From a virus (lineage: Duplodnaviria > Caudoviricetes), in IMG/VR virus record IMGVR_UViG_3300046328_000530, positions 98 to 64,097 of that record: a DNA stretch of 64,000 nucleotides; one strand, 5' to 3'. The notes beneath the pieces are model-generated. The model saw only the letters and a program-made list of their open reading frames with translations, was not told the origin of the DNA and ran no database searches. Both the position numbers and the translations under genes were made by a program. This document shows, piece by piece, positions 1-64,000 of this stretch (positions within the stretch are counted from its first letter, which is position 1; every line of letters begins with the position of its first letter).

Positions 1-319
1 TTGTTACGTTTTTATGCCAGTAAATCATACCTCCTTTTAATCCGAAATAGTTAGCACCCCAAATGATTTGCTTTTTACTTACTCTAAAAAGTTGCTCAAA
101 ATATTCATCATTTGGTATTGCATTATCCCAATTAGTTTTTTTGTAGGTATTGATTTTAGCCATTGATGTTTTTTCGTGCCTATCACTATTTTTGCCATTG
201 TTTTTGTTATCAGCATCAATACCATAAGGTGGGTCAACTATGGCTAAATCATAGTATTTATCAGGTTTACTTTTCATAAACTCAATGCAGTCTATATTAT
301 AAAATTCAATTTTTGCCAT
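1..319 (-). CDS. DNA adenine/N4-cytosine methyltransferase (beta class), N-terminal part; runs off the window start and continues at 64000-63753
   Basis: Manual translation from ATG at 319: MAKIEFYNIDCIEFMKSKPDKYYDLAIVDPPYG...FRVSKKQIIWGANYF. Has the DPPY motif and is a close paralog of the 62922 MTase. Confidence 0.9.
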   Translation of the reverse strand, partial: MAKIEFYNIDCIEFMKSKPDKYYDLAIVDPPYGIDADNKNNGKNSDRHEKTSMAKINTYKKTNWDNAIPNDEYFEQLFRVSKKQIIWGANYFGLKGGMIYWHKNVT

Positions 320-374
320 CCATCTTTTTTTCTTTTTTTTATTTAGTGCTTCGATTAAACATTCTGCTAAAAAT

Positions 375-409
375 CCCTACTGCCTATAACAGCGGTTTTG
401 TGCTATTTT
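375..409 (+). repeat. collapsed attC-like site (inverse core GCCTATAAC, 4 nt, core-like GTTTTGTGC)
   Basis: CCCTACTGCCTATAAC (375-390) is the exact reverse complement of GTTATAGGCAGTAGGG (63677-63692). 395-409 matches the reverse complement of 915-929 at 12/15. Confidence 0.7.
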
Positions 410-857
410 AGGACAGAACCTGCTCAATGACAGATTTTTCAATTATGATACCACGACAATACAATTCGCCATCTTCCATAATGTCAAATGTGGCGTGTGG
501 CAAATCGGACTTGATACGCCAAGAACATTCCAAATCATCAGGACACCATTCTGCGACAACTTCAACTTTTGGTAATTCAAAATCCAATTCTTTGTCGTCC
601 ATAATTTCCTGCACTTCTTTAAAATCATCTTCACTCATAATATCAATTTTACCACCTTTCTTTTTGACAAGTAAAGCCGAACCACCATCGTATGCCCCGA
701 CTTCATCATATACAATACCACGAAATTCTAACAAGTCGTCACTTGCACCAAAGCAAACTAATAGACCGTTTTCCTTTGCCAATTTTTCTTCATCTTTTGT
801 AATTTCATCACGGTATTGGCGACCGTTTAAAAGTTCTGCGAATTGTTCTTTGTTCAT
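408..857 (-). CDS. conserved phage hypothetical protein (cassette cargo)
   Basis: 149 aa acidic ORF with GASDDLLEFRG motif, flanked by attC-like sites. Confidence 0.75.
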   Translation of the reverse strand: MNKEQFAELLNGRQYRDEITKDEEKLAKENGLLVCFGASDDLLEFRGIVYDEVGAYDGGSALLVKKKGGKIDIMSEDDFKEVQEIMDDKELDFELPKVEVVAEWCPDDLECSWRIKSDLPHATFDIMEDGELYCRGIIIEKSVIEQVLS

Positions 858-920
858 TTTTTTTTATTTTTAAATTGTTACTAAATAATTATTTGACACT
901 TGACGAAACCGAAAAAAACG

Positions 921-1050
921 GCACATAACAGGTGTTTGGCAAAAAAGCCCTTTTGTATTTCTATTTGACATTTGTACTAATTTTAAAAATTTGTAATTCT
1001 ATTGAATAGTCGGTTAGGGCTTCTTCGCCAAGCACCCGACCGTTATGGGC
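921..1050 (+). repeat. attC-like hairpin site, 130 bp
   Basis: GCACATAAC-A-GGTGTTTGGCAAAAAAGCCC ... GGGCTTCTTCGCCAAGCACC-CGACC-GTTATGGGC imperfect inverted repeat. Confidence 0.85.
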
Positions 1051-1069
1051 AATTGCAAGAAACACCCTG

Positions 1070-1843
1070 CTAATCGAAAAGCCCTTTTTGTTTTTCATAA
1101 TTTGTTATTAATATTTCTGTTCTACGATTTTTTAAGTTTTTCCTTTCGCCAATTATTATGACATTTAAACCTTGTTCTTTTGCTTGGTTAAGAATAAACT
1201 CATTATCAAATTCACTCATTGCAAATTTGCACCCAGTAGCTTGTAAGCAGTTAAATAAATCAATACTATCCTGTACAGTAAATGAATTGCTATAATTATC
1301 ATTCGTTCCTAAATAGGGTGGGTCGCAATAGAAAAAAGATTTTGCCTCGTCATTCCGTCCGTCCGTGTTAAATGTAAGTGTTTTAAAATATTTTCTAAAA
1401 TCATAATTAGTGAATTTACAATCATTAATCATTTCATATGTTTTGTCAATTACTTTAAAAAAAATGTTTTTGTTTTTTGTGAAGGACAAACTCATTCCAC
1501 TACTCACTACACCAATAGTAGTTAAATTGCTAAAAAATAAAAATCTTAAAGCTTTTTGTATAGGGTCTGTTTGTTCATTACTTTTGTAATATTCAAATAA
1601 ATCCGAATGAATAGGCATTAAATAAAACGCTTTTTCTAATTCTTCTTTTTGATTAATTACGACTTGAAATAAATTAAAAACTTCACTATCCAAATCATTA
1701 ACTACATTATATTTCGCTTTTGGTTTATTAAAAAACATACCACCAGCCCCAAAAAACGGCTCAAAATATATTTTATGGTCAGGAAAATATTTAATTATAT
1801 CCTGTGCTATTGCTTGTTTATTTCCTAATCTTCTTAATATCAT
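1070..1843 (-). CDS. Dam-like (D12 class) N6-adenine DNA methyltransferase
   Basis: RRLGNK, YFEPFFGAG, NDLD, YCDPPY and TEILITNY motifs; likely start MILRRLG at 1843. Confidence 0.92.
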   Translation of the reverse strand: MILRRLGNKQAIAQDIIKYFPDHKIYFEPFFGAGGMFFNKPKAKYNVVNDLDSEVFNLFQVVINQKEELEKAFYLMPIHSDLFEYYKSNEQTDPIQKALRFLFFSNLTTIGVVSSGMSLSFTKNKNIFFKVIDKTYEMINDCKFTNYDFRKYFKTLTFNTDGRNDEAKSFFYCDPPYLGTNDNYSNSFTVQDSIDLFNCLQATGCKFAMSEFDNEFILNQAKEQGLNVIIIGERKNLKNRRTEILITNYEKQKGLFD

Positions 1844-1875
1844 TTGACTAAATTTTGAGTACCCGAAAAGCAACT

Positions 1876-2010
1876 GCCCATAACAAGGGTTTTGCAAAAG
1901 CAGGGCATTAGTGGTTTATTGAACATTTTTACTACTATTAAACATTGTGCTAAATTTGAACTTTCGTACCTTGAAGCCCCACCTTCGGCAATACCCGACC
2001 CGTTAGCGGT
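1876..2010 (+). repeat. attC-like hairpin site
   Basis: GCCCATAAC-AA-GGGTTTTGCAAAAGCAGGGC ... GCCCCACCTTCGGCAATACCC-GACCC-GTTAGCGGT. Confidence 0.85.
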
Positions 2011-2014
2011 AATA

Positions 2015-2383
2015 CTACCATTCCTCACTATCAGGCAACGTATCTTCAAATCTTTCGTGTTGTTCACCGACAATTTTTAAGTCTTTTATATTTTCACATC
2101 GCATCATTGACATTCGCAAACCAATATTATTACCTATACTTAATTGATGATTTAACCAGCCGACACAATGTTCTGCATTTTCGCCAGTATCTTTTGAATG
2201 ATGACAAGCCATTATTTTCAAGGCTCTACCAAATCCAAAATCATTTTCTTTTGCAATAGTATCTTGCAAATTCTTGTGTTTAATCTCACAATATCCATCA
2301 GGAATTTCGTAAGGGTCTGTATCAACTTTCCACGGACATTTTGCACATTGGACAGTTCTTTTAAGTTTAAATTTTTCTGACAT
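2015..2383 (-). CDS. Cys/His-rich phage protein (DUF6283-like), cassette cargo
   Basis: QCAKCPW...MACHHS...HCVGWL pattern. Confidence 0.7.
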   Translation of the reverse strand: MSEKFKLKRTVQCAKCPWKVDTDPYEIPDGYCEIKHKNLQDTIAKENDFGFGRALKIMACHHSKDTGENAEHCVGWLNHQLSIGNNIGLRMSMMRCENIKDLKIVGEQHERFEDTLPDSEEW

Positions 2384-2418
2384 AATAATTCAAAACCCCT
2401 TGTGAATTAAACCGTACT

Positions 2419-2553
2419 ACCGCTAACAAGGGTTTGTAGCAATAGGGGCAGAAGTGCTTTAATTGAGCTGTGTACTTTTAATCAGCTTTTGTGGTAGGTT
2501 GAACAGTAGTGCTATAAATCCCCTATTGCTACAAGCCCAAACCGTTAGGCGAT
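2419..2553 (+). repeat. attC-like hairpin site
   Basis: ACCGCTAAC-AA-GGGTTTGTAGCAATAGGGG ... CCCCTATTGCTACAAGCCC-AAACC-GTTAGGCGAT. Confidence 0.85.
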
Positions 2554-3258
2554 ATTGTAGAGCGACCAGTTCCATATCAAATTGTGTTCTTCGACATTAA
2601 TACAGAATTGACCTGTTGGAAAATCTGAACGAACATATTTTGCCAAAAAAACAACTTTGCCTTTTCGCTCAACACGATAAACCATCCCTTCAGGAAGTTC
2701 AACGCTTTCAATTCCTTTTGTCTTTTCATTTAATAATGGCAAAAGTTGTTCAACTGTTATCGGTTGTCCTTCGTGTAATTGGCGTGGCAGTTGCAATCCG
2801 TATCCAATTGCTTTTGCTCCAAGTTCTTCAAATAAAACACGTTCATTATTTGGCGTGAAATAATCAAAAAACACTATTGGTTCAACTTCAATTCTGTAAA
2901 CAAGTCCGTGAGCTTGTGCCAGCCATTCTCCTGTTATTCTTTCGCCATTGTTTAGCATATCTGTAAAAAGCAATTCGCGTTTTTTTACCCAATCAGAAAA
3001 GTAATGATGTTGTTTATATGGGCTTGTACTTGCTTCATAGCCTGAACGGGTTAAGGCAAATATTTTGTTTTCAAACTTTGCCACGCCAACATTTGAACCA
3101 TCATACTTTTCAAACACTAATATGTTATCGTGCTTATCTCTTGTTTTTAAAGTCAAAATTCGTTCTTGACCTTCTCCAATGTAATAATCCCCTTCGCCTA
3201 ACTTCGAGTTATGCAGGTGTGGGATTGAGCCATAATTTTTTCTTCCTATTGGTTTCAT
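2545..3258 (-). CDS. ATP-dependent RNA ligase family nucleotidyltransferase
   Basis: Motif I FEKYDGSN, GEW, FFD, PEGMV and AKYVR. The stop codon lies inside the GTTA core. Confidence 0.8.
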   Translation of the reverse strand: MKPIGRKNYGSIPHLHNSKLGEGDYYIGEGQERILTLKTRDKHDNILVFEKYDGSNVGVAKFENKIFALTRSGYEASTSPYKQHHYFSDWVKKRELLFTDMLNNGERITGEWLAQAHGLVYRIEVEPIVFFDYFTPNNERVLFEELGAKAIGYGLQLPRQLHEGQPITVEQLLPLLNEKTKGIESVELPEGMVYRVERKGKVVFLAKYVRSDFPTGQFCINVEEHNLIWNWSLYNIA

Positions 3259-3284
3259 ATTTCAAATTTACTGGTTAAAAAACT

Positions 3285-3367
3285 GCGGGTAACAACAGCT
3301 AACCAAAAGTGGGCGAACTTTTACTACTGTATAGCCCGCCTTCGGTTAGCTGCAAAACGTTATGCCT
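3285..3367 (+). repeat. short attC-like hairpin site (about 83 bp)
   Basis: GCGGGTAAC-AA-CAGCTAACCAAAAGTGGGC ... GCCCGCCTTCGGTTAGCTG-CAAAAC-GTTATGCCT. Confidence 0.8.
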
Positions 3368-3599
3368 TATACTTACCGAGAAAGACATGATTGTCTTCAA
3401 AATCCTTTTTCATCCTAAAATGCTTGTGTTCGTAATTGACATTCTGAAAGTGATGTTCGCCATTTTTAACTCCAATATACTTATAGTCAATAAATGAAGG
3501 TAATTGCCAATATCCATCTTTATAAAGGTGATAATGCTTGATTTTAACTTTATCCCCGACTTGTAAATCAGAAAAAGTACAAGGCATAACGTTTTGCAC
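3360..3599 (-). CDS. small hypothetical protein (cassette cargo)
   Basis: 79 aa ORF bounded by a 24-bp near-perfect inverted repeat (3351-3374 / 3575-3598); stop codon in the core. Confidence 0.6.
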   Translation of the reverse strand: MQNVMPCTFSDLQVGDKVKIKHYHLYKDGYWQLPSFIDYKYIGVKNGEHHFQNVNYEHKHFRMKKDFEDNHVFLGKYKA

Positions 3600-3623
3600 A
3601 ATACTACGAAAGTGCGTTAATTA
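3582..3623 (-). repeat. miniature attC-like site of opposite polarity
   Basis: AGGCATAAC-GTTTT-GCAC...GTGC-GTTAATT. The stop codon of the 3617 MTase lies in the GTTA core. Confidence 0.55.
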
Positions 3624-4222
3624 AACCATTTGAGTTCAGTAGTTCCAACAAAACCTTTTTCCCACACATACCAAGCATAAGCAACAGCACTTCCACCTCC
3701 AGCAACCATCTTTTCAAATTCAGCATTTTTTGCACACATCAGCCGAGAACTTGAAACATAAATTGTCTTTGGTGGGTTTGATAGGAATAGATTTTTTCTA
3801 CCTTTCCCTTCCATAAATTGTAATTTCAAAAACATTGCAACCTTGTTTCCTGCTGGTATTATCTGCAATGATTTTTCTACAAACTCCTGTGCATATTTGT
3901 AAGGCGGGTTTGTAATTATATCTCCATTCCATTTAAGGTTATCTATTCCTAAAAAATCTGTTTCTATTTCGCCAAATCCTCTGTCCATCAAATCGCTACT
4001 CCTTACATTATAGCCTTTGCTTTCAAATACCTTGCTTAAATGTCCTTCGCCACAAGCACACTCCCAAATATTTGGCGAAAAAGTTTCAAGTTCTAAAAGC
4101 AATTCGGCTGCTTTCGGTGTGGTTGCATAGTAATCTTCATTCTGCCTTTCTTTATCTGTATGGTTGCTTGCACCTAATGTTTTGTAGATGCTGTTGCTGT
4201 TTCCTGTCCAATCTTTTGTCAT
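3617..4222 (-). CDS. phage N6-adenine DNA methyltransferase (NPPY type)
   Basis: DYYATTP, IWECACGEGHL, DIITNPPY and YAWYVW motifs. Confidence 0.88.
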   Translation of the reverse strand: MTKDWTGNSNSIYKTLGASNHTDKERQNEDYYATTPKAAELLLELETFSPNIWECACGEGHLSKVFESKGYNVRSSDLMDRGFGEIETDFLGIDNLKWNGDIITNPPYKYAQEFVEKSLQIIPAGNKVAMFLKLQFMEGKGRKNLFLSNPPKTIYVSSSRLMCAKNAEFEKMVAGGGSAVAYAWYVWEKGFVGTTELKWFN

Positions 4223-4246
4223 TTCGTTATGATTTAATTAAATTTT

Positions 4247-4444
4247 TTATTTTTTGTATTCATCGGTTATATCCAATGTGGAATTATCCAGAAAGTCTGT
4301 AAGTTTAGATGATTTATAAACAGATAGATTTCGTTCGCCACGAAGGCACATTGATAAGTAGTTTTTTCCAACTCCTATTTTGTCTGCAAGAAAGTAAACC
4401 TTAAATCCAGATTCTCTCACTTTTATCTTTAATGATTCGTTCAT
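4247..4444 (-). CDS. XRE-type helix-turn-helix regulator
   Basis: FLADKIGVGKNYLSMCLRGER HTH pattern. Confidence 0.7.
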   Translation of the reverse strand: MNESLKIKVRESGFKVYFLADKIGVGKNYLSMCLRGERNLSVYKSSKLTDFLDNSTLDITDEYKK

Positions 4445-4821
4445 GGAATCAAATAAAGTAATTATTATTGATAACAAAAATGCTAATTATAAACATGTTT
4501 TACACATTTACGATGTGACTATTGTTATTTAAAATGCATACAATTGGAAGATAGTTAGTTGTATTTTAATGAATGGATTTTTGTATGTGGAAAATACGTT
4601 TTCACTTGCGTTAAATACGTGTCACTTATTTTCAGACTCGAAGATTATCTCCCTGCGAATGCGGTAAAGGTCAATATTTTTGAATTTACTTTGCGGTAAT
4701 TCACGTTCTATTTCCTTTGATTTAAGCTCTTTTTCAGGCTTTATGGGAGGTTTAATTGCCATGATTTATATAAATGCTTTTTTTGGGTATAAATACGCTT
4801 AAATTGGCTGATAATTCCAAT

Positions 4822-4855
4822 AAAAAAACCCTGTTGAAATCTAACAACAGGGTTT
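4822..4855 (-). terminator. intrinsic terminator downstream of groES
   Basis: AAACCCTGTTG/CAACAGGGTTT stem with a U-tract on the minus strand. Confidence 0.75.
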
Positions 4856-4905
4856 AACCTAAATACATGAAAAAACTATAAAATCAATACAAATATAGTA
4901 ATTAA

Positions 4906-5202
4906 TTACACCAATATTGCATATATATCTTGCTCTCTCATTATCAAATAATCTTCTCCATCAATATTAATCTCTGTTCCTGCATTCTTTCCGAAAAGAA
5001 CCTTATCTCCTGTTTTAGTTTGCATTGGAATTAAATCTCCCGTTGTTTGTGCTATTCTTCCTTCTCCAGTACCTATTATAGTTCCTGTTTGTGGTTTTTC
5101 CTGAGCAGTTTCAGGAATGTATAATCCGGATTTTCTTACTGTTTCTGGCGAGTCGGCTTTTATAACCACCCTATCTCCGTGAGGTGTAATTGGTACTATC
5201 AT
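4906..5202 (-). CDS. groES: co-chaperonin GroES (Cpn10)
   Basis: PHGDRVVIK, SGLYIPETAQEKP, GDKVLFGKNAGTEI, YLIMREQDI. Confidence 0.95.
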   Translation of the reverse strand: MIVPITPHGDRVVIKADSPETVRKSGLYIPETAQEKPQTGTIIGTGEGRIAQTTGDLIPMQTKTGDKVLFGKNAGTEINIDGEDYLIMREQDIYAILV

Positions 5203-5204
5203 GT

Positions 5205-5390
5205 TTAAATTATGAATAAGTTATTGATTTTTAGCTCTAATTGTTCTTTCAAAGATACTAATTTTTGCTTTATTAGCTTTGATTCTTCCAATACTGTTTC
5301 TACCCTGAACTTGTAATTGGTGTAATCACGCAATGATACAAGATCGGATATAGTTAATGATTGTAATTCTTCATAATTAATCTCCATCAT
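5205..5390 (-). CDS. hypothetical protein
   Basis: 61 aa ORF packed against groES in a minus-strand operon. Confidence 0.5.
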   Translation of the reverse strand: MMEINYEELQSLTISDLVSLRDYTNYKFRVETVLEESKLIKQKLVSLKEQLELKINNLFII

Positions 5391-5565
5391 ATTTATTTAG
5401 GAAATCGTGAATCTTTTTTGCATAATCAATAAGTTCGCTAACTGATTTATTAGGAATCGTTGAAGCTATTTTAACACATTCATACATAGTATAGCTGTTT
5501 GTGTGTTTTATCGGATGAAATTCTTCTTTTTTTGATTTTTTTTCCATTTCACTTATTTTTAATTG

Positions 5566-6018
5566 TTAATAATCTATTTCTGCTTGCTCGCCAGGCAATG
5601 GTATTGATATGGACAGAAACTCCACAGCCCACCTAACAATGTCATCAACATAGTTCATAAAATCAACCGTATTCAAATCTTTTGTCCTTCCAGTTACCTG
5701 TAATACATCACCTGTTTGCTCTGATACCAAATCTTTCTTTAAGAACTTACCCTTTAATAGTTCATGTACAACCTCTGAATTAAGTTCGTGACTTGGATAG
5801 CCAATGTCAACCATTCCTCCTATTATAGAAGGAATGCAGCACCCCCAGTAATAAGAATTCTGGTTGTTGCTCCTGCTTTTACGGTATTGCTTCACTTTTA
5901 ACAACACCTTCTTCCCAGTAAAATAAGATTTCACGTCCTGATTAAAACCATTACGGTTAATAATCTTCATTTCCCCCTTTTCGTCTACGGTAGCTGTGTA
6001 GGTTAGTTCATTTGGCAT
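5566..6018 (-). CDS. NinB-like recombination protein
   Basis: RSNNQNSYYWG and TKDLNTVDFMNYVDDI...LPLP pattern. Confidence 0.7.
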   Translation of the reverse strand: MPNELTYTATVDEKGEMKIINRNGFNQDVKSYFTGKKVLLKVKQYRKSRSNNQNSYYWGCCIPSIIGGMVDIGYPSHELNSEVVHELLKGKFLKKDLVSEQTGDVLQVTGRTKDLNTVDFMNYVDDIVRWAVEFLSISIPLPGEQAEIDY

Positions 6019-6445
6019 ACGTTATTCTATCTGGTTAATAAGCCATTGTTTAAGAAGTTTTGCCTCTTTTATACTTATCATTATTGATATTAGGTTATCT
6101 TTATCGCTTGAGTTAATAAGAATTCCTGACTTGCCATTCTTAGCGATAAGAGTAGTGCCTTTTTTTTTGTTTTCTAATAATAGTTTTTCCATAATTATTT
6201 ATTACATGTTTAAATACTGCAAACCCGTGTTTGTACTTTGTTTTTATTAAAAATAGCAAACTTATTCATACTTATGTGCATCAGATATTTGTTACTATAA
6301 TTATCTCCAGCTATTTTATAATCAAATAAATTATTGTCATAGGTAAATCGCAAAGACTTTTATACAACCAAAGCAAAATATCCTTCATTTCTAAACAATA
6401 TTCGTATTCTAATTTTTTTACTTCTTTTCATGAGTTATAAATAAT

Positions 6446-6964
6446 CTACTTCTCTTTATTTTTAGTTACGTCAATAGTTATTTTTACGTCAACACCATTC
6501 TTGAACTCAAGCATCATTCTGATAGCCTTTATCCTATTTTGCTCATCCTTAGTAAAGAAATACTCAGGGTTAGCCACGTAAACACCTCTCTTAACTTGCT
6601 GTAATAGATTCAGTTTAGATAATGTCTGAAACGATATTCTAACCGTATTATCACTATATGGCTTTTTCTTACCTACCTTATGATCTGTAAAGAACTTAAT
6701 AAAACTGCCTCTAGTCAATTCATTATTAGATATATACCCTCCTGTACTCATATTGTACAGAAGCCATTCAAGCAAATTTTTAGCACAACCCTCTATTTTC
6801 ATCAATAAAATCAACGCAGAATGATACCTTTTTACTCCACTAATTGATGAATTAAACCACCCATATTCGTACTCTTTATACTCTTCTCCATCTATACTAA
6901 CAATACAATTGATTTTCTTGACGTACTTTATTGATTTAGTCTTTTTATCCATTTTAATACTCAT
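6446..6964 (-). CDS. RepL-like winged-helix DNA-binding/replication protein
   Basis: TVRISFQTLSKLNLLQQVKRGVYVANPEYF C-terminal wHTH signature. Confidence 0.6.
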   Translation of the reverse strand: MSIKMDKKTKSIKYVKKINCIVSIDGEEYKEYEYGWFNSSISGVKRYHSALILLMKIEGCAKNLLEWLLYNMSTGGYISNNELTRGSFIKFFTDHKVGKKKPYSDNTVRISFQTLSKLNLLQQVKRGVYVANPEYFFTKDEQNRIKAIRMMLEFKNGVDVKITIDVTKNKEK

Positions 6965-6978
6965 GGTAAATATCTATT

Positions 6979-7123
6979 TAAGATAGCCACACTATCCTAT
7001 ATAGGCTGTTTTTAAACAGACTCCCAAAGATACTATATAATATCTTAATTATCAAAGTAAAATTAACAATAAATTCTGTAGTTAAGATAGCCACACTATC
7101 CTACTAAGATAGCCACACTATCC
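6979..7123. repeat. three 19-bp direct repeats TAAGATAGCCACACTATCC (iteron/operator-like)
   Basis: Copies at 6979-6997, 7083-7101 and 7105-7123 (22-bp period). Each contains the dyad GATAG-N5-CTATC. Confidence 0.9.
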
Positions 7124-7710
7124 CAACTATTTAAATAATCGCAGTCAATAGACCCTTAAACCCAATAAACACCGTTTTACAATCCTTATATAATCCAATG
7201 CTTTGCTATTCCTTCCCAACTTATCACAATTATCCATAACCTCATAATATTTTATCTAAATGACGCATATACCAAACTTATACAGAATACCTGACATAAC
7301 TAATTCCAATAATAACTACCAGAGTTAATTACTTAATTAGAAGTGACGACATCGGTAAGAATATCGGACTATCCCACACAGAACACCCCCCTATCTTTGA
7401 AAACCCAACCATGCTACCTGTCAACCGGGTGGGCATGGTTTGTAAATATATTTGATTGCTCAGTTGTATATGGCTAACTACGGCTCAACGATAGCACACA
7501 CTACAGCATGATCATGAGTTACCAGCATCTATTGCGTTGACCATTGCAATACCCAAGCTACGGATCACATCACCAATATAATTTGTTTAAATATCGTTAT
7601 AGCAGAATTAAATTTGGTTGATGCAGCTCGTTAATTAACTACCTTTGCGCATCAGGTAATAATGCCTGATTTAAAATGGCTTATTTTAAAGCGATACAAT
7701 CAATTAAAAT

Positions 7711-8097
7711 ATGAAAGGTAATACAATTGTTAAGCGAAGCGGAGAAAGTGGATTAAAAGACGTTAAAATAGGTAAATTAGGGATTACACCCTCTTTAAAA
7801 CCAAGCAGTATAATACCTTTCCTTCCATTCATTCGATTAAGCATGATATTTAAGCAAAAATTAGGGTTATCTACTCCGTGCATGTACCTATTATTCATGG
7901 TTTACGAATGTAATATTATTGGTAGTGAAGCTACTGTTAGTAAGCTGTCAGATATGCTGTACGATAGTCATAATGGGTACAGAAGTATACGTTATAGGCT
8001 AATAACGTTAATATCGAATAATATGGTGTATAAAGTGGATAATAAGTACTACTTGACAGAGCTATCTATTACAGCTATCAGTAATATACAAGTATAG
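7711..8097 (+). CDS. putative winged-helix protein
   Basis: 128 aa ORF with wHTH-like C-terminus (YYLTELS), preceded by a TACCTTTG -7 box at 7640-7647. Confidence 0.5.
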   Translation: MKGNTIVKRSGESGLKDVKIGKLGITPSLKPSSIIPFLPFIRLSMIFKQKLGLSTPCMYLLFMVYECNIIGSEATVSKLSDMLYDSHNGYRSIRYRLITLISNNMVYKVDNKYYLTELSITAISNIQV

Positions 8098-8200
8098 AAG
8101 TACATACTATATATGTATGCTATTCGATATTTAATATTGAAAATAATTTGGCTGATAATGAGAAAGTTAAGTAATAAAAAGGCACTTTAGTAAAAATAAA

Positions 8201-8232
8201 TTTGGAGAATAAAAAAATCTGCCGTACACTTG
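8201..8232 (+). promoter_or_regulatory. Bacteroidota sigmaA-type early promoter
   Basis: TTTG (8201-8204), 20 nt spacer, TACACTTG (8225-8232); one mismatch to the TAnnTTTG consensus. Confidence 0.55.
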
Positions 8233-8467
8233 TATCGTAGTAACGCAATAGATACTAATCTATAAGTTACTACCCGGTGCTAAGGCGGACAATAGCAGGC
8301 GAGCGAATCGGCCTACATTGATAAGAGTTTACTGTTACTATAAACACATGCCAGGGCGGCAAGCTCTACCGTATGCAGGTTAAAAGCATTTATCATGCAA
8401 ATAGTATGAGTGTAGAAGGAGCGAAGTCTAAAAAACTTGGATGCCTATGGTAGTGTCAACTATCTTC

Positions 8468-8533
8468 ATAAGCATAATGCAGCCTATATAATATAGCCGG
8501 TTACAAGCCCGAATAAATGCAGAGTATGTTTAT
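8468..8533 (+). ncRNA. twister self-cleaving ribozyme, type P1
   Basis: P1 AUAAGCA/UGUUUAU, U^AA site, P2 UGCA/UGCA, P3 CUAUA/UAUAG, CCGGUUACAAGCCCG and GAGUA. Co-linear with the P1 twister consensus (UAA-NNNN-GC...CCGGUNNCAAGCCCG...GAG). Confidence 0.85.
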
Positions 8534-8551
8534 TTATTTAAAAAAGAAATC

Positions 8552-8725
8552 ATGAAAAAATTAATTGTAGCAATGACCCTAATGACAGCACTTAGTAGCT
8601 GTTCGCTTAAAAAAGAAATACCATCAATGGAGTACAGATGTACATACGATGGCAATAGTACAGAGGTGCAATGCTTAAGAGCTTCGGATTCTGATAGTGA
8701 GTATTGCAAAAAACACAAAAATTAA
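8552..8725 (+). CDS. small lipoprotein (57 aa, not in the ORF track)
   Basis: MKKLIVAMTLMTALSS-C lipobox and a Cys-rich mature part. Confidence 0.7.
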   Translation: MKKLIVAMTLMTALSSCSLKKEIPSMEYRCTYDGNSTEVQCLRASDSDSEYCKKHKN

Positions 8726-8767
8726 TCATCAAATAAATAATCATTTTAAAAACTAAAAACTAAAGAC

Positions 8768-9022
8768 ATGAAAACTTTAAACACAGTATTAGGCCCCGTT
8801 ACTATCACAGATGCAAGAATCCAGAAAGCATCTGGTTATGGTCAGTATACCATAATCATTGAAATTGAATTTGAAGGAAAAAAAATCACAATTAAAGAAC
8901 ACTCGAATGATAGCCGCCTTTTTGATAAAGCATACGGAGAAGATGACCATGCGGCAATAGTTATGGAAGATGCTAAAAACATCATAGAAGATGCAGTTGA
9001 TGACTATATCCACTCATTGTAA
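8768..9022 (+). CDS. early hypothetical protein
   Basis: 84 aa ORF with an A-rich Bacteroidota-type leader. Confidence 0.65.
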   Translation: MKTLNTVLGPVTITDARIQKASGYGQYTIIIEIEFEGKKITIKEHSNDSRLFDKAYGEDDHAAIVMEDAKNIIEDAVDDYIHSL

Positions 9023-9058
9023 TTCAAATAACCATAAAAAATTAAAAACTAAAAAATC

Positions 9059-9322
9059 ATGAAAAAATTAATATTAACTATCGCTATCGCATTAACTTCA
9101 TTAATAACAGTAGCACAGCCGAAGTCAACCAAAGATGCACAGGGTAACTATTTACAAGTAAAATCAGATCACGAAAGTACTCCTGCAAAAATTACAGGGA
9201 AAACCTTTACAACTTCAAAAGGTGAAGTTTTTCCTGTAATGGAAAGCAAAAACGGTAAACTGTTTATTGTAAGAACAGCAAAAGTTTCAGGAAAGCAGTA
9301 CAAACAATACTTACAAGACTGA
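9059..9322 (+). CDS. small exported protein
   Basis: Signal peptide MKKLILTIAIALTSLITVA-Q. Confidence 0.65.
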   Translation: MKKLILTIAIALTSLITVAQPKSTKDAQGNYLQVKSDHESTPAKITGKTFTTSKGEVFPVMESKNGKLFIVRTAKVSGKQYKQYLQD

Positions 9323-9364
9323 TTATTAAACAATAGTATAACCAAACAAAAAAAACTAAATAAG

Positions 9365-9571
9365 ATGGAATTAAAAAACAAAGTTTACAGACCTTTCAAA
9401 TCACGTTTAATGAATAAAGAGTCTATTCTTTTATGTGACAAGGCATATGCAATGCCAATGACTTACAACGGAGAAGCACAGGCAGAAAAGGCGGCTAAAA
9501 AATACAATGGTAAAGCAATTCGTATTCCAATGCAGATGAATAGATACTATATTGAAAAACAGTACCTATGA
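9365..9571 (+). CDS. hypothetical protein
   Basis: 68 aa ORF in the early operon. Confidence 0.55.
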   Translation: MELKNKVYRPFKSRLMNKESILLCDKAYAMPMTYNGEAQAEKAAKKYNGKAIRIPMQMNRYYIEKQYL

Positions 9572-9589
9572 AAATAACCAATAAACAAA

Positions 9590-10123
9590 ATGGAAACTAC
9601 ACTATTTGAAGTAAAATTCAACAACGGAAGTAAATTTAATGTTTTTTGTTCTGGCTCTGTAAAAATGCCTTATCATAAGGGTGATCTGCTTTGGGTAAGA
9701 GAAACCTGGAGTCAAGGAAGTATTGAAAACGGAAAGCACACAGGCATTAGGTATAAGGCAGATGATGAAAGTTATAATGTAAGATGGAAGCCCTCCATCT
9801 TCATGCCTAAAGAAGCTGCACGTATATGGTTAAAAATTACGGATATAAAAGTTGAACGCCTGCAAGATATAACTGAAGCTATAAATGAAGGTGTGTTACT
9901 ACACAAACATGGTATACATTGGCTGAACTATATACATGAGAAATGGGAAACTACCCAGTTTATTTATAGCAGTGATACTGCTAAAAAAAGCTTTTTAACG
10001 TTGTGGAGCAGTATTAATAATAACGGTATTTGGGCGCAAACAATGATAGCTAATCCCCAGGTTTGGGTAGTGAGTTTTGAAGTAGTTAGTAAAACCGGAA
10101 AGCCAAAGGAGGTGAAATCATGA
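9590..10123 (+). CDS. ASCH/PUA-like phage protein, apparently N-terminally truncated or fused
   Basis: PYHKGDLLWVRETW, WKPSIFMPKEAARIWLKITDIKVERLQDI, NPQVWVVSF. Confidence 0.7.
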   Translation: METTLFEVKFNNGSKFNVFCSGSVKMPYHKGDLLWVRETWSQGSIENGKHTGIRYKADDESYNVRWKPSIFMPKEAARIWLKITDIKVERLQDITEAINEGVLLHKHGIHWLNYIHEKWETTQFIYSSDTAKKSFLTLWSSINNNGIWAQTMIANPQVWVVSFEVVSKTGKPKEVKS

Positions 10124-10668
10124 GTTACGGAACCGTTCAACAGGTTGGAAGCCTGTATAAAATAGATTGCAAACCAATTCCTAAAATAAAAAAAAATATG
10201 ATAACTATAATTAATGGCAATGAAGAGGAGGTTGTTTATATTGATTATAAAAAAGGCAATATACCACATCAAGTATATACGGCTGATAGTGATGGATGGA
10301 TGCATTCTTGGGATTTTTTTTGTAACAATGGGGATAAAAAAGATATTAGTTTTTATAATTCGGGTAGTGGTGGAAATAAAAAATCAATAGAGGCTTCAAA
10401 TTGGGCTAAAGGCTTTAAAGGTAAATATTGGTTGGGACAAGGGTGTGATTTAAACGGTAAATCAAATGGGATAAAACTCGAAAAACCTTTAAGAATAAAA
10501 GGATATTATTGCTCATCTATAAATCCATTTAAAGTTGGCGAAGAAACAAATAGTAGAGAGTATTGCGAAAAATGTGAATTTGAAAGTACTGAATTTTGCT
10601 ACAAACATAAATACGAAGACAATGAAGGAAATGAGCGCTGGATTAGTGATAATAAATATTCAGGCTAA
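10120..10668 (+). CDS. hypothetical protein with C-terminal Cys cluster
   Basis: 182 aa ORF with ATGA overlap to the upstream gene. Confidence 0.6.
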   Translation: MSYGTVQQVGSLYKIDCKPIPKIKKNMITIINGNEEEVVYIDYKKGNIPHQVYTADSDGWMHSWDFFCNNGDKKDISFYNSGSGGNKKSIEASNWAKGFKGKYWLGQGCDLNGKSNGIKLEKPLRIKGYYCSSINPFKVGEETNSREYCEKCEFESTEFCYKHKYEDNEGNERWISDNKYSG

Positions 10669-10936
10669 TTTTTAACCACTTAGAACACACACAGGTGGGG
10701 AGGTTTTTAAAACTTGCACTTTTTAAATACACTTTAAATTTAATACGATGGACATACCATTTTACATAAACAAGAAAAATAAATTCTCTAAATACTACTT
10801 TGATTCAAAAAATAACAAGTGGATATACAAAGATAATTTAAATGTTTACATTTTAGGATTAAAAACTAACAGAACTATTGACAGGGATAAAAAAATTAGA
10901 AAATCAAGATACGATTTAAAGTATTAAAATTATAGA

Positions 10937-11227
10937 ATGAGATCACTTATAAAAGAAACAACGGAAGATACCCTGATTGAATACCTATCAGAGCTAACCA
11001 TAGACGAGTTTGAAACACTTCTTAGGTATTGCGGAAAGTATCTGTTTACATGCATGGATAACCCTGCTATAAACCTTCATTTAGAACGAATATACGACTA
11101 TAGGGGTATTTGGCGTGTCGAGTTTACAGATAGTTCGTTTAATATAGAAACATACACCTATAAAATATCAGAACTAACAACAGAAGATCAACAAGAAATA
11201 ATTAACACAATTCAAGAAATTATATAA
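10937..11227 (+). CDS. hypothetical protein
   Basis: 96 aa ORF directly upstream of ERF. Confidence 0.55.
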   Translation: MRSLIKETTEDTLIEYLSELTIDEFETLLRYCGKYLFTCMDNPAINLHLERIYDYRGIWRVEFTDSSFNIETYTYKISELTTEDQQEIINTIQEII

Positions 11228-11229
11228 TC

Positions 11230-11919
11230 ATGACAAATAAGACTATTAACATATACCAAAAACTTCTTTGCATTCAGAAAAGAGTAATAGGGCTTGGAAA
11301 AGATAAGGCAGGTTTCAATTACAGATATGTAACTGGAGATAAAGTAATAGGAGAGATTAAGCCCATAATGAATGAACTTGGCCTAATACTAAAACAAGAG
11401 GTGCTTTCAATAGAGAATATACGTCAGGATTATAACACAAAGTTAGGAGCAAAAAGCGAGATTCTGTCAAAAGTAATGATGAGATTTACATGGGTTGATT
11501 GCGAAACAGGGGAAAAGGATGAAAACTTATTCGGAGCTAACGGGCAGAATGATTTTGATAAAGGTTGCGGGTCTGCATTTACGTATGCAGAGAGGTATTT
11601 TTTATTAAAATTCTTCCATATTGCAACAGATGAGGATGATATAGATAACCCTGACAGACAAACTACAGCAGTTGCCCAACCAAATGTAACACCATTTAAG
11701 CCACAGGAACGACATTCAGAACCTATAATCCACCCAGATTTGCTTCCGGGAACTGATAAATGGCTTGTTTGCGTCAACGGGATAGCAGAAGGAAAAGCAA
11801 CCGTTGAGAAAATTAAACTTAAAAACACGCTTAGTGTAGCAAATGAAAAACTTCTTGAAAAAGAAGCACAAACGATTAAACAAGAATTGGATAAAATCGC
11901 AAACCCTAAACTAAAATAA
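11230..11919 (+). CDS. ERF-family single-strand annealing protein
   Basis: GSAFTYAERYFLLKFFHIATDEDD ERF motif. Confidence 0.88.
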   Translation: MTNKTINIYQKLLCIQKRVIGLGKDKAGFNYRYVTGDKVIGEIKPIMNELGLILKQEVLSIENIRQDYNTKLGAKSEILSKVMMRFTWVDCETGEKDENLFGANGQNDFDKGCGSAFTYAERYFLLKFFHIATDEDDIDNPDRQTTAVAQPNVTPFKPQERHSEPIIHPDLLPGTDKWLVCVNGIAEGKATVEKIKLKNTLSVANEKLLEKEAQTIKQELDKIANPKLK

Positions 11920-11921
11920 TC

Positions 11922-12518
11922 ATGTCAGGATCAAAAAATACATTTATGGAAGAGCAAGAGAAATTTATTCCTCAAATTCAAAGAGAAGAAACAAAAATTA
12001 CCTTTGAACTCCCATTAATAGCACCTAAACGCTCTATTTACAACATAGAGCTTGACCATTTAGAAATAATGGCAGAAATAGAAAACAATGAAGGTGAAAT
12101 TACAGAAGAAATTGCAGAAAAGTTAGAGCTAACCATAGACGAGTTTGAAACTAAAGCGACTTCTTATGCTTATGTAATCAAGCATTATGATGACGAGTTG
12201 GCTAACATACAAAACGAAGTAGACAGGCTAAGGAAAATTGCGTTAAGCAAGATTAACGCCAGAGAGGGAGTTAAAGGGCGTATATATGCTGCCATGATTC
12301 GGTTTAATATAGATAAAGTAGAAAATAATAACATTAAGCTGTCCTTTCGTAAATCACAAAGCCTTGTAATAGACGAGGGAGCGGTTATCCCCGATAATTA
12401 CATAAATGTAAAGGAGGTAGAAACAATTGATAAGAAGGCTTTAAAAGAGGCTATTTTAGAGGGTTCTACTTTTGCTGGTATTTATGTATCCGAAAACAAG
12501 AATTTACAAATCCGTTAG
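11922..12518 (+). CDS. siphovirus Gp157-family protein
   Basis: Coiled coil plus LSFRKS...IDKKALKEAI...NLQIR. Confidence 0.8.
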   Translation: MSGSKNTFMEEQEKFIPQIQREETKITFELPLIAPKRSIYNIELDHLEIMAEIENNEGEITEEIAEKLELTIDEFETKATSYAYVIKHYDDELANIQNEVDRLRKIALSKINAREGVKGRIYAAMIRFNIDKVENNNIKLSFRKSQSLVIDEGAVIPDNYINVKEVETIDKKALKEAILEGSTFAGIYVSENKNLQIR

Positions 12519-12523
12519 AACAA

Positions 12524-12763
12524 ATGAAAAGTATTAGCACAGAAAAATCAAGATTAACACTAAAGCAATTCTTTAACCTGCACAAGATACCTGTACACTA
12601 TGTGGCAACTTTAGCAGTTATGAATAGATCTCTTCTTCATAACTACATATCAGGAGTTAGTAAGCCAAGCAATAAACAACTGAAAAGAATTGAATTAGCA
12701 ATTCACAAGTTAAGCGACGATATCAAATCAGTAAAATTAATAATAGGCAAAAATGAGTTCTGA
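12524..12763 (+). CDS. helix-turn-helix protein
   Basis: MNRSLLHNYISGVSKPS...RIELAIH pattern. Confidence 0.65.
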   Translation: MKSISTEKSRLTLKQFFNLHKIPVHYVATLAVMNRSLLHNYISGVSKPSNKQLKRIELAIHKLSDDIKSVKLIIGKNEF

Positions 12764-13205
12764 AATTAATATATTAGCCATTGATCAAGCAAGCAATGCT
12801 GGGTGGTGTACGAAAAATGGTTATGGAGTTTGGGACTTTAATACAAGGCGTGATGAATCTTCTGGTATGAAAATGCTCAGGTTTCGATCAAAACTTGTAG
12901 AGGTTTGCAAATTAGAGGAAATTAACCTTATTGTTTACGAAAGAGTTGCTGGTCAACATAAAAACTCTATTATTCATGCCGCTAAAATGGTGGCTATGAT
13001 TGAGACTTTTTGCGAAGAGAATAATATAAACTATAAAGCCGTATCAGCAAGTGAGATTAAGAAATTTGCAACAGGAAAGGGAAATGCAAATAAAGATAAG
13101 ATGATTGAATCTGCAAGAGTTCAATACGGATATGATGGGAATGATGATAATGAAGCAGATGCTATACATATTTATCATCACACAATATCAGACCTTAATA
13201 TTTAG
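12753..13205 (+). CDS. RuvC-like Holliday junction resolvase
   Basis: ILAIDQA, VYE, IKKFATGKGNANK, DDNEADA. Confidence 0.85.
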   Translation: MSSEINILAIDQASNAGWCTKNGYGVWDFNTRRDESSGMKMLRFRSKLVEVCKLEEINLIVYERVAGQHKNSIIHAAKMVAMIETFCEENNINYKAVSASEIKKFATGKGNANKDKMIESARVQYGYDGNDDNEADAIHIYHHTISDLNI

Positions 13206-13231
13206 TGAATCACAATTTAAACCAATTAATT

Positions 13232-13393
13232 ATGACAACTTTACCAAGAAAACAAAATCCATTCTTTGAAGAGGATTTTAATTACAAACAAATTGACGAT
13301 TCTGTCATGTACGACAGAGAACGGGAAGAAGAAATAAACTACGGTGTTGAAGATTTTGATGATGATTACGAAAGCGAGGTAGATCATGAGTAG
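13232..13393 (+). CDS. small acidic hypothetical protein
   Basis: D/E-rich short ORF. Confidence 0.45.
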   Translation: MTTLPRKQNPFFEEDFNYKQIDDSVMYDREREEEINYGVEDFDDDYESEVDHE

Positions 13394-13562
13394 TTCAGAT
13401 AAAACCAATATTGAAGTGCTGAAAATTTCACTTGTAATGGCTAAGAAAATATTCAACGAAAGTAAATACCTTTCAGAGGAGTTTATAGGAGGCTTTAAAT
13501 GCGCTATGGATATGGCACTTGATAGAGTTGAAAACATACTGGAAGAAAGAGACATTAAATAA
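13386..13562 (+). CDS. hypothetical protein (58 aa, not in the ORF track)
   Basis: MSSSDKTNIEVLKISL...EERDIK fills the operon gap. Confidence 0.45.
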   Translation: MSSSDKTNIEVLKISLVMAKKIFNESKYLSEEFIGGFKCAMDMALDRVENILEERDIK

Positions 13563-13581
13563 AATAATTAAAATTAATGTT

Positions 13582-14145
13582 ATGGAAAGAAATATCTACA
13601 AAATAGGAAAAGAATTGTACATCACTTCTGATGAAAAGGTCTCGCCAAGCCAAGATTGGTACAATGAATTTTTGTCTTGTTGTAAATCAAAAGAAGAATG
13701 TCATTGTAATAAAAAAAGAAGTATTCAATCAACGGTATATCCGGCAGTATACCGCCCTTTTATCAAAAATAATCAAACTAAAGCAATGATAAGAAGATTT
13801 AATTTCTGGGGATTTTACATCAGGAGCGAAGCAAAAAAAAATAGTTTACCAACCGCAAAAATGATAGTTGGTACAATCAAAGTTGAGCCGGTTACCGCTT
13901 CAGAAAAGATGGAGAACCTTGTCGATCAGGCTTATGAAGTATTAACCCTGAATAGAAATCCTATAGAAGATAATAAAAAACTTCAGGCCACGGAAATGGA
14001 TCATAAAACATATCAAAATCAAGGTAGACGGCCGGATCAAATGGAATATGATGCTAACTGGGGTTTTAGATGCATTACATGTATAGTAGTAATCATTGCA
14101 CTGATAGTAGCAGCCAAATACTTCAATTTAAGTATTAACAACTAA
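13582..14145 (+). CDS. hypothetical membrane-anchored protein, probably a mosaic of gene fragments
   Basis: C-terminal TM helix; internal start candidate MIRRF at 13787. Confidence 0.4.
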   Translation: MERNIYKIGKELYITSDEKVSPSQDWYNEFLSCCKSKEECHCNKKRSIQSTVYPAVYRPFIKNNQTKAMIRRFNFWGFYIRSEAKKNSLPTAKMIVGTIKVEPVTASEKMENLVDQAYEVLTLNRNPIEDNKKLQATEMDHKTYQNQGRRPDQMEYDANWGFRCITCIVVIIALIVAAKYFNLSINN

Positions 14146-14593
14146 ATATAGAACCAAAATGGAAATTTATTTAATAAAACTAAACGCCTTAATGGTAATT
14201 GATACTTGCGATCACTTAACCGATTTACATAATAAGAGAGAGGCGACTAAAGCCAATCCTTACTATCAAGTTCCGTAGAAAGAACTTGATAGTAAGAGAC
14301 CTTAGTGAAATAGACATTGATATAAATGAAACTATTCTAACAGGACTTTTGAAATGAGTTACGCTATACTCCCTATCAAATAATAGATTGATGTAAAGGA
14401 ACTACAACTTATGCTGTTTTGGTATTTGGATCAGGCATCTAATATCTTCTTAAATAATAAAGGTTATGTTCTGAAAGCTTCTGACCTCAAACTGAAACGA
14501 TATGCTTCGACACGAAACGACGGTAAGTTTGGCTTTTCTCACTCCGGTAACCACACAAACAATTAAATATTAACCATAAAAATCACTAAAAAA

Positions 14594-14920
14594 ATGAGCG
14601 AATTAAAAGTAGTAGTAAAAAGAATCGGGAAAACACAACAAATAACCGAAAAGTTTAAGAAAAGAGAATTAGTTGTAGATACTAAAGATGAGAAATACCC
14701 TCAAGTATTGATTTTTCAAGGCATTCAAGACATGTGTGAAAAGATGGATGAATTAAGGATTGAGGATGATATAACTATTAATTACAACCTTAAAGGTCGG
14801 GAGTATAATGCAAAGGATGGAAGTATTGGTGTTTTTAACACGCTTGAAATGTTGAAATTTCACATAAATCAAACGTCAGCAAATACAATAGAGTCTGATA
14901 ATGATGATCTACCTTTTTAA
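14594..14920 (+). CDS. single-stranded DNA-binding protein (DUF3127 family)
   Basis: FKKRELVV, YPQ, NLKGREY and an acidic DDLPF tail. Confidence 0.85.
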   Translation: MSELKVVVKRIGKTQQITEKFKKRELVVDTKDEKYPQVLIFQGIQDMCEKMDELRIEDDITINYNLKGREYNAKDGSIGVFNTLEMLKFHINQTSANTIESDNDDLPF

Positions 14921-14921
14921 T

Positions 14922-15314
14922 ATGAGTCCTCAAATCGCAGTCGGAATTGAACGCGCCGCTTTAATGCAGTACGTTCACAAAAAACAGCCTGCCCACATAA
15001 GAGACAATTTAGCATTTGAGAATATAATCAAAGTAGTTACACTTCATACAAATATTACCAAAGAGCAAATGCAGTCCTCTTCGAGAAAAAGAGACGTGGT
15101 AACAGCGAGGCATATAGCAATGTTAATTATAAAAAATTGCACATCAATTAGTTTGGTTGAGATAGGTAAAAGATTTGGAGGTAGAGACCATTCTACTGTC
15201 ATATACTCTATCCAATCATCAAAAGACTTGTTCAAATACAATATTTATTTCCGTGATTTAATGAACAAAATAACAAGAGAATCTATTGTTATAGATTTAT
15301 TAAACGGAGTGTGA
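14922..15314 (+). CDS. stand-alone DnaA C-terminal (domain IV) HTH protein
   Basis: SRKRDVVTARHIAM...SLVEIGKRFGGRDHSTVIYS. Confidence 0.85.
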   Translation: MSPQIAVGIERAALMQYVHKKQPAHIRDNLAFENIIKVVTLHTNITKEQMQSSSRKRDVVTARHIAMLIIKNCTSISLVEIGKRFGGRDHSTVIYSIQSSKDLFKYNIYFRDLMNKITRESIVIDLLNGV

Positions 15315-15339
15315 AAAAAGCTAAATAGAATTACAAAAG

Positions 15340-15732
15340 ATGAATAGAAATACTGTTGTAAATTCATTTAATTGGTATGGCGATTTGAATGATTTTATTG
15401 ATGATGTAAAACCTGATAGGTGGAAAGTATTTCAAGCATTAAGAGTTGAGGGGCAAAATGACAAACAATTTGATGAAATAAAAGTTACCGAAGAACAATT
15501 TGAAAGCTACATAAACAACCATAATCATCAAAAATCTATTGTGGTAGAAGACAATGAGGCAATGACAGGAAGTTATCTTTTGATTGACCCACAAGGTAGA
15601 TTATTTGAAAACTCAAAAGGGAAACATACATATTCAAAAACATTACAAGATAATGATATTGACAGTTGTTTGTCAGAAATAAATTTAAACAGAGAAATGT
15701 TTGTCAAACGAGGGGGCATCTATGAATGGTAG
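15340..15732 (+). pseudogene. C-terminal fragment of a prokaryotic viperin (radical SAM antiviral enzyme)
   Basis: NTVVN..N, PDRWKVFQ, GQND, MTGSYLLIDPQGRLF and RGGIYEW; the CxxxCxxC N-terminal half is absent. Confidence 0.8.
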
Positions 15733-15746
15733 GTGTCGTTAAGGTT

Positions 15747-15886
15747 GCTCCTAACGTTTCGCAGATTTGCGATGGGCGGGATTTAGAAAACGAATTTATC
15801 AACTTAAAACAAAAATTTATATGGAACACGAAACATCATTAAACAACGAAAAACATCGCCTAACAGCAGATTTGCTATTAGGCGAT
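15747..15886 (-). repeat. attC-like site of minus polarity with an internally inverted right arm
   Basis: GCTCCTAAC-GTTTC-GCAGATTTGCGATGGGCG ... CGCC[TAACAGCAGATTTGCTATTA]GGCGAT. Confidence 0.7.
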
Positions 15887-16525
15887 GTTTTTCTCCCACT
15901 TCTCAAAAAATTTGCATCAAATTATGATATGAGAGAATGGATGGCAACCCCTTTCAATGTAGGAAATAGAACGGTTGCGACAAATGGCTATTGCTTATTA
16001 TCAACTCCTTTTCAAGAAGGGTTTAATGATAGAAGCGAAAAAACAAAAACAGTTTATCCTATGGATCATAAGATAAACAAACCTATTCCAGTTGATGAAT
16101 TAAAGCAAAAATTAAAAGAATTTCCTTTAGTGGATTGCTTTGATGAAATTGAAACAACGTGCGATGCTTGTAATGGCGATGGAGAGGTAGAATTTGAGTT
16201 TTATCATAGTGGAAAAACCTATGAAATGGAACACGATTGCCCTGTTTGCGATGGGCAAGGAGTAACAAATACACAATCAAAAACACCAAACGGTAAAAAG
16301 GAACTTGACTACAACAAATTCTTTCAAATTGGTAAGTGCATTTTCAATGTTGCAAGAGTAGAAGAATTGATTTATGTCGCTGACTATTTAAAATCCGATG
16401 TTGTAAATATTGTAAACCAAACGGAGAAAAACAGAGCTTCTTTATTTACAATAAAAGATGTCGAAATGTTGGTAATGCCTATGATGTGTGATGATGAACG
16501 GAATGTCGCTCAAAATATCGCCTAA
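15821..16525 (+). CDS. beta-clamp-like phage protein with inserted CxxCxGxG zinc finger (cassette cargo)
   Basis: VATNGYCL and terminal LVMPM resemble DnaN motifs; CDACNGDG and CPVCDGQG. The start lies inside the repeat and the stop inside the CCTAAC core. Confidence 0.55.
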   Translation: MEHETSLNNEKHRLTADLLLGDVFLPLLKKFASNYDMREWMATPFNVGNRTVATNGYCLLSTPFQEGFNDRSEKTKTVYPMDHKINKPIPVDELKQKLKEFPLVDCFDEIETTCDACNGDGEVEFEFYHSGKTYEMEHDCPVCDGQGVTNTQSKTPNGKKELDYNKFFQIGKCIFNVARVEELIYVADYLKSDVVNIVNQTEKNRASLFTIKDVEMLVMPMMCDDERNVAQNIA

Positions 16526-16675
16526 CGGTTAATTAACAACTAAATTTAATACGAAGATGAATAAAGAAATTTCACAAAGCGATGGCGAATTGGCTTTTAG
16601 TTCATATCATTATGCGACCACACTCTTTTTAATTTTCTGAATATCATATTCTTTTTGTTTTGTGCCAATAAAAAC

Positions 16676-16812
16676 GGCTTATAACAGCGGTTTTAAGAAA
16701 TGGCGGGTTTAGTGATTAATTTAAACATTGTGTGTACTTTTGTGTTTTGGCTTTACCGAAAGTTTTGGCTTGTAAATCCGCAACTTCTTAAAGCCACGAT
16801 ACGTTATATGCC
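16676..16812 (+). repeat. attC-like hairpin site
   Basis: GGCTTATAAC-AGC-GGTTTTAAGAAATGGCGGGTTT ... AAATCCGCAACTTCTTAAAGCC-ACGATAC-GTTATATGCC. Confidence 0.85.
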
Positions 16813-16926
16813 ATTTTAGGGCGACAGTACAAAGATAAGCATTTGTGCTAAAATTTCAACATTTTGATACCACTCCCTACCAAAAAATATGTAACTTTGC
16901 AAATTATAATTTTAATTACAAATTAA

Positions 16927-18747
16927 ATGGCTAACGAAAGCAAAACAGAATTATTAGTTTATGACCACTTCAAGAAATTTGAAGACAAAATAACTATTGA
17001 ACCTAAAAAGTCAAGCAATCCTGCTATTGACAAACTTCTGCAAAATGCTTCCAAAAAAGGAAATTTTAAAGGATACCCTGAATATATTATATCATTTAAT
17101 GAATATCCTGACTTATTAATAGTTATAGAATGTAAAGCACATAATATAAAACACCAAAGCAATACTCCTAAATTTGACAAATATGCGGATTATGCTGTAG
17201 ATGGGGCATTACTTTACGCTTCATTTTTACAAAAAGAGTTTAATGTAATAGCAATTGGAATTAGCGGAGAAACAAAAAAAGATTTAAAAATTTCTCATTT
17301 TTTATTCCTAAAGGAACAAAAAAATTATACTACAATATTTGACGATAAACTTTTAGATATTGATAGTTATGTACAAGGCTTCTTAAAAAGTCCTGAAAAA
17401 TTTAAACAAGACTATGATAGTTTAATCAAGTACTCAAAAGAACTAAACGAAGAACTACAAAATAAAAAAGTAAAAGAAAATCAACGTAGTCTTTTAATAA
17501 GTGGTATTATGATAGCACTTGACAACAGAGTTTTTTCTAAAACATATAAAGAACATACAACACCTAAAGACCTTGCAGACAATTTAGTTACTACTGTAAT
17601 TACTCAATTGAAAAATGCTAAAATTGGAGTGAGTAAACTTGAAAATTTGGAAGTTGCTTATTCATTCATTAAAGTTCACAGTGCATTAGCAAATGAAAAT
17701 GGTGTTTTAGTAAATCTTATTAAAAATATTGATGAAAAGGTAAACAGTTTTATCCGTTCTCATAAATACTTTGACGTATTATCTGAATTTTACATTGAAT
17801 TTTTAAGAAAATCAAATAGCGATAAAGGTTTAGGAATTGTGTTAACACCACACCATATCACGGATTTATTCAACGCAATTGCAGGTACAAATAAAGAAAG
17901 TATAGTTTTTGATAACTGTACAGGAACTTCAGGGTTTCTTGTAAGTGCAATGAGAGCAATGTTTAAAGATGCAAAAGGCGACATTACAAGAGAAGATAAT
18001 ATCAAACAAAAACAACTTATAGGAATTGAAGAACAATCAGATATTTATGCTTTGGCTTGTAGCAATATGTATTTGCAAGGAGATGGAAAAAGCAATTTAA
18101 TTTATGGTAGTTGTTTTGAAGATTTACATATTAAAAAAGTAAAAACTTTTAATCCAAATATTGGTTTTCTAAATCCACCATACAAAGCAAATAAAAAGAA
18201 AGACACAGAAGAATTAGAATTTGTATTGAATAATTTAGAATGTTTAGTGCCTAACGGCACTTGCATTGCAATTATTCCAATGCAGTGTGCTTTAGCTCAA
18301 AAAGGCAAAATACTTGAACTAAAGAAAAAAATACTTTCTAAACATACATTAGAAGCAGTAATGAGTATGCCAGATGAATTATTTTTTAATTCAAACGTTG
18401 GAGTAGTTTCTTGTATTATGGTTTTTACAGCTCACAAAGTACACCCGACAAACAAAGAAACATATTTTGGTTATTGGAAAGATGACGGATTTGTAAAACG
18501 TAAAATAAAAGGGCGTTTTGACGCTTTAAATAAGTGGCAAGGAGTTAAAGAAAAATGGATAGAAAGTTATATCAATAAAAAATCTATTGCAGGAATGAGT
18601 GTAATGAAGTCTATTACTGCAAATGATGAATGGTGTGCAGAAGCATATATGGAAACGGATTACAATTCATTGAATGAAATTGATTTTATAAAAACTATCA
18701 AAGATTTTGTATTTACAAACGAACTATACATTAAAAAATGGAATTAG
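16927..18747 (+). CDS. BcgI-like type IIB/IIG restriction-modification fused endonuclease-methyltransferase subunit
   Basis: N-terminal YPE...IECK nuclease motif, LTPHHI, DNCTGTSGFL and FLNPPY; own -7 box TAACTTTG at 16892. Confidence 0.88.
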   Translation: MANESKTELLVYDHFKKFEDKITIEPKKSSNPAIDKLLQNASKKGNFKGYPEYIISFNEYPDLLIVIECKAHNIKHQSNTPKFDKYADYAVDGALLYASFLQKEFNVIAIGISGETKKDLKISHFLFLKEQKNYTTIFDDKLLDIDSYVQGFLKSPEKFKQDYDSLIKYSKELNEELQNKKVKENQRSLLISGIMIALDNRVFSKTYKEHTTPKDLADNLVTTVITQLKNAKIGVSKLENLEVAYSFIKVHSALANENGVLVNLIKNIDEKVNSFIRSHKYFDVLSEFYIEFLRKSNSDKGLGIVLTPHHITDLFNAIAGTNKESIVFDNCTGTSGFLVSAMRAMFKDAKGDITREDNIKQKQLIGIEEQSDIYALACSNMYLQGDGKSNLIYGSCFEDLHIKKVKTFNPNIGFLNPPYKANKKKDTEELEFVLNNLECLVPNGTCIAIIPMQCALAQKGKILELKKKILSKHTLEAVMSMPDELFFNSNVGVVSCIMVFTAHKVHPTNKETYFGYWKDDGFVKRKIKGRFDALNKWQGVKEKWIESYINKKSIAGMSVMKSITANDEWCAEAYMETDYNSLNEIDFIKTIKDFVFTNELYIKKWN

Positions 18748-19700
18748 TCCCAATACATAAACTATTTACTGTAAAGTATGGTGTTAATCTTGAATTAGTA
18801 CACCTTGAGCAATGTTCAAAAGACGATGAAAACTCTATAAATTTTGTTTCACGTACTGAAAACAATAATGGAGTTTCGGCTTTTGTTATAAAATCAGAAG
18901 ATATAACACCCAATCCAAAACATACGATTTCAGTTGCAGGCGGTGGTTCTGTACTTTCTTCCTTTTACCAAGAAGAAGAATATTATAGTGGAAGAGATAT
19001 ATATTATTTAAAACCACTAACTAATTTCTCAAAATTAGAGATGTTATTTTATGCTTTTTGCCTAACAAAAAATAAATACAAATACAATTACGGCAGACAA
19101 GCAAATAAAACTTTAAAAGATATTTTAGTTCCCTCTAAAATGCCAAAATCTTTTGAAAAATTAGACATAAACGAACTTAATACTTTAAATAGAAAAAGCA
19201 CTTTAAATTCTAATATTGAACTTAATCATAATAATTGGGGGTGGTTTTCATTGAGCGACCCAAGATTATTTAAAATATCGGGAACAAAAACAACACCTTT
19301 ATTAGAACTTGAAGAATTTGGAAAAGGAGAAAAACCATTTGTAACAACACAAGCCAGTAATAATGGGATAGGTGGCTTTTTTGACTTCTCAACAGAAACA
19401 GGAAATGTTTTGACAGTTGATAGTGCTGTTATTGGCTATTGTTCATATCAACCTTTAGACTTTTCAGCAAGCGACCACGTTGAAAAATTAACACCCACTT
19501 TTAGACTAAATAAATACATAGCATTGTTTATAGCGACAATTATCAATAAAGAACAATATCGTTATAATTATGGACGTAAAGCAAGTCAAACAAGACTAAA
19601 AAGAGCTAACATAAAACTTCCTGTAAAGCAAAACGGACAACCCGACTTTGAATATATGGAGAACTATATTAAAACATTACCATATTCAAGCACAATATAA
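18738..19700 (+). CDS. restriction-modification specificity (S) subunit with two TRDs
   Basis: Duplicated NNG(V/I) and YNYGR(Q/K)A motifs and PDFEYMENYIK; overlaps the upstream gene. Confidence 0.88.
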   Translation: MELVPIHKLFTVKYGVNLELVHLEQCSKDDENSINFVSRTENNNGVSAFVIKSEDITPNPKHTISVAGGGSVLSSFYQEEEYYSGRDIYYLKPLTNFSKLEMLFYAFCLTKNKYKYNYGRQANKTLKDILVPSKMPKSFEKLDINELNTLNRKSTLNSNIELNHNNWGWFSLSDPRLFKISGTKTTPLLELEEFGKGEKPFVTTQASNNGIGGFFDFSTETGNVLTVDSAVIGYCSYQPLDFSASDHVEKLTPTFRLNKYIALFIATIINKEQYRYNYGRKASQTRLKRANIKLPVKQNGQPDFEYMENYIKTLPYSSTI

Positions 19701-19718
19701 AACAATAAGAAGAAAAAC

Positions 19719-19856
19719 GGCATATAACAGGGGTTTTGCAAAAAAGCGGGTTCAGTGCTAAATTGAACATTTGGAATTCTAATGAACATTTGTGCTAAAC
19801 CGAACATTTGTGCTTTCTAATCCGCTTCTTCGCAAAGCCACGATACGTTATATGCC
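19719..19856 (+). repeat. attC-like hairpin site
   Basis: GGCATATAAC-AGG-GGTTTTGCAAAAAAGCGG ... CCGCTTCTTCGCAAAGCC-ACGATAC-GTTATATGCC. Confidence 0.85.
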
Positions 19857-19921
19857 TTGCTGACCGTTTCCAATTGAAGTTCCTTGAAGGAAAAACAAAA
19901 AGAAAAAAGCCACCGCACTTT

Positions 19922-20665
19922 TTAAAATAGTTTCGTTTGACATAGTTCTAATTCTAATCGTTTCATTGATTTTTCGTAATACTCTTTATTCATTTCTGCA
20001 CCTATAAAGTTTCGTTTCTCTAAAATACAAGCGTGTGCAGTTGTTCCACTTCCCATATAACCATCAAATACCAAATCGTTTTCGTTGCTGAAGGTTTGAA
20101 TAAGGTATCTAATCAAATCAATTGTTTTTTGTGTTGGATGGTCGTTTTCACTTGTTCTATCTCCATTGCTAAAATCAATTACACTTTGCGGAAAATATTG
20201 GTCATCCACTTTAGTTTTTCCTTCATAGCTTCCGTAATTTGTTGTCGCATTACCTTTTTTACTTCCTTTCATTCGCATTTTACCAACAACCATTTGCGGA
20301 TTATAAGTTGGCAGTTTTCTATAAAAAACTAATATCATTTCGTGGTTTCTCATCGGCATTTTGTTAGCGTTTAAAAATCCAGTTCCTAATGCTTTGTACC
20401 AAATCAAATCATATCTGAAATTCTTTTGGTTGCTCAATATCAATTCACTTGCAAATGGTTGTGTAGCAAAAAATATCATTGCTCCATTTTCTTTTGTTAC
20501 TCGCTCCCATTCAGTCCACATTTTAGGTAAATCGGGCTTTATATCCCATTCGTTTTGAGTGCAACCAAAAGGAGTATCTTGCAAAAGCAAATCAATAGTT
20601 CCGCTTTCAATTTCCTGCAACAATTCGTAACAGTCCTGATTATATATTTTATTTATTTCCACCAT
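19922..20665 (-). CDS. DNA methyltransferase (beta class, N6A/N4C)
   Basis: QDTPFG (DPPY variant), HPTQK, DGYMGSGTT. Confidence 0.9.
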   Translation of the reverse strand: MVEINKIYNQDCYELLQEIESGTIDLLLQDTPFGCTQNEWDIKPDLPKMWTEWERVTKENGAMIFFATQPFASELILSNQKNFRYDLIWYKALGTGFLNANKMPMRNHEMILVFYRKLPTYNPQMVVGKMRMKGSKKGNATTNYGSYEGKTKVDDQYFPQSVIDFSNGDRTSENDHPTQKTIDLIRYLIQTFSNENDLVFDGYMGSGTTAHACILEKRNFIGAEMNKEYYEKSMKRLELELCQTKLF

Positions 20666-20733
20666 TCTTTTTTCTTTTTGTTTTTCTGTTTAGTGTTCCA
20701 ATTGGGCTTTGTGCTTAATAGTCCCGCCCGAAC

Positions 20734-20756
20734 GCATATACTCGAACGTTAGGAGA
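20734..20756 (+). repeat. collapsed attC-like site closing the second array
   Basis: GCATATAC-TCGAAC-GTTAGGAG; the left half matches core GTTATATGC at 19847. Confidence 0.55.
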
Positions 20757-20943
20757 TACTTTAAGAAACACTCTGCTTCGATTGAAACAATTCCGACAAC
20801 TTGTAAATAGTATCAGCCATTTGACCAAACTCATTACTTATTTACTAAGTTTTATTTTCGGGTAACATTACCCTCTTTGTATAGAACAATTATACATAAC
20901 TAATGCTATATATAATTGTCATGGGAATGTCATGCTGTGAAAT

Positions 20944-20973
20944 AAAAAAAGCCGTTGTAGCGAGGCTTTTTTT
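20944..20973. terminator. bidirectional intrinsic terminator at the end of the late operon
   Basis: A7-GCC-N10-GGC-T7. Confidence 0.65.
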
Positions 20974-21234
20974 ATGAATAAAGGTTCTAAGCGAAGTTTT
21001 TATGCGAATTATTTTTTTATGCCAAATACTCCCCTTAAAAAATCGACAGACGGATCTCCGCTAACTGGTTCTGAAATTTCTTTAAAGGAATGAAATTTTA
21101 TTTTATCTTTAATAACAGATCGGGCGTGTCCTCTATTGAGTCAGCCTCGACTTCCGTTTTCAGCTTTTTGCCGTAAATCTCAAATAATACTATATACGTT
21201 TTCATATCAACCTGTCCGGTAACAATAATACTAA

Positions 21235-21744
21235 TTACTTTCTAAAATAAAGAAAAACGGCAATAGCTAAAAGAGCAGCCTCTACTATCGCTATTGCCAA
21301 CCAATTTTTATATTTTTTATTCTGGGCATCCCTGTCTGTTTCCGATTTAATTCGCAAATCACGTTCTGCGGATAGTTTTGAATTTAGTTCCGAAACCCGA
21401 GCCGTGTTTTCCCTGTAAACAGTATCAATTCTTGTTTTTTCAGTATAGATAGTTTTCTGATCCGGGCATTTTATGTATCTTATTTTTTGACCTGGTAGTG
21501 TAGGGCATGGCAAACTAACGCCCGCAACCTTCATGGTATCATGAGTAACAACTAACTTCCCGAAAACAACACTATCTTTAAAAGGGAATGCACTTGCGCA
21601 TAGCTTAGCCAGCTTATCATTGTTTTCCCGGAAGAACCTATAAGCCTTATCCTCTCTCTTTTTCGCTGTCATACACGAAGAGAGGATAAGTAAAGTAACA
21701 ATAACCGACACGGCTATTGCTATAAATCTGAAATTGCTTTTCAT
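21235..21744 (-). CDS. putative unimolecular spanin
   Basis: N-terminal lipobox LSS-C plus C-terminal TM helix, in the lysis cluster. Confidence 0.65.
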   Translation of the reverse strand: MKSNFRFIAIAVSVIVTLLILSSCMTAKKREDKAYRFFRENNDKLAKLCASAFPFKDSVVFGKLVVTHDTMKVAGVSLPCPTLPGQKIRYIKCPDQKTIYTEKTRIDTVYRENTARVSELNSKLSAERDLRIKSETDRDAQNKKYKNWLAIAIVEAALLAIAVFLYFRK

Positions 21745-21965
21745 TTTCCGACCTCCTTTAGCCTGTTAAAAAACCTGCGGATAAAATATCCCCTTAAAAA
21801 ACTAACCACAAAAAAAATGAGTGTAATCTTTGCATTCGTGGAATTTGTGACATTAATCCCCAGTATGGGGAATACCATTAACTGCACCAGGTAGGAGCAT
21901 GCAAGCCCGACGGTGGTATTGGCGATGCTTTCCCATAAGCTAAACTTCTTACTTTGATTTCTCAT
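21741..21965 (-). CDS. small two-TM membrane protein
   Basis: ESIANT...FFVVSFLRGYFIRRFFN. Confidence 0.6.
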   Translation of the reverse strand: MRNQSKKFSLWESIANTTVGLACSYLVQLMVFPILGINVTNSTNAKITLIFFVVSFLRGYFIRRFFNRLKEVGK

Positions 21966-22192
21966 GCCTTAACCTCCACGCCAAACATTTTTGAAAAGCC
22001 AAATACCAGCAAGTCTAAGGCTTTAAGATAAACGGCGGCTCTGATTTTAAAATCATCTGTCATCCCGGGATCGGAGGCCAATACAAAGACAGCTACCGAA
22101 GTAATTATTAATGTTCCTCTAAACATCCATTTTGCCCATTCAGGCGTTTTGGTTTTAAGCTGTTTTACGCCAAAATTTGTTTTTTTTCTCAT
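21962..22192 (-). CDS. putative holin
   Basis: 76 aa, two hydrophobic segments, adjacent to the endolysin. Confidence 0.5.
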   Translation of the reverse strand: MRKKTNFGVKQLKTKTPEWAKWMFRGTLIITSVAVFVLASDPGMTDDFKIRAAVYLKALDLLVFGFSKMFGVEVKA

Positions 22193-22635
22193 GATTTTGT
22201 AAAATATAAATTAGCCTCTCTAGTCCTGCGGGCCAGTAATACAATAGGTTTTTTCCACATTTTAAATGCAGCACTTATTGACGGGCTTTCAGGACTTGTG
22301 TTTACTTTTTTTAACAGGGTTGAATTTTTAAAACCTCCTGTACCTATATTAAAGCAGATGCTTACTAATGCATCAAACTGGTTCTGGTTAATATCGTCAC
22401 GGGTGCAAGAATAAACCGCAAGCTCGTAATGCTTCAATAAGTTTCGGAATAAGGCAATAGCCCTGTCTTTGCTTATAAGAGGATCGCTCATCTTAACCTT
22501 TTGCCCGTTTTCGTAGTACGTGCAACCCACGCCAATAGTAGGAATACCAGCCGAACATTTGTAAGGCTTTAAAACCAGCCCCTCTTCTTCTATAAGAAAA
22601 GAGATCCCGTTTTTACTTAGTGTTTTTATTTCCAT
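22189..22635 (-). CDS. endolysin, GH24 phage lysozyme
   Basis: EEGLVLKPYKCSAGIPTIGVG, NQNQFDALVSICFNIG, RRTREANLY. Confidence 0.93.
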   Translation of the reverse strand: MEIKTLSKNGISFLIEEEGLVLKPYKCSAGIPTIGVGCTYYENGQKVKMSDPLISKDRAIALFRNLLKHYELAVYSCTRDDINQNQFDALVSICFNIGTGGFKNSTLLKKVNTSPESPSISAAFKMWKKPIVLLARRTREANLYFTKS

Positions 22636-22934
22636 TATTGTTTATCTTTTTTCCCTTCCAATAGTCCTTTAATTTCCGAAATTGCTCCTATTAGTTGATC
22701 CAGTTTTACCGTTGTCGTATGGTAAGCATGCTCAAGTAAAGTGATCCGCCTGTCATGGTCTTTGATATTTTCGGGAAGTTTCAATTGGTTTAAATCGTTT
22801 ATATCGTCTTCGCTATTCTTTGTCCGCCCGCTTAGGCTTAAAATATTCCATACAACCCACCAGACAAATGCAATAACAGGCAATAGAGAGGTTATTACTA
22901 ACGATATATCTTTTATTGCTTTCATTGATTCCAT
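22635..22934 (-). CDS. TM plus coiled-coil protein (holin/antiholin-like)
   Basis: N-terminal TM helix, directly upstream of the endolysin. Confidence 0.55.
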   Translation of the reverse strand: MESMKAIKDISLVITSLLPVIAFVWWVVWNILSLSGRTKNSEDDINDLNQLKLPENIKDHDRRITLLEHAYHTTTVKLDQLIGAISEIKGLLEGKKDKQ

Positions 22935-23290
22935 TGCTTGATTGCTTTAATTACTAAAAAAAATACCGTTAAATAGGCGCATCCATATAACCATTCTGAA
23001 CGGTTGTAGTCGTACCAGTACATGCAAAAACCAAATAGGTTGAAATATAATACGATGGCTATAATTGACTTTATGAATGATTTTTTAAGAGAAATTAAAA
23101 TGGCCATTAATCTTATCGCCATAATAGCCATGTCAGCATTATCTTTCACATACCACTTAATCGTCTGCTCTTCGCTTGAGGCAAAAAACAGGCTTACCTT
23201 AATGCTTGATGGAGGCACAATCCTGTGTGCCTCCATCAAGCCGAATGATAGCAAAAACAATAGAGCTACTATTATATTTTTTGCTGTCAT
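22922..23290 (-). CDS. multi-pass membrane protein
   Basis: About four hydrophobic segments in 122 aa. Confidence 0.6.
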   Translation of the reverse strand: MTAKNIIVALLFLLSFGLMEAHRIVPPSSIKVSLFFASSEEQTIKWYVKDNADMAIMAIRLMAILISLKKSFIKSIIAIVLYFNLFGFCMYWYDYNRSEWLYGCAYLTVFFLVIKAIKQWNQ

Positions 23291-23292
23291 GA

Positions 23293-23406
23293 TTATGGAT
23301 TATCAGGGCGGTCGCCGGCTGGTGGTTTTGTTCCCTCATCTTCCGAGGCTACCGGAGCTACCACTTCTTCCTGAACTGGTTTTGGATCTGTGTTGTAATT
23401 TCTCAT
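23293..23406 (-). CDS. 37-aa Pro/acidic peptide (not in the ORF track)
   Basis: MRNYNTDPKPVQEEVVAPVASEDEGTKPPAGDRPDNP; A-rich leader; ends 2 nt before the next ATG. Confidence 0.55.
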   Translation of the reverse strand: MRNYNTDPKPVQEEVVAPVASEDEGTKPPAGDRPDNP

Positions 23407-23429
23407 TTTTATTTGGGTTTTAATTGTGA

Positions 23430-26400
23430 CTAATTAGAAGATATATTGGTTATTACACCTGCACTGTTAGTAGTGTAAGTAGTACCAAAATTAATAAATG
23501 TAATGTTTGATGCGGGTACTGTTAAGTTGCTATTCTGATATAAAACTAAACCATTAGTTAAAGAAGAAACGCTATATAAAAAAGTTGTACCACTACCAGG
23601 AATAACCCCTCCGTGAGAAAGTCCGATACCCGGCACATTGGTTTTGTAAGTTGCTGTACCATACAATGTTTTTCCTGAACATTGCTGAAAAGAGACGGGT
23701 ACATTGGTAAGCGCATTCAGTAATCTAATTTCAGCAAGTCCTGTAATGTTACTATTGTTTACTACCCCGTTTAGAGCAATGCCAGTATTATTCACAGAAA
23801 ATGAAACCGAGTAGTATGGAAAATCTACACCTGTCCATACTACGCTAGGTAAACCCTCTATAACACATTGTCCGGTTTGGTTATTAGTTGGTATGGTTAT
23901 ACCGAATGTGATATGCATCATACTTCCTTGCCGTACATAGGTAGCATTGCCAATAATAACCGAGCCAAAATTGGTAGCAGGTGTCCAATTGCCAAAACTT
24001 TCAGTGAAAGGAGTTGCAGGCGTTTGCCACGTAGCAACACCCGAAGCGTTTGAAGTTAATACTTTTCCGTTAGCCGGGCTACCTCCTGTAATTTGCAAAC
24101 CCGCCCCGATTAGATCAGTCCCGGCTGTTACGTTACCGGCCGAACTGACTAAGTTAGTAGCTGATATATATGCTCCGCTAACTTCACCTCCATCTATGGC
24201 TGCAATGTCTCCAAGAGATGTAATAGTACCTTCTATGGATATATTGCTGCCAAATTCAACCTGGCTATTAACACTTTGGGTAGTTTCGGTATTTTTATCC
24301 AAATAGCTTCCACTTAATCCCAACCAGTTTTTAAACCCAGCTGCGCTTGTAAGTTTTAAATTACCTCCAGAACCCCCATTGCGGGTTATAGCAAAATCCA
24401 TATTATCTTCTACAGTATTGAAGTTTGCACTAAAACCGTTTAAAGCGTTAGAATTTGGAACTGTATTCAGCCAGTTTGCAACATTCGTTGAGGTGTAATA
24501 ACTCCACTTGTTAGCAACTCCGTTATACCCCATCATAACATCTAAAGAAGTTTGTGATACTGAGGGATCGTAAAGCTGAGTATTCCATGCAGTTGAATTA
24601 GTAGCGTTACCAATGAATGAGGGTGCAGTAACCGAACCTGACACTCCAACATTTCCTGCGTTATTAACCCCAAAAGCCGCCGTTCCGTCTGATTTTTGTA
24701 TAGTGAAATCTTTAGCCCCATCTAATTTAATTACACCATTTACAGAGTTGTCATAGCTCTGTTGTAATGAAGTAGTTGCCTGTGCGCCCACGGTGGTATA
24801 TTCGCCAAATTTGGATGCGAAAGTAAATCTTGCTTGAGCTACATCTTGCAGATTGCTGGCGTTTTTTGTTAGACTAATAATACCTATTGGAATAGCTTGC
24901 ACTTCTATTGAAGAACCAACTAAACCCAAAACGGGGTTGGATATTAAACTTTCTCTTCCGGCCGCTTGCTTCGCTTCGGAAAGCGAGTTATACCATGTTT
25001 GTCCGTACTGTATGCGAAGCTCACCTTCCACCGTAGCGTACAGGTAATGATTGGCAGCTCTGGTGATTGCTCCTGGTATAGCTGTTACTGTACCAGCTAC
25101 GTCATAAAAACCAGGGTTTAAATCCGTGACGACTGAGCCTAAAGAGCCGGCTGTTTGCGTGATGTACCGAAATGGAAAAGCATTCCCGCCGCCAAATCTT
25201 TTTGAGTTCGGAGTTGATCTATCTGATAAATATCCAGAACCTCTAATTAAAAAATTACCATCTGATATATTTAGCTTTAAATTAGCTGCATTACTGGAAT
25301 ACGATACACCGTTATTGACCGCCCCTATCACGTCTAAAACTTCATGTAATTGATTCGCAACGTTAAGTACAATATCTGGCTCTGGCTCAAACCTGACTAA
25401 ACTACCTGCTGAAATTAAGGCTTTTCCAAGATATAATCTTTCCTTTCTTTCGCTTAATGTCAGTTTATTAATGGTTTGCTGAACAATACCAGCAGCATCA
25501 ATATACAAGTACGCAATATTAGCGCCTGTTGGTGTTAATGTTTGCAAAGCGAAGTTAACGGTTTTATAAGTTGGTGATGCCGGGTTTGTATGCCAGTTTA
25601 CAACGTGGCCTTTCCCGGCATTAATGGTCAATACATTACCTAATATAGAATAACCAGCCCAGTTTACAATACCTGTTGAAGCAGACTCCAGAACTTCTTC
25701 CCCAAGGTTTAATGTTTTTGATGGAGTGCTTGTATAAGCAACTACATCTCCTCCTGCTTCCATGGATGTTAGAGCAATAATATTCTGAGCCGTTAGGTCA
25801 TCAACTAAATTTAAAGACCCTTCTATTTCTTGATAGACCGATCCATCTCCTATTTTTTGAACGTAATTACTTAAATCAGGAGATAAAACAGAGGGAGCTA
25901 CTTTCATAACCTGCCCCGTAGCTATATCTCTGGTAAGAATATCATAGTTTGTTGTAGAAGTAGTTGGTAAGTTAGTAATCTCAATACTTGAACCTTTCAA
26001 AGAACCACTCATAGTAATGTCCCCAGTACCTCTTATATCTCCATTATCCGATAGACTTGAAAATGAAAAACCTTGAGTAGCGGTAATAGTTGTAAGCGAT
26101 TCAATTTCACTAGCCACTAACTTTCCAGTTTCTAATTGTTCTGAAGTTATTTTCTTAGCTACTGATAAATTTCCCCCAGTCACAGTACCTCCTTGGGAGG
26201 TAAAGGCATTAATAGTAACATTTGATCTGTCATAAATTTGATTTCCACCAGGAAAGACATTTCCTCCTAAAAGTTTTGCATAGCTACTCAGAGAGGATAT
26301 ATCTGCTTTTACAGCTAAACCATCTACCACAGCATTAACCGTTGGGTAGTTGCTGGCACTTGGGGTTAAGTTTGTTTGTTTTTGGGATATAGGTTGATAA

Positions 26401-26699
26401 GCAGATAAATCCGGGGAAGTTGCAAAAACTACCCAGTTGCTATTCGCTATCCCGCCCGATAAAACAAATGTGCTATCAGCGGATGAATAGCGTACCATCA
26501 TCCCGGTTTTGCGCCTTGCTGCCGGAATGGCGTTACGGCTTGTTTGGTTAAATGTCGTCATGTATCCACCCATTCCCAAACTATCTAAATGGGTGGGATA
26601 AGAACCGCCAAAAGTGGTGACGTACCCAGCTAATGGCACTTGCGCCTGCGCCGCCGTAAACCCGGCTAATAATAAAATAATATAAAGTATCTTTTTCAT
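23430..26699 (-). CDS. tail-fibre/adhesin-like protein with N-terminal signal peptide
   Basis: 1089 aa, G/S/T-rich mosaic; GKVLTSNASGVATW and a C-terminal GNWTP...ATYVRQG fibre-like domain; begins MKKILYIILLLAGFTAAQA-Q. Confidence 0.7.
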   Translation of the reverse strand: MKKILYIILLLAGFTAAQAQVPLAGYVTTFGGSYPTHLDSLGMGGYMTTFNQTSRNAIPAARRKTGMMVRYSSADSTFVLSGGIANSNWVVFATSPDLSAYQPISQKQTNLTPSASNYPTVNAVVDGLAVKADISSLSSYAKLLGGNVFPGGNQIYDRSNVTINAFTSQGGTVTGGNLSVAKKITSEQLETGKLVASEIESLTTITATQGFSFSSLSDNGDIRGTGDITMSGSLKGSSIEITNLPTTSTTNYDILTRDIATGQVMKVAPSVLSPDLSNYVQKIGDGSVYQEIEGSLNLVDDLTAQNIIALTSMEAGGDVVAYTSTPSKTLNLGEEVLESASTGIVNWAGYSILGNVLTINAGKGHVVNWHTNPASPTYKTVNFALQTLTPTGANIAYLYIDAAGIVQQTINKLTLSERKERLYLGKALISAGSLVRFEPEPDIVLNVANQLHEVLDVIGAVNNGVSYSSNAANLKLNISDGNFLIRGSGYLSDRSTPNSKRFGGGNAFPFRYITQTAGSLGSVVTDLNPGFYDVAGTVTAIPGAITRAANHYLYATVEGELRIQYGQTWYNSLSEAKQAAGRESLISNPVLGLVGSSIEVQAIPIGIISLTKNASNLQDVAQARFTFASKFGEYTTVGAQATTSLQQSYDNSVNGVIKLDGAKDFTIQKSDGTAAFGVNNAGNVGVSGSVTAPSFIGNATNSTAWNTQLYDPSVSQTSLDVMMGYNGVANKWSYYTSTNVANWLNTVPNSNALNGFSANFNTVEDNMDFAITRNGGSGGNLKLTSAAGFKNWLGLSGSYLDKNTETTQSVNSQVEFGSNISIEGTITSLGDIAAIDGGEVSGAYISATNLVSSAGNVTAGTDLIGAGLQITGGSPANGKVLTSNASGVATWQTPATPFTESFGNWTPATNFGSVIIGNATYVRQGSMMHITFGITIPTNNQTGQCVIEGLPSVVWTGVDFPYYSVSFSVNNTGIALNGVVNNSNITGLAEIRLLNALTNVPVSFQQCSGKTLYGTATYKTNVPGIGLSHGGVIPGSGTTFLYSVSSLTNGLVLYQNSNLTVPASNITFINFGTTYTTNSAGVITNISSN

Positions 26700-26701
26700 A
26701 A

Positions 26702-28036
26702 TTAAAGTGCTATAATGTTTGATGCAGTCGAACTGAAAGCGTTATTTGAAGTGTATATGTAATAATTTTGCACAAAACCTGATGCATTAGTTACGCTGAC
26801 CGTAGACTGCGTGAACGTGGGTAAACTTTCAAAGCCTCCTATGGTTAGAGAACTTAAAAGCCCAAACGAAGTAGGATAGGCATAAAAAATAAAATTAGTT
26901 CCGCTGGCTGTAATATTGAATGATGTTTTAGCCTTAGCTGTACCAAATTCGCTACCCCCGCCTAAAGCGGCTAATAAATCCGCATTTGACGGGCTATTTG
27001 TTGCTGACCTGCCCCAGTATTTCCGCGGAAAAAAATTGAACGAAGTAGTAGTAGATGTGTTCGTTTTGCCGTCCGCCGTAGTAACCACATTGGCATAAGT
27101 CACATTGGTATTCCGGGTTACGCTTACCGCCTGTGTGCCTGACACCGTACCCGGAGCGGATGGGTTGGTAAATGTTTGCGCAACGGAAGCAACTACAATA
27201 CTTGATAAGTTCTGTGTAGCTCCCTGCCTGCTTCCGCTCCAATTCAAGGTATAAGGTAAATCCGCACCGCTGGCCATTAACTCTAATTGTAGGCCTCCGG
27301 TTAATGTGGCTGTTGGTGGCTGTGACGGGTACAATAAGGCTTGCAATGTTGCTGCTATTGTGTTAGTTCCTAAAGTAACCCCGTTTATACCTATTACAGA
27401 GCTTGTACTGGGTGTTGTTGCATTGAATGATAAGTCCTGATCCCCGGTATTTATTCCGGATAAATTAGCTCCTGTTATATTGCCAATTGCTTTTATATTA
27501 GTTCCGGCTTCTATTTCGGTTATGGTATAGAAATTCTCCGCCCCCATTCCGCCGGAAGCGTAGATGCCTCCGTTTGATAAAATAGTTCCGTTTGATGAAA
27601 TCCCGCCGCTTGCTGCTATAAGGTCTAATACTGATAGATTTCCTGCAATATTTTGATCCCCGGTAAATGAATTTCCGCCCGCCAAATTAGCTTTGCCGGA
27701 TATATCTACCGGAGGGGCTGCCCAGTTAGAATTTGATATTCCAGCTGATAATACAAAATGTTTTGAAACATCAGAAACCCAAACCATCATCCCAACTTTT
27801 CTAAATGCAGACGGAATAGCATTTCTTTGAACAAGCGTCTGAACAGTCTTATATTGAACATCTTGATAGACAGGAACTCGTACAGACCCGTAAGTACCTA
27901 ACTGAAAGTAGATGCTATCATTTTTTGTATATGCCTGTGTAGCCCTCGCCGTTGATCCTGATGGGATTGTAACTGTTTGTGAGTACGCTCCAAGTGTTGA
28001 AAATACAAGTAGTATTAGGTATATTATTATTTTCAT
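26702..28036 (-). CDS. fibre-like structural protein with N-terminal signal peptide
   Basis: KANLAGGNSFTG and LSGINTGDQDLS fibre repeats; shares the RNAIP..RK.GMMV domain with its neighbour. Confidence 0.7.
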   Translation of the reverse strand: MKIIIYLILLVFSTLGAYSQTVTIPSGSTARATQAYTKNDSIYFQLGTYGSVRVPVYQDVQYKTVQTLVQRNAIPSAFRKVGMMVWVSDVSKHFVLSAGISNSNWAAPPVDISGKANLAGGNSFTGDQNIAGNLSVLDLIAASGGISSNGTILSNGGIYASGGMGAENFYTITEIEAGTNIKAIGNITGANLSGINTGDQDLSFNATTPSTSSVIGINGVTLGTNTIAATLQALLYPSQPPTATLTGGLQLELMASGADLPYTLNWSGSRQGATQNLSSIVVASVAQTFTNPSAPGTVSGTQAVSVTRNTNVTYANVVTTADGKTNTSTTTSFNFFPRKYWGRSATNSPSNADLLAALGGGSEFGTAKAKTSFNITASGTNFIFYAYPTSFGLLSSLTIGGFESLPTFTQSTVSVTNASGFVQNYYIYTSNNAFSSTASNIIAL

Positions 28037-28302
28037 TATATCGTTATAAGTGTTATGTCAATGATATTATCATCCAATCCGAAAATAGTCACCTCCGTTG
28101 GTTCGCATACAGGGTAAGAAAGGAATGAGTAACTGGCTCAAATATGCTCTGTTCTGTCTGTTCTTTTTAGCATGATAGCAGCAATTACTGGGTATTGCCC
28201 CAGTTCGTCTATCTTTTCCCATCCCCAATGGATCGTCAGCTTGTTGTCTACTACCCCTGATCCGGAGAATTTATAGGGCTTTTTTTCTACTAATGAAATC
28301 AT
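28036..28302 (-). pseudogene. small virion-module gene with one in-frame TGA
   Basis: 89-codon frame interrupted by TGA at 28138-28140; final TAA overlaps the next ATG. Confidence 0.55.
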
Positions 28303-28306
28303 GTTA

Positions 28307-28813
28307 CTAAAATACCTCCGTTAATTCCATTGTGACTTTTCCTATCCCTGCAAAATTTGGATTAACAAACATTCCGCCTGCACTTGCTCCAACTCGCATG
28401 GTATAAGTTACGTCTCCAGCTATCCCAGGAGAATCAGTACTAACCAATGGGAGTACCTGATTACTGGAAGGGTTAAATGCACTCATAGCTGCGGCAGCGA
28501 TTGCATCGGGTACTAAGTTTCTGAATACTGCTATAATCTGTGATTCTCCACTACCATTCCCCGGCCGAAAAGGCATATTGCATCTTATTCTAACCTTACT
28601 GGCAATCGACTTTAAATTAATGGTGGCAGATATGACCTCCAACCCTTCTGTTATTTGAGGTATGCTATTATCATTCGAAATAAGATCATTAGAGTATACC
28701 GAGGCAGTATATTGGCCAAATGCTGTTGACGGAAGATTATTAACAATCATATTTAATTCTTCGGCGGACAATGTCTCACCAGTCAATTTTAGTGGTATTA
28801 CTGTTTTTGGCAT
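28307..28813 (-). CDS. putative virion/fibre protein
   Basis: TGETLSAEELN N-terminal motif and beta-rich C-terminus. Confidence 0.6.
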   Translation of the reverse strand: MPKTVIPLKLTGETLSAEELNMIVNNLPSTAFGQYTASVYSNDLISNDNSIPQITEGLEVISATINLKSIASKVRIRCNMPFRPGNGSGESQIIAVFRNLVPDAIAAAAMSAFNPSSNQVLPLVSTDSPGIAGDVTYTMRVGASAGGMFVNPNFAGIGKVTMELTEVF

Positions 28814-28843
28814 TTTTATTTGGTTTTAAATTTGTTAATTTCA

Positions 28844-29446
28844 CTATGCTAATATAAATGGTAATGTGTAAGTGAATGCGTTATTTATAGGTGTTATTGG
28901 TGGTGGCAATGGTGTATTAATATACGTATATGTAACCTGAATTGTTGCCGCAGAGTTATCTATAAACCCATATATTCGATACGGAATATGGGTTATATCT
29001 AACTGAATTCCGGGTAATGATGCTCCATTATAGATTGCAAATACTGATGTTGCTGGTATTGCTACGCCAGCATCGTCAAATAAAGGTAAATACCATTGTA
29101 GATTATTATCCTGCAATAAATCTAAATTGGTTCTTGTTATTGTAGAAGCTCCGCCTGATATGACAAATGTTTGACCCGGAATAACCGTATTTGGATCATA
29201 GTCATACGAACCAGAATAACCTACCAAAGCCCCCAATAGCGCTTTATAAACTGCTTGTGTTAAATCAGTATTATACTGATCTTTTATATCAAATTCAAGT
29301 GCTTTAACCAGAAGTTTTATGCAGTCTAAATGTGCATTATAATCATCACAACCAATTATTAACTTTTGCCTGTGCTTTTCTATTAACTCTAAGTAATAAC
29401 TTTTCGCAATATCTACTTTCCCGGATATGACTGATAAATTTACCAT
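28844..29446 (-). CDS. putative virion protein
   Basis: Late operon position; C-terminal FTYTLPFILA. Confidence 0.6.
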   Translation of the reverse strand: MVNLSVISGKVDIAKSYYLELIEKHRQKLIIGCDDYNAHLDCIKLLVKALEFDIKDQYNTDLTQAVYKALLGALVGYSGSYDYDPNTVIPGQTFVISGGASTITRTNLDLLQDNNLQWYLPLFDDAGVAIPATSVFAIYNGASLPGIQLDITHIPYRIYGFIDNSAATIQVTYTYINTPLPPPITPINNAFTYTLPFILA

Positions 29447-29922
29447 TATACAATCGTATCTAAAAACAGGTTTGCTGAGTTAATATTTGTCTGAAATGCA
29501 GCATGATCCGTTGTTGGAGCAGCAAATTGAGCAGCGATTATAAAGTTTGTAGCCTCATTCAAAGCGTTTAATTTCGCCGCACCTAAACAACACCCATTTT
29601 TTAGTGCATTTTGTAGTTTATTGGCTGTAATCCTCATAAAAGGGTAGCTTTGCAATAAGGTATAAGAGGCTATCCCAGTTAAGTTGAATGTAATATTAAT
29701 GTGTAAGTCCTCTGTTAACGTGTATGTAGCTGAATCGTCTATGTTATTAAGCGTAATAGTAGCTAATACAGTACCTACATAATCAGTCAATACAAATTGT
29801 CTCGTAAAATTAGATCGGACATATCCATTTGAGTTAATTCCGTAGTTAGACGTATCCGCAAGAGTGACTGTTTTTCCGTCTGCGGATTGAGTCGATGTAA
29901 AAGATTGGATAAATACTGGCAT
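29446..29922 (-). CDS. putative virion protein
   Basis: First gene after the TATATTTG promoter box at 29939-29946. Confidence 0.6.
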   Translation of the reverse strand: MPVFIQSFTSTQSADGKTVTLADTSNYGINSNGYVRSNFTRQFVLTDYVGTVLATITLNNIDDSATYTLTEDLHINITFNLTGIASYTLLQSYPFMRITANKLQNALKNGCCLGAAKLNALNEATNFIIAAQFAAPTTDHAAFQTNINSANLFLDTIV

Positions 29923-29938
29923 TTTGTTAATTTTAACG

Positions 29939-29946
29939 CAAATATA
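29939..29946 (-). promoter_or_regulatory. -7 promoter box TATATTTG (also at 4890, 50688, 50719, 53302 and 60364)
   Basis: The same octamer recurs 10-20 nt upstream of minus-strand gene blocks and fits the Bacteroidota TAnnTTTG consensus. Confidence 0.65.
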
Positions 29947-30019
29947 TAATAAAAAAGCAATTAATGCGTTTAATACATATATGTTAAAAAAAAATTATTC
30001 TGATGCCCCATTTGGGATA

Positions 30020-33000
30020 TTAATCCTTCCGCTTCCTTCGCTTTTTCGAGGATTTATCTGGACTTTCTTTTGGTCTTAATCCAACAACATCAGTTAGTCC
30101 ACCCTTAAAAAAACCATTCCAAAAACCTTTTGTTTTATAGCTTTTTTTCGCTGCTTTTACCCCCTTAACCTCATTAATTAATTCTTTCACATCCCTTATA
30201 AACGGAGTTGGCAAATATGGTATCCCCGCTTTATCCCCAAGTATGTTCCCCAATACCCCTGCCGCATCATTTCCTTTTGGCAATGTGCCAAATGTAGCCT
30301 TGAATGCCATTTCTTTTTGGTTGAATGTGTCAGCCCTTTGGTTCAACAATGCTCTTATATAAGCGATAAATTTACCTTCCTTATCTCCGTAAGCCATGTA
30401 GGCTACCATTGATGGGTGAGCCAACTTAGTAAATGCCTTCTCGAAAGCAGGGTGGTTATCCATAAACTTTCTAAGCTTCTTTTTCTCTTCATCGTCCACC
30501 CAGGCAGATAATGCTCCTATAATAGTGGCTGTAACCACTACCCCAGTCAATGTACGTGCATTGTCTTTATTGTGATTGGCTTTTGTTGTAAGTGTCCTAT
30601 CAAGTTCTTTTATACCATCTGGTGTGGTAACATCTATCGGATGCACTTTTTCATAGGCATTGTAATCCACCAAGTAATGTGCAGGAACTCCTGTTTTTTG
30701 CAGACCTAATACCGTCCAGTTAAGACCACCTCCGACAAAAGGATTTATGAAGTTTTTATTTATTATTTGTAGAGCCTGCAATGCAGCAGCTTTAGACCAT
30801 TGTTCCTCTTTGACAGCTTTTCTGATTTCACCATCCATCCTTTGATTAGCCCAAGTCAAGAACTGTGTCCCAAAATTGTTCGCCTCATGCCCTATGCTCC
30901 TTCCGGCACTTTTGTAAGCAGCGTTGAATGAAGCTTTTATCATATCAGGAGTAATCGCTTGTCCATTCACTAAGGCATCTTTTATCAAGTTATTAGCAAT
31001 GCGATTTACGTTTTGTGGGTTGTTTTTGAGCATCTCTTTACCAGCACTATTATTTATTTCTTGGATGATGTTTTTAGCTTTTTCTAAAGCATCAGATTTG
31101 CTCTGACCAGTAAGTTTTTCAGAAACATACGCACGAGCATCTTCATGGCTCATTTTATTTGGGTTGCTCCTGTCTGTAAGAACTCTTATCATATTCTCTT
31201 GAAACTGATACTCTGTAAGACGTATTTTATTATAGCTATCCGCTCCCTCTAATCCATATCTAACGGTTATTATGGAGGTTATTAAATGATTTATTTTGCT
31301 GTATTTTCCCTTATCTACCCATTCGTTAACTGAATCCATTATCATATTCTTTGACACGAATGGGCTTCCAGTTCCACCATACTCGCCACCAGCATTGAGT
31401 ATGGTATCTTCAATAAGTTTTAAGGCATCTTGCTTTCTTGACTTCCGAAGTTCTTTTGTGTCATACTTTCCACCCTTTAAACCGTTTGTCATAAAATTAT
31501 GCAAGTTTTGTATATTACGCTCGGTAAATCCCGAAAGTATGTTTTCAGTAATATTTCGCACTCCGGTAAGTTTGTTTCTAAGATTACCGCCAATATAAGC
31601 TTGCAATATATTCATAAAGTTGAGTACAGTTGATGCCTTCCCTCTAACAGCTTTTGTAAGAACGTTCTCTATTTGTTTGTTTATTTGACTTATTATCTCC
31701 GATACGGCAAACTCGCTATATTTTTTACCAGTAGCAGGGTCTAATTTTTGGTAAACTTCCGCAAGCGATTTTGCAAGCGATTTTGCCTGAAAGAATAGTT
31801 TTTGGTCACTTAGGCTCATGCCCAATGCGCTGTTCAGTAAATAATCGTATTGGTTAGGGTATTTATCGAACAATTTGTAATTATACAATTCTGCCAATCT
31901 TTTCGCATAAGTTTTAGATTCTGTACTCTTAGGCATATTTCGCCTATCCAATTCAGATTGAATGTTCTTTTCTATAAATTCAGTCCTAATCCTGTTAAGT
32001 TCTGTTTGTATCGCAACCTTCATCCTGTCTTTTTGAACTTGCGAATAACCTTGTTTGTTCAAAACCTTATCAACTACATTGCTTATATCTTGCGCCGTAG
32101 ATAGTTCTTTCCAATCTAACACAGTCCTTTTTTCTTTGCCTTCCTTAGTAGTAACAGTAATCTCACGCCCATAGCCAGCCTCTATAAGAGCCGATTTGAC
32201 AACTTCTTTTACATCAGGGTCAATATCATTCAACAAGTCCTGCTTAACCTTCTTAAGAGCTTTCAGATCGTTTATTAAAGGGCTTGTAGCAGGATTTTTA
32301 TCTACCGACTTGGCTTTCTTGCTATTCTGTGTAATTTGTTCGTCTAAATCAGCGATTTCATTCTCTAATTTTGTTACAATAGCTTTTTGTTTTCGTTCGT
32401 CAAGTAAGTCTTTGCTCTTATCTGTCAAAAACGGTTGCGCTTGTTCATTGATATGTTTTAATTGTCGTACAAGGCTTTTATATTCAGCATCTTTTTCAAA
32501 CTTGATACCCCGTGCTTCCAATTCTACCTTTTTGTCCGCAATCTGCTGTTTTATGTCCACCATTCTTTCGCGGATGCTTTCCTTGGCTTTTTCAAGCCTT
32601 TGTGCTGGGGTAAGAGCCGATTTTTCTTTTTTATTGCCCAAAATATCATCAGTAAGAGCTTTTTCTAAAACATCAAAATCCGTTGCTTTTAGATTCTTTT
32701 TCCTTTGCTCTGCCTGAATGTTCTTAACAGCTTTCTTTATGCCATCGGCTACACTACCACCAAGTTCTACGGTAGTAGCTACTGTTTCAAGAGCCCCATC
32801 CCTAAAGAAGTCCAAAATGGCAGATATATTATTAGAACCAAGAACAGCCCGTGGATCCCTCCCGCTTTTTAAAGATCGAAGATAATTTGCTATGCTCTTG
32901 GCTTTAGATTTGTTGATCTGTTTTTCGTTTACATCAACATCTTTCAAGTCTATTATAGAGCTTTCGGCATTCTTCTGCTCGTTCTCCTCTGCCTGTTTAT

Positions 33001-36000
33001 TTATATCATTCCCATCAGCCTTTATCGCTTTGTTAACCTTATCCCGTGAGGCATTGTCTTTATTGGAGAAAAAATCCTTTGTCACCTTCTCAATTTCCCA
33101 CCCAACACGCCCAATTTTCCTAAGTATTCCAAACGCAACACCCCTCGCCTTCTGCCTTTGCATTTCACCAGATATTTTCCGCACCTTGCTAAGTTGGTCT
33201 TCTAACTTATCGGAATTTTCAAACTCTTTGGTAATACGATATTCCAAATCATTTTCCAAAGAGATTATCGCCAAAGATTCACTATCGTAATTCACCTTGT
33301 TTTTGGCAATATAATCAAGCATTTCCTCTACATAGTTATCCCCATACTCTTGTTTTGCTGCCTCAACTATAGCTACACCGTGGGCAAACGCCGCATCTAA
33401 GTTCGCTTTGAAGTATTCCTTTTCGTACTGTGTTTGTTCTCTGCCTGATTCCCTCTCGATATTGTTGAGCGTTTCTGCAACCTCTGTGCTTTCAATGCCC
33501 AGCTTTAACTTGTCGGTAAATGTATTTTCAATACCTCTACTATGCACCTCTTCAACCTTATACTTATGTTCATCCATAAAATCATCGCCAAAGTCATCTC
33601 TCATTGTGCTAAGGACATCAACAAGCTTTACAATCCCTTCTTTTGCATACGATTCTATCACTTTAGCAAGTTTTGCTGTGAATGTTGCCACATCTGCTCC
33701 GATTGATAGTGTGCCACGGGATTTGTTCACGAATGATAACATGTCGCTTACTGCGGCCTTTCGTTCTGCTGTGGCTGCTTGTAGTCTTGTGTCTTTTTTC
33801 CCTGAATCGGTTCTTTGTCCTTCTTTGGAAGATCGTACACTCCTGCCGAGTCCATCAGGATCACCAGTTGTAACCTTTTCTGTTTCGGTAGATACTGGCT
33901 GTACATCAGCCTTAGTTTCTTTAAATGGAGTTCCTTGTTCATTTTTTATAGCTTCTTTAGGTACTCCAAAGTTTTCAATTTGCTGTTTTGTTTCCACATC
34001 CCCTACACCACCACTACCTGCTTTGGGTGTTTCAGGGTTAACCCCTTTTACTTCGTTGTAAAAATTAGTAAAGGCTTGTTTTGGCGATAAATCTCCGTTA
34101 GGGTTGTATTTCTCACTAAAGGCATCGGCTACGATTTGTGATACACCTTTAACATTTTGCGATGCACTAAACGCTTCATCTACATTGGTTTTTGAGTTAA
34201 CAATATCTACAAATGGCTTAAATGTAGTTTCAACAGATTTTGTGGGTGCTTCTTTGGTGGGTAGGGATTGTTCTACTGCTTTATTGTATTCAGTTTTTAT
34301 CTCGGAAAGTGTTTCTTTATGCTTTGATATTATTTCGTTGTAATCATCAACTGCTCTTTGATAACCTTTTTTAAGTTTGCCATTATCAAGATGCGACATT
34401 TTACCAAACCCTTCAATGTTTTTTATACCCCTTTCTGCATTGGCTATTTTTGATTCTAATTCTTTTTTGTCAAAATCATAATCCCTTTTTAAAATTCCTC
34501 CTCTGGTTAATTTGCCATCAGGATCAATAACTTTTCCGTCCAATATTGCTTGTTCGTATGCTTTTTTACCTTCGGCTTTTTTGTTCTTCATTGCTTGAAA
34601 GGCATCGTCTTGTTCTTTAATAGAACGATTGGATTGACGTTTCCCCTCTAACCCTCTGCCGCCTAATAATTGTGCTTGGAAAGATGTGTCATAATCATCA
34701 GGATAACCATTTTCCTTTGCAAATTGTGTAAAGTTTTGATTTTTTGGTTCAAATACACCACTACCTGCTTCCTTATCATTTACATCTTCATACCCGTATT
34801 TTTTAGGTTCTACTTTATCAGTTTCAACATTTTGATCACCAGTTGTAACCTTTTCTGTTTCGGTAGATACTGGCTGTACATCAGCCTTAGTTTCTTTAAA
34901 TGGAGTTCCTTGTTCATTTTTATCATTTACTTCTTCATGGAACATCTCTGCTAATTTTACAACATGCTCTGTACTATCTACATCTTGGGTACCTGATATA
35001 GTAGACTGTTTATTTTCTTTAGTTCTACCATCCAATAATTTCTGAATCATATCAGCAACCTCATTGTTTTTTATCAATAAACTCTGCCCATTTATTTTCT
35101 GATTCAATACATCATCAACCAATTTTAATTTTAAAGACTTCAAATAATCTACATCATCAACACTTAAATTTTGCTTATTACCGCCTGATTCTACGGTTAT
35201 ATCAGGATTTTCAATTGATGGCAGATTAGCAGCAGATTTATTTTCTGGCTTAATACCATCTAACTCCTTGTTAATACCATCCAATTTAATTTGTAATTGT
35301 GCTTTAGTTTCAGGAGATATATTTGGATTATTGATTATCTGTTCAATTTTCTCTGATTCAGTCACCAAATCATCTACATTAGCCTTTTGTACATCAGTTA
35401 AACTGTTGTAAACCTTACTATCTTCATCAATATGGTCGTTAATTTTCTCGGTCATGTTACCAACCTCGCTCATTAATACTTCTTTCTCCTGTGAACTGAT
35501 ATTAGGATTGTCAATTTCAGAAGTTAGTCTATTAATAGCTTCACTATCTTTGGTAATGGTTTGTTTTGTTTTAGGATTAACTATTTTAGAGATCCCCTTA
35601 GTAAGACTTGCTATACCTCCTGTCATACCTAAGCTTATCAATGCTGCATCGCCTACACCTTCAAGGAAATCTCTTTCTGGGTCGACTCCAGACCATTTAT
35701 CTGTAGCATTTTTCCAAACCTGATTAGCAACTTCTCCTGACATATCTCCTAATACAGCAGAACCCACGAATGCTTTTTTAAATGATTTATCCAAATAACC
35801 CTGAATACCCTTTTTAACGACTTCTTCTGCCTCTTTTTCTGCTCCTTTTATAAATAATTTTCTGCCTTGATCATACAACATGCTAGTACCTACCAATTCA
35901 GAACCTGCTTCTCCTATCCCAGTTAAAACAGCATTTATATATAGAGTATTCTTGTTAATGTTAGGGTTTGATTCCTTTAAATCCTCATAAGTTGTTCCGG

Positions 36001-36856
36001 TTGTTCCTAAGCCCATACCAAATAAAGAAACTCCTTTACTTACTCCTGCTCCTCTTGATGTCAATAGTCCTATCATAACAGGTAAACTCTCAGTAATGCC
36101 AAGAGCCATTAGTTTACCAGCATCAGCATAGTTTTCATCTTGTAATGCTTTTGTTATACCTCCATCATAACCTTTTAAGGCTAAAGCTTGGTTTGCTTTA
36201 GCACGTTCCTTATACATGGAACTTAGGTAGTTATTTGGACTTAAGGGGTTGTATTCTTCCGGTAGTCCTATAGTCTCTTCAGCTAATTTACCAAGATATT
36301 CAGCATCAATTCTTGGTTGATTTCCTGGAGAATTTAACCTCGATGTTACTAAATCAACGAAAGATGAAGGAATTGATGTTACCATTCTTCCTAACTGATC
36401 TATTCCAGAAGCTAATTTTAATTGAAAGTCAGTACCAAATGAATTCCTTTTGATTTTTTGAGCTTCGTACTCTTTGGCTTGAGCTTGCATTATATTATCA
36501 GAAGCACCTTCCCCTTGCGAAGCATCATAGGCACCAGTTGCCTTTTTTAGCCTTGCTGATAGATTTTGCCTTTCTATTGTTTTTTTAACCTGACCAATAG
36601 AATAGTCTATCTTTCCCTTATTAGTTAATACTGTTGGTATTTCAGGATTATTCCCACCGTATTGGAAACCTTGGTCGTTCAGCCAACCAATTGAAGATGG
36701 CTTTGAGGTACTCTTTAAAACGGGAGTAAAATTTTTTTTTTTTACGCCTAAATCACCGAACGCATCTACTTCATCATATTTTTCAATAGTGACAGTTTTG
36801 TTTTTATTCTTTATAGCCTTGAGGCTGGTCATAAATGGATTTTCTTCCTCTGCCAT
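30020..36856 (-). CDS. large internal virion (ejection) protein, 2278 aa
   Basis: Size, helical K/E/A-rich composition and third position in a 230/541/2278-aa triplet after the tail genes. Confidence 0.7.
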   Translation of the reverse strand: MAEEENPFMTSLKAIKNKNKTVTIEKYDEVDAFGDLGVKKKNFTPVLKSTSKPSSIGWLNDQGFQYGGNNPEIPTVLTNKGKIDYSIGQVKKTIERQNLSARLKKATGAYDASQGEGASDNIMQAQAKEYEAQKIKRNSFGTDFQLKLASGIDQLGRMVTSIPSSFVDLVTSRLNSPGNQPRIDAEYLGKLAEETIGLPEEYNPLSPNNYLSSMYKERAKANQALALKGYDGGITKALQDENYADAGKLMALGITESLPVMIGLLTSRGAGVSKGVSLFGMGLGTTGTTYEDLKESNPNINKNTLYINAVLTGIGEAGSELVGTSMLYDQGRKLFIKGAEKEAEEVVKKGIQGYLDKSFKKAFVGSAVLGDMSGEVANQVWKNATDKWSGVDPERDFLEGVGDAALISLGMTGGIASLTKGISKIVNPKTKQTITKDSEAINRLTSEIDNPNISSQEKEVLMSEVGNMTEKINDHIDEDSKVYNSLTDVQKANVDDLVTESEKIEQIINNPNISPETKAQLQIKLDGINKELDGIKPENKSAANLPSIENPDITVESGGNKQNLSVDDVDYLKSLKLKLVDDVLNQKINGQSLLIKNNEVADMIQKLLDGRTKENKQSTISGTQDVDSTEHVVKLAEMFHEEVNDKNEQGTPFKETKADVQPVSTETEKVTTGDQNVETDKVEPKKYGYEDVNDKEAGSGVFEPKNQNFTQFAKENGYPDDYDTSFQAQLLGGRGLEGKRQSNRSIKEQDDAFQAMKNKKAEGKKAYEQAILDGKVIDPDGKLTRGGILKRDYDFDKKELESKIANAERGIKNIEGFGKMSHLDNGKLKKGYQRAVDDYNEIISKHKETLSEIKTEYNKAVEQSLPTKEAPTKSVETTFKPFVDIVNSKTNVDEAFSASQNVKGVSQIVADAFSEKYNPNGDLSPKQAFTNFYNEVKGVNPETPKAGSGGVGDVETKQQIENFGVPKEAIKNEQGTPFKETKADVQPVSTETEKVTTGDPDGLGRSVRSSKEGQRTDSGKKDTRLQAATAERKAAVSDMLSFVNKSRGTLSIGADVATFTAKLAKVIESYAKEGIVKLVDVLSTMRDDFGDDFMDEHKYKVEEVHSRGIENTFTDKLKLGIESTEVAETLNNIERESGREQTQYEKEYFKANLDAAFAHGVAIVEAAKQEYGDNYVEEMLDYIAKNKVNYDSESLAIISLENDLEYRITKEFENSDKLEDQLSKVRKISGEMQRQKARGVAFGILRKIGRVGWEIEKVTKDFFSNKDNASRDKVNKAIKADGNDINKQAEENEQKNAESSIIDLKDVDVNEKQINKSKAKSIANYLRSLKSGRDPRAVLGSNNISAILDFFRDGALETVATTVELGGSVADGIKKAVKNIQAEQRKKNLKATDFDVLEKALTDDILGNKKEKSALTPAQRLEKAKESIRERMVDIKQQIADKKVELEARGIKFEKDAEYKSLVRQLKHINEQAQPFLTDKSKDLLDERKQKAIVTKLENEIADLDEQITQNSKKAKSVDKNPATSPLINDLKALKKVKQDLLNDIDPDVKEVVKSALIEAGYGREITVTTKEGKEKRTVLDWKELSTAQDISNVVDKVLNKQGYSQVQKDRMKVAIQTELNRIRTEFIEKNIQSELDRRNMPKSTESKTYAKRLAELYNYKLFDKYPNQYDYLLNSALGMSLSDQKLFFQAKSLAKSLAEVYQKLDPATGKKYSEFAVSEIISQINKQIENVLTKAVRGKASTVLNFMNILQAYIGGNLRNKLTGVRNITENILSGFTERNIQNLHNFMTNGLKGGKYDTKELRKSRKQDALKLIEDTILNAGGEYGGTGSPFVSKNMIMDSVNEWVDKGKYSKINHLITSIITVRYGLEGADSYNKIRLTEYQFQENMIRVLTDRSNPNKMSHEDARAYVSEKLTGQSKSDALEKAKNIIQEINNSAGKEMLKNNPQNVNRIANNLIKDALVNGQAITPDMIKASFNAAYKSAGRSIGHEANNFGTQFLTWANQRMDGEIRKAVKEEQWSKAAALQALQIINKNFINPFVGGGLNWTVLGLQKTGVPAHYLVDYNAYEKVHPIDVTTPDGIKELDRTLTTKANHNKDNARTLTGVVVTATIIGALSAWVDDEEKKKLRKFMDNHPAFEKAFTKLAHPSMVAYMAYGDKEGKFIAYIRALLNQRADTFNQKEMAFKATFGTLPKGNDAAGVLGNILGDKAGIPYLPTPFIRDVKELINEVKGVKAAKKSYKTKGFWNGFFKGGLTDVVGLRPKESPDKSSKKRRKRKD
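33859..34921. repeat. 88-bp exact direct repeat inside the large virion gene
   Basis: 33859-33946 equals 34834-34921 and encodes KNEQGTPFKETKADVQPVSTETEKVTTGD. Confidence 0.95.
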
Positions 36857-36857
36857 T

Positions 36858-38483
36858 TTATTTTAAATTAAAATTTTGTTTAATCCAGTCTAATCTTTGT
36901 TTAGCTGTCAACGACTTAAATTCAGGACTGTTTGTTGCATCTTTAAATTGTTGAAATGTTTTGTCAAAGTTTGCAGTTGGAACATTTTTATTTCCTTTAA
37001 CTGCATCATAAGGTACTTCTACCCCTTTCGTTCCTATAGACCCATCAGAAAAAGTTACAGTTCTTGTCCCATACACTTTGGGATTGAACGTAATATTATT
37101 AGATTTAAACGACTTATGTTTACCCAATAATATTTCTTCTAATTGCCTGAAAGAAAGCTCTGACCCATTTCTCTTATCATTATTACCTAAATCTTTAAAT
37201 ACCGGTACCATTGAAACTGATCCGACATTCATATCAAAAGGTTCTGTATTTATATATGAGTATCCTGTTAATGGGTCTGTAACCTTGCTTGGCTTTATTG
37301 TAACTTTTTCATTATTGAAGTTTTGAGTGAATAGATTAGAACCCTTCTCATTAACCCTACTGCCGTCCTGCCTAATTGTAGGCACATAACTTTCAATATT
37401 GCCTATTGTGACAGGATTAACAACATCATCCTTCTTTTTAAGAGAATTGGCATAATCTAACTTTTCCTTCCAGTTATCTTCTTTCATAGGAAGAACAGAT
37501 TCTGATCTCTTAACCTTTGGTAATATTTGTGTTAACCCTGACTCAATCTCGCTATCCCATATTTGCTTTGCATTCCAATCTTTATCCGCCTTCTCATTGA
37601 CAAATTTTTTAAACTCTATACTATTCTTCTCTTTTATGTTATAAGGAGGTTTAGCTAATTCAGACCGAAAGTTCCTATCTCCATCCCAATCTTCTTCCAA
37701 ACCTTGTACAATAGCCTCTCTACTATTTGGCATGTTTTTTAAATCAGATATGCTATACCCGCCTGTTTTTTTAAATATATACTCAGGAGCACCGAGTGTG
37801 TTCTGCCATTGATTTATTAAGCTTTTAGTTGTTTCTGGGACTAATGATTTAACGGTTTTATATTTTTTATTCCCTAACACATATTCGTCACCATATTGAG
37901 ATGGCGTAACCTTTGATATTACTGAATTAGGATCGAAAGATTTACTAACATAGGGTAGTTGCATACTATTAGCCAAAATATCCTGTAACCTATTTTTTGT
38001 TACAAAATCATGTTGTTTCGCTATACTCTCTGGATCAAAAATTCCAGCACCAGCCTTAGATATTTCAGATTGCTGCTCTAAATAAGGCTTTTCAATTGCC
38101 TCCCTTGTATCATACAAATTCGTGAGCCTGTTCCTGTCAGTCACATACTGTTGGTAGGCTTGCATTTGCTGCGGATTATTTGGATCTGGGTTATATATAT
38201 CCCACCCCTGCTTTTTGTATTCGATTCCTTGATTTATATGCTTATTGGTTAGATCACGTAGCTCATCACTAAATAATTGACCATTTTTTGCTTTAAATAA
38301 ATTGTCCTGATAAGACTTAGCTATTTGTTGCGCTTGTTGCTTGTCAAATAATTGCTGTTGTGCTTGTACTTTTTGGTTATTATCAATAGTATCCAACAGT
38401 TGATTTGCAGCTTGGCTTTGTCCTAAAACAAATGCTGCACCTGTTCCTGATTGTCCGAGTGGTACTGAATTATAGTCTGCCAT
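36858..38483 (-). CDS. internal virion/ejection protein
   Basis: Q-rich N-terminus and operon position. Confidence 0.6.
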   Translation of the reverse strand: MADYNSVPLGQSGTGAAFVLGQSQAANQLLDTIDNNQKVQAQQQLFDKQQAQQIAKSYQDNLFKAKNGQLFSDELRDLTNKHINQGIEYKKQGWDIYNPDPNNPQQMQAYQQYVTDRNRLTNLYDTREAIEKPYLEQQSEISKAGAGIFDPESIAKQHDFVTKNRLQDILANSMQLPYVSKSFDPNSVISKVTPSQYGDEYVLGNKKYKTVKSLVPETTKSLINQWQNTLGAPEYIFKKTGGYSISDLKNMPNSREAIVQGLEEDWDGDRNFRSELAKPPYNIKEKNSIEFKKFVNEKADKDWNAKQIWDSEIESGLTQILPKVKRSESVLPMKEDNWKEKLDYANSLKKKDDVVNPVTIGNIESYVPTIRQDGSRVNEKGSNLFTQNFNNEKVTIKPSKVTDPLTGYSYINTEPFDMNVGSVSMVPVFKDLGNNDKRNGSELSFRQLEEILLGKHKSFKSNNITFNPKVYGTRTVTFSDGSIGTKGVEVPYDAVKGNKNVPTANFDKTFQQFKDATNSPEFKSLTAKQRLDWIKQNFNLK

Positions 38484-38485
38484 TA

Positions 38486-39178
38486 TTAAACGAATATTGA
38501 ACCCTGTTGCTGTGCATTATTTCCATTTTGGTTTGTGGTATTCACAAATTTCTTTGGATTAAGGTACGCTCCGGCAACCGAAGATCCAATATCTAATGCT
38601 CCATACAAGTTCTGTGATCCACCTTCCAATAGTGCTGCCTTCTCTCTTAATTTGGCATCGTATTGCGCCCTGTCATAAGCATTCTTAGCCTGATACTCTT
38701 CTCCTGCCAATGTGTTAGCTTGCAGTGATTGTAACTTAGCACCCTCTGCACCCTGTGCATTTAGGGTAGCCAAAGCGTTAGTCTGCTGACCCTGCCCATA
38801 AGCTAACTTCGCCGCTAAATCAAGTACATCACCGCCTGATGAAGCTCCTTGAACACCTTGATTATATGCATTAGAATACGTCCCGCTTATATTATCCATC
38901 GCCTGACCGTATCCTGGCATTAAATAATTATTTGAACGTTCTTGAAGAATCCTCGCATTGTCTATAACACCTCGATTCATTTCATAACCTGGATTAATAG
39001 GATTGATCTTATTGGCTGCTTTGCGCTGACCTATCCCTTGTATTCCCTTCCATATAGATGGAATTAATGAAATACCTGCTCCTATTCCTGCACCAACTGG
39101 CCCTCCTAAAGAAAAGCCTGTGGCTGCTCCGCTTAGGGCTGACTCTAAATAGTTTTTTTTTGGTAAAGCGTATGACAT
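38486..39178 (-). CDS. internal virion (pilot-like) protein
   Basis: GAATGFSLGGPVGAGIGAG glycine zipper; A/Q-rich. Confidence 0.65.
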   Translation of the reverse strand: MSYALPKKNYLESALSGAATGFSLGGPVGAGIGAGISLIPSIWKGIQGIGQRKAANKINPINPGYEMNRGVIDNARILQERSNNYLMPGYGQAMDNISGTYSNAYNQGVQGASSGGDVLDLAAKLAYGQGQQTNALATLNAQGAEGAKLQSLQANTLAGEEYQAKNAYDRAQYDAKLREKAALLEGGSQNLYGALDIGSSVAGAYLNPKKFVNTTNQNGNNAQQQGSIFV

Positions 39179-39182
39179 TGTA

Positions 39183-40088
39183 TTAATATGTATAATTTTG
39201 TTGTGAAACTGTTATATCTGTACTTAAAAGACGAACCTCTGTTATATCGTCATTTTCCATCGTAATTTTCATAATATTACCCTGTAATTCTGCACCTTTA
39301 GTTAACGCATCTAAGGTAATGATAAATCTTGGATCATTCATATCTCTCATAAAGTCCGCAAACCAGTCTCCTTGCAGTCTGTTAAATCTTCCCTTCTTTA
39401 ATCTGGATAGTTGTCCCTGCGATTTCCCCTCTCTCGGAAGTATGTTTATTTCTGGTACAGACCAAACTTTATTTGATTTTTGCCTCATACTATAAAAGTT
39501 CTTTATTGCTGTTGGCTCTATATTTACATAAAAAACAATTTTAGATGGATACTGTACTCCGAAAAAGTTATTTCTAACCTCATTCACATCGTTTTCCCAT
39601 AATTCACCATCTTTAAACAAAAAGAAGCTATTAACAAACTTACACATGAAGTCTGGTAGGAATGATTGATAATTAACCCATTTATTATTAGCCTCATTAA
39701 AAGACAATGTTTTACCATTGTTGATTAATAATTGGGAAGAAGGGTATATACTTAGAACGGATATAGACACATTTCCATTGGAATAAAAGCTAAAATCTGT
39801 ATTTCCTGCTACCAGCAACTCTTCCTCAAATTCTCCAGCAACTGTAACATTTGTGCCAGAAGTATTTCCTAATAAAGCCCTCACATACCCGCTGGTTATG
39901 GACTCTACATTGTACTTAACTATGTACGATTCTCCAATCACTAAATCTATACCACTATTAATAATATACCCGGCATTACAACCACTATGTACAGCTAAAG
40001 CACCCTGAATAGTCCAGCCTGTATCAGTATAATCATCTGTCACATTTACTGCGAGTGTTGCGTTTTTATTTATTGTATAGCTTCCCAT
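39183..40088 (-). CDS. tail protein resembling the C-terminal part of a stabilisation protein
   Basis: TLSFNEANNKWVNYQSFLPD...FKDGELW...NNFFG. Confidence 0.6.
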   Translation of the reverse strand: MGSYTINKNATLAVNVTDDYTDTGWTIQGALAVHSGCNAGYIINSGIDLVIGESYIVKYNVESITSGYVRALLGNTSGTNVTVAGEFEEELLVAGNTDFSFYSNGNVSISVLSIYPSSQLLINNGKTLSFNEANNKWVNYQSFLPDFMCKFVNSFFLFKDGELWENDVNEVRNNFFGVQYPSKIVFYVNIEPTAIKNFYSMRQKSNKVWSVPEINILPREGKSQGQLSRLKKGRFNRLQGDWFADFMRDMNDPRFIITLDALTKGAELQGNIMKITMENDDITEVRLLSTDITVSQQNYTY

Positions 40089-40248
40089 ATCTTAACAAGT
40101 ATCTCCTGTTTGCTCAATTACCACACTTCCAGACTTTGTTGTTGAACATTTCTTGAGTGTGTTGCCAAACTCCATGATAAAGCCCCATTACTATTTGCTT
40201 GAACAGTTAAATCAATTTCTATTGGCGTATTTTCTAAAGTTGTATAAC

Positions 40249-43200
40249 TCATATCACATTTATTGTCTCTGGCCCTACATAGGAATATATTATCTGATTT
40301 AATGTTGGATTTCCAGAAAAAAGTTCATCATTTAATGATATAGTAAAGTAAGCTAAGCCAGTATTAATTAGATTACCAGCTGGTATTAGTATTACAACAT
40401 CTGCTTGCGAATTGCCTCCTACTCCAATATTAGATATTGTCTGATTAACAGTCGCAATTACAGTAATATCATTTGTTAAAATATTTGACAATGTTGCAGT
40501 AATTGTAACCTCTCTTACTATTGTAGTGCCAGAGGTAGAATCTGAATATTCAGAAGTAGCAGATAGATAAATATCTATAGGTTGAATAGTTTCACATGTT
40601 GTTGCATCATATACAGGCGCATTATAATCAGCATCTGTTTCCAAATTTGGCTTCTCAACACCTGTTGCAACACCTGAAAATATATAGTACTGTTCTAAAG
40701 TAGCCCATCCTTTATACCCTGTATTATTGCCAATATCTGTTACGCAGAAGTAGCTACTTTCTTTTGCTCTCCATGCCGTAGGTTGAATAGTTTCAATAAT
40801 ATCTATACATACATTCTCTGGGCTTGACCACGATCCGGCAACAAAAACCCTGTAAGAATAGGTATCAGAACCAACATAGCCCGTAGTTGGGGTATATGTA
40901 ATAAAATCCGTACTTAAAGCCAGCGACCCATGAGTAGGACTTGATAGTATTTCAAATATAGAACCATTTGGTATTGAATCTTTTACCAGTACCCATTTGG
41001 CTTCATCAAAATTTGTATTGAAAATAAAATTTTGATAGTCAGCAATAGAAAATAGGTAATTGTCCTTTTTTCTATTAAATCCACCATAAATATCTGCCCC
41101 ATTTTTTGACGCTTCACTTAAATACTCTCTTACTACATTATCAAGTTGATAAATAGAGCTAATTGGTATCACACCACTTCCTCCGATTCTTATCACAACT
41201 CCTGAATTTGCAGATACATGATAATGATGTGTGCCATTATTTGCGTAACTCTCTGGATTATTACCAATCCCGCCATCCCAATCAAAGTATTGAATAGGAT
41301 TTAACAATTTAGAGCTTCCAACCAATAATGAAGCTCCGTTATTATCTTGTGTCAGAACATTTCTAACAGGTATCCAGCAATCTTTTAATTCTTTGAATGC
41401 AAATAACCTGTTCTCATCAAATTTAATCAATTTAACATCGCCATACTGATCGTTGTAATCTTCTCTGTCTAAATTATCAAAATCATTAAGTCCGTTTATT
41501 CTGGTATCTTCAATAAAGTTATTAGAGAACCTGAACCTGCTGCCAAAATGAACCTCTCCGTCTCCGTTATCCTCTTTGTTTATACGGCCATTATCATTTA
41601 TTCTGCTTTCATAAAAGTCAGAGTAGCTTAAATCTTCCACCATCCCAATTTCAACCTGAGTTCCCGGAAAGATATTGTTTATAGGAAACTCTCTACTTCT
41701 TATATAAACATTTCCGTCTGATATAGATACAATAGCTGGTAGCAAATCTGTCTGTTGTTGCACATCGCTACCATGAGTTGCATTTTCTGTTCCGTAGTTA
41801 TTTATTTGAAACTTCTTAGAAAACTCATAAAAACTTGTTCCACCCTCATTTGCTGATGTATGACTGTAAACCTCTACAACTGAAAAATCAAGTATCTCAA
41901 TAACACTTGCATTTGGCTTTCTTATCCGTATAGATGACCTGTAATCAATTAAGCTGTATGTAAAATAAGTTGCTGATCCTCCTATCGGACTATTCAATGT
42001 ATAGGTTGTTGATGTTGGAGCAGCAATGATCTCTCTTTGATTGCCGTCTATTAAAATATACTTACCTATGTTATCAGCATTTGCAGAAGCTACCGTTACC
42101 GTTGTTGTTCCATTCACAACAACATTTGAATTGATAGTTTCTGTGGTTGACTCTTGATAACTAACTACTTCGGTCTCAAAAAAATCATAATAAGTCTTTA
42201 CATGTGGATCAACATCAATATCAACACTGTATAAAAAGCGTATTCTATCTCCTTTAGCAAACTGATACTTTAATGTTGTATTTGGGTGTACTTTCTGATA
42301 GGTATACAAACTCCCTACAATAAGGTCAAGTGTGTTAGTAGTAGTAGTGCTTGCCACATCCAAAACCTTCTGAACCATAAACTGAATAAATCTGTCGTAG
42401 TAATTAGCTCGAACTATTTGATAGTACCTTGCCCATATTGGAGGTTTATGATTTATATGCAGCGTAATTACCGGAACTTTTATGCCCAGTTTTTCATTTA
42501 TTGTAGCAATTTTTGTTATTAAACTATCGTCTGTATAAGTTAGCGATTTCCGCCCATCAAAATCCTCGTATTCTATCCCCAATTTAACAGGAAATCCCAT
42601 TTTTATATTCTTAACACTAAATCCATTATCTTTTAGTGTGTTAAATTGAACTGGATTTACAAATGTATACGGGGCGGCGTAATTTGCTTTTCTGTTAGAC
42701 TTAAATATATACCTGAATGTAATATTTCCACTACCATCTAATTCATTATTAAAAATATCTGTAACACCTATATCATAGGTTTCCCGATATATTCTACCAG
42801 TAGCAAGAAGTTGGAGCCTGATATTATTTGCCACCGTTACCGCTGTGTCAGATATGGTTGCGGTATAAATTATAGTTATATCAACAGTGCTTATTTGCAA
42901 TACAAATACATTGCCCTTTTTTACATCAAACCCAATCGTTAATATATGTACATTAAACCTTACTGGATATATTACTAATGCACGATTACCATAAGCATCC
43001 CACGCATATACGTCATCAACTCCATAATAATCAGAATCTGCTGTTGATGAATTGAATATTGGTGCATTAAACCCATTAACAATATCATCAGCTTCAAAAG
43101 GTTCTTTGTATGTAACAGATGTGTCAATATCAATAACAACAGGATTAAATCCTTCATACCCATTTACATAAACCATTGAATTACCAACAAATGATTGACA

Positions 43201-44181
43201 CAATGGCTTTTTTGGCATAAATGAATATGGCCTTATTATTTTTTCATTATCTGTATCTTCATATCTGGAATCGTTGTAAAACGAATAAATATGAGTGCTT
43301 CCATCTGGAATACCCAACTTATCTTTATCCAGCAAACAAATGGACTTCCAGTTATAGAAACCTCCTTCTATATTAGTCCTTAGCATGGCTATCTCTATTC
43401 TGTCAACAATCCTGCTCCCTGTCTCTACGGATATTTTAATTACATTGTTATTAATTGGTATAGCATCAATTCCGGTAAACCCTTCTGCTGATGGTATTGG
43501 AACAATGCTAAAATCGCTGTAATTGCTTTTTTCACCATCATCATAAATAAATCTGGAAGCAAATTTATACAGTCCTCCATATAACCTGTTAAAATTTATG
43601 GTCGAATCGGTAGCATAAGCTGGAAATGGAGAAAGGGAAGGAGCGTGCTTATAGGCGTTTATGTATTCTTCAAGTATAACTGACCCATAACCCTCTATTG
43701 ATTTATCCTTAGCTTTTTTTATATTGAATTTACGTGCATTATTTAATCCGTCCACCCAATATAGTAGATTGTTTCTAACAACATCTGCGTGAAGTATCTT
43801 AAAATTTTTGTCCCATCTTAAAATGTCAATACCGCCTGTATCTGTAATAGATTGAAGCACAATACTTACTTTTCTTTCTACCGAATCAAACTGATACCAT
43901 GTATTGTATCCATCGCTATTCCACACAGCAAAATAAAACCGTCCGCTTTCTTCATCTAATGCATAGCCAATAGTCTTATTTTCTCCATCAGGTAACGGGG
44001 TAGAAACAAGGATATTACCTTTCTGGTTTGTTAAAATACCTACATTCCCTTCTCCAGACGATAATATATCGCAATTAAGGATATACTCAGCCGTATTTGG
44101 TTGCCGGAGTTCGGGAGCTATTGTCGTTACTATACCACCCTCAAATGTTTGTGTATGTACTTTTTTTAATGGTGATGGCAT
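40249..44181 (-). CDS. tail stabilisation/nozzle protein (P22 gp10-like, crAss-like type)
   Basis: 1310 aa; LLYWVDGLNNARKFNI, YKFASRFIYDDGEKS, RINGLNDF, GIGNNPES. Confidence 0.75.
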   Translation of the reverse strand: MPSPLKKVHTQTFEGGIVTTIAPELRQPNTAEYILNCDILSSGEGNVGILTNQKGNILVSTPLPDGENKTIGYALDEESGRFYFAVWNSDGYNTWYQFDSVERKVSIVLQSITDTGGIDILRWDKNFKILHADVVRNNLLYWVDGLNNARKFNIKKAKDKSIEGYGSVILEEYINAYKHAPSLSPFPAYATDSTINFNRLYGGLYKFASRFIYDDGEKSNYSDFSIVPIPSAEGFTGIDAIPINNNVIKISVETGSRIVDRIEIAMLRTNIEGGFYNWKSICLLDKDKLGIPDGSTHIYSFYNDSRYEDTDNEKIIRPYSFMPKKPLCQSFVGNSMVYVNGYEGFNPVVIDIDTSVTYKEPFEADDIVNGFNAPIFNSSTADSDYYGVDDVYAWDAYGNRALVIYPVRFNVHILTIGFDVKKGNVFVLQISTVDITIIYTATISDTAVTVANNIRLQLLATGRIYRETYDIGVTDIFNNELDGSGNITFRYIFKSNRKANYAAPYTFVNPVQFNTLKDNGFSVKNIKMGFPVKLGIEYEDFDGRKSLTYTDDSLITKIATINEKLGIKVPVITLHINHKPPIWARYYQIVRANYYDRFIQFMVQKVLDVASTTTTNTLDLIVGSLYTYQKVHPNTTLKYQFAKGDRIRFLYSVDIDVDPHVKTYYDFFETEVVSYQESTTETINSNVVVNGTTTVTVASANADNIGKYILIDGNQREIIAAPTSTTYTLNSPIGGSATYFTYSLIDYRSSIRIRKPNASVIEILDFSVVEVYSHTSANEGGTSFYEFSKKFQINNYGTENATHGSDVQQQTDLLPAIVSISDGNVYIRSREFPINNIFPGTQVEIGMVEDLSYSDFYESRINDNGRINKEDNGDGEVHFGSRFRFSNNFIEDTRINGLNDFDNLDREDYNDQYGDVKLIKFDENRLFAFKELKDCWIPVRNVLTQDNNGASLLVGSSKLLNPIQYFDWDGGIGNNPESYANNGTHHYHVSANSGVVIRIGGSGVIPISSIYQLDNVVREYLSEASKNGADIYGGFNRKKDNYLFSIADYQNFIFNTNFDEAKWVLVKDSIPNGSIFEILSSPTHGSLALSTDFITYTPTTGYVGSDTYSYRVFVAGSWSSPENVCIDIIETIQPTAWRAKESSYFCVTDIGNNTGYKGWATLEQYYIFSGVATGVEKPNLETDADYNAPVYDATTCETIQPIDIYLSATSEYSDSTSGTTIVREVTITATLSNILTNDITVIATVNQTISNIGVGGNSQADVVILIPAGNLINTGLAYFTISLNDELFSGNPTLNQIIYSYVGPETINVI

Positions 44182-44184
44182 TCC

Positions 44185-44928
44185 TTAATAATTTGTAGGG
44201 CTGAAAAATTCGTTAATTTTTGATGTCATATAAAGGGCAGACTTGAAGTTGTACAGCCTTTTTATCCTGAAATACTCTTCTTCATAATAGTTTTTATTTA
44301 CTTGGCTCTGCGTAATGTTTTTATCTGCATACCACCGGAATTTAGCATAAAATTCCAATGCTTCCTTCATCTCAATAGGAACAAGTTTTAATCCATCAGA
44401 CACCCCATCCGATTTGTATTCAACAACTATTTCCGCCCCAACAGGCACATGACTTCCTATATAAATTTCGCCATCCTTCCTGTTCAGGTTGTAAAATCCA
44501 TTATTAGTTACATGTCTGCCCATTCCGTACAACTCTCCGAGTGATGCAGACCCTCTGTATGCATTATAAAAATGATAGCCATCCCCGCTAAACGAACCAG
44601 ACCATATATCATTCAGGTAATTTGTACACTCCGTATCTGTTAAACTTTTTGCCTTAATACTTTTATCTAATGTCAATACAGCAAGGCAATTATTATGCAT
44701 AATGCCAACCTTAGTCTCATAAACAAAATCACACGGGAGACTTACTACATTATCATATTCTAAAACGGCTGTTTTAATATCCATTTCATGATCTACGAAT
44801 AAATGCATTTTTCTGTAAGCTGAAAGCAAGTGCTTGGTGATCTTAAACTTCCACTTCCCAGTAGAATCGCCCAAATCAGAGCAAATATCACTTGCTATTA
44901 TTTCTAATGGTATTAGTGATTTGCTCAT
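44185..44928 (-). CDS. tail ring/tubular adaptor protein
   Basis: LPCDFVYETKVG and IVVEYKSDG motifs; position in the tail module. Confidence 0.65.
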   Translation of the reverse strand: MSKSLIPLEIIASDICSDLGDSTGKWKFKITKHLLSAYRKMHLFVDHEMDIKTAVLEYDNVVSLPCDFVYETKVGIMHNNCLAVLTLDKSIKAKSLTDTECTNYLNDIWSGSFSGDGYHFYNAYRGSASLGELYGMGRHVTNNGFYNLNRKDGEIYIGSHVPVGAEIVVEYKSDGVSDGLKLVPIEMKEALEFYAKFRWYADKNITQSQVNKNYYEEEYFRIKRLYNFKSALYMTSKINEFFSPTNY

Positions 44929-45152
44929 TATTCTTGTTTTTCTAATGATTTATAGAACCTCCGCCCATCAGGGGTAAAGCACTCCTGTGTATTATCGGTA
45001 AAATCCAATCTGGATAATCTTTCCATTTTAGAATTATCTATAACAACGTCAATAACTCTATATCTAAAATCATTGTATTTATTGCTATAATTATTATCAC
45101 TTTCTATTAATGACTTATCATTGCTCCAACCCAGTGCTTTTTTTTGCTCCAT
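44928..45152 (-). CDS. hypothetical protein
   Basis: 74 aa ORF, translationally coupled on both sides. Confidence 0.5.
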   Translation of the reverse strand: MEQKKALGWSNDKSLIESDNNYSNKYNDFRYRVIDVVIDNSKMERLSRLDFTDNTQECFTPDGRRFYKSLEKQE

Positions 45153-45769
45153 TATTTCGCTGAATTTACATCTTTAGTATCTATTATATTATCATACGGC
45201 ATACTTCTTTGTCCTGAAAAATGCTGTATCAATATATCTAAAACATCCTTTTCATAACCTGCCTGTATTGGCATTTCGTCCGTATCTTCAAGCTCCTCTA
45301 TCCTGGTTACTGCCTGATAATTTAAAACTCCTGCAAGCGGGTTCAGTCCGTACAAGTTTAAATTCATTCCAATACGCCTAAACCACTTCATTCCATCCAT
45401 CTGTTTACCGTAATAGTTTATGGTTGACATATCCGAGTCTGATAGTGGTGAATATTGCCCACCACAATCATCGTAAACAAACCTGATCCCAGCACCTATC
45501 TTTAATGGAACTACACCTTTAACAAGTTCTATAAACGGAATCTTTCCTGTTCTGTCGATTGGAACATCGTCATACTGACCATAAAACTCACTTGGAACAT
45601 CTCTGTCACCTTCGTCTCTAAGATTAATATTATACGCCTTATCCATTGCGTAATTAGCAGCAGCAGGAAGCATAGCCCGTATATCAGTCAACATAACAGA
45701 ATTATCAGTACTTGGCTGACCGCCAGTTACACGCAAATAGACAAGTTCAATATATTCGGCTACGGTCAT
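45152..45769 (-). CDS. tail ring/adaptor protein
   Basis: Position between the capsid and tail genes. Confidence 0.55.
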   Translation of the reverse strand: MTVAEYIELVYLRVTGGQPSTDNSVMLTDIRAMLPAAANYAMDKAYNINLRDEGDRDVPSEFYGQYDDVPIDRTGKIPFIELVKGVVPLKIGAGIRFVYDDCGGQYSPLSDSDMSTINYYGKQMDGMKWFRRIGMNLNLYGLNPLAGVLNYQAVTRIEELEDTDEMPIQAGYEKDVLDILIQHFSGQRSMPYDNIIDTKDVNSAK

Positions 45770-46410
45770 AGTTTTATCGCCTCCTTTTGTATTCCTAAAT
45801 TAGCATATTGCATAATAATTTGTTCCTTTTGTTCCAGACCCAATCTGTCAAGCATCATGTATAAAATCATATTAAACATAGTTGATGGCCACTCCAGATC
45901 TGCACCTGCTGTCGCTGTAATGTAATCATCGTCATCAGATGATACAGCAGTCAAAACAATTGATGCATCGGCAGGTTTTCTTATATATGTATACCCCACA
46001 ATATGCGTTGCTGACGGCAAAAACTTAATCTTATCATCTTCCATATAGTAGTAGTACAATTTATGTATTGTACTTGGTTGCCTAATGCTTAGATTGTTTA
46101 TTATAGCTTTTGAATTTGATTTCTGCGGATACACCGGATAGCCATCTATACTCGCTGATAAAAAATGTGCATATTCAGATGGCTTAGTTAATCCAGCACT
46201 CGTTACTGATGCTGGTGCTACAGATTTTACGAATGGCCCTAAAGCATCCTGAACCTGTGTGTTATTCTCAAAGAAAGGAAAAAGGTATTCAATCAATTCT
46301 TTCTGAACAGAAGATAGTGCGCTATTCCATGCATTTTGAGTAGTATAACCAGATGTTCCACTCTTCATGAGTTGTTGCGTATCATTGTAAAGTTCTACTA
46401 CACTTATCAT
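45766..46410 (-). CDS. tail ring/adaptor protein
   Basis: YIRKP motif and position; probable start MISVVELY. Confidence 0.6.
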   Translation of the reverse strand: MISVVELYNDTQQLMKSGTSGYTTQNAWNSALSSVQKELIEYLFPFFENNTQVQDALGPFVKSVAPASVTSAGLTKPSEYAHFLSASIDGYPVYPQKSNSKAIINNLSIRQPSTIHKLYYYYMEDDKIKFLPSATHIVGYTYIRKPADASIVLTAVSSDDDDYITATAGADLEWPSTMFNMILYMMLDRLGLEQKEQIIMQYANLGIQKEAIKL

Positions 46411-46436
46411 AAACCAAAGATATATATTTTTAAAAT

Positions 46437-46470
46437 AAAAACCCATTGATAATTGAATACCAACGGGTTT
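46437..46470 (-). terminator. putative intrinsic terminator
   Basis: AAACCC.TTG/CAA.GGGTTT stem with a U-tract on the minus strand. Confidence 0.5.
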
Positions 46471-46498
46471 AAAATAAATATATAAACTTTTAATTCAC

Positions 46499-47677
46499 TT
46501 ACTTTTCATATAATTGTCTTAAAAAGGCACTTGCATTATCCTCTGTCACATCTCCGGCTTTTATAGCCTCTAAAAATGTTTTTACATTAGTTGGAATCTT
46601 TGCGTATCCCTTAGCACCAACATACTCTTTGGCTGACTGGAAATCTACTGGTAAAGGTGTCGATTCATACAATTCCTGATTAACTGATTTTAAATGTTCC
46701 GGCAAAGCATCACCAACAATTTTTTTCTCCTCTACATCAGTTTTAAAGAAAGCCTTAGCCTTTTCCTTAGCATTTATAGCATCTGTTGTAGAATTTAAAA
46801 CAGAGTTATAGGTATGTATATTGTTTAATATAAATGTTTTAATAGACGACTTGGCATCTTGGGTAGGATTTGTTATTGGGGAACCTATCGGCTCTCCTTC
46901 CCTTTCCCCTGATGTCCACTCCCATTGACGAACTCCATGTGTTTTTGTGAGCGATAAAACACCTCTGTCAATAAGGTTGATTATCAATCCCTCTGAATGA
47001 ACTATCCCTGTTTCTATGGCTGTCATATATGCTTCCGGTTTATTTAAAGCAAACTCCAGTAAGTCCGCTCTAAGTGTATCAAGCTCTTTTGAATCAACTT
47101 TCTGAAATCCAAGCCCTTTACACATGATAACTAATTTGAAATCATCAATATCCTTAGCATGAGCCATAGATTCTGCTGTTTTATTTAGATTGCTCATTTT
47201 ATCAATTGCCCTCGCCTTACTGTCGATAAACTCATAGCCAACTGTTGTTTTCTTGCTTTTACTCCTTAGTGGAGAAAATTTATTTTGCGGATGAAGGCAG
47301 AAGTACATCGCTAAATCTAAATCATCCTGAAAAGAGAATTTAGTTCCTGAGTGCTGACCTCCGTCTTGCAACTCCTTAAAGAAACGAACATAGCGTGGAG
47401 AATACTCTGTATATCTCTTATCGCCAACAGTTCTTTCACTCTTGCCTTTAGCGTACTTTATTTCTATTGTAAGCCCTGTTTTTGCATCTACCGCATAAAA
47501 GTGAGATCGGATAGATGTTCCGGCATTCACCTTTGCAACATTCCCATTAGCCCTGTCATTTGATATTTTACTCTTGTCTATCTCAAATGATGGCTGTTTT
47601 TCTAATTTGACTAAATCTATACCGAATTTATCGGCTAATTCACGTCTTGAAACTAATTTGTCGTCTATTAATAACAT
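46499..47677 (-). CDS. conserved phage protein downstream of the capsid gene
   Basis: 392 aa; YFCLHPQN...YEFID motif. Confidence 0.65.
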   Translation of the reverse strand: MLLIDDKLVSRRELADKFGIDLVKLEKQPSFEIDKSKISNDRANGNVAKVNAGTSIRSHFYAVDAKTGLTIEIKYAKGKSERTVGDKRYTEYSPRYVRFFKELQDGGQHSGTKFSFQDDLDLAMYFCLHPQNKFSPLRSKSKKTTVGYEFIDSKARAIDKMSNLNKTAESMAHAKDIDDFKLVIMCKGLGFQKVDSKELDTLRADLLEFALNKPEAYMTAIETGIVHSEGLIINLIDRGVLSLTKTHGVRQWEWTSGEREGEPIGSPITNPTQDAKSSIKTFILNNIHTYNSVLNSTTDAINAKEKAKAFFKTDVEEKKIVGDALPEHLKSVNQELYESTPLPVDFQSAKEYVGAKGYAKIPTNVKTFLEAIKAGDVTEDNASAFLRQLYEK

Positions 47678-47680
47678 GCT

Positions 47681-47878
47681 TTAATTATTTAAAAGTTCTT
47701 GATCTTTTAGGGTCTGCTCAATATCCAATCTCATTATCTTCTCCTTTATAGCATCAGAAACAAATTTTTGAATAGATAATCCGGTTGTTTCTTTGTATTC
47801 ATTCATAAATCTGTGATGACTTTCTTCAAAGAAAATCTTTTGAGACTTTTTACTTTCCATGACCCAAAGATATGTCAT
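47681..47878 (-). CDS. ribbon-helix-helix-like small regulator
   Basis: KIFFEESHH...TGLSIQKFVSDAIKEKI. Confidence 0.5.
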   Translation of the reverse strand: MTYLWVMESKKSQKIFFEESHHRFMNEYKETTGLSIQKFVSDAIKEKIMRLDIEQTLKDQELLNN

Positions 47879-47893
47879 TTTTTATTGTAAAGC

Positions 47894-47924
47894 AAAAACC
47901 CCAAAGAATTTAATCCTTGGGGTT
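47894..47924 (-). terminator. intrinsic terminator after the major capsid gene
   Basis: AACCCCAA/TTGGGGTT stem plus U-tract. Confidence 0.7.
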
Positions 47925-47949
47925 AAAAACATGATAGAAACCTTATTTA

Positions 47950-49473
47950 TTAACTTGCTGATGAGCCTTCTGGACGGAATAGTGCAAACTGGTCTCCTAA
48001 TGCGAAGTGAGGTGCAAATTCTGAACGTACATAGAAGAAACAACCATCTAATTCAGATGTTTTGTATAAATCTGAACGTCCTGTTATTGCTCTGTTTCCA
48101 GCACCGGATTTCGTCCATACTTCATTCTCGCGGTTATACCCGTTTGAACCTCTATACTCATAACCGATGTAAGGAACGTTATCTTCACCTTCTACGGATG
48201 CCATGCCAAACGGCGCAGCAATCATCCAGTCCTTGTAGCCAATAGCTCCCTGTCCTTGTGCATTATTAAACTCTGGTGCGGATGTTTGCATGAAAGTAAA
48301 CTGACCCAATCCAAATCCGGTGATGCCCAAATTAATAAACGCTCCTTCTGCATTGTATTTACGATCTTCGCCAACGCCCCAATTCTTGGAAACACTCTGC
48401 GCAATAGCACGGTCAGAAACTCCAAGAACCCAGTTATAATTCAATTTATCAGCCATTGATGTTTCAATCAATTGGTTAACATTATATCCCTGCAATAGCA
48501 TAATATCACTTGTTCCCAAGTTAATATCATGGAAGTAATTAGCTAAGGCACGTAAGTCCTCAATACCAAAATCAGTTGGATCATACTGGAAGTCATATCC
48601 GTTTTGCTGGATAAACTCGATCAATCCCTGTGTTCCTGGAATACTTGCATTCTCCTCGAATACCTCTGAGTACTGAACCCAGTTATTAGGATCGGTCTGA
48701 CGACCAAACATCCATATATTCCCCTTTGAGTTCTCGTTACGCATTTCCATGTCACGAAGACCTTCCATCCATAATAAATTACTTCCAGGTACAGGATTCC
48801 ATGATATAGCAGTAGTCATGTTAGTTCCGGTCACAACGTCTGTATCGTCTGTAATCCAGAATGTATTCTGATATTTATACCTGCGTGGGCGTAATGGCTT
48901 TATCTGACCAGTTCCTTCACCTTTTACATTTGCGAAGATTGAACCGATTCCTCCTTCAATAATCTCATCTTCAGGGTCGAAGCCTGTTTTATCTGCCTTA
49001 ACGGTAATACGGTGCGGATTAACTGTAACATCTTTATCAATAATCCAGTAAGTGCGCCCTCCGGCTATAAACTGAACTGTTTCGGTTACGCGTGGTCGAG
49101 ACTGAACAAATGATTGTCCGTAACCGTTGGTTGTGTTAACCATATCGCTTTGTGCAAGCTCTATTACAAGCTCATTAGCTGCTGATCCTGAGCCTATAAT
49201 TTGTCCTACAGTAAACGTGTTTTTAACGCGTGGCTTCTCATAATGCCCGGTATAAGGACTGTCTGATGCACTTTTAGTAACACCCTTGCCAAAACCTAAT
49301 GAACCAAGTTTCTGCAAAGTCGTCATCTGACGCGCTCCTTGACGGAAATACTTGTTTAATAGGTTTGGATTTTCTTTTAATAGGTCTGAACCTAAGATAA
49401 ACGAATCTGCGCTTGCTGATTCAACATGGGTTGGTTGTGACCCTTGTTGCAATGGTTGGTTGTCAATTGCCAT
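47950..49473 (-). CDS. major capsid protein
   Basis: About 507 aa following portal and scaffold and followed by a terminator; GTQGLIEFI motif. Confidence 0.8.
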   Translation of the reverse strand: MAIDNQPLQQGSQPTHVESASADSFILGSDLLKENPNLLNKYFRQGARQMTTLQKLGSLGFGKGVTKSASDSPYTGHYEKPRVKNTFTVGQIIGSGSAANELVIELAQSDMVNTTNGYGQSFVQSRPRVTETVQFIAGGRTYWIIDKDVTVNPHRITVKADKTGFDPEDEIIEGGIGSIFANVKGEGTGQIKPLRPRRYKYQNTFWITDDTDVVTGTNMTTAISWNPVPGSNLLWMEGLRDMEMRNENSKGNIWMFGRQTDPNNWVQYSEVFEENASIPGTQGLIEFIQQNGYDFQYDPTDFGIEDLRALANYFHDINLGTSDIMLLQGYNVNQLIETSMADKLNYNWVLGVSDRAIAQSVSKNWGVGEDRKYNAEGAFINLGITGFGLGQFTFMQTSAPEFNNAQGQGAIGYKDWMIAAPFGMASVEGEDNVPYIGYEYRGSNGYNRENEVWTKSGAGNRAITGRSDLYKTSELDGCFFYVRSEFAPHFALGDQFALFRPEGSSAS

Positions 49474-49504
49474 TTTATTTATTTGTTTTAAGTGAGTTAA
49501 TTGT

Positions 49505-50671
49505 TTACTTACCGTTTGCAACTCGCTCTAAAAACGACTGGTATTGTTCTTGTTTATTAACATCTACCTGTGGTTCAATCTGTGGCGCAAGGCCAGATCT
49601 GTTTTCGTATTTATTGACAATTCTTTCTGTTACAACTGACTCTGCATGAGTAAATATACTCTTTGCAATTTTATCAAAGTTCTCAGCTAAGTAATTAGCT
49701 TTGGCATACATAGCAAAGCTATTTACGCCATCTTGCGTAATTGGCTCATTATTTAACATGAAATAATTCTCCGCCATTTCATGAACCTTAGCTTTATACT
49801 CTTCTGCAAAGGGCATGTCAAGCATCACAGCTTCATCCCCTTCTTTACCATTCAAATTTACATTGCCCAATCCTTGTATGGAGTTGGCAATCTTTGGAGC
49901 TTCCTGCTTAACTAAGTTTTTGTGTTGCTCTGTATCTGCTATTTGTTGTAACCTGTTTTTCTCCTGAATTTCTTTTTCGGGATTTTCAACAGTTGTTAAT
50001 TGTGTTTTATACTTATTTAATGCCTCAAAATCCGATTTTGAACTCACGCGAAGTTCATCTTCAAGGATTTCTCGTTCATCTGTTCCTTCATCAAAATCAT
50101 CCAAAGGATATTCTCTGTCTACCTTCTTTCTTGCTACTACCTCGCTATACCCATCCACAAGGACAAGTTTGGCTACCTTAGCATCAAGAGGATTCAGATC
50201 GCTTAACTCTCCGGCTTCATTTAATTTAACAAAGGCTTTTAATTGATCTGCACTTGCACCCGCTTGAGCGAGTTCATTTAATTCTTTTACAAATCCATTA
50301 GCGTATGTTATCTGATTTTTTTCGAGATCAGCCTTTTGTTGCGCCAATGATTCGTATTCCGAAATCTTTGGAAGTGCTTGTTTAAAGCTGTCTACATCTT
50401 TAAACATACCGCCCGTCTCTGCTTCAATCCATTTGTTGTAATCCGGCGCTGCTACTACTGGTGCAGCAGTCGTTTCCTCTGTTTTGATTGCAGGAGCTAA
50501 TTCCTCTTGTATTTCAGTTGTTGTTTCTATTACCACATCAGCCATCGCAGCCTGTGGTGTTTCTACTGATTGTTCGCTTACCTCTTGTGCAGCCATCGCA
50601 GCAGCCTCTTGTGGTTGTGAACCGAATTGCTTTGCAGCATACTCTAAAATTTCTTCTGTATCTGTTGCCAT
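49505..50671 (-). CDS. capsid scaffolding protein
   Basis: Acidic, helical, between portal and capsid. Confidence 0.7.
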   Translation of the reverse strand: MATDTEEILEYAAKQFGSQPQEAAAMAAQEVSEQSVETPQAAMADVVIETTTEIQEELAPAIKTEETTAAPVVAAPDYNKWIEAETGGMFKDVDSFKQALPKISEYESLAQQKADLEKNQITYANGFVKELNELAQAGASADQLKAFVKLNEAGELSDLNPLDAKVAKLVLVDGYSEVVARKKVDREYPLDDFDEGTDEREILEDELRVSSKSDFEALNKYKTQLTTVENPEKEIQEKNRLQQIADTEQHKNLVKQEAPKIANSIQGLGNVNLNGKEGDEAVMLDMPFAEEYKAKVHEMAENYFMLNNEPITQDGVNSFAMYAKANYLAENFDKIAKSIFTHAESVVTERIVNKYENRSGLAPQIEPQVDVNKQEQYQSFLERVANGK

Positions 50672-50747
50672 AAAATTTAATTCTGTTCAAATATAGATAT
50701 AAAAAATTTAATTCTGTTCAAATATAGATATAAAAAATTTAATTCTG
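50672..50747. repeat. 31-bp tandem repeat (about 2.5 copies) containing a promoter box
   Basis: AAAATTTAATTCTGTTCAAATATAGATATAA at 50672 and 50703, partial at 50734. Confidence 0.9.
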
Positions 50748-50773
50748 AATTATTGAATATAAATACAATATTA

Positions 50774-53284
50774 TTATTCTAATATCATTTGTTCTTGCTG
50801 ATCCATATTAGGTTGTTCAGGACTTTCCTGTTGCGCTTCCTGTTGCATTCCATCCTGTTGAGGTTGTGCTATTCCAGCAACAGTCTGGTTGTTCATTCCA
50901 ACAATTCCCTGTATAGATTGCGTGTCTGTACTTACTTCTCCTTCTTTTTTTGGAGCAAACAACAGTTCAAGCATTGCCTGATTTTGCTTTAGCAACTGGG
51001 AAACAAGTGTATTATTCATTTCTTGCTGTCCTTTTTGCTGCAATAACGCAGTATCAATTTGCCCTTTAGTTTGGGCTGAATCTTGCTGAACTTTAGCATT
51101 TGATGCAATATCGTCCTGCTTTGCTTTCCTGTTTGCAGCTATTTTCTTCTTCTCTATCTTAGCCATAATAAACATAGCCTCATCTATATTGCCACCCATT
51201 ATGCGATTATGAAGGTATAGCCACTCAGACGCTGTAAGCCCTTGCGATCCCTCTGTTTGAACACCTAATACCCTTTGATCCGCCAATTGCTGCATAATAG
51301 CTTGCTTCTCCTCCTGTGTTGCCGCTATCTTGAAATCTACATTATACTCTGCATTTGTAAAATCCCCACTTAATTCCAACACCTTCATATTATGGTTGCC
51401 AAGCGAGGAGTAAGCAACCTTAATTCCTTTTTTGTTTTTAGCTACAATCTGCCACTTCTTAACAATATCTGTAAATGCAGCACGGAATAAATAATGATAC
51501 GAATTAAACGTTGGCTGCAATGATGCATTAGCTGTTTGGAAAGCCAGCTGTGTTTGCCCAAGTCCTTGATACGGATTTTGCTGACCTCCATCTGCTCCAC
51601 CTTGCAATCCAAGAACTTCTCTTAACTCATTAACCTTTAGTGCCATCTCAGAACTGCACACAGACAACATTCCCGCCATCTTCGTTACATCCATGTAATC
51701 TATTGGCTTCTGTCCTCCTGCAAAATATAGCGGCTTACCGTTATCATCAAGCCCATTGTAATATAATATACCTCTTTCGATTAATCCTTGAACAATATCT
51801 TCTGGCTGTTGAAGTATTCCGTTTAGGAATACGTTTTCAAGCAAATCTTTTTGTATTGCCATTGCTGGAGCGGCTGGCAATGTAGCCCAAGCGTTCCTAT
51901 GCTTAAACATAATTAAATCAATGTCATCAACTATGGCAATAGCTCTCTCTACTAAGGAAGCGTTCCCTGTTTTAACAAAAAAATAATCTAATTTAGGTGT
52001 CTTGTTTCCGTCTGGGCCATAGTATACCACATCCTTACATATACCGCAATTGATTAGATACTCTGTTCCAATAATCCAATTTGCATAGTATTTTCTTATG
52101 GTGTTTTTCTGTACAACCTTATCGCCCTTCTTTTTGCTTTTATCATCTGGCTTATAATCAAAAGCAACCTCCTTAAACATCGTCCACCCTGTTGTATCAT
52201 TAACATTCTTTAGGTTTGTTTCTATATCTACACTAAGCCATTGCGCATCAAGCACAAGCACCTTTACCCGGCTAATCGGATCAAGGTCGTAATCTTGGTT
52301 GTACCCGTTTCGGTATGATGTATCATAGTAGTTTCCTTTCAGCAAAGTAGAGTATCCCAAATTCATCCACTCAAAACACTTAGCGATATACATTAATTCA
52401 GATGATTTCATTGATGGATTTTCTTTGCGTATATCCGCAATTGTCATCACCCTTATTTCTCCGGCTCTTGTTATATTCGCAAAATCATTTCTGTCAGAGA
52501 ATGGGATGATAGCCTTCTCCATATCTACCCTTCTTATTTTTGGAAGCTGTGTAGACTCTTCAATATATGTTTTCCACCCGGCCAACCCCTCCGGGTTGAT
52601 TATTAAGTCGTCAAATGTTGCATCTTGCAATACTTTGTAGTCAGAAACCTGCTTTGTCTTTAAACATGCAGCGTGAGCGGCTCGTTCCCATTCCAATGTA
52701 AATCCACCTGTTTCAAAATACATATCAACATCAGAATCGTTTTGCAATCCCAATTCTTCCGGATTTGGCTGAACATTAGGTTTAAACTTGGTTTTATTTA
52801 TAAACTCTTGCGTTCTTTCATCAAGAATAAACTTTAGCATTTCTTTTGTTTTTTCTCTGGCAGCTAAACTGTCATCATCAACACAATACAGCGAAACGTC
52901 ATATTCTTGAGGCATATTTTTAGACCTCATTACATCAAACATCTGCGGGAGTTTCATATATGTTTCCCATGAAACATTCATTTTTGTTACATGACCAACT
53001 CTGCCAGTTGTTTTGTCTTGCTTAGGTTTACCAAGTACAGAGTTTTTTAGTTTTGTACTTGGCTGCCTTCCGGTAGCGTACGCCTTTAGTTCAGCAAAAC
53101 TTCTTCTGTTTTCAAAATTAAATGGAATGGCACATGTATTTGAAGAATAATCTGCTGTCATAGCACGACAAACGGATAAGTAATACTCTTTCTCCCTTTT
53201 TAACTTCGGGTCTACCTTATCATTGGGATATGGGTAATTTAAACGCTTTCCTGAAAACTCTTCTATTTTTAGATATTTAGCCAT
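50774..53284 (-). CDS. portal protein
   Basis: 836 aa with a Q-rich C-terminal barrel, upstream of scaffold and capsid; podovirus-type size. Confidence 0.8.
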   Translation of the reverse strand: MAKYLKIEEFSGKRLNYPYPNDKVDPKLKREKEYYLSVCRAMTADYSSNTCAIPFNFENRRSFAELKAYATGRQPSTKLKNSVLGKPKQDKTTGRVGHVTKMNVSWETYMKLPQMFDVMRSKNMPQEYDVSLYCVDDDSLAAREKTKEMLKFILDERTQEFINKTKFKPNVQPNPEELGLQNDSDVDMYFETGGFTLEWERAAHAACLKTKQVSDYKVLQDATFDDLIINPEGLAGWKTYIEESTQLPKIRRVDMEKAIIPFSDRNDFANITRAGEIRVMTIADIRKENPSMKSSELMYIAKCFEWMNLGYSTLLKGNYYDTSYRNGYNQDYDLDPISRVKVLVLDAQWLSVDIETNLKNVNDTTGWTMFKEVAFDYKPDDKSKKKGDKVVQKNTIRKYYANWIIGTEYLINCGICKDVVYYGPDGNKTPKLDYFFVKTGNASLVERAIAIVDDIDLIMFKHRNAWATLPAAPAMAIQKDLLENVFLNGILQQPEDIVQGLIERGILYYNGLDDNGKPLYFAGGQKPIDYMDVTKMAGMLSVCSSEMALKVNELREVLGLQGGADGGQQNPYQGLGQTQLAFQTANASLQPTFNSYHYLFRAAFTDIVKKWQIVAKNKKGIKVAYSSLGNHNMKVLELSGDFTNAEYNVDFKIAATQEEKQAIMQQLADQRVLGVQTEGSQGLTASEWLYLHNRIMGGNIDEAMFIMAKIEKKKIAANRKAKQDDIASNAKVQQDSAQTKGQIDTALLQQKGQQEMNNTLVSQLLKQNQAMLELLFAPKKEGEVSTDTQSIQGIVGMNNQTVAGIAQPQQDGMQQEAQQESPEQPNMDQQEQMILE

Positions 53285-53402
53285 TGTGATGTTTGTTTTA
53301 GCAAATATACGTATTTATGTGAACTACCCACCCAAGCTAAAAAGCGATGAGTGGGCTTTCGCTCCGTTTTGTAATTTAAAATCAAATAGTTAATTTTGAC
53401 TC

Positions 53403-53981
53403 ATGATAAATATTCTGGTAAGAACGAGCTATCGTCCAAAATCATTTAAAATATTACTCGATTCTATACAAAACCAAACATTCAAAAACATTCGCATTAT
53501 TATAGGATATGATGATGACAGGGCTTTATCTTATATTCCAAAAGAAATCGAATCTATTAGACTTCATAAAGACTTATCAAAACCTTTTTTTTACGATAAT
53601 TACTGTAATGTATTAAAAAATTTGGTTAAAGAAGGTTGGTTTGTTTTTATTGATGATGATGATATTTTATTAGACAACACATCTTTAGAACGTTTAAATA
53701 AAGAGCTTAAAGGCAAAGATGGGATAATATGCCAATTCAGCAGAGGAGGTCGGTTAAAGCCATCTAATGAGCAAATAAAGAATCATGAAATACGAAGAAG
53801 CAAAATAGGGATGCCGTGCCTTATACTTCACCAATCGCATAAAAACATGGTTGACTTTGACGGAAGTGTAGGTGCTGCCGATTATACATGGATAAAAAAA
53901 GTGTCCAGGAAAATAAAGTTAAAGTTTGTACCCATAGTGCTTTCTTACTCCCATAAAAGAGGATACGGAACTACCGAATAG
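53403..53981 (+). CDS. GT2-family glycosyltransferase
   Basis: INILVRTSYRP, FVFIDDDD, ADY. Confidence 0.8.
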   Translation: MINILVRTSYRPKSFKILLDSIQNQTFKNIRIIIGYDDDRALSYIPKEIESIRLHKDLSKPFFYDNYCNVLKNLVKEGWFVFIDDDDILLDNTSLERLNKELKGKDGIICQFSRGGRLKPSNEQIKNHEIRRSKIGMPCLILHQSHKNMVDFDGSVGAADYTWIKKVSRKIKLKFVPIVLSYSHKRGYGTTE

Positions 53982-54594
53982 CAAATATGATATTCTCAGC
54001 ATTCCTGTGAATTTCTATTAGTCCAAAAGGTCGGCAATACTCTTTGAATTTATACCTTAAATCCTTTTCCCCATTCCATTCAATACACAAACAGGAACAT
54101 CCTATTGCTTTAAAGTCTATTTGAGGGAGTATATCCATCTCCATCCCTTCCACATCTATTGATATGTAGTCAAATATTTTATTGGAAGATTGTTCTAATA
54201 GGTCTTTGAAAGATATAACAAGAACTTTTGTCTTTTTAAACTCAACATTTTCCCATCTTTTCAACTCTTCCGGGTCTGCTGTTGATACCAATGCCTTGTC
54301 AGAGCCTCCATTCACATGTGATCCACTTTCATAAAATGTTAATTCTCCTTTCTCTTTTCCTATAGCCACATTAAATGTTTCTACCATGTCATTCCCTTTA
54401 TGTAGTATCTCCATATCTTTATATACAGAGCTTGGCTCAACTAATGTCGATTTCCATCCCATTTTTATAAGATCATAAGAATTTGATAGAGTTTTGCCAT
54501 CATTGCTTCCTATTTCTAATACAGTTCCTTTTTTCTTACCAAAATAGTTTAAAACTATTTTGGTTTCATTGTTTTGTGATTGATATTCTAACAT
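53971..54594 (-). CDS. FkbM-family methyltransferase
   Basis: SQNNE, LEIGSNDG..SN, ISIDVEGME. Confidence 0.88.
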   Translation of the reverse strand: MLEYQSQNNETKIVLNYFGKKKGTVLEIGSNDGKTLSNSYDLIKMGWKSTLVEPSSVYKDMEILHKGNDMVETFNVAIGKEKGELTFYESGSHVNGGSDKALVSTADPEELKRWENVEFKKTKVLVISFKDLLEQSSNKIFDYISIDVEGMEMDILPQIDFKAIGCSCLCIEWNGEKDLRYKFKEYCRPFGLIEIHRNAENIIFAIR

Positions 54595-54625
54595 ATTCCG
54601 TGTGCTATTATAAGTACATTTTTAT

Positions 54626-54727
54626 TTATTGGTGGTTCTCCAGCCACTCCATATATTTATTATATCTCCGAATAGCCATTTCAAACCTTGATGGTATGGA
54701 AGGAATTAGTATACTTAACTGAATCAT
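54626..54727 (-). pseudogene. N-terminal remnant of a further GT2 glycosyltransferase
   Basis: MIQLSILIPSIPSR... stops after 33 aa; paralogous to the neighbouring start MRLSILIATMPSR. Confidence 0.55.
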
Positions 54728-55260
54728 TTTTTATTCGTGCAATAATCGTAGTGGTAAATAATTTTAGTAATAATTACTTCTCTTTTCAAAAAAGGCAATA
54801 TTCTTTTAGAGTATTCAATATCTTCCCCAAATTTTATTTCTGGAAACATAGCCTTTATGGCAATTTCTCTCTTAACAGGGCTTATGTGATTAGGTGTTCG
54901 GTAGTATATTTTATCCTTTTTATACCAACTTCCGTAATTTTTAGATATAAACCATTTTCTTTTCTTTATGCCATTTGTAGTAATTATTCCACTAATACCA
55001 ATACAATCTGGATTAGTATTAGTAGCCTCCAAAATTAATTTTACATAATCTTTACTAACAGTATCATCATCATCTATAAAAACGATATAATCGCCAGAAG
55101 CTGTTTCAAGAAGTTTATTCCTTTTAACACCAATGTTATAATCCATACTATCATCAGAAATAATCTCAACTTCTGAATTGATTCTATATAGAGATTTAAT
55201 CAACTTATTATATTTAGCTTTTCGACTTGGCATTGTTGCTATTAGTATAGATAATCTCAT
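54724..55260 (-). CDS. GT2-family glycosyltransferase
   Basis: LSILIAT, IGVKRN, YIVFIDDDD, GED. Confidence 0.85.
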   Translation of the reverse strand: MRLSILIATMPSRKAKYNKLIKSLYRINSEVEIISDDSMDYNIGVKRNKLLETASGDYIVFIDDDDTVSKDYVKLILEATNTNPDCIGISGIITTNGIKKRKWFISKNYGSWYKKDKIYYRTPNHISPVKREIAIKAMFPEIKFGEDIEYSKRILPFLKREVIITKIIYHYDYCTNKK

Positions 55261-55937
55261 TCTAATTCTTTTGGGAATGGATTTATAATTTCTTCTGGTT
55301 TCAGTCCGAAATTGATTGCCTTTCTTTCATAAAACAATTTTTTACCTTGCTTCCATGTTTTATCATTTTTTACATTTACCAAGTCTTTTTTTGTTTTTTT
55401 AGTAGAATAATGATTGTGAGTAAATATAAGGTCGCTATACACGGTTCTGTTTGTCATGTGAGAAACGGCTGCCATTTCCGTATCGCAGAATAAATGTTCG
55501 TAACCTGGATGATATATATACCCGAACGAATCATAGCATTTTCTATCAAGAATTGGTAGGGTTATAATAAAGTCCTGCAAACCATCTTTTGTTTTACAGA
55601 AAAAATCATCGTTGCCATCAAGGTTATTAAGTATTTTTTCATCCCACCCTGTCTCACACGAAAAATCATCGCTTACCACAATTATTAAGTTAGCCGTAGA
55701 AACCTTTGCTGCTTTGTTTATAGCCTCTATGGCAGATTTATTCTTGTTTATTGATACGTATATCCCGTTTCGTATCCCGATGGATTTATATGCGTTTAAA
55801 TCCTTGTCATTTTTATCAACTGACAAAATGTATTCTATCTGATTTTTATTTATGGTATTCCCAAGCCATTCTTTTATCGCTTGTTCCGCTTGCTTTGGTC
55901 TGTTTCGGCTAGGATGTATAATACTTATCTTAAACAT
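55257..55937 (-). CDS. GT2-family glycosyltransferase
   Basis: ISIIHPSRNRP, AIN, VVSDD, FCDTE. Confidence 0.8.
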   Translation of the reverse strand: MFKISIIHPSRNRPKQAEQAIKEWLGNTINKNQIEYILSVDKNDKDLNAYKSIGIRNGIYVSINKNKSAIEAINKAAKVSTANLIIVVSDDFSCETGWDEKILNNLDGNDDFFCKTKDGLQDFIITLPILDRKCYDSFGYIYHPGYEHLFCDTEMAAVSHMTNRTVYSDLIFTHNHYSTKKTKKDLVNVKNDKTWKQGKKLFYERKAINFGLKPEEIINPFPKELE

Positions 55938-58128
55938 AATTTTCCTCCCAATGCCTAACCTCTATTTGCTTTCTACGTGTATATTTCATTTTTGGTTGCG
56001 CTGCCGCAAATTCTGAAAATCCGCAAGCAACCCCTAAATCCTTCTTGCCTCTATTCTTGTAATTCATAGTCAACAACTGCTCTAAAAGGTCAACATGATC
56101 TATTGTATTAGCCCATTTACAGGTTAAAGTAGTTAAAAACTCGAAGTAAGTATTTATATTACCAACCGTTGCACTAACGGCATGTTGCTCTGACTGACCT
56201 CTCGCATTCTTAAATGATGTAGGTTTATCCATCAGGTATAATTCATAACCTGTATTTTTAATATAGGTATGAAGTCCTCCAAATCTATCTTTTTCAGGTA
56301 AAAAATCTGTTCCGTAATAAACCATAGTAAGAACTACATCGTCAAAGAAATCAACAGGATCATCCGGTCTATTTATATAGGTGCATACCACCCTGTTTGT
56401 GATAAAATTAGCACCGTCATCCACAGGGTCTCCGTGCCTTATCCCCTTTGATTCATCTGTATACTGATAGTACTTGTCTGCGCCACCATCTAACGTTTCA
56501 TTCAATCTGGCTTTTACGCAAATAGCCCCCTTAGATGGATTTGTTTCCATTGTGCTTTGTTGGTCAATAGGATCAACACCAGCACAAAAATGTGCTGTAT
56601 TAGCTGGTTTTGGAGAAATTACACCAGTTATCATTGCATTTTCCTTTAAGCCAAAATCGTGTGGATGCTTAGATATTAGCCATCTCCCTTTTGGGTTTGG
56701 CTCCCAAATAGCTATTGTGTTTTTTACATTGTCTTGCCATTTTAAATTACCTCTAACAGTCATTCCTTTTGGTGCAATATTTTGAAGCCAAAATATTCTT
56801 TTTGTTAGTTTTTCTACGTCAAATTGAGATGTATCATTGGCACTCATAAACACATCTTCAATAGTAAGGCAGTTTTTTCTTCTATAACTAATCGAACCTT
56901 TTATATCGCCAGATTCAATTAACATCCTTATTTTTTCATTGATGGTTGATATTATCTTATCTCTTAAAGGGAAGCCCCACCTGTCAACCTCTCCTCTGTC
57001 AACAGCATTCCTAAAGCACCTGTACAATCCGCTTGCTGTTGATCCGTCTGGAGATCGCTTGGCAGGGTCTGATTGATTCCATAGCAATGTAGCCCAATTT
57101 AAACTCTCTGCTCCTATATCCTCTACGGTAGATGTCATTAATATCATACCCATTTTTACGCCATATATATTTGAATATGTGGCTTCAACCATTGTTTTAA
57201 GCCACTCAATAGGGTTCATATCTACCGCCTTGCCAAATTCATCGCAATAAGCCCTGCCAACACCAGTTGATCCATCAAACCTTGTAATTTTAGATGGCCC
57301 ATACTTAAACCTCGACCATATGGGTGGGTATTCATAATCTTCTTGAGAACTTCGGTTTATTATTTCTCCCTTCTTCACACTATCCTTTACTGCGGATTGG
57401 GTGATATACTTGGATGGATAGCTTAAAACCAGTCCTTTTTTTGGATTCTCTGTACCCTGATTCATGGGCTTAAAGTAATAAATCATGTTTATATGTCCAT
57501 GTACAAGTCGTTCATACGACCCTATAACATGCTCTTCATTTATGCATGACTGCATAGTATTAGTAGTTCCCCTAACCCTGCTACCATACTCCCACATTAT
57601 AAGCATAACATTTTCTGTATCACCTAGTTGTCTGCATTTAAAATCAATTATGCCGCGACAAACCGGGTCGTAAAGACAATGCATCCAAAAGTAAAAAAAC
57701 TCCAAATCAGAAAATTTATAAATAAACTCTCTACCTGTTATTGGAGTCCAGTAATTCATTTTCATGTACAGAATCCCTGGTATATATGTCTTTTTTCCCT
57801 TAATAAAGAACCATACTCCATTTAGCCTCCTTGACCATTCACAATCAATAAAATCATCTATTTCATCTTGAGTCCAATTATCTCTTTTATGATCGGTAGT
57901 TGGACTTTTTACTTGCTTCGGTATTTCTGTACGATAGAAAATCTGGTCATTAACATCAAGTCCAAAGCCAACGCAATCTTCGTCTTTGGGTTCTTCTGGC
58001 AAAATGAAATCATATTCATAAACTCTTTGCAATTTTGATTCAGGACTCCACTTTAATGAATATCGAGGCAATCCAGACATATCAATATGTTTACCGGATT
58101 TACTTATTCTTTTTTTCCAGTTTATCAT
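55930..58128 (-). CDS. terminase large subunit
   Basis: KCRQLGDT Walker A-like, YCDEFGK Walker B, AGVDP nuclease motif and C-terminal D. Confidence 0.85.
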   Translation of the reverse strand: MINWKKRISKSGKHIDMSGLPRYSLKWSPESKLQRVYEYDFILPEEPKDEDCVGFGLDVNDQIFYRTEIPKQVKSPTTDHKRDNWTQDEIDDFIDCEWSRRLNGVWFFIKGKKTYIPGILYMKMNYWTPITGREFIYKFSDLEFFYFWMHCLYDPVCRGIIDFKCRQLGDTENVMLIMWEYGSRVRGTTNTMQSCINEEHVIGSYERLVHGHINMIYYFKPMNQGTENPKKGLVLSYPSKYITQSAVKDSVKKGEIINRSSQEDYEYPPIWSRFKYGPSKITRFDGSTGVGRAYCDEFGKAVDMNPIEWLKTMVEATYSNIYGVKMGMILMTSTVEDIGAESLNWATLLWNQSDPAKRSPDGSTASGLYRCFRNAVDRGEVDRWGFPLRDKIISTINEKIRMLIESGDIKGSISYRRKNCLTIEDVFMSANDTSQFDVEKLTKRIFWLQNIAPKGMTVRGNLKWQDNVKNTIAIWEPNPKGRWLISKHPHDFGLKENAMITGVISPKPANTAHFCAGVDPIDQQSTMETNPSKGAICVKARLNETLDGGADKYYQYTDESKGIRHGDPVDDGANFITNRVVCTYINRPDDPVDFFDDVVLTMVYYGTDFLPEKDRFGGLHTYIKNTGYELYLMDKPTSFKNARGQSEQHAVSATVGNINTYFEFLTTLTCKWANTIDHVDLLEQLLTMNYKNRGKKDLGVACGFSEFAAAQPKMKYTRRKQIEVRHWEENYV

Positions 58129-58727
58129 ATATAGGTATTTTCTTTTGCATACTTTTCTGCATAGGTAAATATCCTTTTATTTTCATAAAGTGAAGCTTCC
58201 CTTGCAGATTTACTATCTGGAAACAGTTTAGACTCTATCAACTTTATATCAATTCCTATTTTCTTTATACTTTCCTGTATTTTCAGCCTTCGTGCCAAAT
58301 ATTTATCTGGCCCCTCGTCTTTCTCCTCCGGGCTTTGCGATTCAAATAATAAGAAATTATATGTCTGTTGAGCCATTGTCCAATCCGTCCAGTCTGTATC
58401 ATGAAGTATCTGGATATACCTTACCCAACACCCTGTAATTCCAGAATGCTTGTAATGAAGGACTTTTTTAAAAAATTCCTGATCTGATTTTATTTTTGTT
58501 GGTATATCAAGGTAATCAAATATAGAGTTCAGCATAGTCTCCCTGTTTCGTATGCGAATAAATGGAGAGTCTATATCCCCCATCAGTATGGCTATCTTAA
58601 TTTCATTATCATCCAAAACATTATTAAACTCTGGGAATGCAGAAAGCTCACTAAACTGTTCAGTTAGCTTTTTACCCGGTATTGCTTCGTGAAATTTTAT
58701 ATATAATTTACTTAGGTCATGGCTCAT
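58125..58727 (-). CDS. putative terminase small subunit
   Basis: Helical 200 aa protein overlapping the terminase large subunit start. Confidence 0.45.
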   Translation of the reverse strand: MSHDLSKLYIKFHEAIPGKKLTEQFSELSAFPEFNNVLDDNEIKIAILMGDIDSPFIRIRNRETMLNSIFDYLDIPTKIKSDQEFFKKVLHYKHSGITGCWVRYIQILHDTDWTDWTMAQQTYNFLLFESQSPEEKDEGPDKYLARRLKIQESIKKIGIDIKLIESKLFPDSKSAREASLYENKRIFTYAEKYAKENTYI

Positions 58728-58739
58728 AACAAACTTATA

Positions 58740-59642
58740 CTAAAATGATAATTTATCAAAGTTAACTTCTTTTTCAGAAAGAAGAATATCCCTCCTTTGT
58801 ATTAACTGCATAGGTTTATTGGAGTATATTTGATGGTAATGATGCTCGTGCCTAGATGCGCCACGAGGATCGTACATTAGCCTGTCCCCAGGTTTTACAT
58901 CTATATCAGGGTCGCACAAATTCTCTTGCTGTAAATACCCCCCTATTTTATCGCCAACAAATCGGGCTGTACCTATTTGTTTTTTCCGGCTTCTTTTCAG
59001 ATTATGCTTCAAAACAGGAATTATTAAACCATTCGGAGAAGTTTTATACATCATACCATCTTCCTTTTTAATCGACTCATCCTCTTCCGGCTCAACCATT
59101 ATGTAGCCGTTTAGCATTTTCTTTGGAGATAAATCATCGTTTACAACCATTGTTAGCAAATCGTACTTTATAAGATACATATCCCCAAAATCTGTTTCAA
59201 CCACTATATTCTTATCGCTGGCTGATTTATGTGCCAAGTATGAAAATTTTACCTTGTCACCAATCTTAACCTGACATGTCGTTTCATAGAGGCAGGAAGA
59301 TTCAGTTAGTTGTCCAATCTCATTCATAACAGAACGGTTGATAACAACAGGCTGTCCGTCTATTTTTGTTGCTACAACATACTTGCTGTTAAACTTTTTT
59401 ATTTCACTTCTATTAAATCCTATTTTTTCTGGTATAGCATATACTGTCCCATAAACAGAGTAGTTGCGCTCCTTTACTGAAATTTTAGTTAATTCACCGC
59501 TTGGCTTTTTGTCGTATGTGAAATCTGGTATTATTATTCCGGTTTCACAGCCTTCAATTTGCGCAGTAACATAGTTTTCGTCTGGTTTAATTAGCAGGTA
59601 ATTAAGTGGTATTCTAACTTTAGATGCGTCAACTTTTTTCAT
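58740..59642 (-). CDS. tandem GroES-like domain protein
   Basis: Two repeats of (P)LNY.LIKP / GII.P / GT / VK.GD.V...D(I/L)L. Confidence 0.6.
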   Translation of the reverse strand: MKKVDASKVRIPLNYLLIKPDENYVTAQIEGCETGIIIPDFTYDKKPSGELTKISVKERNYSVYGTVYAIPEKIGFNRSEIKKFNSKYVVATKIDGQPVVINRSVMNEIGQLTESSCLYETTCQVKIGDKVKFSYLAHKSASDKNIVVETDFGDMYLIKYDLLTMVVNDDLSPKKMLNGYIMVEPEEDESIKKEDGMMYKTSPNGLIIPVLKHNLKRSRKKQIGTARFVGDKIGGYLQQENLCDPDIDVKPGDRLMYDPRGASRHEHHYHQIYSNKPMQLIQRRDILLSEKEVNFDKLSF

Positions 59643-60354
59643 ATATACTCTTTTCGTTTAGTTTGCAGTTTAGGTAATTAAGCAGATTTGTTTTTAGCCC
59701 ACCATCATCACAACTCATTATATGTCTATCTTTTAGTTTATTCTCAATCTCTTCTATGTCATAATCTTTTATTATCTTACAGTCAGACATGTACACAAGA
59801 GTTTTATTGTTCATCCCTGCATATATTGACTTAATTCCATACCCCCAACCAATACTCCAGTCAACATCTTTAAATGTCTTTATAAAATCGGATTTATTGA
59901 ATATTATGGGACAATGAAGGTCACAATGGGTCTCTTCCAGTCCATTTTTTCGTAAATATTTTCTGGTGTGATTAAGTGTAGCTCTGTAATTAGATGTATT
60001 AGTTTTCATAGCAACAGTTAGGTCTCCACGATGGTAGAATGGATATTCAACTGCGTTTACCTCCTGCATAAATATATGATCGTCATTCATGAACATGAAA
60101 TCTGTCACTCCTTCTGAGTTGGTACAATACTTAATTATTTTGTTGTAAATATTAAATTCCTTGAATTCCTTCTTTGGATTATCAGCTTGCTCAATATGAA
60201 TGACATTCTGAATCCACTTTGGCTTTTCGCCGATGATATAAATATCCTGATAATTTTTAAGAAATTTCTCTATACCCCTTAACGTATACCTTAAATCAAG
60301 GTAATCTGTCTTTGATTTTCCCAGAGGAATTACGATATTTATTTTTTCATCCAT
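59629..60354 (-). CDS. Stealth-like/GT-A sugar-phosphate transferase
   Basis: LRYTLRGIEKF, IYIIGEKPKW, FMFMNDD. Confidence 0.6.
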   Translation of the reverse strand: MDEKINIVIPLGKSKTDYLDLRYTLRGIEKFLKNYQDIYIIGEKPKWIQNVIHIEQADNPKKEFKEFNIYNKIIKYCTNSEGVTDFMFMNDDHIFMQEVNAVEYPFYHRGDLTVAMKTNTSNYRATLNHTRKYLRKNGLEETHCDLHCPIIFNKSDFIKTFKDVDWSIGWGYGIKSIYAGMNNKTLVYMSDCKIIKDYDIEEIENKLKDRHIMSCDDGGLKTNLLNYLNCKLNEKSIYEKS

Positions 60355-60403
60355 ATAAAAAAACAAATATATGATTATTTTTTTTACATGACTTAATTAT
60401 ATG

Positions 60404-60640
60404 TCATTCTTCTTTTATTTTAACTATTTCGTGAAATGGTGTTGTTTTGTAGAATATCTTGTAGTTCTGCGAGAATTCACCCGATCCATAGCAATCAATC
60501 CACATTTTTATGCATTGAATAAATATATATGGAAAATTAGGTGCATGATCTTTTATTATCATTATCTGGCCACTCCTCATTCTGTCAACCCTGCCCCATA
60601 CAGCTAATAATTGTTTATCTGTTACTGCAATTCGTTCCAT
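60404..60640 (-). CDS. hypothetical protein
   Basis: 78 aa ORF in the operon. Confidence 0.5.
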   Translation of the reverse strand: MERIAVTDKQLLAVWGRVDRMRSGQIMIIKDHAPNFPYIFIQCIKMWIDCYGSGEFSQNYKIFYKTTPFHEIVKIKEE

Positions 60641-61023
60641 GCCTTTTCAAATGCTATTATTTTATCCTCTAACTCAGCTATTTTCTTATTTGAACTAGCC
60701 AATTTTAAATGTGTACTTCTAACAGCAAGTTGAAATGTACAATTTTGGGTAGCTATCCTATCTAATTTTTCACATAAGTCTAATATGCTTTCTAATTTTT
60801 TCTTAGTAACAACTGACTTTTTAGACTCTCCATTAATTTCTTCATAATTATATATATCCTGAATCAGTTCTCTTATAGACACTTTCATTTTAAGTAAGTC
60901 CATAGAAGGATTAAGCGTATCTTCAACCCATGCTATCAATGCTTCTGCATCAATATCCATTGCCGCAATTTGCCTATCCCAAACAAGTTTATGATAACTT
61001 CCAAACCTAATATTTTCGTTCAT
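60622..61023 (-). CDS. coiled-coil hypothetical protein
   Basis: Probable start MNENIRF at 61023, just after the helicase stop. Confidence 0.55.
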   Translation of the reverse strand: MNENIRFGSYHKLVWDRQIAAMDIDAEALIAWVEDTLNPSMDLLKMKVSIRELIQDIYNYEEINGESKKSVVTKKKLESILDLCEKLDRIATQNCTFQLAVRSTHLKLASSNKKIAELEDKIIAFEKAWNELQ

Positions 61024-61024
61024 A

Positions 61025-61972
61025 TTAAAATAAGTTACTTTGTGGCATAATAAACTGGTCTTCATGAAATTTTTGAGCAGTCTGCTCATGATCAAAAGCG
61101 TAGTAATCATTTGCGTCTATCTTCTCGAAATACCTATTCCTTTTCCAGTCGAAATAAAGAGATGTAGTTCCTTTGAAAGAAACTCCTTTTGGTTTAGCTT
61201 TCTCAATATTTATCAACAATTCATTTTCAAGATAAGGTATTCCATGTTGATTTTTTAATCCGAAAGAAGGTCTCCAAATATTTATCCATGTCATAGCCTT
61301 TCTTAACATAGCCTGACCTCCAGCAGCTTCTCTTGCAAAAGGCATAGGGTAGTATCTAATTCCGTTTTCTTCTTTTATTTGCTGATTAGCGGGGTGTATA
61401 GACAATAGGAAATGTCTCTTTTTATTTTTCATCTCACGCCTGAGTTCCCCCATAACATTTTCTATGTACAAGTCCTGCCTCGTTCCATATTCAGACATAT
61501 TATGGTTTAATTCATTGTACGGATCTCCAAGAATTATTTTTTCATCCGTACATAAATCCATTAATTCTCTGAACGAATAAGACTTTACATCGCTATCAAC
61601 TATATTGAAATACTCATCTATCCAGTTTATAGCTTCATAATACTCTTTGTCATTACAGTGAAATTGACTCTCTTTTGATGCGCTTTTACCTGTGTATTTG
61701 TGAATAAATTCTGCATAGATTTCAGCCACACTTCCGGTTTCTGGAGAATACACTAAAGACTTCTTTCCATAACTTTTTGCTTGGTTAAAAAGTAACTCAA
61801 AGAAAAATTCACTCTTTCCGTGTCCGGGTGCTCCAAGTACAATTGTGTATGAGCCTTGTTTTAGGCTATATAAGGCATCTAAACACTTAAACCCTACACT
61901 TTCACCTCTAAGTATTTCAGAGTGTCTTAAAACGTCTAATTCGGCTTTTATTGATTCGTATTTTTTTATCAT
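61025..61972 (-). CDS. DnaB-like (SF4) replicative helicase
   Basis: Walker A GAPGHGKS, YSPE, DPYN, HP and IEKAKPK. Confidence 0.8.
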   Translation of the reverse strand: MIKKYESIKAELDVLRHSEILRGESVGFKCLDALYSLKQGSYTIVLGAPGHGKSEFFFELLFNQAKSYGKKSLVYSPETGSVAEIYAEFIHKYTGKSASKESQFHCNDKEYYEAINWIDEYFNIVDSDVKSYSFRELMDLCTDEKIILGDPYNELNHNMSEYGTRQDLYIENVMGELRREMKNKKRHFLLSIHPANQQIKEENGIRYYPMPFAREAAGGQAMLRKAMTWINIWRPSFGLKNQHGIPYLENELLINIEKAKPKGVSFKGTTSLYFDWKRNRYFEKIDANDYYAFDHEQTAQKFHEDQFIMPQSNLF

Positions 61973-62793
61973 TAGTTTCCTGGAATAAAAGATGCCATTG
62001 AATTTATTTTCATCTCTGGCATTGATTCATATTTGTAAAATTCTGTTTCCCTTGTGATAAATTCTGGGGTCAGGTAATTCTGTTTACCCCTAAGTCTCAT
62101 TTCAAAAAGTGCATTTGAGATTGCTTTTTTGAAATGATCGGAATTGTATCCTTTGCCAATCAAGTATTCAAATTGTCGTTTAGCTTTTTTATCCAAAGTT
62201 TTAAAACTACGATCGGTTATCTCATTAAAAAACCCTAAAAAACTATCTTCTTTTTCTTTTAAAACTTTAGCTGTTTTTTCTTTTTTCCACGAAACATCTA
62301 TCTGCCGACCCTGTGCAACAGGGGATATATAGGGGTTATTTATATTATCTAATCTACTTTGCGGCATTTCTGTAACAGAAACTCCGGTAGCTGCGGCATT
62401 GTTGTTACAGTATTTACCGTTATTGCGGAGTTGTTGTTTACTTAAACTCTTTGCTACACTTCTTTTTTGGTACACAGGCAATAGGTTTTCATCTAGCGTT
62501 TCTGAGTGAATAAAGCCGTTTTTTAAAAACAATAATTCCAATCTGATACAGTAATTCACCACGTCCGATATTTCTGTGACAGAAACTCCAAAATCACCAG
62601 ACATTAAGTCCATTTCCATGTCCGAAAATTCTATCTCATTTCCATCAATTCCGGTTAAATACTCAAGCAGCATATTCCATATAGCATATCCAACAACTCC
62701 GTATTTGTTCCTTATAGCCTTCACTTTCCTGTGGTTTCTCATATCTCTGTCGTGAGGAAAGTATTCGCAATAGTTTTTTTTCGGTCTCGCCAT
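61972..62793 (-). CDS. phage replication initiator (DUF4373 N-terminus)
   Basis: MARPKK..EYFPHD...YGVVGYAIW; C-terminal YLTPEFITR domain; adjacent to the helicase. Confidence 0.8.
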   Translation of the reverse strand: MARPKKNYCEYFPHDRDMRNHRKVKAIRNKYGVVGYAIWNMLLEYLTGIDGNEIEFSDMEMDLMSGDFGVSVTEISDVVNYCIRLELLFLKNGFIHSETLDENLLPVYQKRSVAKSLSKQQLRNNGKYCNNNAAATGVSVTEMPQSRLDNINNPYISPVAQGRQIDVSWKKEKTAKVLKEKEDSFLGFFNEITDRSFKTLDKKAKRQFEYLIGKGYNSDHFKKAISNALFEMRLRGKQNYLTPEFITRETEFYKYESMPEMKINSMASFIPGN

Positions 62794-62891
62794 TTTTTAT
62801 TTCTGATTAAAAAGGTTAGTAATCGTTGTATTTAAGGTGTATTTAAAAAGCGAAAGTTTTAATTACTGTTAACCAGCTTTTTATGTAAAAA

Positions 62892-62920
62892 GTTGCGTAT
62901 ATCTATGAGTTATACGCAAC
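62892..62920 (+). other. attI-like / tyrosine-recombinase simple site (11-7-11 dyad)
   Basis: GTTGCGTATAT-CTATGAG-TTATACGCAAC; contains the GTTATAC core that begins the first cassette. Confidence 0.55.
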
Positions 62921-62921
62921 C

Positions 62922-63617
62922 CTAAAAGAGCCGCTGCTGTCTTTTGTGCAAATTGAAAGCGTTTACACCCGATTGAAAATATTCTGAATCAATTTCACAA
63001 ATATCTAAGTCGAAGCCTTCAATTTCACACGCTATTGCACTTGTCATACTTCCGCCGTGAGTGTCTAATATTTTCATTCCAGTTTCGGCATATTTCAAAC
63101 AATACCTATATAAATCTATTGGTTTTTGACAAATGTGTCTCCTGTCAGTCATTACAGTTCTTTTTCTAAACATTCGGGTTGCCGTTGTAAACGAAGTCCA
63201 TGCAATTTCGCAATCTGAAAAATAGCTTTCCCCGTTTTTTTTATCCCAAACAATAAAACAACTTGTAGGCTTTTCAATTAAATCAATAAAGTAATTACCC
63301 CCCCAAATGATTTGCTTTTTACTTACTCTAAAAAGTTCATTAAAATACTCCTTACTTGGTCGTTCAAAGTCCCATTGTGTTTCGCTGGCAATGCTCCCTT
63401 TATTTTCTTTTCTTTGCCCCCAGTTTCCAGCTTCGGTTTTTACTAATCCAATCCCATACGGAGGGTCAACAATTGCCAAATCAAAACATTTGTCAGGCTT
63501 CGACTTCATAAACTCAATGCAATCCACATTGAAAAAATTAATAGAAGGGCAGCGGCTAACACTCGCTATATGCAATGCGGGGTTACTGCTAATTTGTAAG
63601 TTCATATCTTCGTTCAT
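62922..63617 (-). CDS. DNA methyltransferase (beta class); start codon lies inside the attC-like repeat
   Basis: IVDPPYG, HICQKP, LDTHGGS; no Met between the core and the first conserved strand. Confidence 0.9.
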   Translation of the reverse strand: MNEDMNLQISSNPALHIASVSRCPSINFFNVDCIEFMKSKPDKCFDLAIVDPPYGIGLVKTEAGNWGQRKENKGSIASETQWDFERPSKEYFNELFRVSKKQIIWGGNYFIDLIEKPTSCFIVWDKKNGESYFSDCEIAWTSFTTATRMFRKRTVMTDRRHICQKPIDLYRYCLKYAETGMKILDTHGGSMTSAIACEIEGFDLDICEIDSEYFQSGVNAFNLHKRQQRLF

Positions 63618-63685
63618 TCTGTATCGTATTTTGATAGTTTTGTACTTGTAAATCCCGCACTGCACATAGCGGAAACGTTATAGGC
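63552..63685 (+). repeat. attC-like hairpin site
   Basis: GCGGCTAAC-ACT-CGCTATATGCAATGCGGG ... CCCGCACTGCACATAGCG-GAAAC-GTTATAGGC. Confidence 0.85.
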
Positions 63686-63752
63686 AGTAGGGCAGACGTT
63701 CTTCGTTTCAACATTTGTGGAAGAAAAAAAAGAAAAAAAGCCCACCGCACTT

Positions 63753-64000
63753 TTAAAACATTTGTAATTGTTGTTTATACTCATTGTATTTTTTTACTCC
63801 GTTATTAAAATAATCAGTATCTATTTCGCATATATCCAAATCAAAACCTTCTTTATCACAAGCAATAGCAATACTCATACTGCCTCCGTGTGTGTCTAAA
63901 ATCTTCATCCCTTTTTCAGCGTATTTCTCTAAAACTTTGCGATAAAGTAAAGTTGGTTTTTGCGTTGGATGTATACGTTCTTCTTTGTCTTTCATATTGT
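63753..64000 (-). CDS. DNA methyltransferase, C-terminal part (N-terminus at 319-1)
   Basis: HPTQKP, LDTHGGS; frame open to the window end. Confidence 0.9.
   Translation of the reverse strand, partial: NMKDKEERIHPTQKPTLLYRKVLEKYAEKGMKILDTHGGSMSIAIACDKEGFDLDICEIDTDYFNNGVKKYNEYKQQLQMF

Follow-up and report, generated by a model that had tools for sequence, protein, structure and literature searches.

The DNA analysed here, a window of 64,000 nucleotides that covers bases 98 to 64,097 of a 64,097-base record, represents the nearly whole circular genome (about 64 kb) of a freshwater phage. It carries two arrays of accessory genes whose cargo consists mostly of orphan DNA methyltransferases, and the units of these arrays are parted by hairpins of 73 to 126 nucleotides that are bounded by TAAC and GTTA. 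These units are probably cassettes in a phage-borne system that resembles an integron. Anatomy, covariation, polarity, junctions and co-occurrence are observed in the sequences, whereas circular intermediates, a cleavage point, recombinase activity and the identity of the acting enzyme are what we infer from sequence comparisons. The best reading is that of integron-like cassettes with crossover at G|TTA, and not that of a classical IntI/attC integron. To our knowledge, integrons are bacterial platforms, and reports from phages are limited to stray attC clusters and a few captured integrons.

Two arrays and their matching unit ends

The record ends overlap by 7 nucleotides and a methyltransferase ORF reads in frame through the joint, and therefore the unit that crosses the window ends (63677/390) is legitimate. 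The 64 kb genome encodes six orphan methyltransferases and one type I HsdM/HsdS pair. Neither IntI nor any other tyrosine recombinase was found in this genome, as the models TIGR02249 and PF00589 were unmatched and no such protein is among 67 ORFs.

With five long and two short sites in 4.3 kb and no integrase, the layout would be that of a CALIN, in which two or more attC sites cluster with no integron integrase close by, if these sites count as attC. One end of array 1 is a degenerate palindrome (62890-62921, GTTGCGTATA..TATACGCAAC), and its GTTA at 62909 serves as left border for the unit that comes first (62909-63560, minus strand). This unit carries an N6_N4 DNA methyltransferase ORF (62922-63665, start tentative) and is followed by a long hairpin (63557-63680; folded; 49.1 bits, E 5.8e-08) that, like all long hairpins of the window, is on the plus strand. 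The unit crossing the window ends is on the minus strand and comprises a first part (63677-64000) with the C-terminal part of an N6_N4 methyltransferase (63753-63998), approximately 90 nucleotides that fall outside the window between 64000 and 1, and a second part (1-390) with the N-terminal part (2-319), a leader and the right-border TAAC (387-390). A short plus-strand hairpin follows this TAAC (387-432). It lacks GTTA, and thus the next unit (390-929), whose gene at 408-857 belongs to phrog_25176 with no assigned function, has no matching left border.

The remaining cassettes of array 1 are all on the minus strand. A long hairpin (926-1045; 103.6 bits, E 1.6e-19) precedes the cassette for a D12-class N6-adenine DNA methyltransferase (1042-1884, gene 1070-1843), and a second (1881-2005; 65.9 bits, E 1.6e-11) separates it from a cassette for a DUF6283 protein (2002-2427, gene 2015-2383). 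After a third (2424-2547; 61.4 bits, E 1.5e-10) comes an RNA ligase cassette (2544-3293, gene 2545-3258) with its stop codon within TAAC. A shorter, 73-nucleotide site of the same family (3290-3362; 50 bits, E 3.8e-08) then leads to a small cassette (3359-3590) with a 79-residue ORF (3360-3599) that matches no family. The border word of this small cassette, GTTATGCCTTAT, is also present in Flavobacterium phage 6H. A minimal TAAC..GTTA hairpin of 33 nucleotides on the plus strand (3587-3619) precedes the last unit (3616-4246), which encodes a DNA methyltransferase (3617-4222, phrog_799) and has a degenerate right border.

Array 2 starts with a degenerate site in the opposite orientation (15752-15880, minus strand; 44.1 bits, E 6.5e-07) that overlaps a perfect palindrome (15848-15893). 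The adjoining plus-strand unit for a Zn-finger (DnaJ CXXCXGXG-like) protein (15878-16526) has reversed G/A polarity, consistent with its plus-strand gene. A long hairpin (16682-16806; 82.2 bits, E 5.5e-15) is followed by a two-gene plus-strand cassette (16803-19728) encoding the type I methylase HsdM (16927-18747) and the specificity subunit HsdS (18738-19700), which are on the strand opposite to that usual for the site orientation. The top match to the hairpin family model (19725-19850; 104 bits, E 1.3e-19) precedes a minus-strand N6_N4 methyltransferase unit (19847-20751, gene 19922-20665) whose right border and hairpin have decayed (GCATATAC..GTTA, only 16 bits).

A first-pass annotation of this DNA had proposed that cores match across each cassette rather than within each hairpin. 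For each unit we compared the 12 nucleotides that follow GTTA with the 12 that precede the next TAAC, the latter taken as reverse complement, which gave 7 matches for unit 62909/63560, 12 for 63677/390, 10 for 1042/1884, 9 for 2002/2427, 5 for 2544/3293, 11 for 3359/3590, and 10 each for 15878/16526 and 16803/19728 (mean 9.25/12, n=8). The two flanks of a single hairpin match at only 3, 6, 4, 3, 4, 3, 12, 3, 9 and 8 positions (mean 5.5/12, n=10), and non-cognate border pairs average 4.37/12 (n=103, maximum 10). The observed sum of 74 was reached in none of 100,000 resamples of eight non-cognate pairs. The proposal therefore holds, and the eight border pairs quoted for it were all found in place, with each second coordinate being the final base of TAAC. 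Hairpin ends do usually disagree, although three hairpins of array 2 agree internally, and the RNA ligase and 62909/63560 units are real exceptions to the matching of cassette ends, as had been noted.

The 14-16 bp of complementarity described earlier is likewise present. However, it reflects in part a family consensus, which among the matches listed (127 related sites) reads ACTGCnn(a)TAAC on the left, with a near-complement on the right in which T replaces C at position -7. Of the left flanks, 92% have C at this position, and 89% of the right flanks, once complemented, have T. The position accounts for the single A/G mismatch noted in four units. Because the flanks follow this consensus, only some of the matching positions are cassette-specific. 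In the window and in the related sites, the first bases of a cassette complement the start of its own site, which is the signature of integron-type chimeric sites.

A hairpin family and an associated recombinase

TAAC and GTTA are invariant in seven window sites and in 126 related hairpins, and the lengths of 73-130 nucleotides agree with the general form of attC, in which inverted AAC/GTT cores bound an imperfect palindrome of about 57-141 nucleotides. The outer stem of approximately 12 bp includes the invariant TAAC/GTTA, flanking bases and a conserved T·G wobble (gene-sense strand). It is followed by an asymmetric internal loop, with 4-6 nucleotides (mostly 5) on one side and 1 on the other, inside which are an 18-pair covarying stem and a loop of 50-70 nucleotides. 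The family has conserved non-Watson-Crick pairs in place of bulged single bases, and the sites presumably fold as single strands.

The related hairpins come from a narrow sequence pattern that matched at least 127 viral stretches, yielding 126 distinct hairpins. Because the pattern fixed some positions, part of the conservation seen at A16, A19 and the TTT/AA runs comes from the pattern itself. Among 50 of the 126 hairpins, 96.5% of cells pair versus 76.9% after shuffling, both sides change in 12 of 22 pairs, the observed score was reached in none of 500 shuffles, and slid controls gave 27-45%. A covariance model built only from 50 hairpins of other viral contigs recovered seven plus-strand sites in the window (49-104 bits, E 1e-19 to 6e-8) and the one degenerate minus-strand site (44 bits). 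No Rfam family matches the window sites. The hairpin type at 2424-2547 is about ten-fold over-represented in freshwater metagenome contigs matched to the window; these metagenome data consist of contigs, and no circle or excision joint was seen.

Members of this family are widely distributed among viral contigs. For 47 of 83 independent viral sites there is a downstream partner, ending in TAAC, with 9/12 or more matching positions, when approximately 1.2 would be expected. In almost every case that could be called, the genes run on the other strand relative to the pattern: among 129 sites, 76 have at least one minus-strand flank and four have a plus-strand flank, with 40 having too little flank on both sides and nine uncalled (six undecided on both sides, three undecided on one and too short on the other). 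DNA methyltransferases make up 29 of 95 cassette ORFs, and 52 of the 95 have no Pfam match.

In related phages, a Xer-like tyrosine recombinase accompanies these hairpins. Four of five large hairpin-bearing records contain exactly one PF00589 gene, and in eight loci the recombinase directly follows a cassette-end TAAC. We examined 80 loci out of 542 viral relatives of this recombinase, the covariance model being run on 20 loci picked for carrying cassettes and afterwards on the remaining 60. It detected 129 hairpins in 42 of the 80 loci, all of them upstream of the recombinase and on the opposite strand to it, and none downstream in 442 kb. A conserved junction, formed by the cassette end, TAAC and then TAnTATATGTAA, precedes the recombinase by about 55 nucleotides. 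The sequence ATTnCnnnTAAC|TAnTATATGTAA is found in 48 of 66 distinct upstream regions, most often 55 nucleotides before the ATG, and at 18 of 37 junctions the 12 nucleotides preceding TAAC have an upstream GTTA partner matching at 9/12 or more.

The window phage has neither this recombinase nor the TAAC|TAnTATATGTAA site that precedes it at the array end. A pattern search allowing up to three mismatches gave 13 junction-motif matches in the window versus 10.6 expected by chance. By eye, the sense strand at 62890-62921 has TAAC and then a weak likeness to the motif (7 of 11 specified positions), which that search missed. With both recombinase and attachment site lacking, the cassettes of this phage would be either moved in trans or frozen.

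With the integron-integrase model, which has a cut-off of 265 bits, the array-side recombinases reach only 155-161 bits, and they align to its profile in two pieces that omit approximately positions 181-238, the IntI-specific region. Their closest relative of solved structure is a XerA-like protein. A branch with support 99 sets the viral recombinases apart from 77 chromosomal relatives in Bacteroidota, and arrays are absent beside the best 80 such relatives. The IntI-specific domain comprises about 35 residues near patch III, and Escudero reportedly tied this insert in 2020 to recombination of single-strand sites. It is likewise described as needed by IntI for such sites (Cury et al. 2016, PMC4889954). 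Since the phage recombinase lacks the insert, its recognition of the hairpins is putative.

Comparison with three viral contigs locates the breakpoints. In L026, the window's D12 methyltransferase unit is found again; homology begins at GTTATGGGC, covers the gene, its TAAC border and the next hairpin, and ends at CGTTA with unrelated neighbours on both sides; this is the recurrence of one cassette in different company that the first-pass annotation had called for. The RNA ligase cassette of L003 is 89% identical to that of the window, the shared sequence begins exactly at GTTACCCGCAG, and its own ends match at 13/14, unlike those of the window copy. Together with the partners at 47 of 83 sites and the junction in 48 of 66 recombinase loci, these contigs make four comparative results that support the earlier suggestion of crossover at or near G/TT from units that would once have been circular. 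They also fit a scheme in which the cutting and rejoining of cassettes takes place at G|TTA or right beside it, which would make each in-array hairpin a hybrid.

Some exchanges differ. The last 8 or so nucleotides preceding TAAC in the window RNA ligase cassette have been replaced, and they are identical to the border at 16511-16526; thus, not every exchange maps to G|TTA. L030 carries a different gene, and what it shares with the window is limited to a leader, border and hairpin. The hairpin at 1881-2005 departs in its 3' arm from the L026 and L030 copies. The RNA ligase border change and this arm divergence look more like homologous exchange. Hairpin sequences are common to unrelated cassettes, and assemblies break at them.

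Proposed exchange and alternatives

In the proposed mechanism, a tyrosine recombinase would cut TAA|C on the sense strand, equivalent to G|TTA on the other, and because of the position of this cut the cassette would exit as a circle with one fully paired site. The circle would re-enter beside the recombinase-proximal attachment site, leaving every array hairpin a hybrid while the two ends of each cassette remain complementary. For the window phage, a co-infecting phage or prophage may move the cassettes in trans, unless they are frozen. The enzyme is probably not IntI, and is more likely a member of the phage-specific Xer-like clade found downstream of the array end in other phages.

An unlikely alternative is that the hairpins are conserved intergenic modules, comparable to the PeSLs of T4-type phages, between which homologous recombination shuffles cassettes with no need for a site-specific enzyme, using proteins that the phage encodes (ERF, a Gam-like protein, RuvC and NinB). 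The sharing of hairpins between unrelated cassettes, the L030 case, and breakpoints within a hairpin arm or about 8 nucleotides before TAAC all agree with it, and PeSL exchange with mini-circles is documented in passages of Arbiol et al. (2010, PMC2839356). However, it gives no reason for complementary unit ends at variable positions, for the covarying stem with its conserved wobble, or for a dedicated recombinase with a fixed TAAC junction. The hairpins are also not terminator-like: window positions 1-4400 contain one terminator-like site, when 2.4 would be expected, and it lies away from the long hairpins. Promoter-like sites number 23 versus 16.2 +/- 4.3 expected, and the PeSL arrangement of a sigma-70-type early promoter and then a terminator stem-loop was not found. 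Homologous exchange may well operate alongside the site-specific route.

It is also rather improbable that the units are common integron cassettes bearing genuine attC sites, in a phage-captured CALIN serviced by a host bacterial IntI. The AAC/GTT cores, imperfect palindrome, length and chimeric-site signature all fit the attC description in passages of Cury et al. (2016, PMC4889954). In addition, parts of Qi et al. (2023, PMC9892861) report methyltransferase-cassette CALINs in virulent phages, including one Flavobacteriia phage in which HattCI detected a site built like those described here. Yet that site, P12002L_attC1 of Polaribacter phage P12002L, was missed by the Infernal step and was the sole failure of six with IntI1, with no verified IntI1 x attI1 junction (same passages). 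The IntI-less window genome, the recombinase scores, the strongly asymmetric internal loop, genes that face the recombinase rather than away from it, and the array-free chromosomal relatives also argue against this reading.

That the structures act in RNA, as transcript insulators or processing sites whose unit ends pair within mRNA while recombination is incidental, is highly improbable. In its favour, site orientation tracks gene direction, and most positions that break Watson-Crick pairing would still allow G·U on the sense strand (three wobbles versus one mismatch). Against it, U-tracts are absent, Rfam has no matching family, the HsdM/HsdS genes are on the other strand, and neither the joining of unrelated neighbours exactly at GTTA nor the association with recombinase and junction is explained.

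Within the preferred reading of site-specific cassette exchange, the system most likely shuffles anti-restriction genes, because the cargo is mostly DNA-modification enzymes. We give an even chance to the broader proposal that Bacteroidota phages possess their own integron analogue, in which a distinct clade of small, insert-less Xer-like recombinases, the TAAC|TAnTATATGTAA site and polar arrays of cassettes bounded by large, covarying hairpins (12-bp outer stem, fixed T·G wobble) serve to trade DNA-modification and other counter-defence genes between phages, with recombinase-less arrays as reservoirs serviced in trans. If so, phages have their own cassette-exchange machine for swapping counter-defence genes, paralleling the defence cassettes that bacterial integrons carry, and this would explain how the phages of one host group build and renew batteries of orphan methyltransferases against restriction. 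It would also mean that cassette recombination at hairpin sites arose a second time, possibly independently, and without the domain thought to enable it in IntI, making the origin of single-strand recognition directly testable. The signature of a TAAC..GTTA hairpin with matched unit ends offers a finder for counter-defence genes without assigned function in viral metagenomes.

Relation to known systems

As in integrons, a Xer-related tyrosine recombinase is located at one end of a polar array in the related phages and adjoins a separate attachment site, each site is an imperfectly palindromic sequence whose AAC/GTT cores are invariant, crossover would fall at G|TT, and the cassettes are small and mostly single-gene. 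Canonical attC sites are about 57-141 nucleotides long; their central spacer is unpaired and roughly symmetric, and they have single extrahelical bases. The phage outer stem of about 12 bp with its T·G wobble differs from the 7-bp R box of attC, as the 1 versus 4-6 nucleotide internal loop would from the attC spacer as generally known. The phage recombinase differs in its missing insert and low integrase score and in lying downstream of cassette genes that point to it. The system was found in viral contigs but not with the 80 closest chromosomal relatives. Extrahelical bases and an unpaired central spacer are named as attC features in passages of Cury et al. (2016, PMC4889954), where chimeric sites after cassette insertion, which make cassette ends match each other, are already textbook knowledge for integrons.

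The phage CALINs in passages of Qi et al. (2023, PMC9892861) resemble the window in having an integrase-less, Flavobacteriia-type phage genome with methyltransferase cassettes. The P12002L_attC1 site is laid out in the same way (TAAC, 2 nt, stem, loop, stem, 6 nt, GTTA), and a P12002L methyltransferase unit has inverted ends of approximately 30 bp. Unlike the reading given here, those passages treat the sites as bacterial attC. Section 3.4 and the supplement passages describe no dedicated recombinase, extended stem or conserved wobble, and Flavobacterium goes unmentioned in the text and supplement examined (Qi et al. 2023, PMC9892861). Our family model had no match in P12002L at E 0.01.

Comeau and colleagues are said to have treated PeSLs as regulatory cassettes of T4-type phages in 2014. 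Passages of Arbiol et al. (2010, PMC2839356) describe them as promoter-plus-terminator units exchanged by homologous recombination that can yield mini-circles. PeSLs and the present hairpins are alike as conserved stem-loop modules on either side of accessory genes, in the variable parts of phage genomes, with gene shuffling by exchange between modules. Unlike PeSLs, the window hairpins lack a terminator signature, have complementary unit ends and a covarying stem, and belong to a family linked to a site-specific recombinase with a fixed junction.

Finally, the pdif modules of Acinetobacter plasmids use short, double-stranded 28-bp sites and the host XerC/XerD. As generally understood, they share with the phage arrays a Xer-family enzyme and gene modules bounded by inversely oriented recombinase sites, whereas the sites described here are hairpins of 73-126 nucleotides and the enzyme is phage-encoded.

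Matched gene borders in the window

Sites were located in the window by reading the intergenic gaps and by applying a covariance model built from 50 hairpins of other viral contigs. A constrained-fold scan was dropped because chance structures in coding DNA swamped it. On the + strand, each site opens with TAAC and closes with GTTA, and the gene or genes between a GTTA and the next TAAC constitute a unit, or cassette. Long + strand sites are located at 926-1045, 1881-2005, 2424-2547, 3290-3362, 16682-16806, 19725-19850 and 63557-63680, with short or decayed sites at 387, 3587-3619, 15848-15893, 16523-16531, 20628-20751 and 62890-62921. The model recovers exactly the seven long sites, all on the + strand (E values of 1e-19 to 6e-8), and additionally matches a single degenerate - strand site at 15752-15880. 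A terminator signature is absent from the window hairpins.

The units form two arrays. Array 1 extends from 62.9 kb via the record joint to 4.2 kb with its genes on the - strand. It carries methyltransferases (two N6_N4, one D12 and one further), an RNA ligase, a DUF6283 protein, a 79-aa ORF and a protein of unknown function. Array 2, at 15.7-20.8 kb, holds the type I pair HsdM/HsdS along with a Zn-finger protein and one more N6_N4 methyltransferase. Up to three copies of a motif resembling GAACATTTGTGCTAAA are found inside hairpin loops (for example, at 19755-19815 and 1925-1965). Outside hairpins, the motif is present at 16838-16870 and 63690-63705, and cassette leaders have it too. A promoter or operator that travels with the cassettes is one possible role.

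A first-pass annotation of the sequence had proposed that the two ends of each gene unit are complementary, whereas the two ends of a single hairpin usually disagree. All of its border words are present in the window, and both statements were borne out. Over the 12 nucleotides beyond the cores, same-unit ends match at a mean of 9.25 positions (n=8 units) versus 4.4 for non-cognate end pairs (n=103), and none of 100,000 resamples matched the observed same-unit sum. The two flanks of one hairpin agree at a mean of 5.5 of 12 positions (n=10 sites), although three of the ten score high. The two units that it set apart are real exceptions. Likewise, the unit 63677/390 that spans the window ends is legitimate, because its N6_N4 DNA methyltransferase ORF is continuous in frame from record end to record start once a 7-nt overlap of the record ends (window 63994-64000 versus the 97 nt preceding window base 1) is removed. 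This overlap and the uninterrupted ORF point to a genome of about 64.09 kb that is probably circular or circularly permuted, and the record, classed as linear and 88% complete, is likely a complete circular assembly. The IMG/VR record has 64,097 bases, of which 98-64097 make up the window.

Pfam and PHROG scans reveal the gene content of a tailed phage, including a large terminase, virion proteins, a crAss-type muzzle-like domain and a lysozyme, along with ERF, a Gam-like protein, RuvC, NinB, SSB and replication initiators. The terminase is only distantly related (20-25% identical) to those of Cellulophaga, Flavobacterium, Maribacter and Tenacibaculum phages. A close relative of the replication-initiator protein was not found in viral contigs. 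No Rfam family reaches its gathering score in the window, and no tRNA was found there. Three copies of TAAGATAGCCACACTATCC at 6980-7125, within a 746-nt gap adjoining a RepL-like gene (6446-6964), look like replication-origin iterons. Between divergent early genes, 670 nt at 8098-8767 lack any ORF of at least 60 aa and contain many local hairpins; the stretch has no Rfam match. Three family-2 glycosyltransferases, an FkbM-type methyltransferase and a Stealth-like protein (53403-55937 and 59629-60366) adjoin the terminase, and this cluster is an unusual cargo for a 64 kb phage.

A hairpin family shared with other viral contigs

Hairpins with 72% identity to those of the window were found by blastn in Flavobacterium psychrophilum phages 6H, 2A, 1H and FPSV. 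In phage 6H, small genes, among them an RNA ligase homologue, lie between such hairpins, and some of the border words are identical to those of the window. A narrow pattern drawn from the hairpin arms is present in at least 127 viral contig stretches, with 129 distinct sites and 126 distinct hairpins among the matches listed.

In the alignment of 50 hairpins, pairing across a structure of 4 + 18 pairs is 96.5% versus 76.9% with shuffled partners, and changes on both sides occur in 12 of the 22 pairs. This level of covariation was reached by none of 500 shuffles, and slid partners pair at 27-45%. On the pattern strand, the layout is TAAC, one nucleotide, ten pairs, A·C, two pairs, A·C, six pairs, a loop of 50-70 nt, the return strand, 4-6 nt (five in 109 of the 126 listed hairpins) and GTTA, where some positions are set by the search pattern but the covarying positions are not.

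Conservation extends outside the cores. Over 8 nt at 127 sites, the left flank has the consensus A-C-T-G-C-n-n-a before TAAC (C at -7 in 92%), and the complemented right flank has A-T-T-G-C-n-n-A (T at -7 in 89%), indicating an outer stem of about 12 bp. The A/G difference noted in the first-pass annotation is thereby a conserved family feature, a T·G wobble on the gene-sense strand and a C·A mismatch on the other. Of the matching end positions, only some are specific to the cassette, and the rest reflect the family consensus. Where positions vary, agreement between the flanks of a single hairpin is 22-44%, which is no better than chance. A TAAC-anchored partner matching the right flank at 9 or more of 12 positions lies within 2 kb downstream at 47 of 83 sites, versus about 1.2 expected when flanks are exchanged between loci, and the partner distances of 158-1163 nt are cassette-sized.

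Genes near the sites nearly always read against the orientation of the pattern; among the rare exceptions is the window's HsdM/HsdS unit. Pfam matches were obtained for 43 of 95 cassette ORFs from viral loci, a few of which appear twice owing to overlap within two pairs of loci. DNA methyltransferases account for 29 of the 43 (20 N6_N4, 4 C5, 3 Dam, 1 D12 and 1 MT-A70), and further matches include a TET-associated glycosyltransferase, PAPS-reductase-like proteins and several DUFs.

Recombinases beside the arrays of other phages

Exactly one PF00589 tyrosine recombinase gene is present in four of five large hairpin-bearing viral records, and relatives of it lie within 2 kb of hairpins in further loci. 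None was detected in the window genome by domain and profile scans or by tblastn with these proteins. The platform recombinases, which end the cassette arrays, are Xer-like and 266-298 aa long. Their top NCBIfam match is XerA (195-206 bits, under the cut-off of 220), and the nearest solved structure is a XerA-like protein. With the integron-integrase model (cut-off of 265 bits) they score 155-161 bits, aligning as two pieces that omit the IntI-specific region. In one viral contig (L141), a second tyrosine recombinase (326 aa, PF00589; 3454-4431) resides inside a matched inverted-end unit 1.6 kb upstream of the platform recombinase.

A profile search yielded 542 viral relatives of the recombinase, and 80 of these were retrieved together with flanks of 6 kb. 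In these 80 loci, units with complementary ends are 12 times denser upstream of the recombinase (98 in 303 kb) than downstream (12 in 442 kb). With the hairpin model, 42 of the loci yield 129 sites, in runs of up to ten, and every site lies upstream of the recombinase on the other strand; many of the other 38 loci have short upstream sequence. A junction consisting of a cassette-type flank, TAAC and TAnTATATGTAA is present in 48 of 66 distinct upstream regions, most commonly 55 nt before the start codon. Among 37 junctions with enough upstream sequence, the flank of 18 has a GTTA partner (at least 9 of 12 positions) at a distance of 205-2614 nt. Occurrence of the junction motif in the window is not above chance.

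A FastTree tree, used only for its main viral/bacterial split, separates 66 viral proteins and one MAG-contig protein whose locus has the junction from 77 Bacteroidota relatives (support of 99). Arrays are absent at the chromosomal relatives in Bacteroidota: 377 kb of upstream sequence holds two inverted-end units, and the junction pattern occurs in 7 of 78. Downstream there are 15 inverted-end pairs, five of them in one locus. In these Bacteroidota contigs (L217-L296), conserved variants of the near-palindrome TATACGTATAATATACG, unlike the phage junction, occur about 40-100 nt upstream of the Xer-like gene, which very often lies no more than a few hundred bases from a contig end. The near-palindrome may be the chromosomal relatives' own recombination site, beside an assembly-breaking repeat.

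Probable cassette exchange and known systems

The D12 methyltransferase unit recurs beside other neighbours, as the first-pass annotation had suggested should be sought. Viral contig L026 is homologous to the window from GTTATGGGC to CGTTA, a stretch that takes in the gene, its TAAC border and the hairpin that follows; on either side the sequences are unrelated. These limits define the mobile block, in + strand terms, as TTA..gene..TAAC-hairpin-G, a composition like that of an integron cassette. With contig L030, the common part is only the leader, border and hairpin, and the attached gene differs.

The best-supported reading of these borders is cassette exchange via a fully paired form of the site, with crossover at or near G|TT as originally proposed. 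We infer that single-strand folding, an exact cut, circles and enzyme activity would be parts of this mechanism. The end of the L026 block at GTTA agrees with the proposed position. In contig L003, the RNA ligase is 89% identical, the shared sequence begins at GTTACCCGCAG and the ends match at 13 of 14 positions. The final ~8 nt ahead of TAAC in the window copy differ from L003 and equal the border at 16511-16526, and therefore some exchanges fall inside the flank. For this unit, homologous recombination fits better than one fixed cut, and homologous exchange between conserved hairpins is probably a further contributor. Single-strand transposition of the IS200/IS605 type and insertion of the hairpins in the manner of MITEs were rejected, since ends match across the gene rather than the hairpin, no target duplication is seen and an HUH gene is absent.

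Contigs from freshwater metagenome runs contain all or parts of the array and end at hairpins. In one, 359 and 1880 are linked by 27 letters of other sequence, and several have different neighbours attached at 2001 and at 2411-2423. Cassette neighbourhoods thus vary among related phages; the contigs bear on excision neither for nor against, and parts without coverage carry no meaning. Summed contig depth at 2401-2600, which holds the hairpin at 2424-2547, is 3-6x (X5, X7, X9) or >10x (X3) that of neighbouring bins, so this hairpin type is common to many other genomes in those freshwater samples.

Chimeric in-array attC sites are textbook features of integrons (Cury et al. 2016, PMC4889954). 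Qi et al. (2023, PMC9892861) describe 17 integrase-less attC clusters in phages, including the methyltransferase cassettes of Polaribacter phage P12002L, and report that IntI1 recombined five of six phage attC sites tested. The failing site, P12002L_attC1, was called by HattCI only. Judged by eye from their primer table, it has the layout of the window hairpins; the hairpin model does not match P12002L, and thus the link rests on this layout. The gp54 methyltransferase unit of P12002L (38100-38940) has inverted ends of about 30 bp (GTTACCTA..TAATTTTTAAAAACCGCC), much longer than those of the window. The nearest phage-specific analogue is the PeSL cassette of T4-type phages, outlined by Arbiol et al. 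(2010, PMC2839356) as homologous exchange between promoter-terminator units. The window hairpins lack a terminator signature. We found no description of a phage cassette platform of this kind in the openly readable literature.

The array-end junction beside the recombinase has the same layout as integron attI. Unlike the integron arrangement, the cassette genes are upstream of the phage recombinase and share its orientation, and the cut implied on the sense strand differs (TAA|C). The window is a recombinase-less member of this phage cassette system, which differs from classical integrons in enzyme, site geometry, gene polarity and residence in phages.

Follow-up and report, generated by a model that had tools for sequence, protein, structure and literature searches.

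A type-P1 twister ribozyme and a putative structured RNA between divergent gene blocks of a viral genome

Judged by its sequence and its covariance-model alignment, the segment 8468-8533 (+) of the DNA analysed here is a type-P1 twister ribozyme, and a conserved, predicted five-helix RNA domain lies directly 5' of it on the same strand. We propose that this ribozyme is probably functional within a rightward transcription unit, where it would cut the transcript, releasing a folded leader and leaving an mRNA with a 5'-OH end. Cleavage itself, the start position of the transcript, the existence of the leader as a separate, stable molecule and any influence on the stability or translation of the mRNA are the parts of this proposal that we infer from the sequence.

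The window, by which we mean the whole stretch of 64,000 nucleotides that was analysed, is nearly the whole of an IMG/VR virus record (64,097 bases, linear, estimated to be 88% complete). It derives from an uncultivated freshwater phage whose host probably belongs to the Bacteroidota. DNA of the window, whole or in part, occurs in 16 runs, all of them freshwater metagenomes that an automated guess assigns to DNA and none of which is recorded as RNA. The Erf gene shares 71% nucleotide identity with Flavobacterium phage 'elemo' genomes, and weaker matches are to Cellulophaga and Olleya phages. G+C content ranges from 30 to 42% along the window and is about 32% for the phage overall. A leftward block (408-6964, -) encodes methyltransferases, an RNA-ligase-family protein, GroES, and NinB-like and RepL-like proteins, while a rightward block (8552-19,700, +) comprises small orphan genes followed by Erf, Gam-like, RuvC-like, SSB and methyltransferase genes. 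From 19,922 rightwards the genes lie on the minus strand and encode methyltransferases, an endolysin, virion proteins, a terminase and replication proteins. The ribozyme and the upstream domain sit in the 1.6-kb control region that separates the divergent leftward and rightward blocks.

Identity of the ribozyme and its viral relatives

Twister-P1 (RF03160) was the sole Rfam match with E<=1 on either strand of the 64 kb when cmscan was run under E-value thresholds. The match covers 8471-8530 (+) with 56.4 bits, an E-value of 5.3e-10 and model positions 1-68 of 68, and a scan of the whole record placed it at the same location. It does not reach the gathering score of 67.2 bits, which is a curation threshold and not a structural feature, and a full-window cmscan at gathering thresholds returned no matches. 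A sequence-only reading of this DNA had proposed a twister with all P1-type elements and had named an Infernal search with twister-P1 as its check; that search yields a full-length match, though under the gathering cut-off, with the stems and pseudoknots in place.

The alignment and the sequence together delimit a 7-bp P1 (8468-8474 with 8527-8533) that reaches both ends of 8468-8533, so the limits originally assigned to the element were exact. Within it lie a 4-bp P2 (8478-8481 with 8518-8521), a short P3 of 5 bp with a 3-nt loop (8484-8488 with 8492-8496) and P4 (8498-8500 with 8509-8511; C8498-G8511, G8499-C8510 and G8500-C8509), all on the plus strand. Two pseudoknots, named and defined following PMC5408937, join L2 to L4 (T2; G8482-C8508 and C8483-G8507) and L4 to L1 (T1; C8504-G8524, A8503-U8525 and U8502-A8526, reading UAC:GUA). 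The order P1-P2-P3-P4-P2'-P1' places the termini in P1, which is the P1 permutation, and the essential stems P1, P2 and P4, both pseudoknots and the U-A step are all present. The predicted scissile bond, U8475/A8476, aligns to model U5/A6 and is the very site that the sequence-only reading had named; a U-A cleavage site adjoining P1 has been described for twisters (PMC5408937).

Upper-case consensus positions are identical at 28 of 35. Three of the seven that differ fall in the shortened P3 loop and four make up two compensated T1 pairs, and the twister-P1 alignment contains no changed unpaired core position. The outermost P4 position, C8497/A8512, is a C-A mismatch and unpaired. A nested secondary-structure fold of the ribozyme is not more stable than its shuffles (z -0.24), as one would expect of an RNA that is small, AU-rich and pseudoknotted; such a fold cannot model pseudoknots. 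Compared with the type-P1 twister as described (RF03160; PMC5408937), the element shares P1, P2 and P4, the optional P3, the two pseudoknots, conserved L1 and L4, the U-A site and the P1 termini; it differs in its T1, which Rfam gives as CCC:GGG, its short P3, the C-A at the base of P4 and its score under gathering. A sigma-70-type promoter-like match also overlaps the ribozyme (8465-8492, +; 10 of 12 letters, the second hexamer within the P3 hairpin), and it is probably incidental because this promoter type differs from that described for Bacteroidetes.

Other viral twisters put the modest score in context. The core pattern occurs in at least 117 IMG/VR loci. Among the matches listed, 97 of 99 distinct instances have Watson-Crick pairing at both variable T1 positions, the consensus CC:GG appearing in 2 and UA:UA, the window's own combination, in 6 with the window included. 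We counted covariation over the P1, P2, P4, T1 and T2 pairs in an alignment of 84 distinct viral instances, again among the matches listed. Paired cells made up 93.0%, as against 76.1 +/- 0.6% after shuffling and 17-46% with a slid partner; for T1 cells the figure was 99.6%, its two variable pairs showed 33 and 22 double changes, and the outermost P4 pair was unpaired in 4 of the 84 sequences. The fixed letters of the search pattern force many invariant columns, and the weight of these figures is carried by the free columns only. Of 87 viral twisters parsed, 83 have a U before the invariant AA (among the matches listed). The 27 twister matches in 20 other viral loci range from 44.5 to 73.0 bits, 26 of them under 67.2, which makes 56.4 bits an ordinary score among viral twisters. 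The shortfall of the window's twister is largely due to its compensated T1 pseudoknot, which the model cannot score. The Rfam gathering score thus misses most viral twisters, whose pseudoknot usually departs from CCC:GGG.

Viral twisters also tend to carry structure immediately 5' of P1. The 40 nt preceding P1 have a median folding energy of -11.1 kcal/mol in the 84 distinct instances (among the matches listed), compared with -5.6 in 1,317 windows taken from these loci as controls. In 54 of the 84 (among the matches listed), no more than 6 nt separate P1 from the end of a hairpin of -8 kcal/mol or lower; related members of the set do not count as independent. P0 denotes a hairpin on the 5' side of P1. 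The hairpins seen here are probably this optional stem, which is listed for twisters (PMC5408937), and their enrichment is then probably already known. In the window, the position of a P0-type hairpin is occupied by the closing stem of a far larger domain. In one viral locus (L082) a hairpin is followed by a T-run that serves as the 5' strand of P1, so that a terminator-like element and the cut site nearly coincide.

A rough survey of gene context at 50 viral twister loci (among the matches listed) found 22 that overlap a naive ORF call and, among the 28 non-overlapping loci, 23 with a co-oriented upstream ORF. Several loci hold further structured RNAs: a ROOL RNA (L009, 873-1546, -; 337 bits) begins 14 nt after a same-strand twister, RAGATH-4 and RAGATH-36 lie around one twister (L003), a pistol ribozyme sits ~800 nt from another (L006), and three twisters fall inside ~1.1 kb (L032). 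A blastn search of the 66-nt ribozyme against deposited phages returned nine records, four of them weak (E>=2); the better ones are Clostridium phage c-st (filed twice), a crAss-like uncultured phage and two faecal phages, all unannotated at the match. Across 185,579 bacterial and archaeal species, each represented by one genome, the twister pattern gave 73 matches that are mostly from Clostridia by title; five loci in four records belong to Bacteroidota, and none is from Flavobacteriia by title. When 151 genomes of one Bacteroidota class were sampled, with up to 31 candidates scored per genome, the only match was in the centre genome, which had itself been chosen for its twister. For a twister, the probable host is thus a less usual one. 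Phage twisters as such are already a known kind, since reviews place bacterial twisters and other small ribozymes near phage genes, where they may process mRNAs (PMC6765202, PMC5408937).

A conserved domain directly upstream of the ribozyme

Patterns built from the sequence 5' of the ribozyme led to a single other record, G001 (29,326 bases, 41% complete), which is present in viral and metagenome collections. It is colinear with the window and distantly related to it, with about 20-52% amino-acid identity in scattered tblastx segments. At the nucleotide level, its 3.9-kb locus (L120) has one match in the whole window, 79 nt long, 83.5% identical and located at window 8410-8487. A twister stands at the syntenic place in G001 (55.8 bits), with a 3-bp P1 of other sequence, no P3 and a regular A-U pair at the base of P4; its T1, UCC:GGA, contains one further compensated pair. 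The genes flanking the G001 twister are unrelated to those of the window.

The alignment of these two sequences defines a conserved RNA domain of 113 nt at 8344-8456 (+), which ends 11 nt before the ribozyme starts. According to RNAalifold, it is closed by S1, a 9-bp stem with one bulge (8344-8347 and 8349-8353 with 8448-8456), within which lie H1 (8354-8357/8363-8366), H2 (8373-8376/8386-8389), H3 (8393-8398/8404-8409) and H4 (outer part 8417-8419/8444-8446, inner part 8424-8427/8435-8438), forming a multi-helix junction with conserved unpaired stretches. Over the window segment 8330-8475 and its G001 counterpart, the consensus has 30 pairs, 12 of them changed on both sides, and an energy of -30.95 kcal/mol. 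Column shuffles that keep the conservation classes average -7.45 +/- 2.95 with a minimum of -18.45, and none of 300 is as low (z about -8). All 60 of 60 cells are paired, compared with 25-41% when partners are slid, which leaves 0-2 double changes; the structure was derived from the same two sequences, and this favours it in the comparison. Double changes fall in H1 (3), H2 (3), H3 (4) and inner H4 (2). S1 and outer H4 are invariant save for one G-U/A-U change, so that covariation is silent on both. In single-sequence folds of both phages S1 is the dominant conformer (pair probabilities 0.54-0.98), and a fold of 201 nt contains both the domain and the twister stems, next to each other. The reverse complement of the domain alignment reaches -16.7, and this energy asymmetry, together with the G-U pairs, puts the domain on the strand of the ribozyme. 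A leftward small RNA from the same block was considered and set aside because the minus-strand consensus fold is weak (-10 in the sub-region, -16.7 for the reverse complement).

The evidence for the domain comes from two sequences, the window and G001. The whole leader 8205-8475, folded alone, has a z of -1.4, and the G001 leader one of -0.5. A stretch of 7 nt (8330-8336), located 8 nt 5' of S1, is identical in G001 amid diverged flanks and could be a single-stranded part of the domain. Contigs from four metagenome runs compared over 8000-9400 had no letter differences in ribozyme or domain, and so supplied no natural variants.

Searches for further copies covered several collections. Against the 4227 Rfam models, the window copy gave only chance-level matches (E>=1) and the G001 copy none. 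Exact and degenerate patterns run over viral and metagenome contigs recovered G001 and otherwise chance or coding matches, and blastn of 7120-8560 against deposited phages found no matches. A model of the domain, R1, detected only the window and G001 over 80 sources (317,140 bases), neither a domain nor a twister core over eight loci with NinB relatives, and no matches in a sample of 151 genomes from the class to which a Mucilaginibacter genome belongs. On these sequence comparisons the domain, alone or paired with a twister, appears to be absent from Rfam and to be the new part of this locus.

The 3' strand of S1 also takes part in an alternative. A 6-bp hairpin with a 4-nt loop (8449-8464, +; -5.6 kcal/mol) ends 3 nt 5' of P1 and shares 8449-8454 with S1, so that the two are mutually exclusive. 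In competition with S1 it is the minor conformer (pair probabilities 0.01-0.36), and it is invariant in G001, where covariation speaks neither for nor against it. The hairpin contains a motif (8451-8466) that recurs in three exact 18-nt direct repeats (6980-6997, 7084-7101 and 7106-7123, -) located 5' of the leftward RepL-like gene (6446-6964, -; PF05732, 28.5 bits, cut-off 20.3). The 13 letters common to the repeats and 8451-8466 match the window four times where none is expected. Every copy points the same way as the gene block beside it, and all four can fold as short RNA hairpins (-5.6 to -7.8 kcal/mol). These copies could be iterons or operators recognized as DNA by the RepL-like protein, promoter parts, or nut-like RNA sites. 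The 29 kb of G001 (41% complete) contain no RepL-like homologue, no homologue of the 128-aa ORF described below and no second copy of the motif.

Flanking genes and the start of transcription

An A/U-rich spacer of 18 nt (8534-8551, +), predicted to be unpaired, separates the ribozyme from the ATG at 8552 of a 57-aa product (8552-8725, +), the first gene 3' of the ribozyme. The spacing to a small lipoprotein gene, as first proposed, is thus borne out; the product is a probable lipoprotein by its MKK...LSSC signal and lipobox, and the Pfam LPAM_1 match scores 16.6 bits, under the cut-off of 20. Among 5.8 billion proteins, the only homologue found was the protein itself. An A at -3 and A-rich upstream positions are initiation features in Bacteroidetes (PMC6847099), and the spacer fits this description. 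Mean unpaired probability over 8534-8571 is 0.72-0.75 irrespective of how far the RNA extends 5', so that cleavage has no computed effect on translation initiation. The idea of an insulator, in which the cut frees the start site from leader structure, was rejected on the same values, which hold in all constructs.

Since the spacer is only 18 nt long, transcripts that reach the lipoprotein gene must start 5' of or inside the ribozyme. The Bacteroidetes promoter consensus is TTTG/TANNTTTG (PMC6847099). On the plus strand, TANNTTTG matches at 7392, 7447, 7609, 7640 and 8197, that is five times in 1.6 kb compared with 43 on the whole 64-kb strand, and a TTG at a -33-like distance accompanies those at 7609 and 7640 only. 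The candidate -7 element nearest to the ribozyme, TAAATTTG (8197-8204, +; found by regular expression and lacking the -33 TTG), would give a leader of about 265 nt. Any of the five candidate -7 starts would put domain and twister on one RNA. A promoter at 7600-7626 shared with G001 was also considered, and the alignment shows none. Two of the boxes, at 7392 and 7447, fall in a non-coding island (7340-7540) with a G+C of 0.42-0.47 and a terminator-like hairpin at 7417-7433 (+). This island matches no Rfam family, and the notion that the islands 7340-7540 and 8200-8440 are inverted copies was dropped because their similarity is not significant.

A co-oriented orphan ORF lies further upstream (7711-8097, +; 128 aa by its longest start, 84 aa in the form on record). 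It has no PHROG or Pfam matches, and no terminator-like site was found on the plus strand between it and the ribozyme; it may be co-transcribed upstream of the ribozyme. The earlier placement of the twister in the leader of an early operon is thus only plausible, since any candidate start puts the domain and the twister on the same RNA. The rightward block contains the Erf, Gam-like, RuvC-like, SSB and methyltransferase genes, the co-oriented ORF lies upstream with no intervening terminator-like site, and the word 'early' draws on gene content alone.

Proposed processing, competing readings and known systems

We propose that the ribozyme would fold co-transcriptionally, forming P1-P4 and the two pseudoknots, and would then cut between U8475 and A8476. 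The upstream product would be a non-coding leader whose 3' part is the 113-nt domain and which would carry a 2',3'-cyclic phosphate at its end, 19 nt after the domain. Downstream of the cut, the mRNA would begin with a 5'-OH at A8476 and retain the ribozyme body, compact and 58 nt long, as its 5' part, 18 nt from the start codon. Cleavage would uncouple the fate of the leader RNA from that of the mRNA and alter the end chemistry of both. The sequence-only reading had the cut release an upstream RNA; the conserved structured domain directly 5' on the same strand lends that claim unexpected support, with the release step itself inferred. Bacterial twisters and hammerheads have been proposed to process mRNAs near phage genes (PMC6765202), and part of one report (PMC8782182) indicates that twister pseudoknots can persist in the 3' fragment, with its 5' end buried.

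The sequence-only reading also suggested that an mRNA with a 5'-OH end may be more stable; an active ribozyme could have the opposite outcome, with the 5'-OH marking the mRNA for rapid decay and thereby constitutively damping, or limiting in time, the lipoprotein and the genes that follow. The only well-understood self-cleaving ribozyme in a bacterial 5' UTR, glmS, works through cleavage and subsequent degradation (PMC6765202), and no gain in start-site accessibility is predicted from cleavage in the window. However, the compact 3' fragment with a buried 5' end, as far as the consulted part of PMC8782182 describes it, argues for protection, and a conserved constitutive self-destruct element ahead of a recombination and replication block would seem costly. 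We consider decay unlikely. It is more doubtful still that the twister is a natural allosteric device, in which binding of a ligand, or of a protein of the phage or the host, to the domain would shift the balance between S1 and the alternative hairpin beside P1 and so gate cleavage and downstream expression. The mutual exclusion of S1 and the hairpin, both invariant in two diverged phages, would suit such a switch, as would a multi-helix junction with conserved unpaired stretches placed 11 nt from P1; engineered aptamer-twister fusions do work (PMC5408937). Yet no complementarity was found that would let either conformer disrupt the twister core, the hairpin is the minor conformer, the downstream genes are orphans or recombination genes that suggest no ligand class, and two sequences are all that bear on the matter. 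If such a device were real, it would set the cut fraction of the rightward transcript and hence the levels of the lipoprotein and the recombination genes.

Two further readings seem very improbable to us. One takes the invariant block 8441-8466 as a promoter or operator, with TATCTT as a -7-like element or an iteron-like site for the RepL-like protein, and has transcription begin a few nt 5' of the cut, so that the twister would merely remove a short triphosphate oligonucleotide close to the promoter. It can point to the four motif copies where none is expected, their orientation with the gene blocks and the placement of three of them 5' of the RepL-like gene, as well as to a motif-to-cut distance of 8-9 nt in both phages. 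But conservation of the block is already explained by RNA pairing, the box is missing the G of TANNTTTG, and G001 does not share the -33 TTG, has a single motif copy and contains neither a RepL-like nor a 128-aa homologue in its 29 kb (41% complete); moreover, this reading assigns no role to the 5' strand of S1, which is conserved 100 nt upstream. The other, that the element is an inactive relic or a chance look-alike and which is just as far-fetched, would draw on the score under gathering, the C-A mismatch in P4 and the many computationally predicted ribozyme candidates that failed to cleave according to a portion of PMC8782182. Against it stand the E-value of 5.3e-10, a strongly conserved core that is kept and whose changes are solely compensatory, and the diverged G001, which keeps a syntenic twister with a further compensatory change. 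A functional twister that separates a folded leader from a 5'-OH mRNA thus remains the reading that we favour.

Known systems offer partial parallels to this proposed arrangement. The HDV-like theta ribozymes (PMC10879173), as presented in the part of that source we draw on, are likewise small self-cleaving phage ribozymes located beside a structured RNA, where the cut defines an RNA end; they have another fold and a tRNA partner, whereas the partner in the window is a 113-nt domain outside the known families, followed by a protein gene. Like the twister of the window, glmS (PMC6765202) is a self-cleaving RNA 5' of a coding region whose cut leaves a 5'-OH mRNA, but it needs GlcN6P, whereas twisters are not known to use a cofactor, and its cut triggers decay. 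ROOL and RAGATH RNAs are structured RNAs that stand beside twisters in viral contigs (L009 and L003); the domain 8344-8456 differs from these families in that it matches none of them in Rfam.

The leftward block also contains a gene for an RNA ligase family protein of 237 aa (2545-3258, -; Pfam PF09414, 63.2 bits; PHROG 38169). The coexistence of a self-cleaving ribozyme and an RNA ligase gene in one phage is noteworthy; no G001 counterpart of the stretch 2545-3258 was found by tblastx.

Twisters are widespread and their biological role is still largely speculative (PMC6765202, PMC5408937). Genetic tools for Flavobacteria, the probable host group, are in print, as the available part of PMC2483708 describes. 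The present locus offers a compact test case, with a single ribozyme flanked 5' by a conserved folded RNA and followed, 18 nt to its 3' side, by an orphan lipoprotein gene. If confirmed, the upstream domain would represent a new family of RNAs in which a ribozyme generates the 3' end.

Follow-up and report, generated by a model that had tools for sequence, protein, structure and literature searches.

The stretch of DNA considered here (hereafter the window) comprises 64,000 of the 64,097 nt of a virus record and has a GC content of 35%. The ends of that record share a 7-nt overlap, indicating a genome that is circular or circularly permuted, and one methyltransferase gene lies across the join. 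Tailed-phage genes are present (a terminase, virion proteins, an endolysin, and Erf, Gam, NinB and RuvC-type recombination proteins), and the closest DNA matches are to phages of Olleya, Cellulophaga, Flavobacterium and Polaribacter; the host type is that of Flavobacteria-type bacteria. Copies of a repeated hairpin element are located, together with the genes that they adjoin, in Table 1.

Table 1. Hairpin elements and adjoining genes of the window, in order of position (R1, covariance model of the element, described in the text).
Feature	Position	Strand	Evidence and remarks
Paralogous methyltransferase, N-terminal part, MAKIEFYNIDC...	1..319	-	own ATG 319, 71 nt after GTT core
Half site, 3' stem arm and GTTATAGGCAGTAG only	377..403	-	
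Element upstream of ORF 408-857	920..1049	-	R1 91.7 bits
Dam-type methyltransferase	1070..1843	-	PF02086; own ATG 41 nt after core
28-codon ORF MFNKPLMPCFCKTLVMGSC...	1840..1926	-	loop ATG, via stem arm and core, to TGA
Element upstream of Dam gene	1875..2009	-	R1 107.2 bits; 26 near-identical viral-contig copies
Element upstream of DUF6283 gene	2418..2551	-	R1 104.3 bits
Short element, TAAC carries stop of ORF 3360-3587	3284..3366	-	R1 49.4 bits
Small ORF, ATG from GTTATG core	3360..3587	-	stop TAA of CATAAC core
Methyltransferase, phrog_799	3617..4222	-	stop is TAA of ATTAAC; mini hairpin by eye ~3585-3625
Degenerate element, ATG 15821 in loop	15748..15886	+	R1 49.4 bits; alignment
DnaJ-type zinc-finger protein gene, putative loop start	15821..16525	+	TAA stop in CGCCTAAC (16523-16525)
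Element left of type I M and S pair	16676..16810	-	R1 103.7 bits
Type I methylase (M) and specificity (S) genes	16927..19700	+	PF02384, PF01420; sole usual-orientation cassette
Element directly after S gene	19719..19854	-	R1 113.4 bits
Array end	62892..62924	-	stop TAG 62924-62922, 9-nt box, TAAC 62912-62909; the -12 stop pattern
N6_N4-type DNA methyltransferase ORF from loop ATG	62922..63617	-	PF01555, phrog_23224
Two in-frame loop ATGs, proposed starts	63617-63615 and 63605-63603	-	loop ATG kept in 11/11 junctions
attC-type hairpin element upstream of 62922 methyltransferase	63551..63684	-	R1 111.1 bits; 134 nt; stem covariation; minus-strand order TAAC 63680-63677, 5' stem arm, loop, 3' stem arm, GTTA 63560-63557
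Paralogous methyltransferase, C-terminal part	63753..64000	-	continues over circular join

The repeat motif occurs 11 times in the window against 1.7 expected. Sixteen copies, of which the window supplied six and viral contigs ten, were aligned in gene sense and have in common the order of TAAC, a stem of 15-18 bp, a loop of ~70 nt and GTTA, with TAAC and GTTA invariant in all 16 and the full RYYYAAC/GTTRRRY consensus matched loosely. Structure is conserved rather than sequence, as mean column identity is 67%, while pairing holds in 98.2% of cells and 14 of the 22 stem pairs carry compensatory changes; none of 500 shuffles reached the observed pairing and covariation, and slid controls gave 40-51%. 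The spacers between core and stem are unequal (5-6 nt versus 2-3 nt), a G.T pair is kept in 15 of the 16 elements on the strand that corresponds to the bottom strand in bacterial arrays, and the window copies measure 83-139 nt, the range for attC sites being about 57-141 nt. A covariance model built from the aligned elements (R1) gave 122 matches at E <= 0.01 in the window and 97 loci, from which the 97 matches of at least 41.6 bits, in 36 sources (the window and viral loci), were carried forward and 25 weaker ones, including echoes on the opposite strand, were dropped. R1 scores are strand-specific (>100 bits on one strand versus ~25 bits on the other), and eight matches of at least 41.6 bits lie in the window, that at 63551-63684 included. 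A search of the window against Rfam at gathering thresholds returned no matches.

Around four window cassettes the flanks are reverse-complementary over 10-14 nt, the core that follows the hairpin being matched by an inverse core after the next gene; for the RNA-ligase cassette this complementarity fails beyond GTTA, and the ORF at 3360..3587 is flanked by a 24-nt inverted repeat. Other kinds of element were considered and dropped: invertible promoters, as the arms are imperfect and covarying and no invertase lies nearby; a MITE-like insertion, as the ends of the element itself are not complementary beyond GTTA and those flanking the genes are; and a sense-strand Bacteroidota promoter in the loop, as the TAnnTTTG motif lies on the opposite strand. 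Bacteroidota promoters follow a TTTG or TAnnTTTG consensus, and the initiation context is A-rich.

The methyltransferase gene at 62922 is where the relationship between hairpin and coding sequence is most readily followed. The first-pass annotation had noted the lack of a Met between the core and the first conserved strand of this enzyme, and had placed its start in the hairpin loop. The lack of a Met is borne out by the open frame 62922-63665 on the minus strand, which reads ...MNEDMNLQISSNPALHIASVSRCPSINFFNVDC with a junction region of ...SVSRCPSINFFNVDC, and in which the ATGs at 63617 and 63605, both in the loop, are the only ones in frame before that strand. Up to the end of the strand, further ATG, GTG or TTG codons are limited to a TTG in the stem, 15 nt before the GTT core, and a GTG at +33, which encodes the V of NVDC; the next ATG follows at +51, within the conserved IEFMKS. 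Distant homologs that carry no element begin MVNFFNVDC or MINLYHIDC, so that the ancestral ATG would have stood just before the I of SINFF. The 62922 methyltransferase would then have lost its own ATG and leader, and translation would begin at ATG 63617 or 63605 in the single-stranded, A-rich loop and reach the enzyme by way of the 3' stem arm and the GTT core (...PALHIASVSRCPS). The loop and 3' arm would thereby contribute 19 residues (from ATG 63617) or 15 (from ATG 63605) before the V of the GTT core, and the core and its flank encode VSRCP.

Junctions of this type (GTTAGCCGCTGCCCT) are available from the window and from ten loci in nine contigs, eleven in all, which represent about eight hairpin variants whose stems differ and covary and whose ATG-to-core distance is 42, 57 or 60 nt. 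Predicted N-termini of the family include MNEANNLQTPTQPPLVIADVSRCP, MNEAEMIQQPTNPALNIASVSRCP, MMNNVENPQLTIPQVSRCP and MIELPQSPTLPIHGVSRCP, alongside similar others. By eye, the variant L119 has apparently lost its 5' arm; the ORF is retained. One must consider the alternative that the methyltransferase starts nearer the enzyme, at the TTG in the stem arm, the ATT of SINFF or the GTG of NVDC, with the upstream frame being incidental. Start choice in Bacteroidota is hard to predict because these bacteria do not rely on Shine-Dalgarno sites, the window copy has both the TTG at -15 and the GTG at +33, and the TTG is present in many other copies. Against this, frame 0 is open from the loop ATG in all eleven junctions, whereas frame 1 is closed within 1-12 codons of the core in all eleven and frame 2 within 7-20 codons in eight, remaining open for 43-53 codons in three. 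The TTG is absent from L039, L040, L021 and L038, of which L039, L040 and L038 retain the loop ATG and the open frame; a start at the GTG of NVDC would delete the conserved first strand, and a start at the TTG would still fall within the repeat. A start nearer the enzyme is thus unlikely, and from comparison of the sequences we infer that translation begins at the loop ATG itself.

A survey of the phage elements extends the pattern beyond this one family. Sufficient downstream sequence was available for 96 of the 97 elements, and in 33 of these, representing 30 different ORFs, the first in-frame ATG of the following ORF lies in the loop, counts that include related copies (10 of the 33 being orthologs of the 62922 methyltransferase). 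An ORF with its own ATG, most commonly +37 to +41 nt from the core, follows 55 of the 96, and eight belong to neither class. Loop ATGs lie at -39 to -81 in 30 of the 33; in the remaining three the first ATG is at -104, -104 and -174, with a second in-frame ATG at -53 or -54. Up to the GTT core, the hairpin-derived N-terminal peptide would span ~12-28 residues (14-20 in the 62922 methyltransferase family), and in-loop starts use all three frames relative to that core. A family scan covering 25 of the 30 in-loop ORFs assigned 13 to N6_N4 methyltransferases of several subfamilies and one to a DnaJ-type zinc-finger family, with no family for 11. In the in-loop methyltransferases the first conserved strand follows 5-8 residues after the core without an intervening Met, as in the core junctions VSGSTFVNADC, LLGAVPSVVYNEDC, VLPAVLPFVNEVTC and CCTQPFLSVRNVDV. 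Some class B genes have GTG codons close to their first strand.

Among unique contexts whose ORF has no ATG between -5 and +110, all 14 show an open loop ATG in the frame of the gene, as against 1 of 28 of the remaining frames; ORFs that have an ATG of their own supply the base rate of loop ATGs, 32 of 136 of their non-gene frames. Bacterial arrays, read in their own gene direction as a control, contain just two of 45 ORFs that reach a loop ATG, a low rate that is expected because the hairpin upstream of a gene there is part of the adjacent cassette. Two GenBank coding sequences of the cultured Polaribacter phage P12002S, _0053 (a methyltransferase) and _0059, begin at loop ATGs, these starts being automatic calls. 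The gene at 15821, which the first-pass annotation also had starting inside its repeat, does have its ATG in the loop of a degenerate element, within a few nucleotides of where the methyltransferase ATG falls on the model; a search for relatives of this gene found none, and its in-loop start is known from one copy. About a third of phage cassettes thus appear to take their start codon and first residues from the hairpin. Placed directly after a start codon, a stem of 15-18 bp might prove an obstacle to translation and not an aid.

The orientation of the cassettes accounts for how a gene comes to lie downstream of its own hairpin. Relative to the model strand, the ORFs flanking viral elements are sense rather than antisense by 69:7 downstream and 69:6 upstream, and for the bacterial set the corresponding ratios are 8:68 and 15:55. 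On these counts, bacteria show the usual integron order of gene followed by attC, and the phage cassettes are inverted, so that each cassette's own hairpin stands at the 5' end of its gene. The earlier claim that cargo runs opposite to the site polarity, the restriction-modification pair apart, holds when bacterial arrays with elements of this family are taken as the reference: every cassette gene of the window is reversed except the type I M and S genes. In gene direction, a cassette would thus read C, hairpin, GTT core, short leader, ORF and a terminal TAA, and in the mRNA of such an inverted cassette the gene would have, at its 5' end, the bottom-strand hairpin of its own attC. The hairpin type travels with the downstream gene, as a protein search blind to the hairpins recovered methyltransferase orthologs in nine other contigs with the same hairpin type in front, and with upstream neighbours that differ right up to TAAC. 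The inversion places the hairpin, the start codon and the terminal TAA together in the gene's own cassette. The proposal that the repeat works as a translation start is therefore upheld by the 11 of 11 junctions and the 33 of 96 elements, whilst the further idea of a plug-in, lent by a site to an incoming gene from its neighbour, is not, for these parts move with the gene.

The element family reaches well beyond the window. A 20-letter pattern from the Dam-associated copy was found in 26 stretches of viral contigs, with conservation ending exactly at both cores, and in 91 stretches of Bacteroidota genome assemblies, where R1 gave 97 matches at E <= 0.0001. Set beside the 97 carried-forward matches from the viral sources are 93 in 63 bacterial-genome loci, and up to five elements occur per locus of about 4-5.6 kb. 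P12002S has five elements by R1 and Polaribacter phage P12002L a single weak match (19.4 bits); the loci of Olleya phage Harreka_1 and Cellulophaga phage phi10:1, in which a related Dam gene is present, gave no R1 match, and a blastn search with the Dam-associated element as query found no match among 50,697 phage records. In the one bacterial genome examined, that of Flavobacterium cheonanense, four genes come after a tyrosine recombinase, with an element behind each of them. This recombinase scores 226.5 bits against NF040815 ("tyrosine recombinase/integron integrase", cut-off 220) and 204.5 bits against TIGR02249, below the cut-off of 265 and with the profile region 177-237 unmatched. On their structure, cores and relatives, the repeats are integron attC-type hairpins of a family widespread in Bacteroidota, and recombination would be by an integron-type integrase. 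No such enzyme was found in the phage: a profile search of the 64,097-nt record found no integrase (PF00589), and no tyrosine recombinase was found in this phage or in five other array-bearing contigs; the neighbouring replication protein had no relatives among the viral contigs. With eight R1 matches, the window arrays belong to the CALINs (attC clusters that lack an integrase), a class defined by at least two attC sites with no integrase nearby.

The missing integrase leaves room for a different view of the elements, as regulatory RNA hairpins or repeats for homologous recombination, with tight packing behind their use as starts and stops. T4-type phages provide the model in their promoter-early stem-loop (PeSL) modules, stem-loops repeated between small genes of plastic regions and associated with gene shuffling and expression, which are promoter/terminator modules that recombine by homology. 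We know of no AAC/GTT cores, bacterial integron counterpart or coding use for PeSLs. The phage does encode Erf, Gam, NinB and RuvC-type recombination proteins, and conserved G.U pairs on the mRNA-sense strand would suit an RNA structure. Nevertheless, the same family forms an array beside an integrase-like recombinase in a bacterial chromosome, conservation stops exactly at TAAC and GTTA, the cassettes are flanked by inverted repeats of 10-14 nt in the style of integron cassettes, and the attC sites of a related Polaribacter phage are recombined by IntI1, as given in the relevant section of PMC9892861. A non-integron origin is accordingly improbable and would, either way, leave the translation reading unchanged. 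The window arrays resemble those that Qi et al. (2023; PMC9892861), in their sections on phage arrays, describe from virulent phages, including a Polaribacter phage: CALINs with DNA methyltransferases among the cassette cargo and with attC sites that IntI1 recognises as well as recombines. The same sections set out typical and 'divergent' orientations and report neither systematic inversion nor start or stop codons within attC.

Purifying selection acts on the body of the 62922 methyltransferase (nine orthologs give dN/dS 0.05-0.35 in 36 of 36 pairs), so the gene must be expressed. That it is instead a 5'-truncated, dead cassette whose upstream frame is a relic of constraint on the hairpin sequence is hardly credible, since, although the leader and the paralog's first codons (MAK) are missing from this copy and the motif HPTQKP reads HICQKP, its DPPY motif is intact, the same junction is kept in nine other contigs, and dN/dS is 0.05 against a 93%-identical ortholog (dS 0.82) and at most 0.35 in every pair.

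The opposite end of the cassette is equally bound up with the recombination core. Of the upstream ORFs with 60 codons or more, 81 are unique; in 22 of these the stop is the TAA of TAAC, and in 20 it comes 12 nt before that TAA in the same frame, six of the latter being orthologs of the 62922 methyltransferase, and positions -10, -11, -13 and -14 account for one to three stops each. This TAA forms the final triplet of a cassette, at the presumed crossover between TAA and C, and shared C-terminal triplets such as NIA, NCA and NCR derive from the box that precedes it. The first-pass annotation had noted a stop on the TAA of TAAC for the genes at 2545, 3360, 3617 and 16525, and all four were found again, the first two by the survey and the others by reading the sequence; the RNA-ligase-like gene 2545-3258, for instance, ends in the TAAC at 2547-2544 of the element upstream of the DUF6283 gene. 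The NIA end shared by the 2545 and 16525 proteins is likewise real, and arises because 17 nt (AATATCGCCTAACGGTT) are identical. At the array end, the box and 62901-62892 form a 10-bp hairpin followed by a T run, with no full element beyond.

Some loop ATGs open a separate short ORF. The leader born from the repeat upstream of the Dam gene was confirmed as a 28-codon ORF (1926 to 1840) that ends in an ATGA overlap with the Dam start at 1843. More widely, non-gene frames that bear a loop or core ATG stop within -6 to +3 of the gene ATG in 20 of 32 cases, against 10 of 36 for frames without one, in a set of 34 unique leaders that includes close variants and is dominated by those of Dam (ATGA) and of the MEVNK-methyltransferase (TAAAATG). 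The role of translational coupler that had also been proposed for the repeat thereby gains moderate support from these positions. By eye, the loop ATG of Dam-type elements falls within a repeated loop motif (CAAATGTTCAA), and could be kept for some other reason.

Inverted attC cassettes, in which the hairpin supplies a start and N-terminus and the core a stop, are probably the best explanation of these comparisons overall. An attC-type site, read backwards, seems to act as both translation start and coding sequence, and its cargo consists of anti-restriction genes, mostly DNA methyltransferases, which phages exchange. Integron cassettes are otherwise viewed as promoterless and dependent on their platform, with attC a recombination signal that would, if anything, hinder translation. 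A wider generalisation stands at about an even chance: that phages of Bacteroidota systematically invert their cassettes and use attC as a built-in 5' expression module, with a start in the loop, an N-terminal peptide from stem and core, and a stop at the crossover, making of each cassette a self-sufficient translation unit that could be placed anywhere and that is absent from bacterial integrons. A search of full texts in the literature found no account of start codons in attC loops or of systematic inversion of phage cassettes.

Partial precedents come from bacterial integrons. As PMC8876359 puts it where it deals with attI1 of class 1 integrons, a short ORF across the site (ORF-11 or ORF-18) recruits ribosomes, ends at a stop that the cassette's GTTRRRY core provides and couples translation to a cassette lacking an initiation region of its own; this ORF lies in attI, serves the first cassette only, depends on a Shine-Dalgarno sequence and makes a separate peptide, whereas in the phage elements the start would lie in the attC loop, be the cassette's own and, in a third, be fused to the protein. 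The passages of the same source on attC describe short ORFs within the site, which relieve the stem-loop barrier through termination and reinitiation on a polycistronic cassette mRNA, and fusion proteins created by the loss of attC parts. These cases concern the usual orientation, with fusions through loss of the site, whereas the phage site is intact and structured and would be read through as coding sequence in reverse.

If true, such an arrangement would explain how tightly packed and freely shuffled cassettes are expressed without an integron promoter, and a recombination structure in DNA and the N-terminus of a protein would evolve under joint constraint. Gene calling would also be affected, with such genes easily annotated as truncated or with the wrong start. 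P12002S offers a cultured system for direct testing.

The half site at 377..403 includes a 14-nt reverse complement of CTACTGCCTATAAC at 63690-63677. Contigs from four freshwater runs, placed on 1-6000, show no clean cassette-excision joint; they contain one short joint, from 1928 back to 968, with 34-37 nt on its shorter side. Over the same interval, the pieces break at the elements, and depth shows a spike at 2401-2600.

Members of the same attC-type hairpin family carry their genes in opposite orientations in phage contigs (L006-L100) and in Bacteroidota genomes (L124-L203): relative to the model strand, 69 ORFs downstream of an element are sense and 7 antisense in the viral set, whereas 68 are antisense and 8 sense in the bacterial set. 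Some element loops carry TAnnTTTG, the consensus of the Bacteroidota -7 promoter motif, which in phage lies on the strand opposite the genes (e.g. window 1935-1975, +). This was the case for 33 of 92 viral elements, against a single element with the motif on the gene strand; in bacterial elements the motif occupied that same element strand in 20 of 91, versus three on the other. The loop motif would face the next cassette in bacterial arrays and would face antisense in phage. A chromosomal integron-like array was found in Flavobacterium cheonanense (L223 3324-7856, G008:C3), with recombinase and cassettes on the same strand; in a profile search, profile region 177-237, within which the IntI-specific insertion falls, had no match in this recombinase.

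At the methyltransferase junction (window 63526-63560, -, and the ortholog loci L112-L121), about 33 nt past the GTT core (GTTAGCCGCTGCCCTTCTATTAATTTTTTCAATGT) were invariant among the junctions printed, the first 23 nt of the stretch being already set by the search pattern used to find them. As synonymous divergence elsewhere in the gene is around 0.8-1.3, this invariance suggests constraint at the nucleotide level beyond coding. The array end (62892-62924) holds no full element; there, the last inverse-core box pairs with a 10-mer downstream of it, giving a terminator-like hairpin with a T run behind it, immediately ahead of the replication genes. The record is classed as linear, yet its two ends, next to window positions 1 and 64000, share a 7-nt overlap (ATATTGT); once they are joined, the paralogous methyltransferase regains a continuous reading frame.

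DNA methyltransferases, at least six of them, make up most of the cassette cargo (window 1-4222, 16927-20665 and 62922-64000), alongside a type I M+S (methylase and specificity) pair, for which no R subunit was found among the ORFs scanned. The cargo also includes a DUF6283 gene and one resembling RNA ligases. Collectively, this cargo looks like an anti-restriction toolkit. The M+S pair and two full elements are enclosed by two half sites that point toward each other across approximately 5 kb (see table), each followed by a gene with its ATG at the expected loop position (15821 and 20665).

Half sites and other repeats in the window
Feature	Position	Strand	Description
Half site	15748-15782	+	CTCCTAAC and 5' stem arm ending GGGCGGGA
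Half site	20727-20760	-	CTCCTAAC and 5' stem arm ending GGGCGGGA
Direct repeat	33859-33946 and 34834-34921		88 nt, perfect; copies 975 nt apart
Tandem repeat	50672-50733		31-nt AT-rich unit, two perfect copies

In freshwater runs X5, X6 and X8, contig depth over the element at window 2401-2600 exceeded that of the adjoining stretches 4-8 times, and at the elements numerous contigs break or diverge, both as expected for a repeat common to many genomes in such samples. Elsewhere in the window, the direct repeat falls within ORF 30020-36856 (2278 residues) and the tandem repeat sits in the intergenic space separating ORF 49505-50671 from ORF 50774-53284.
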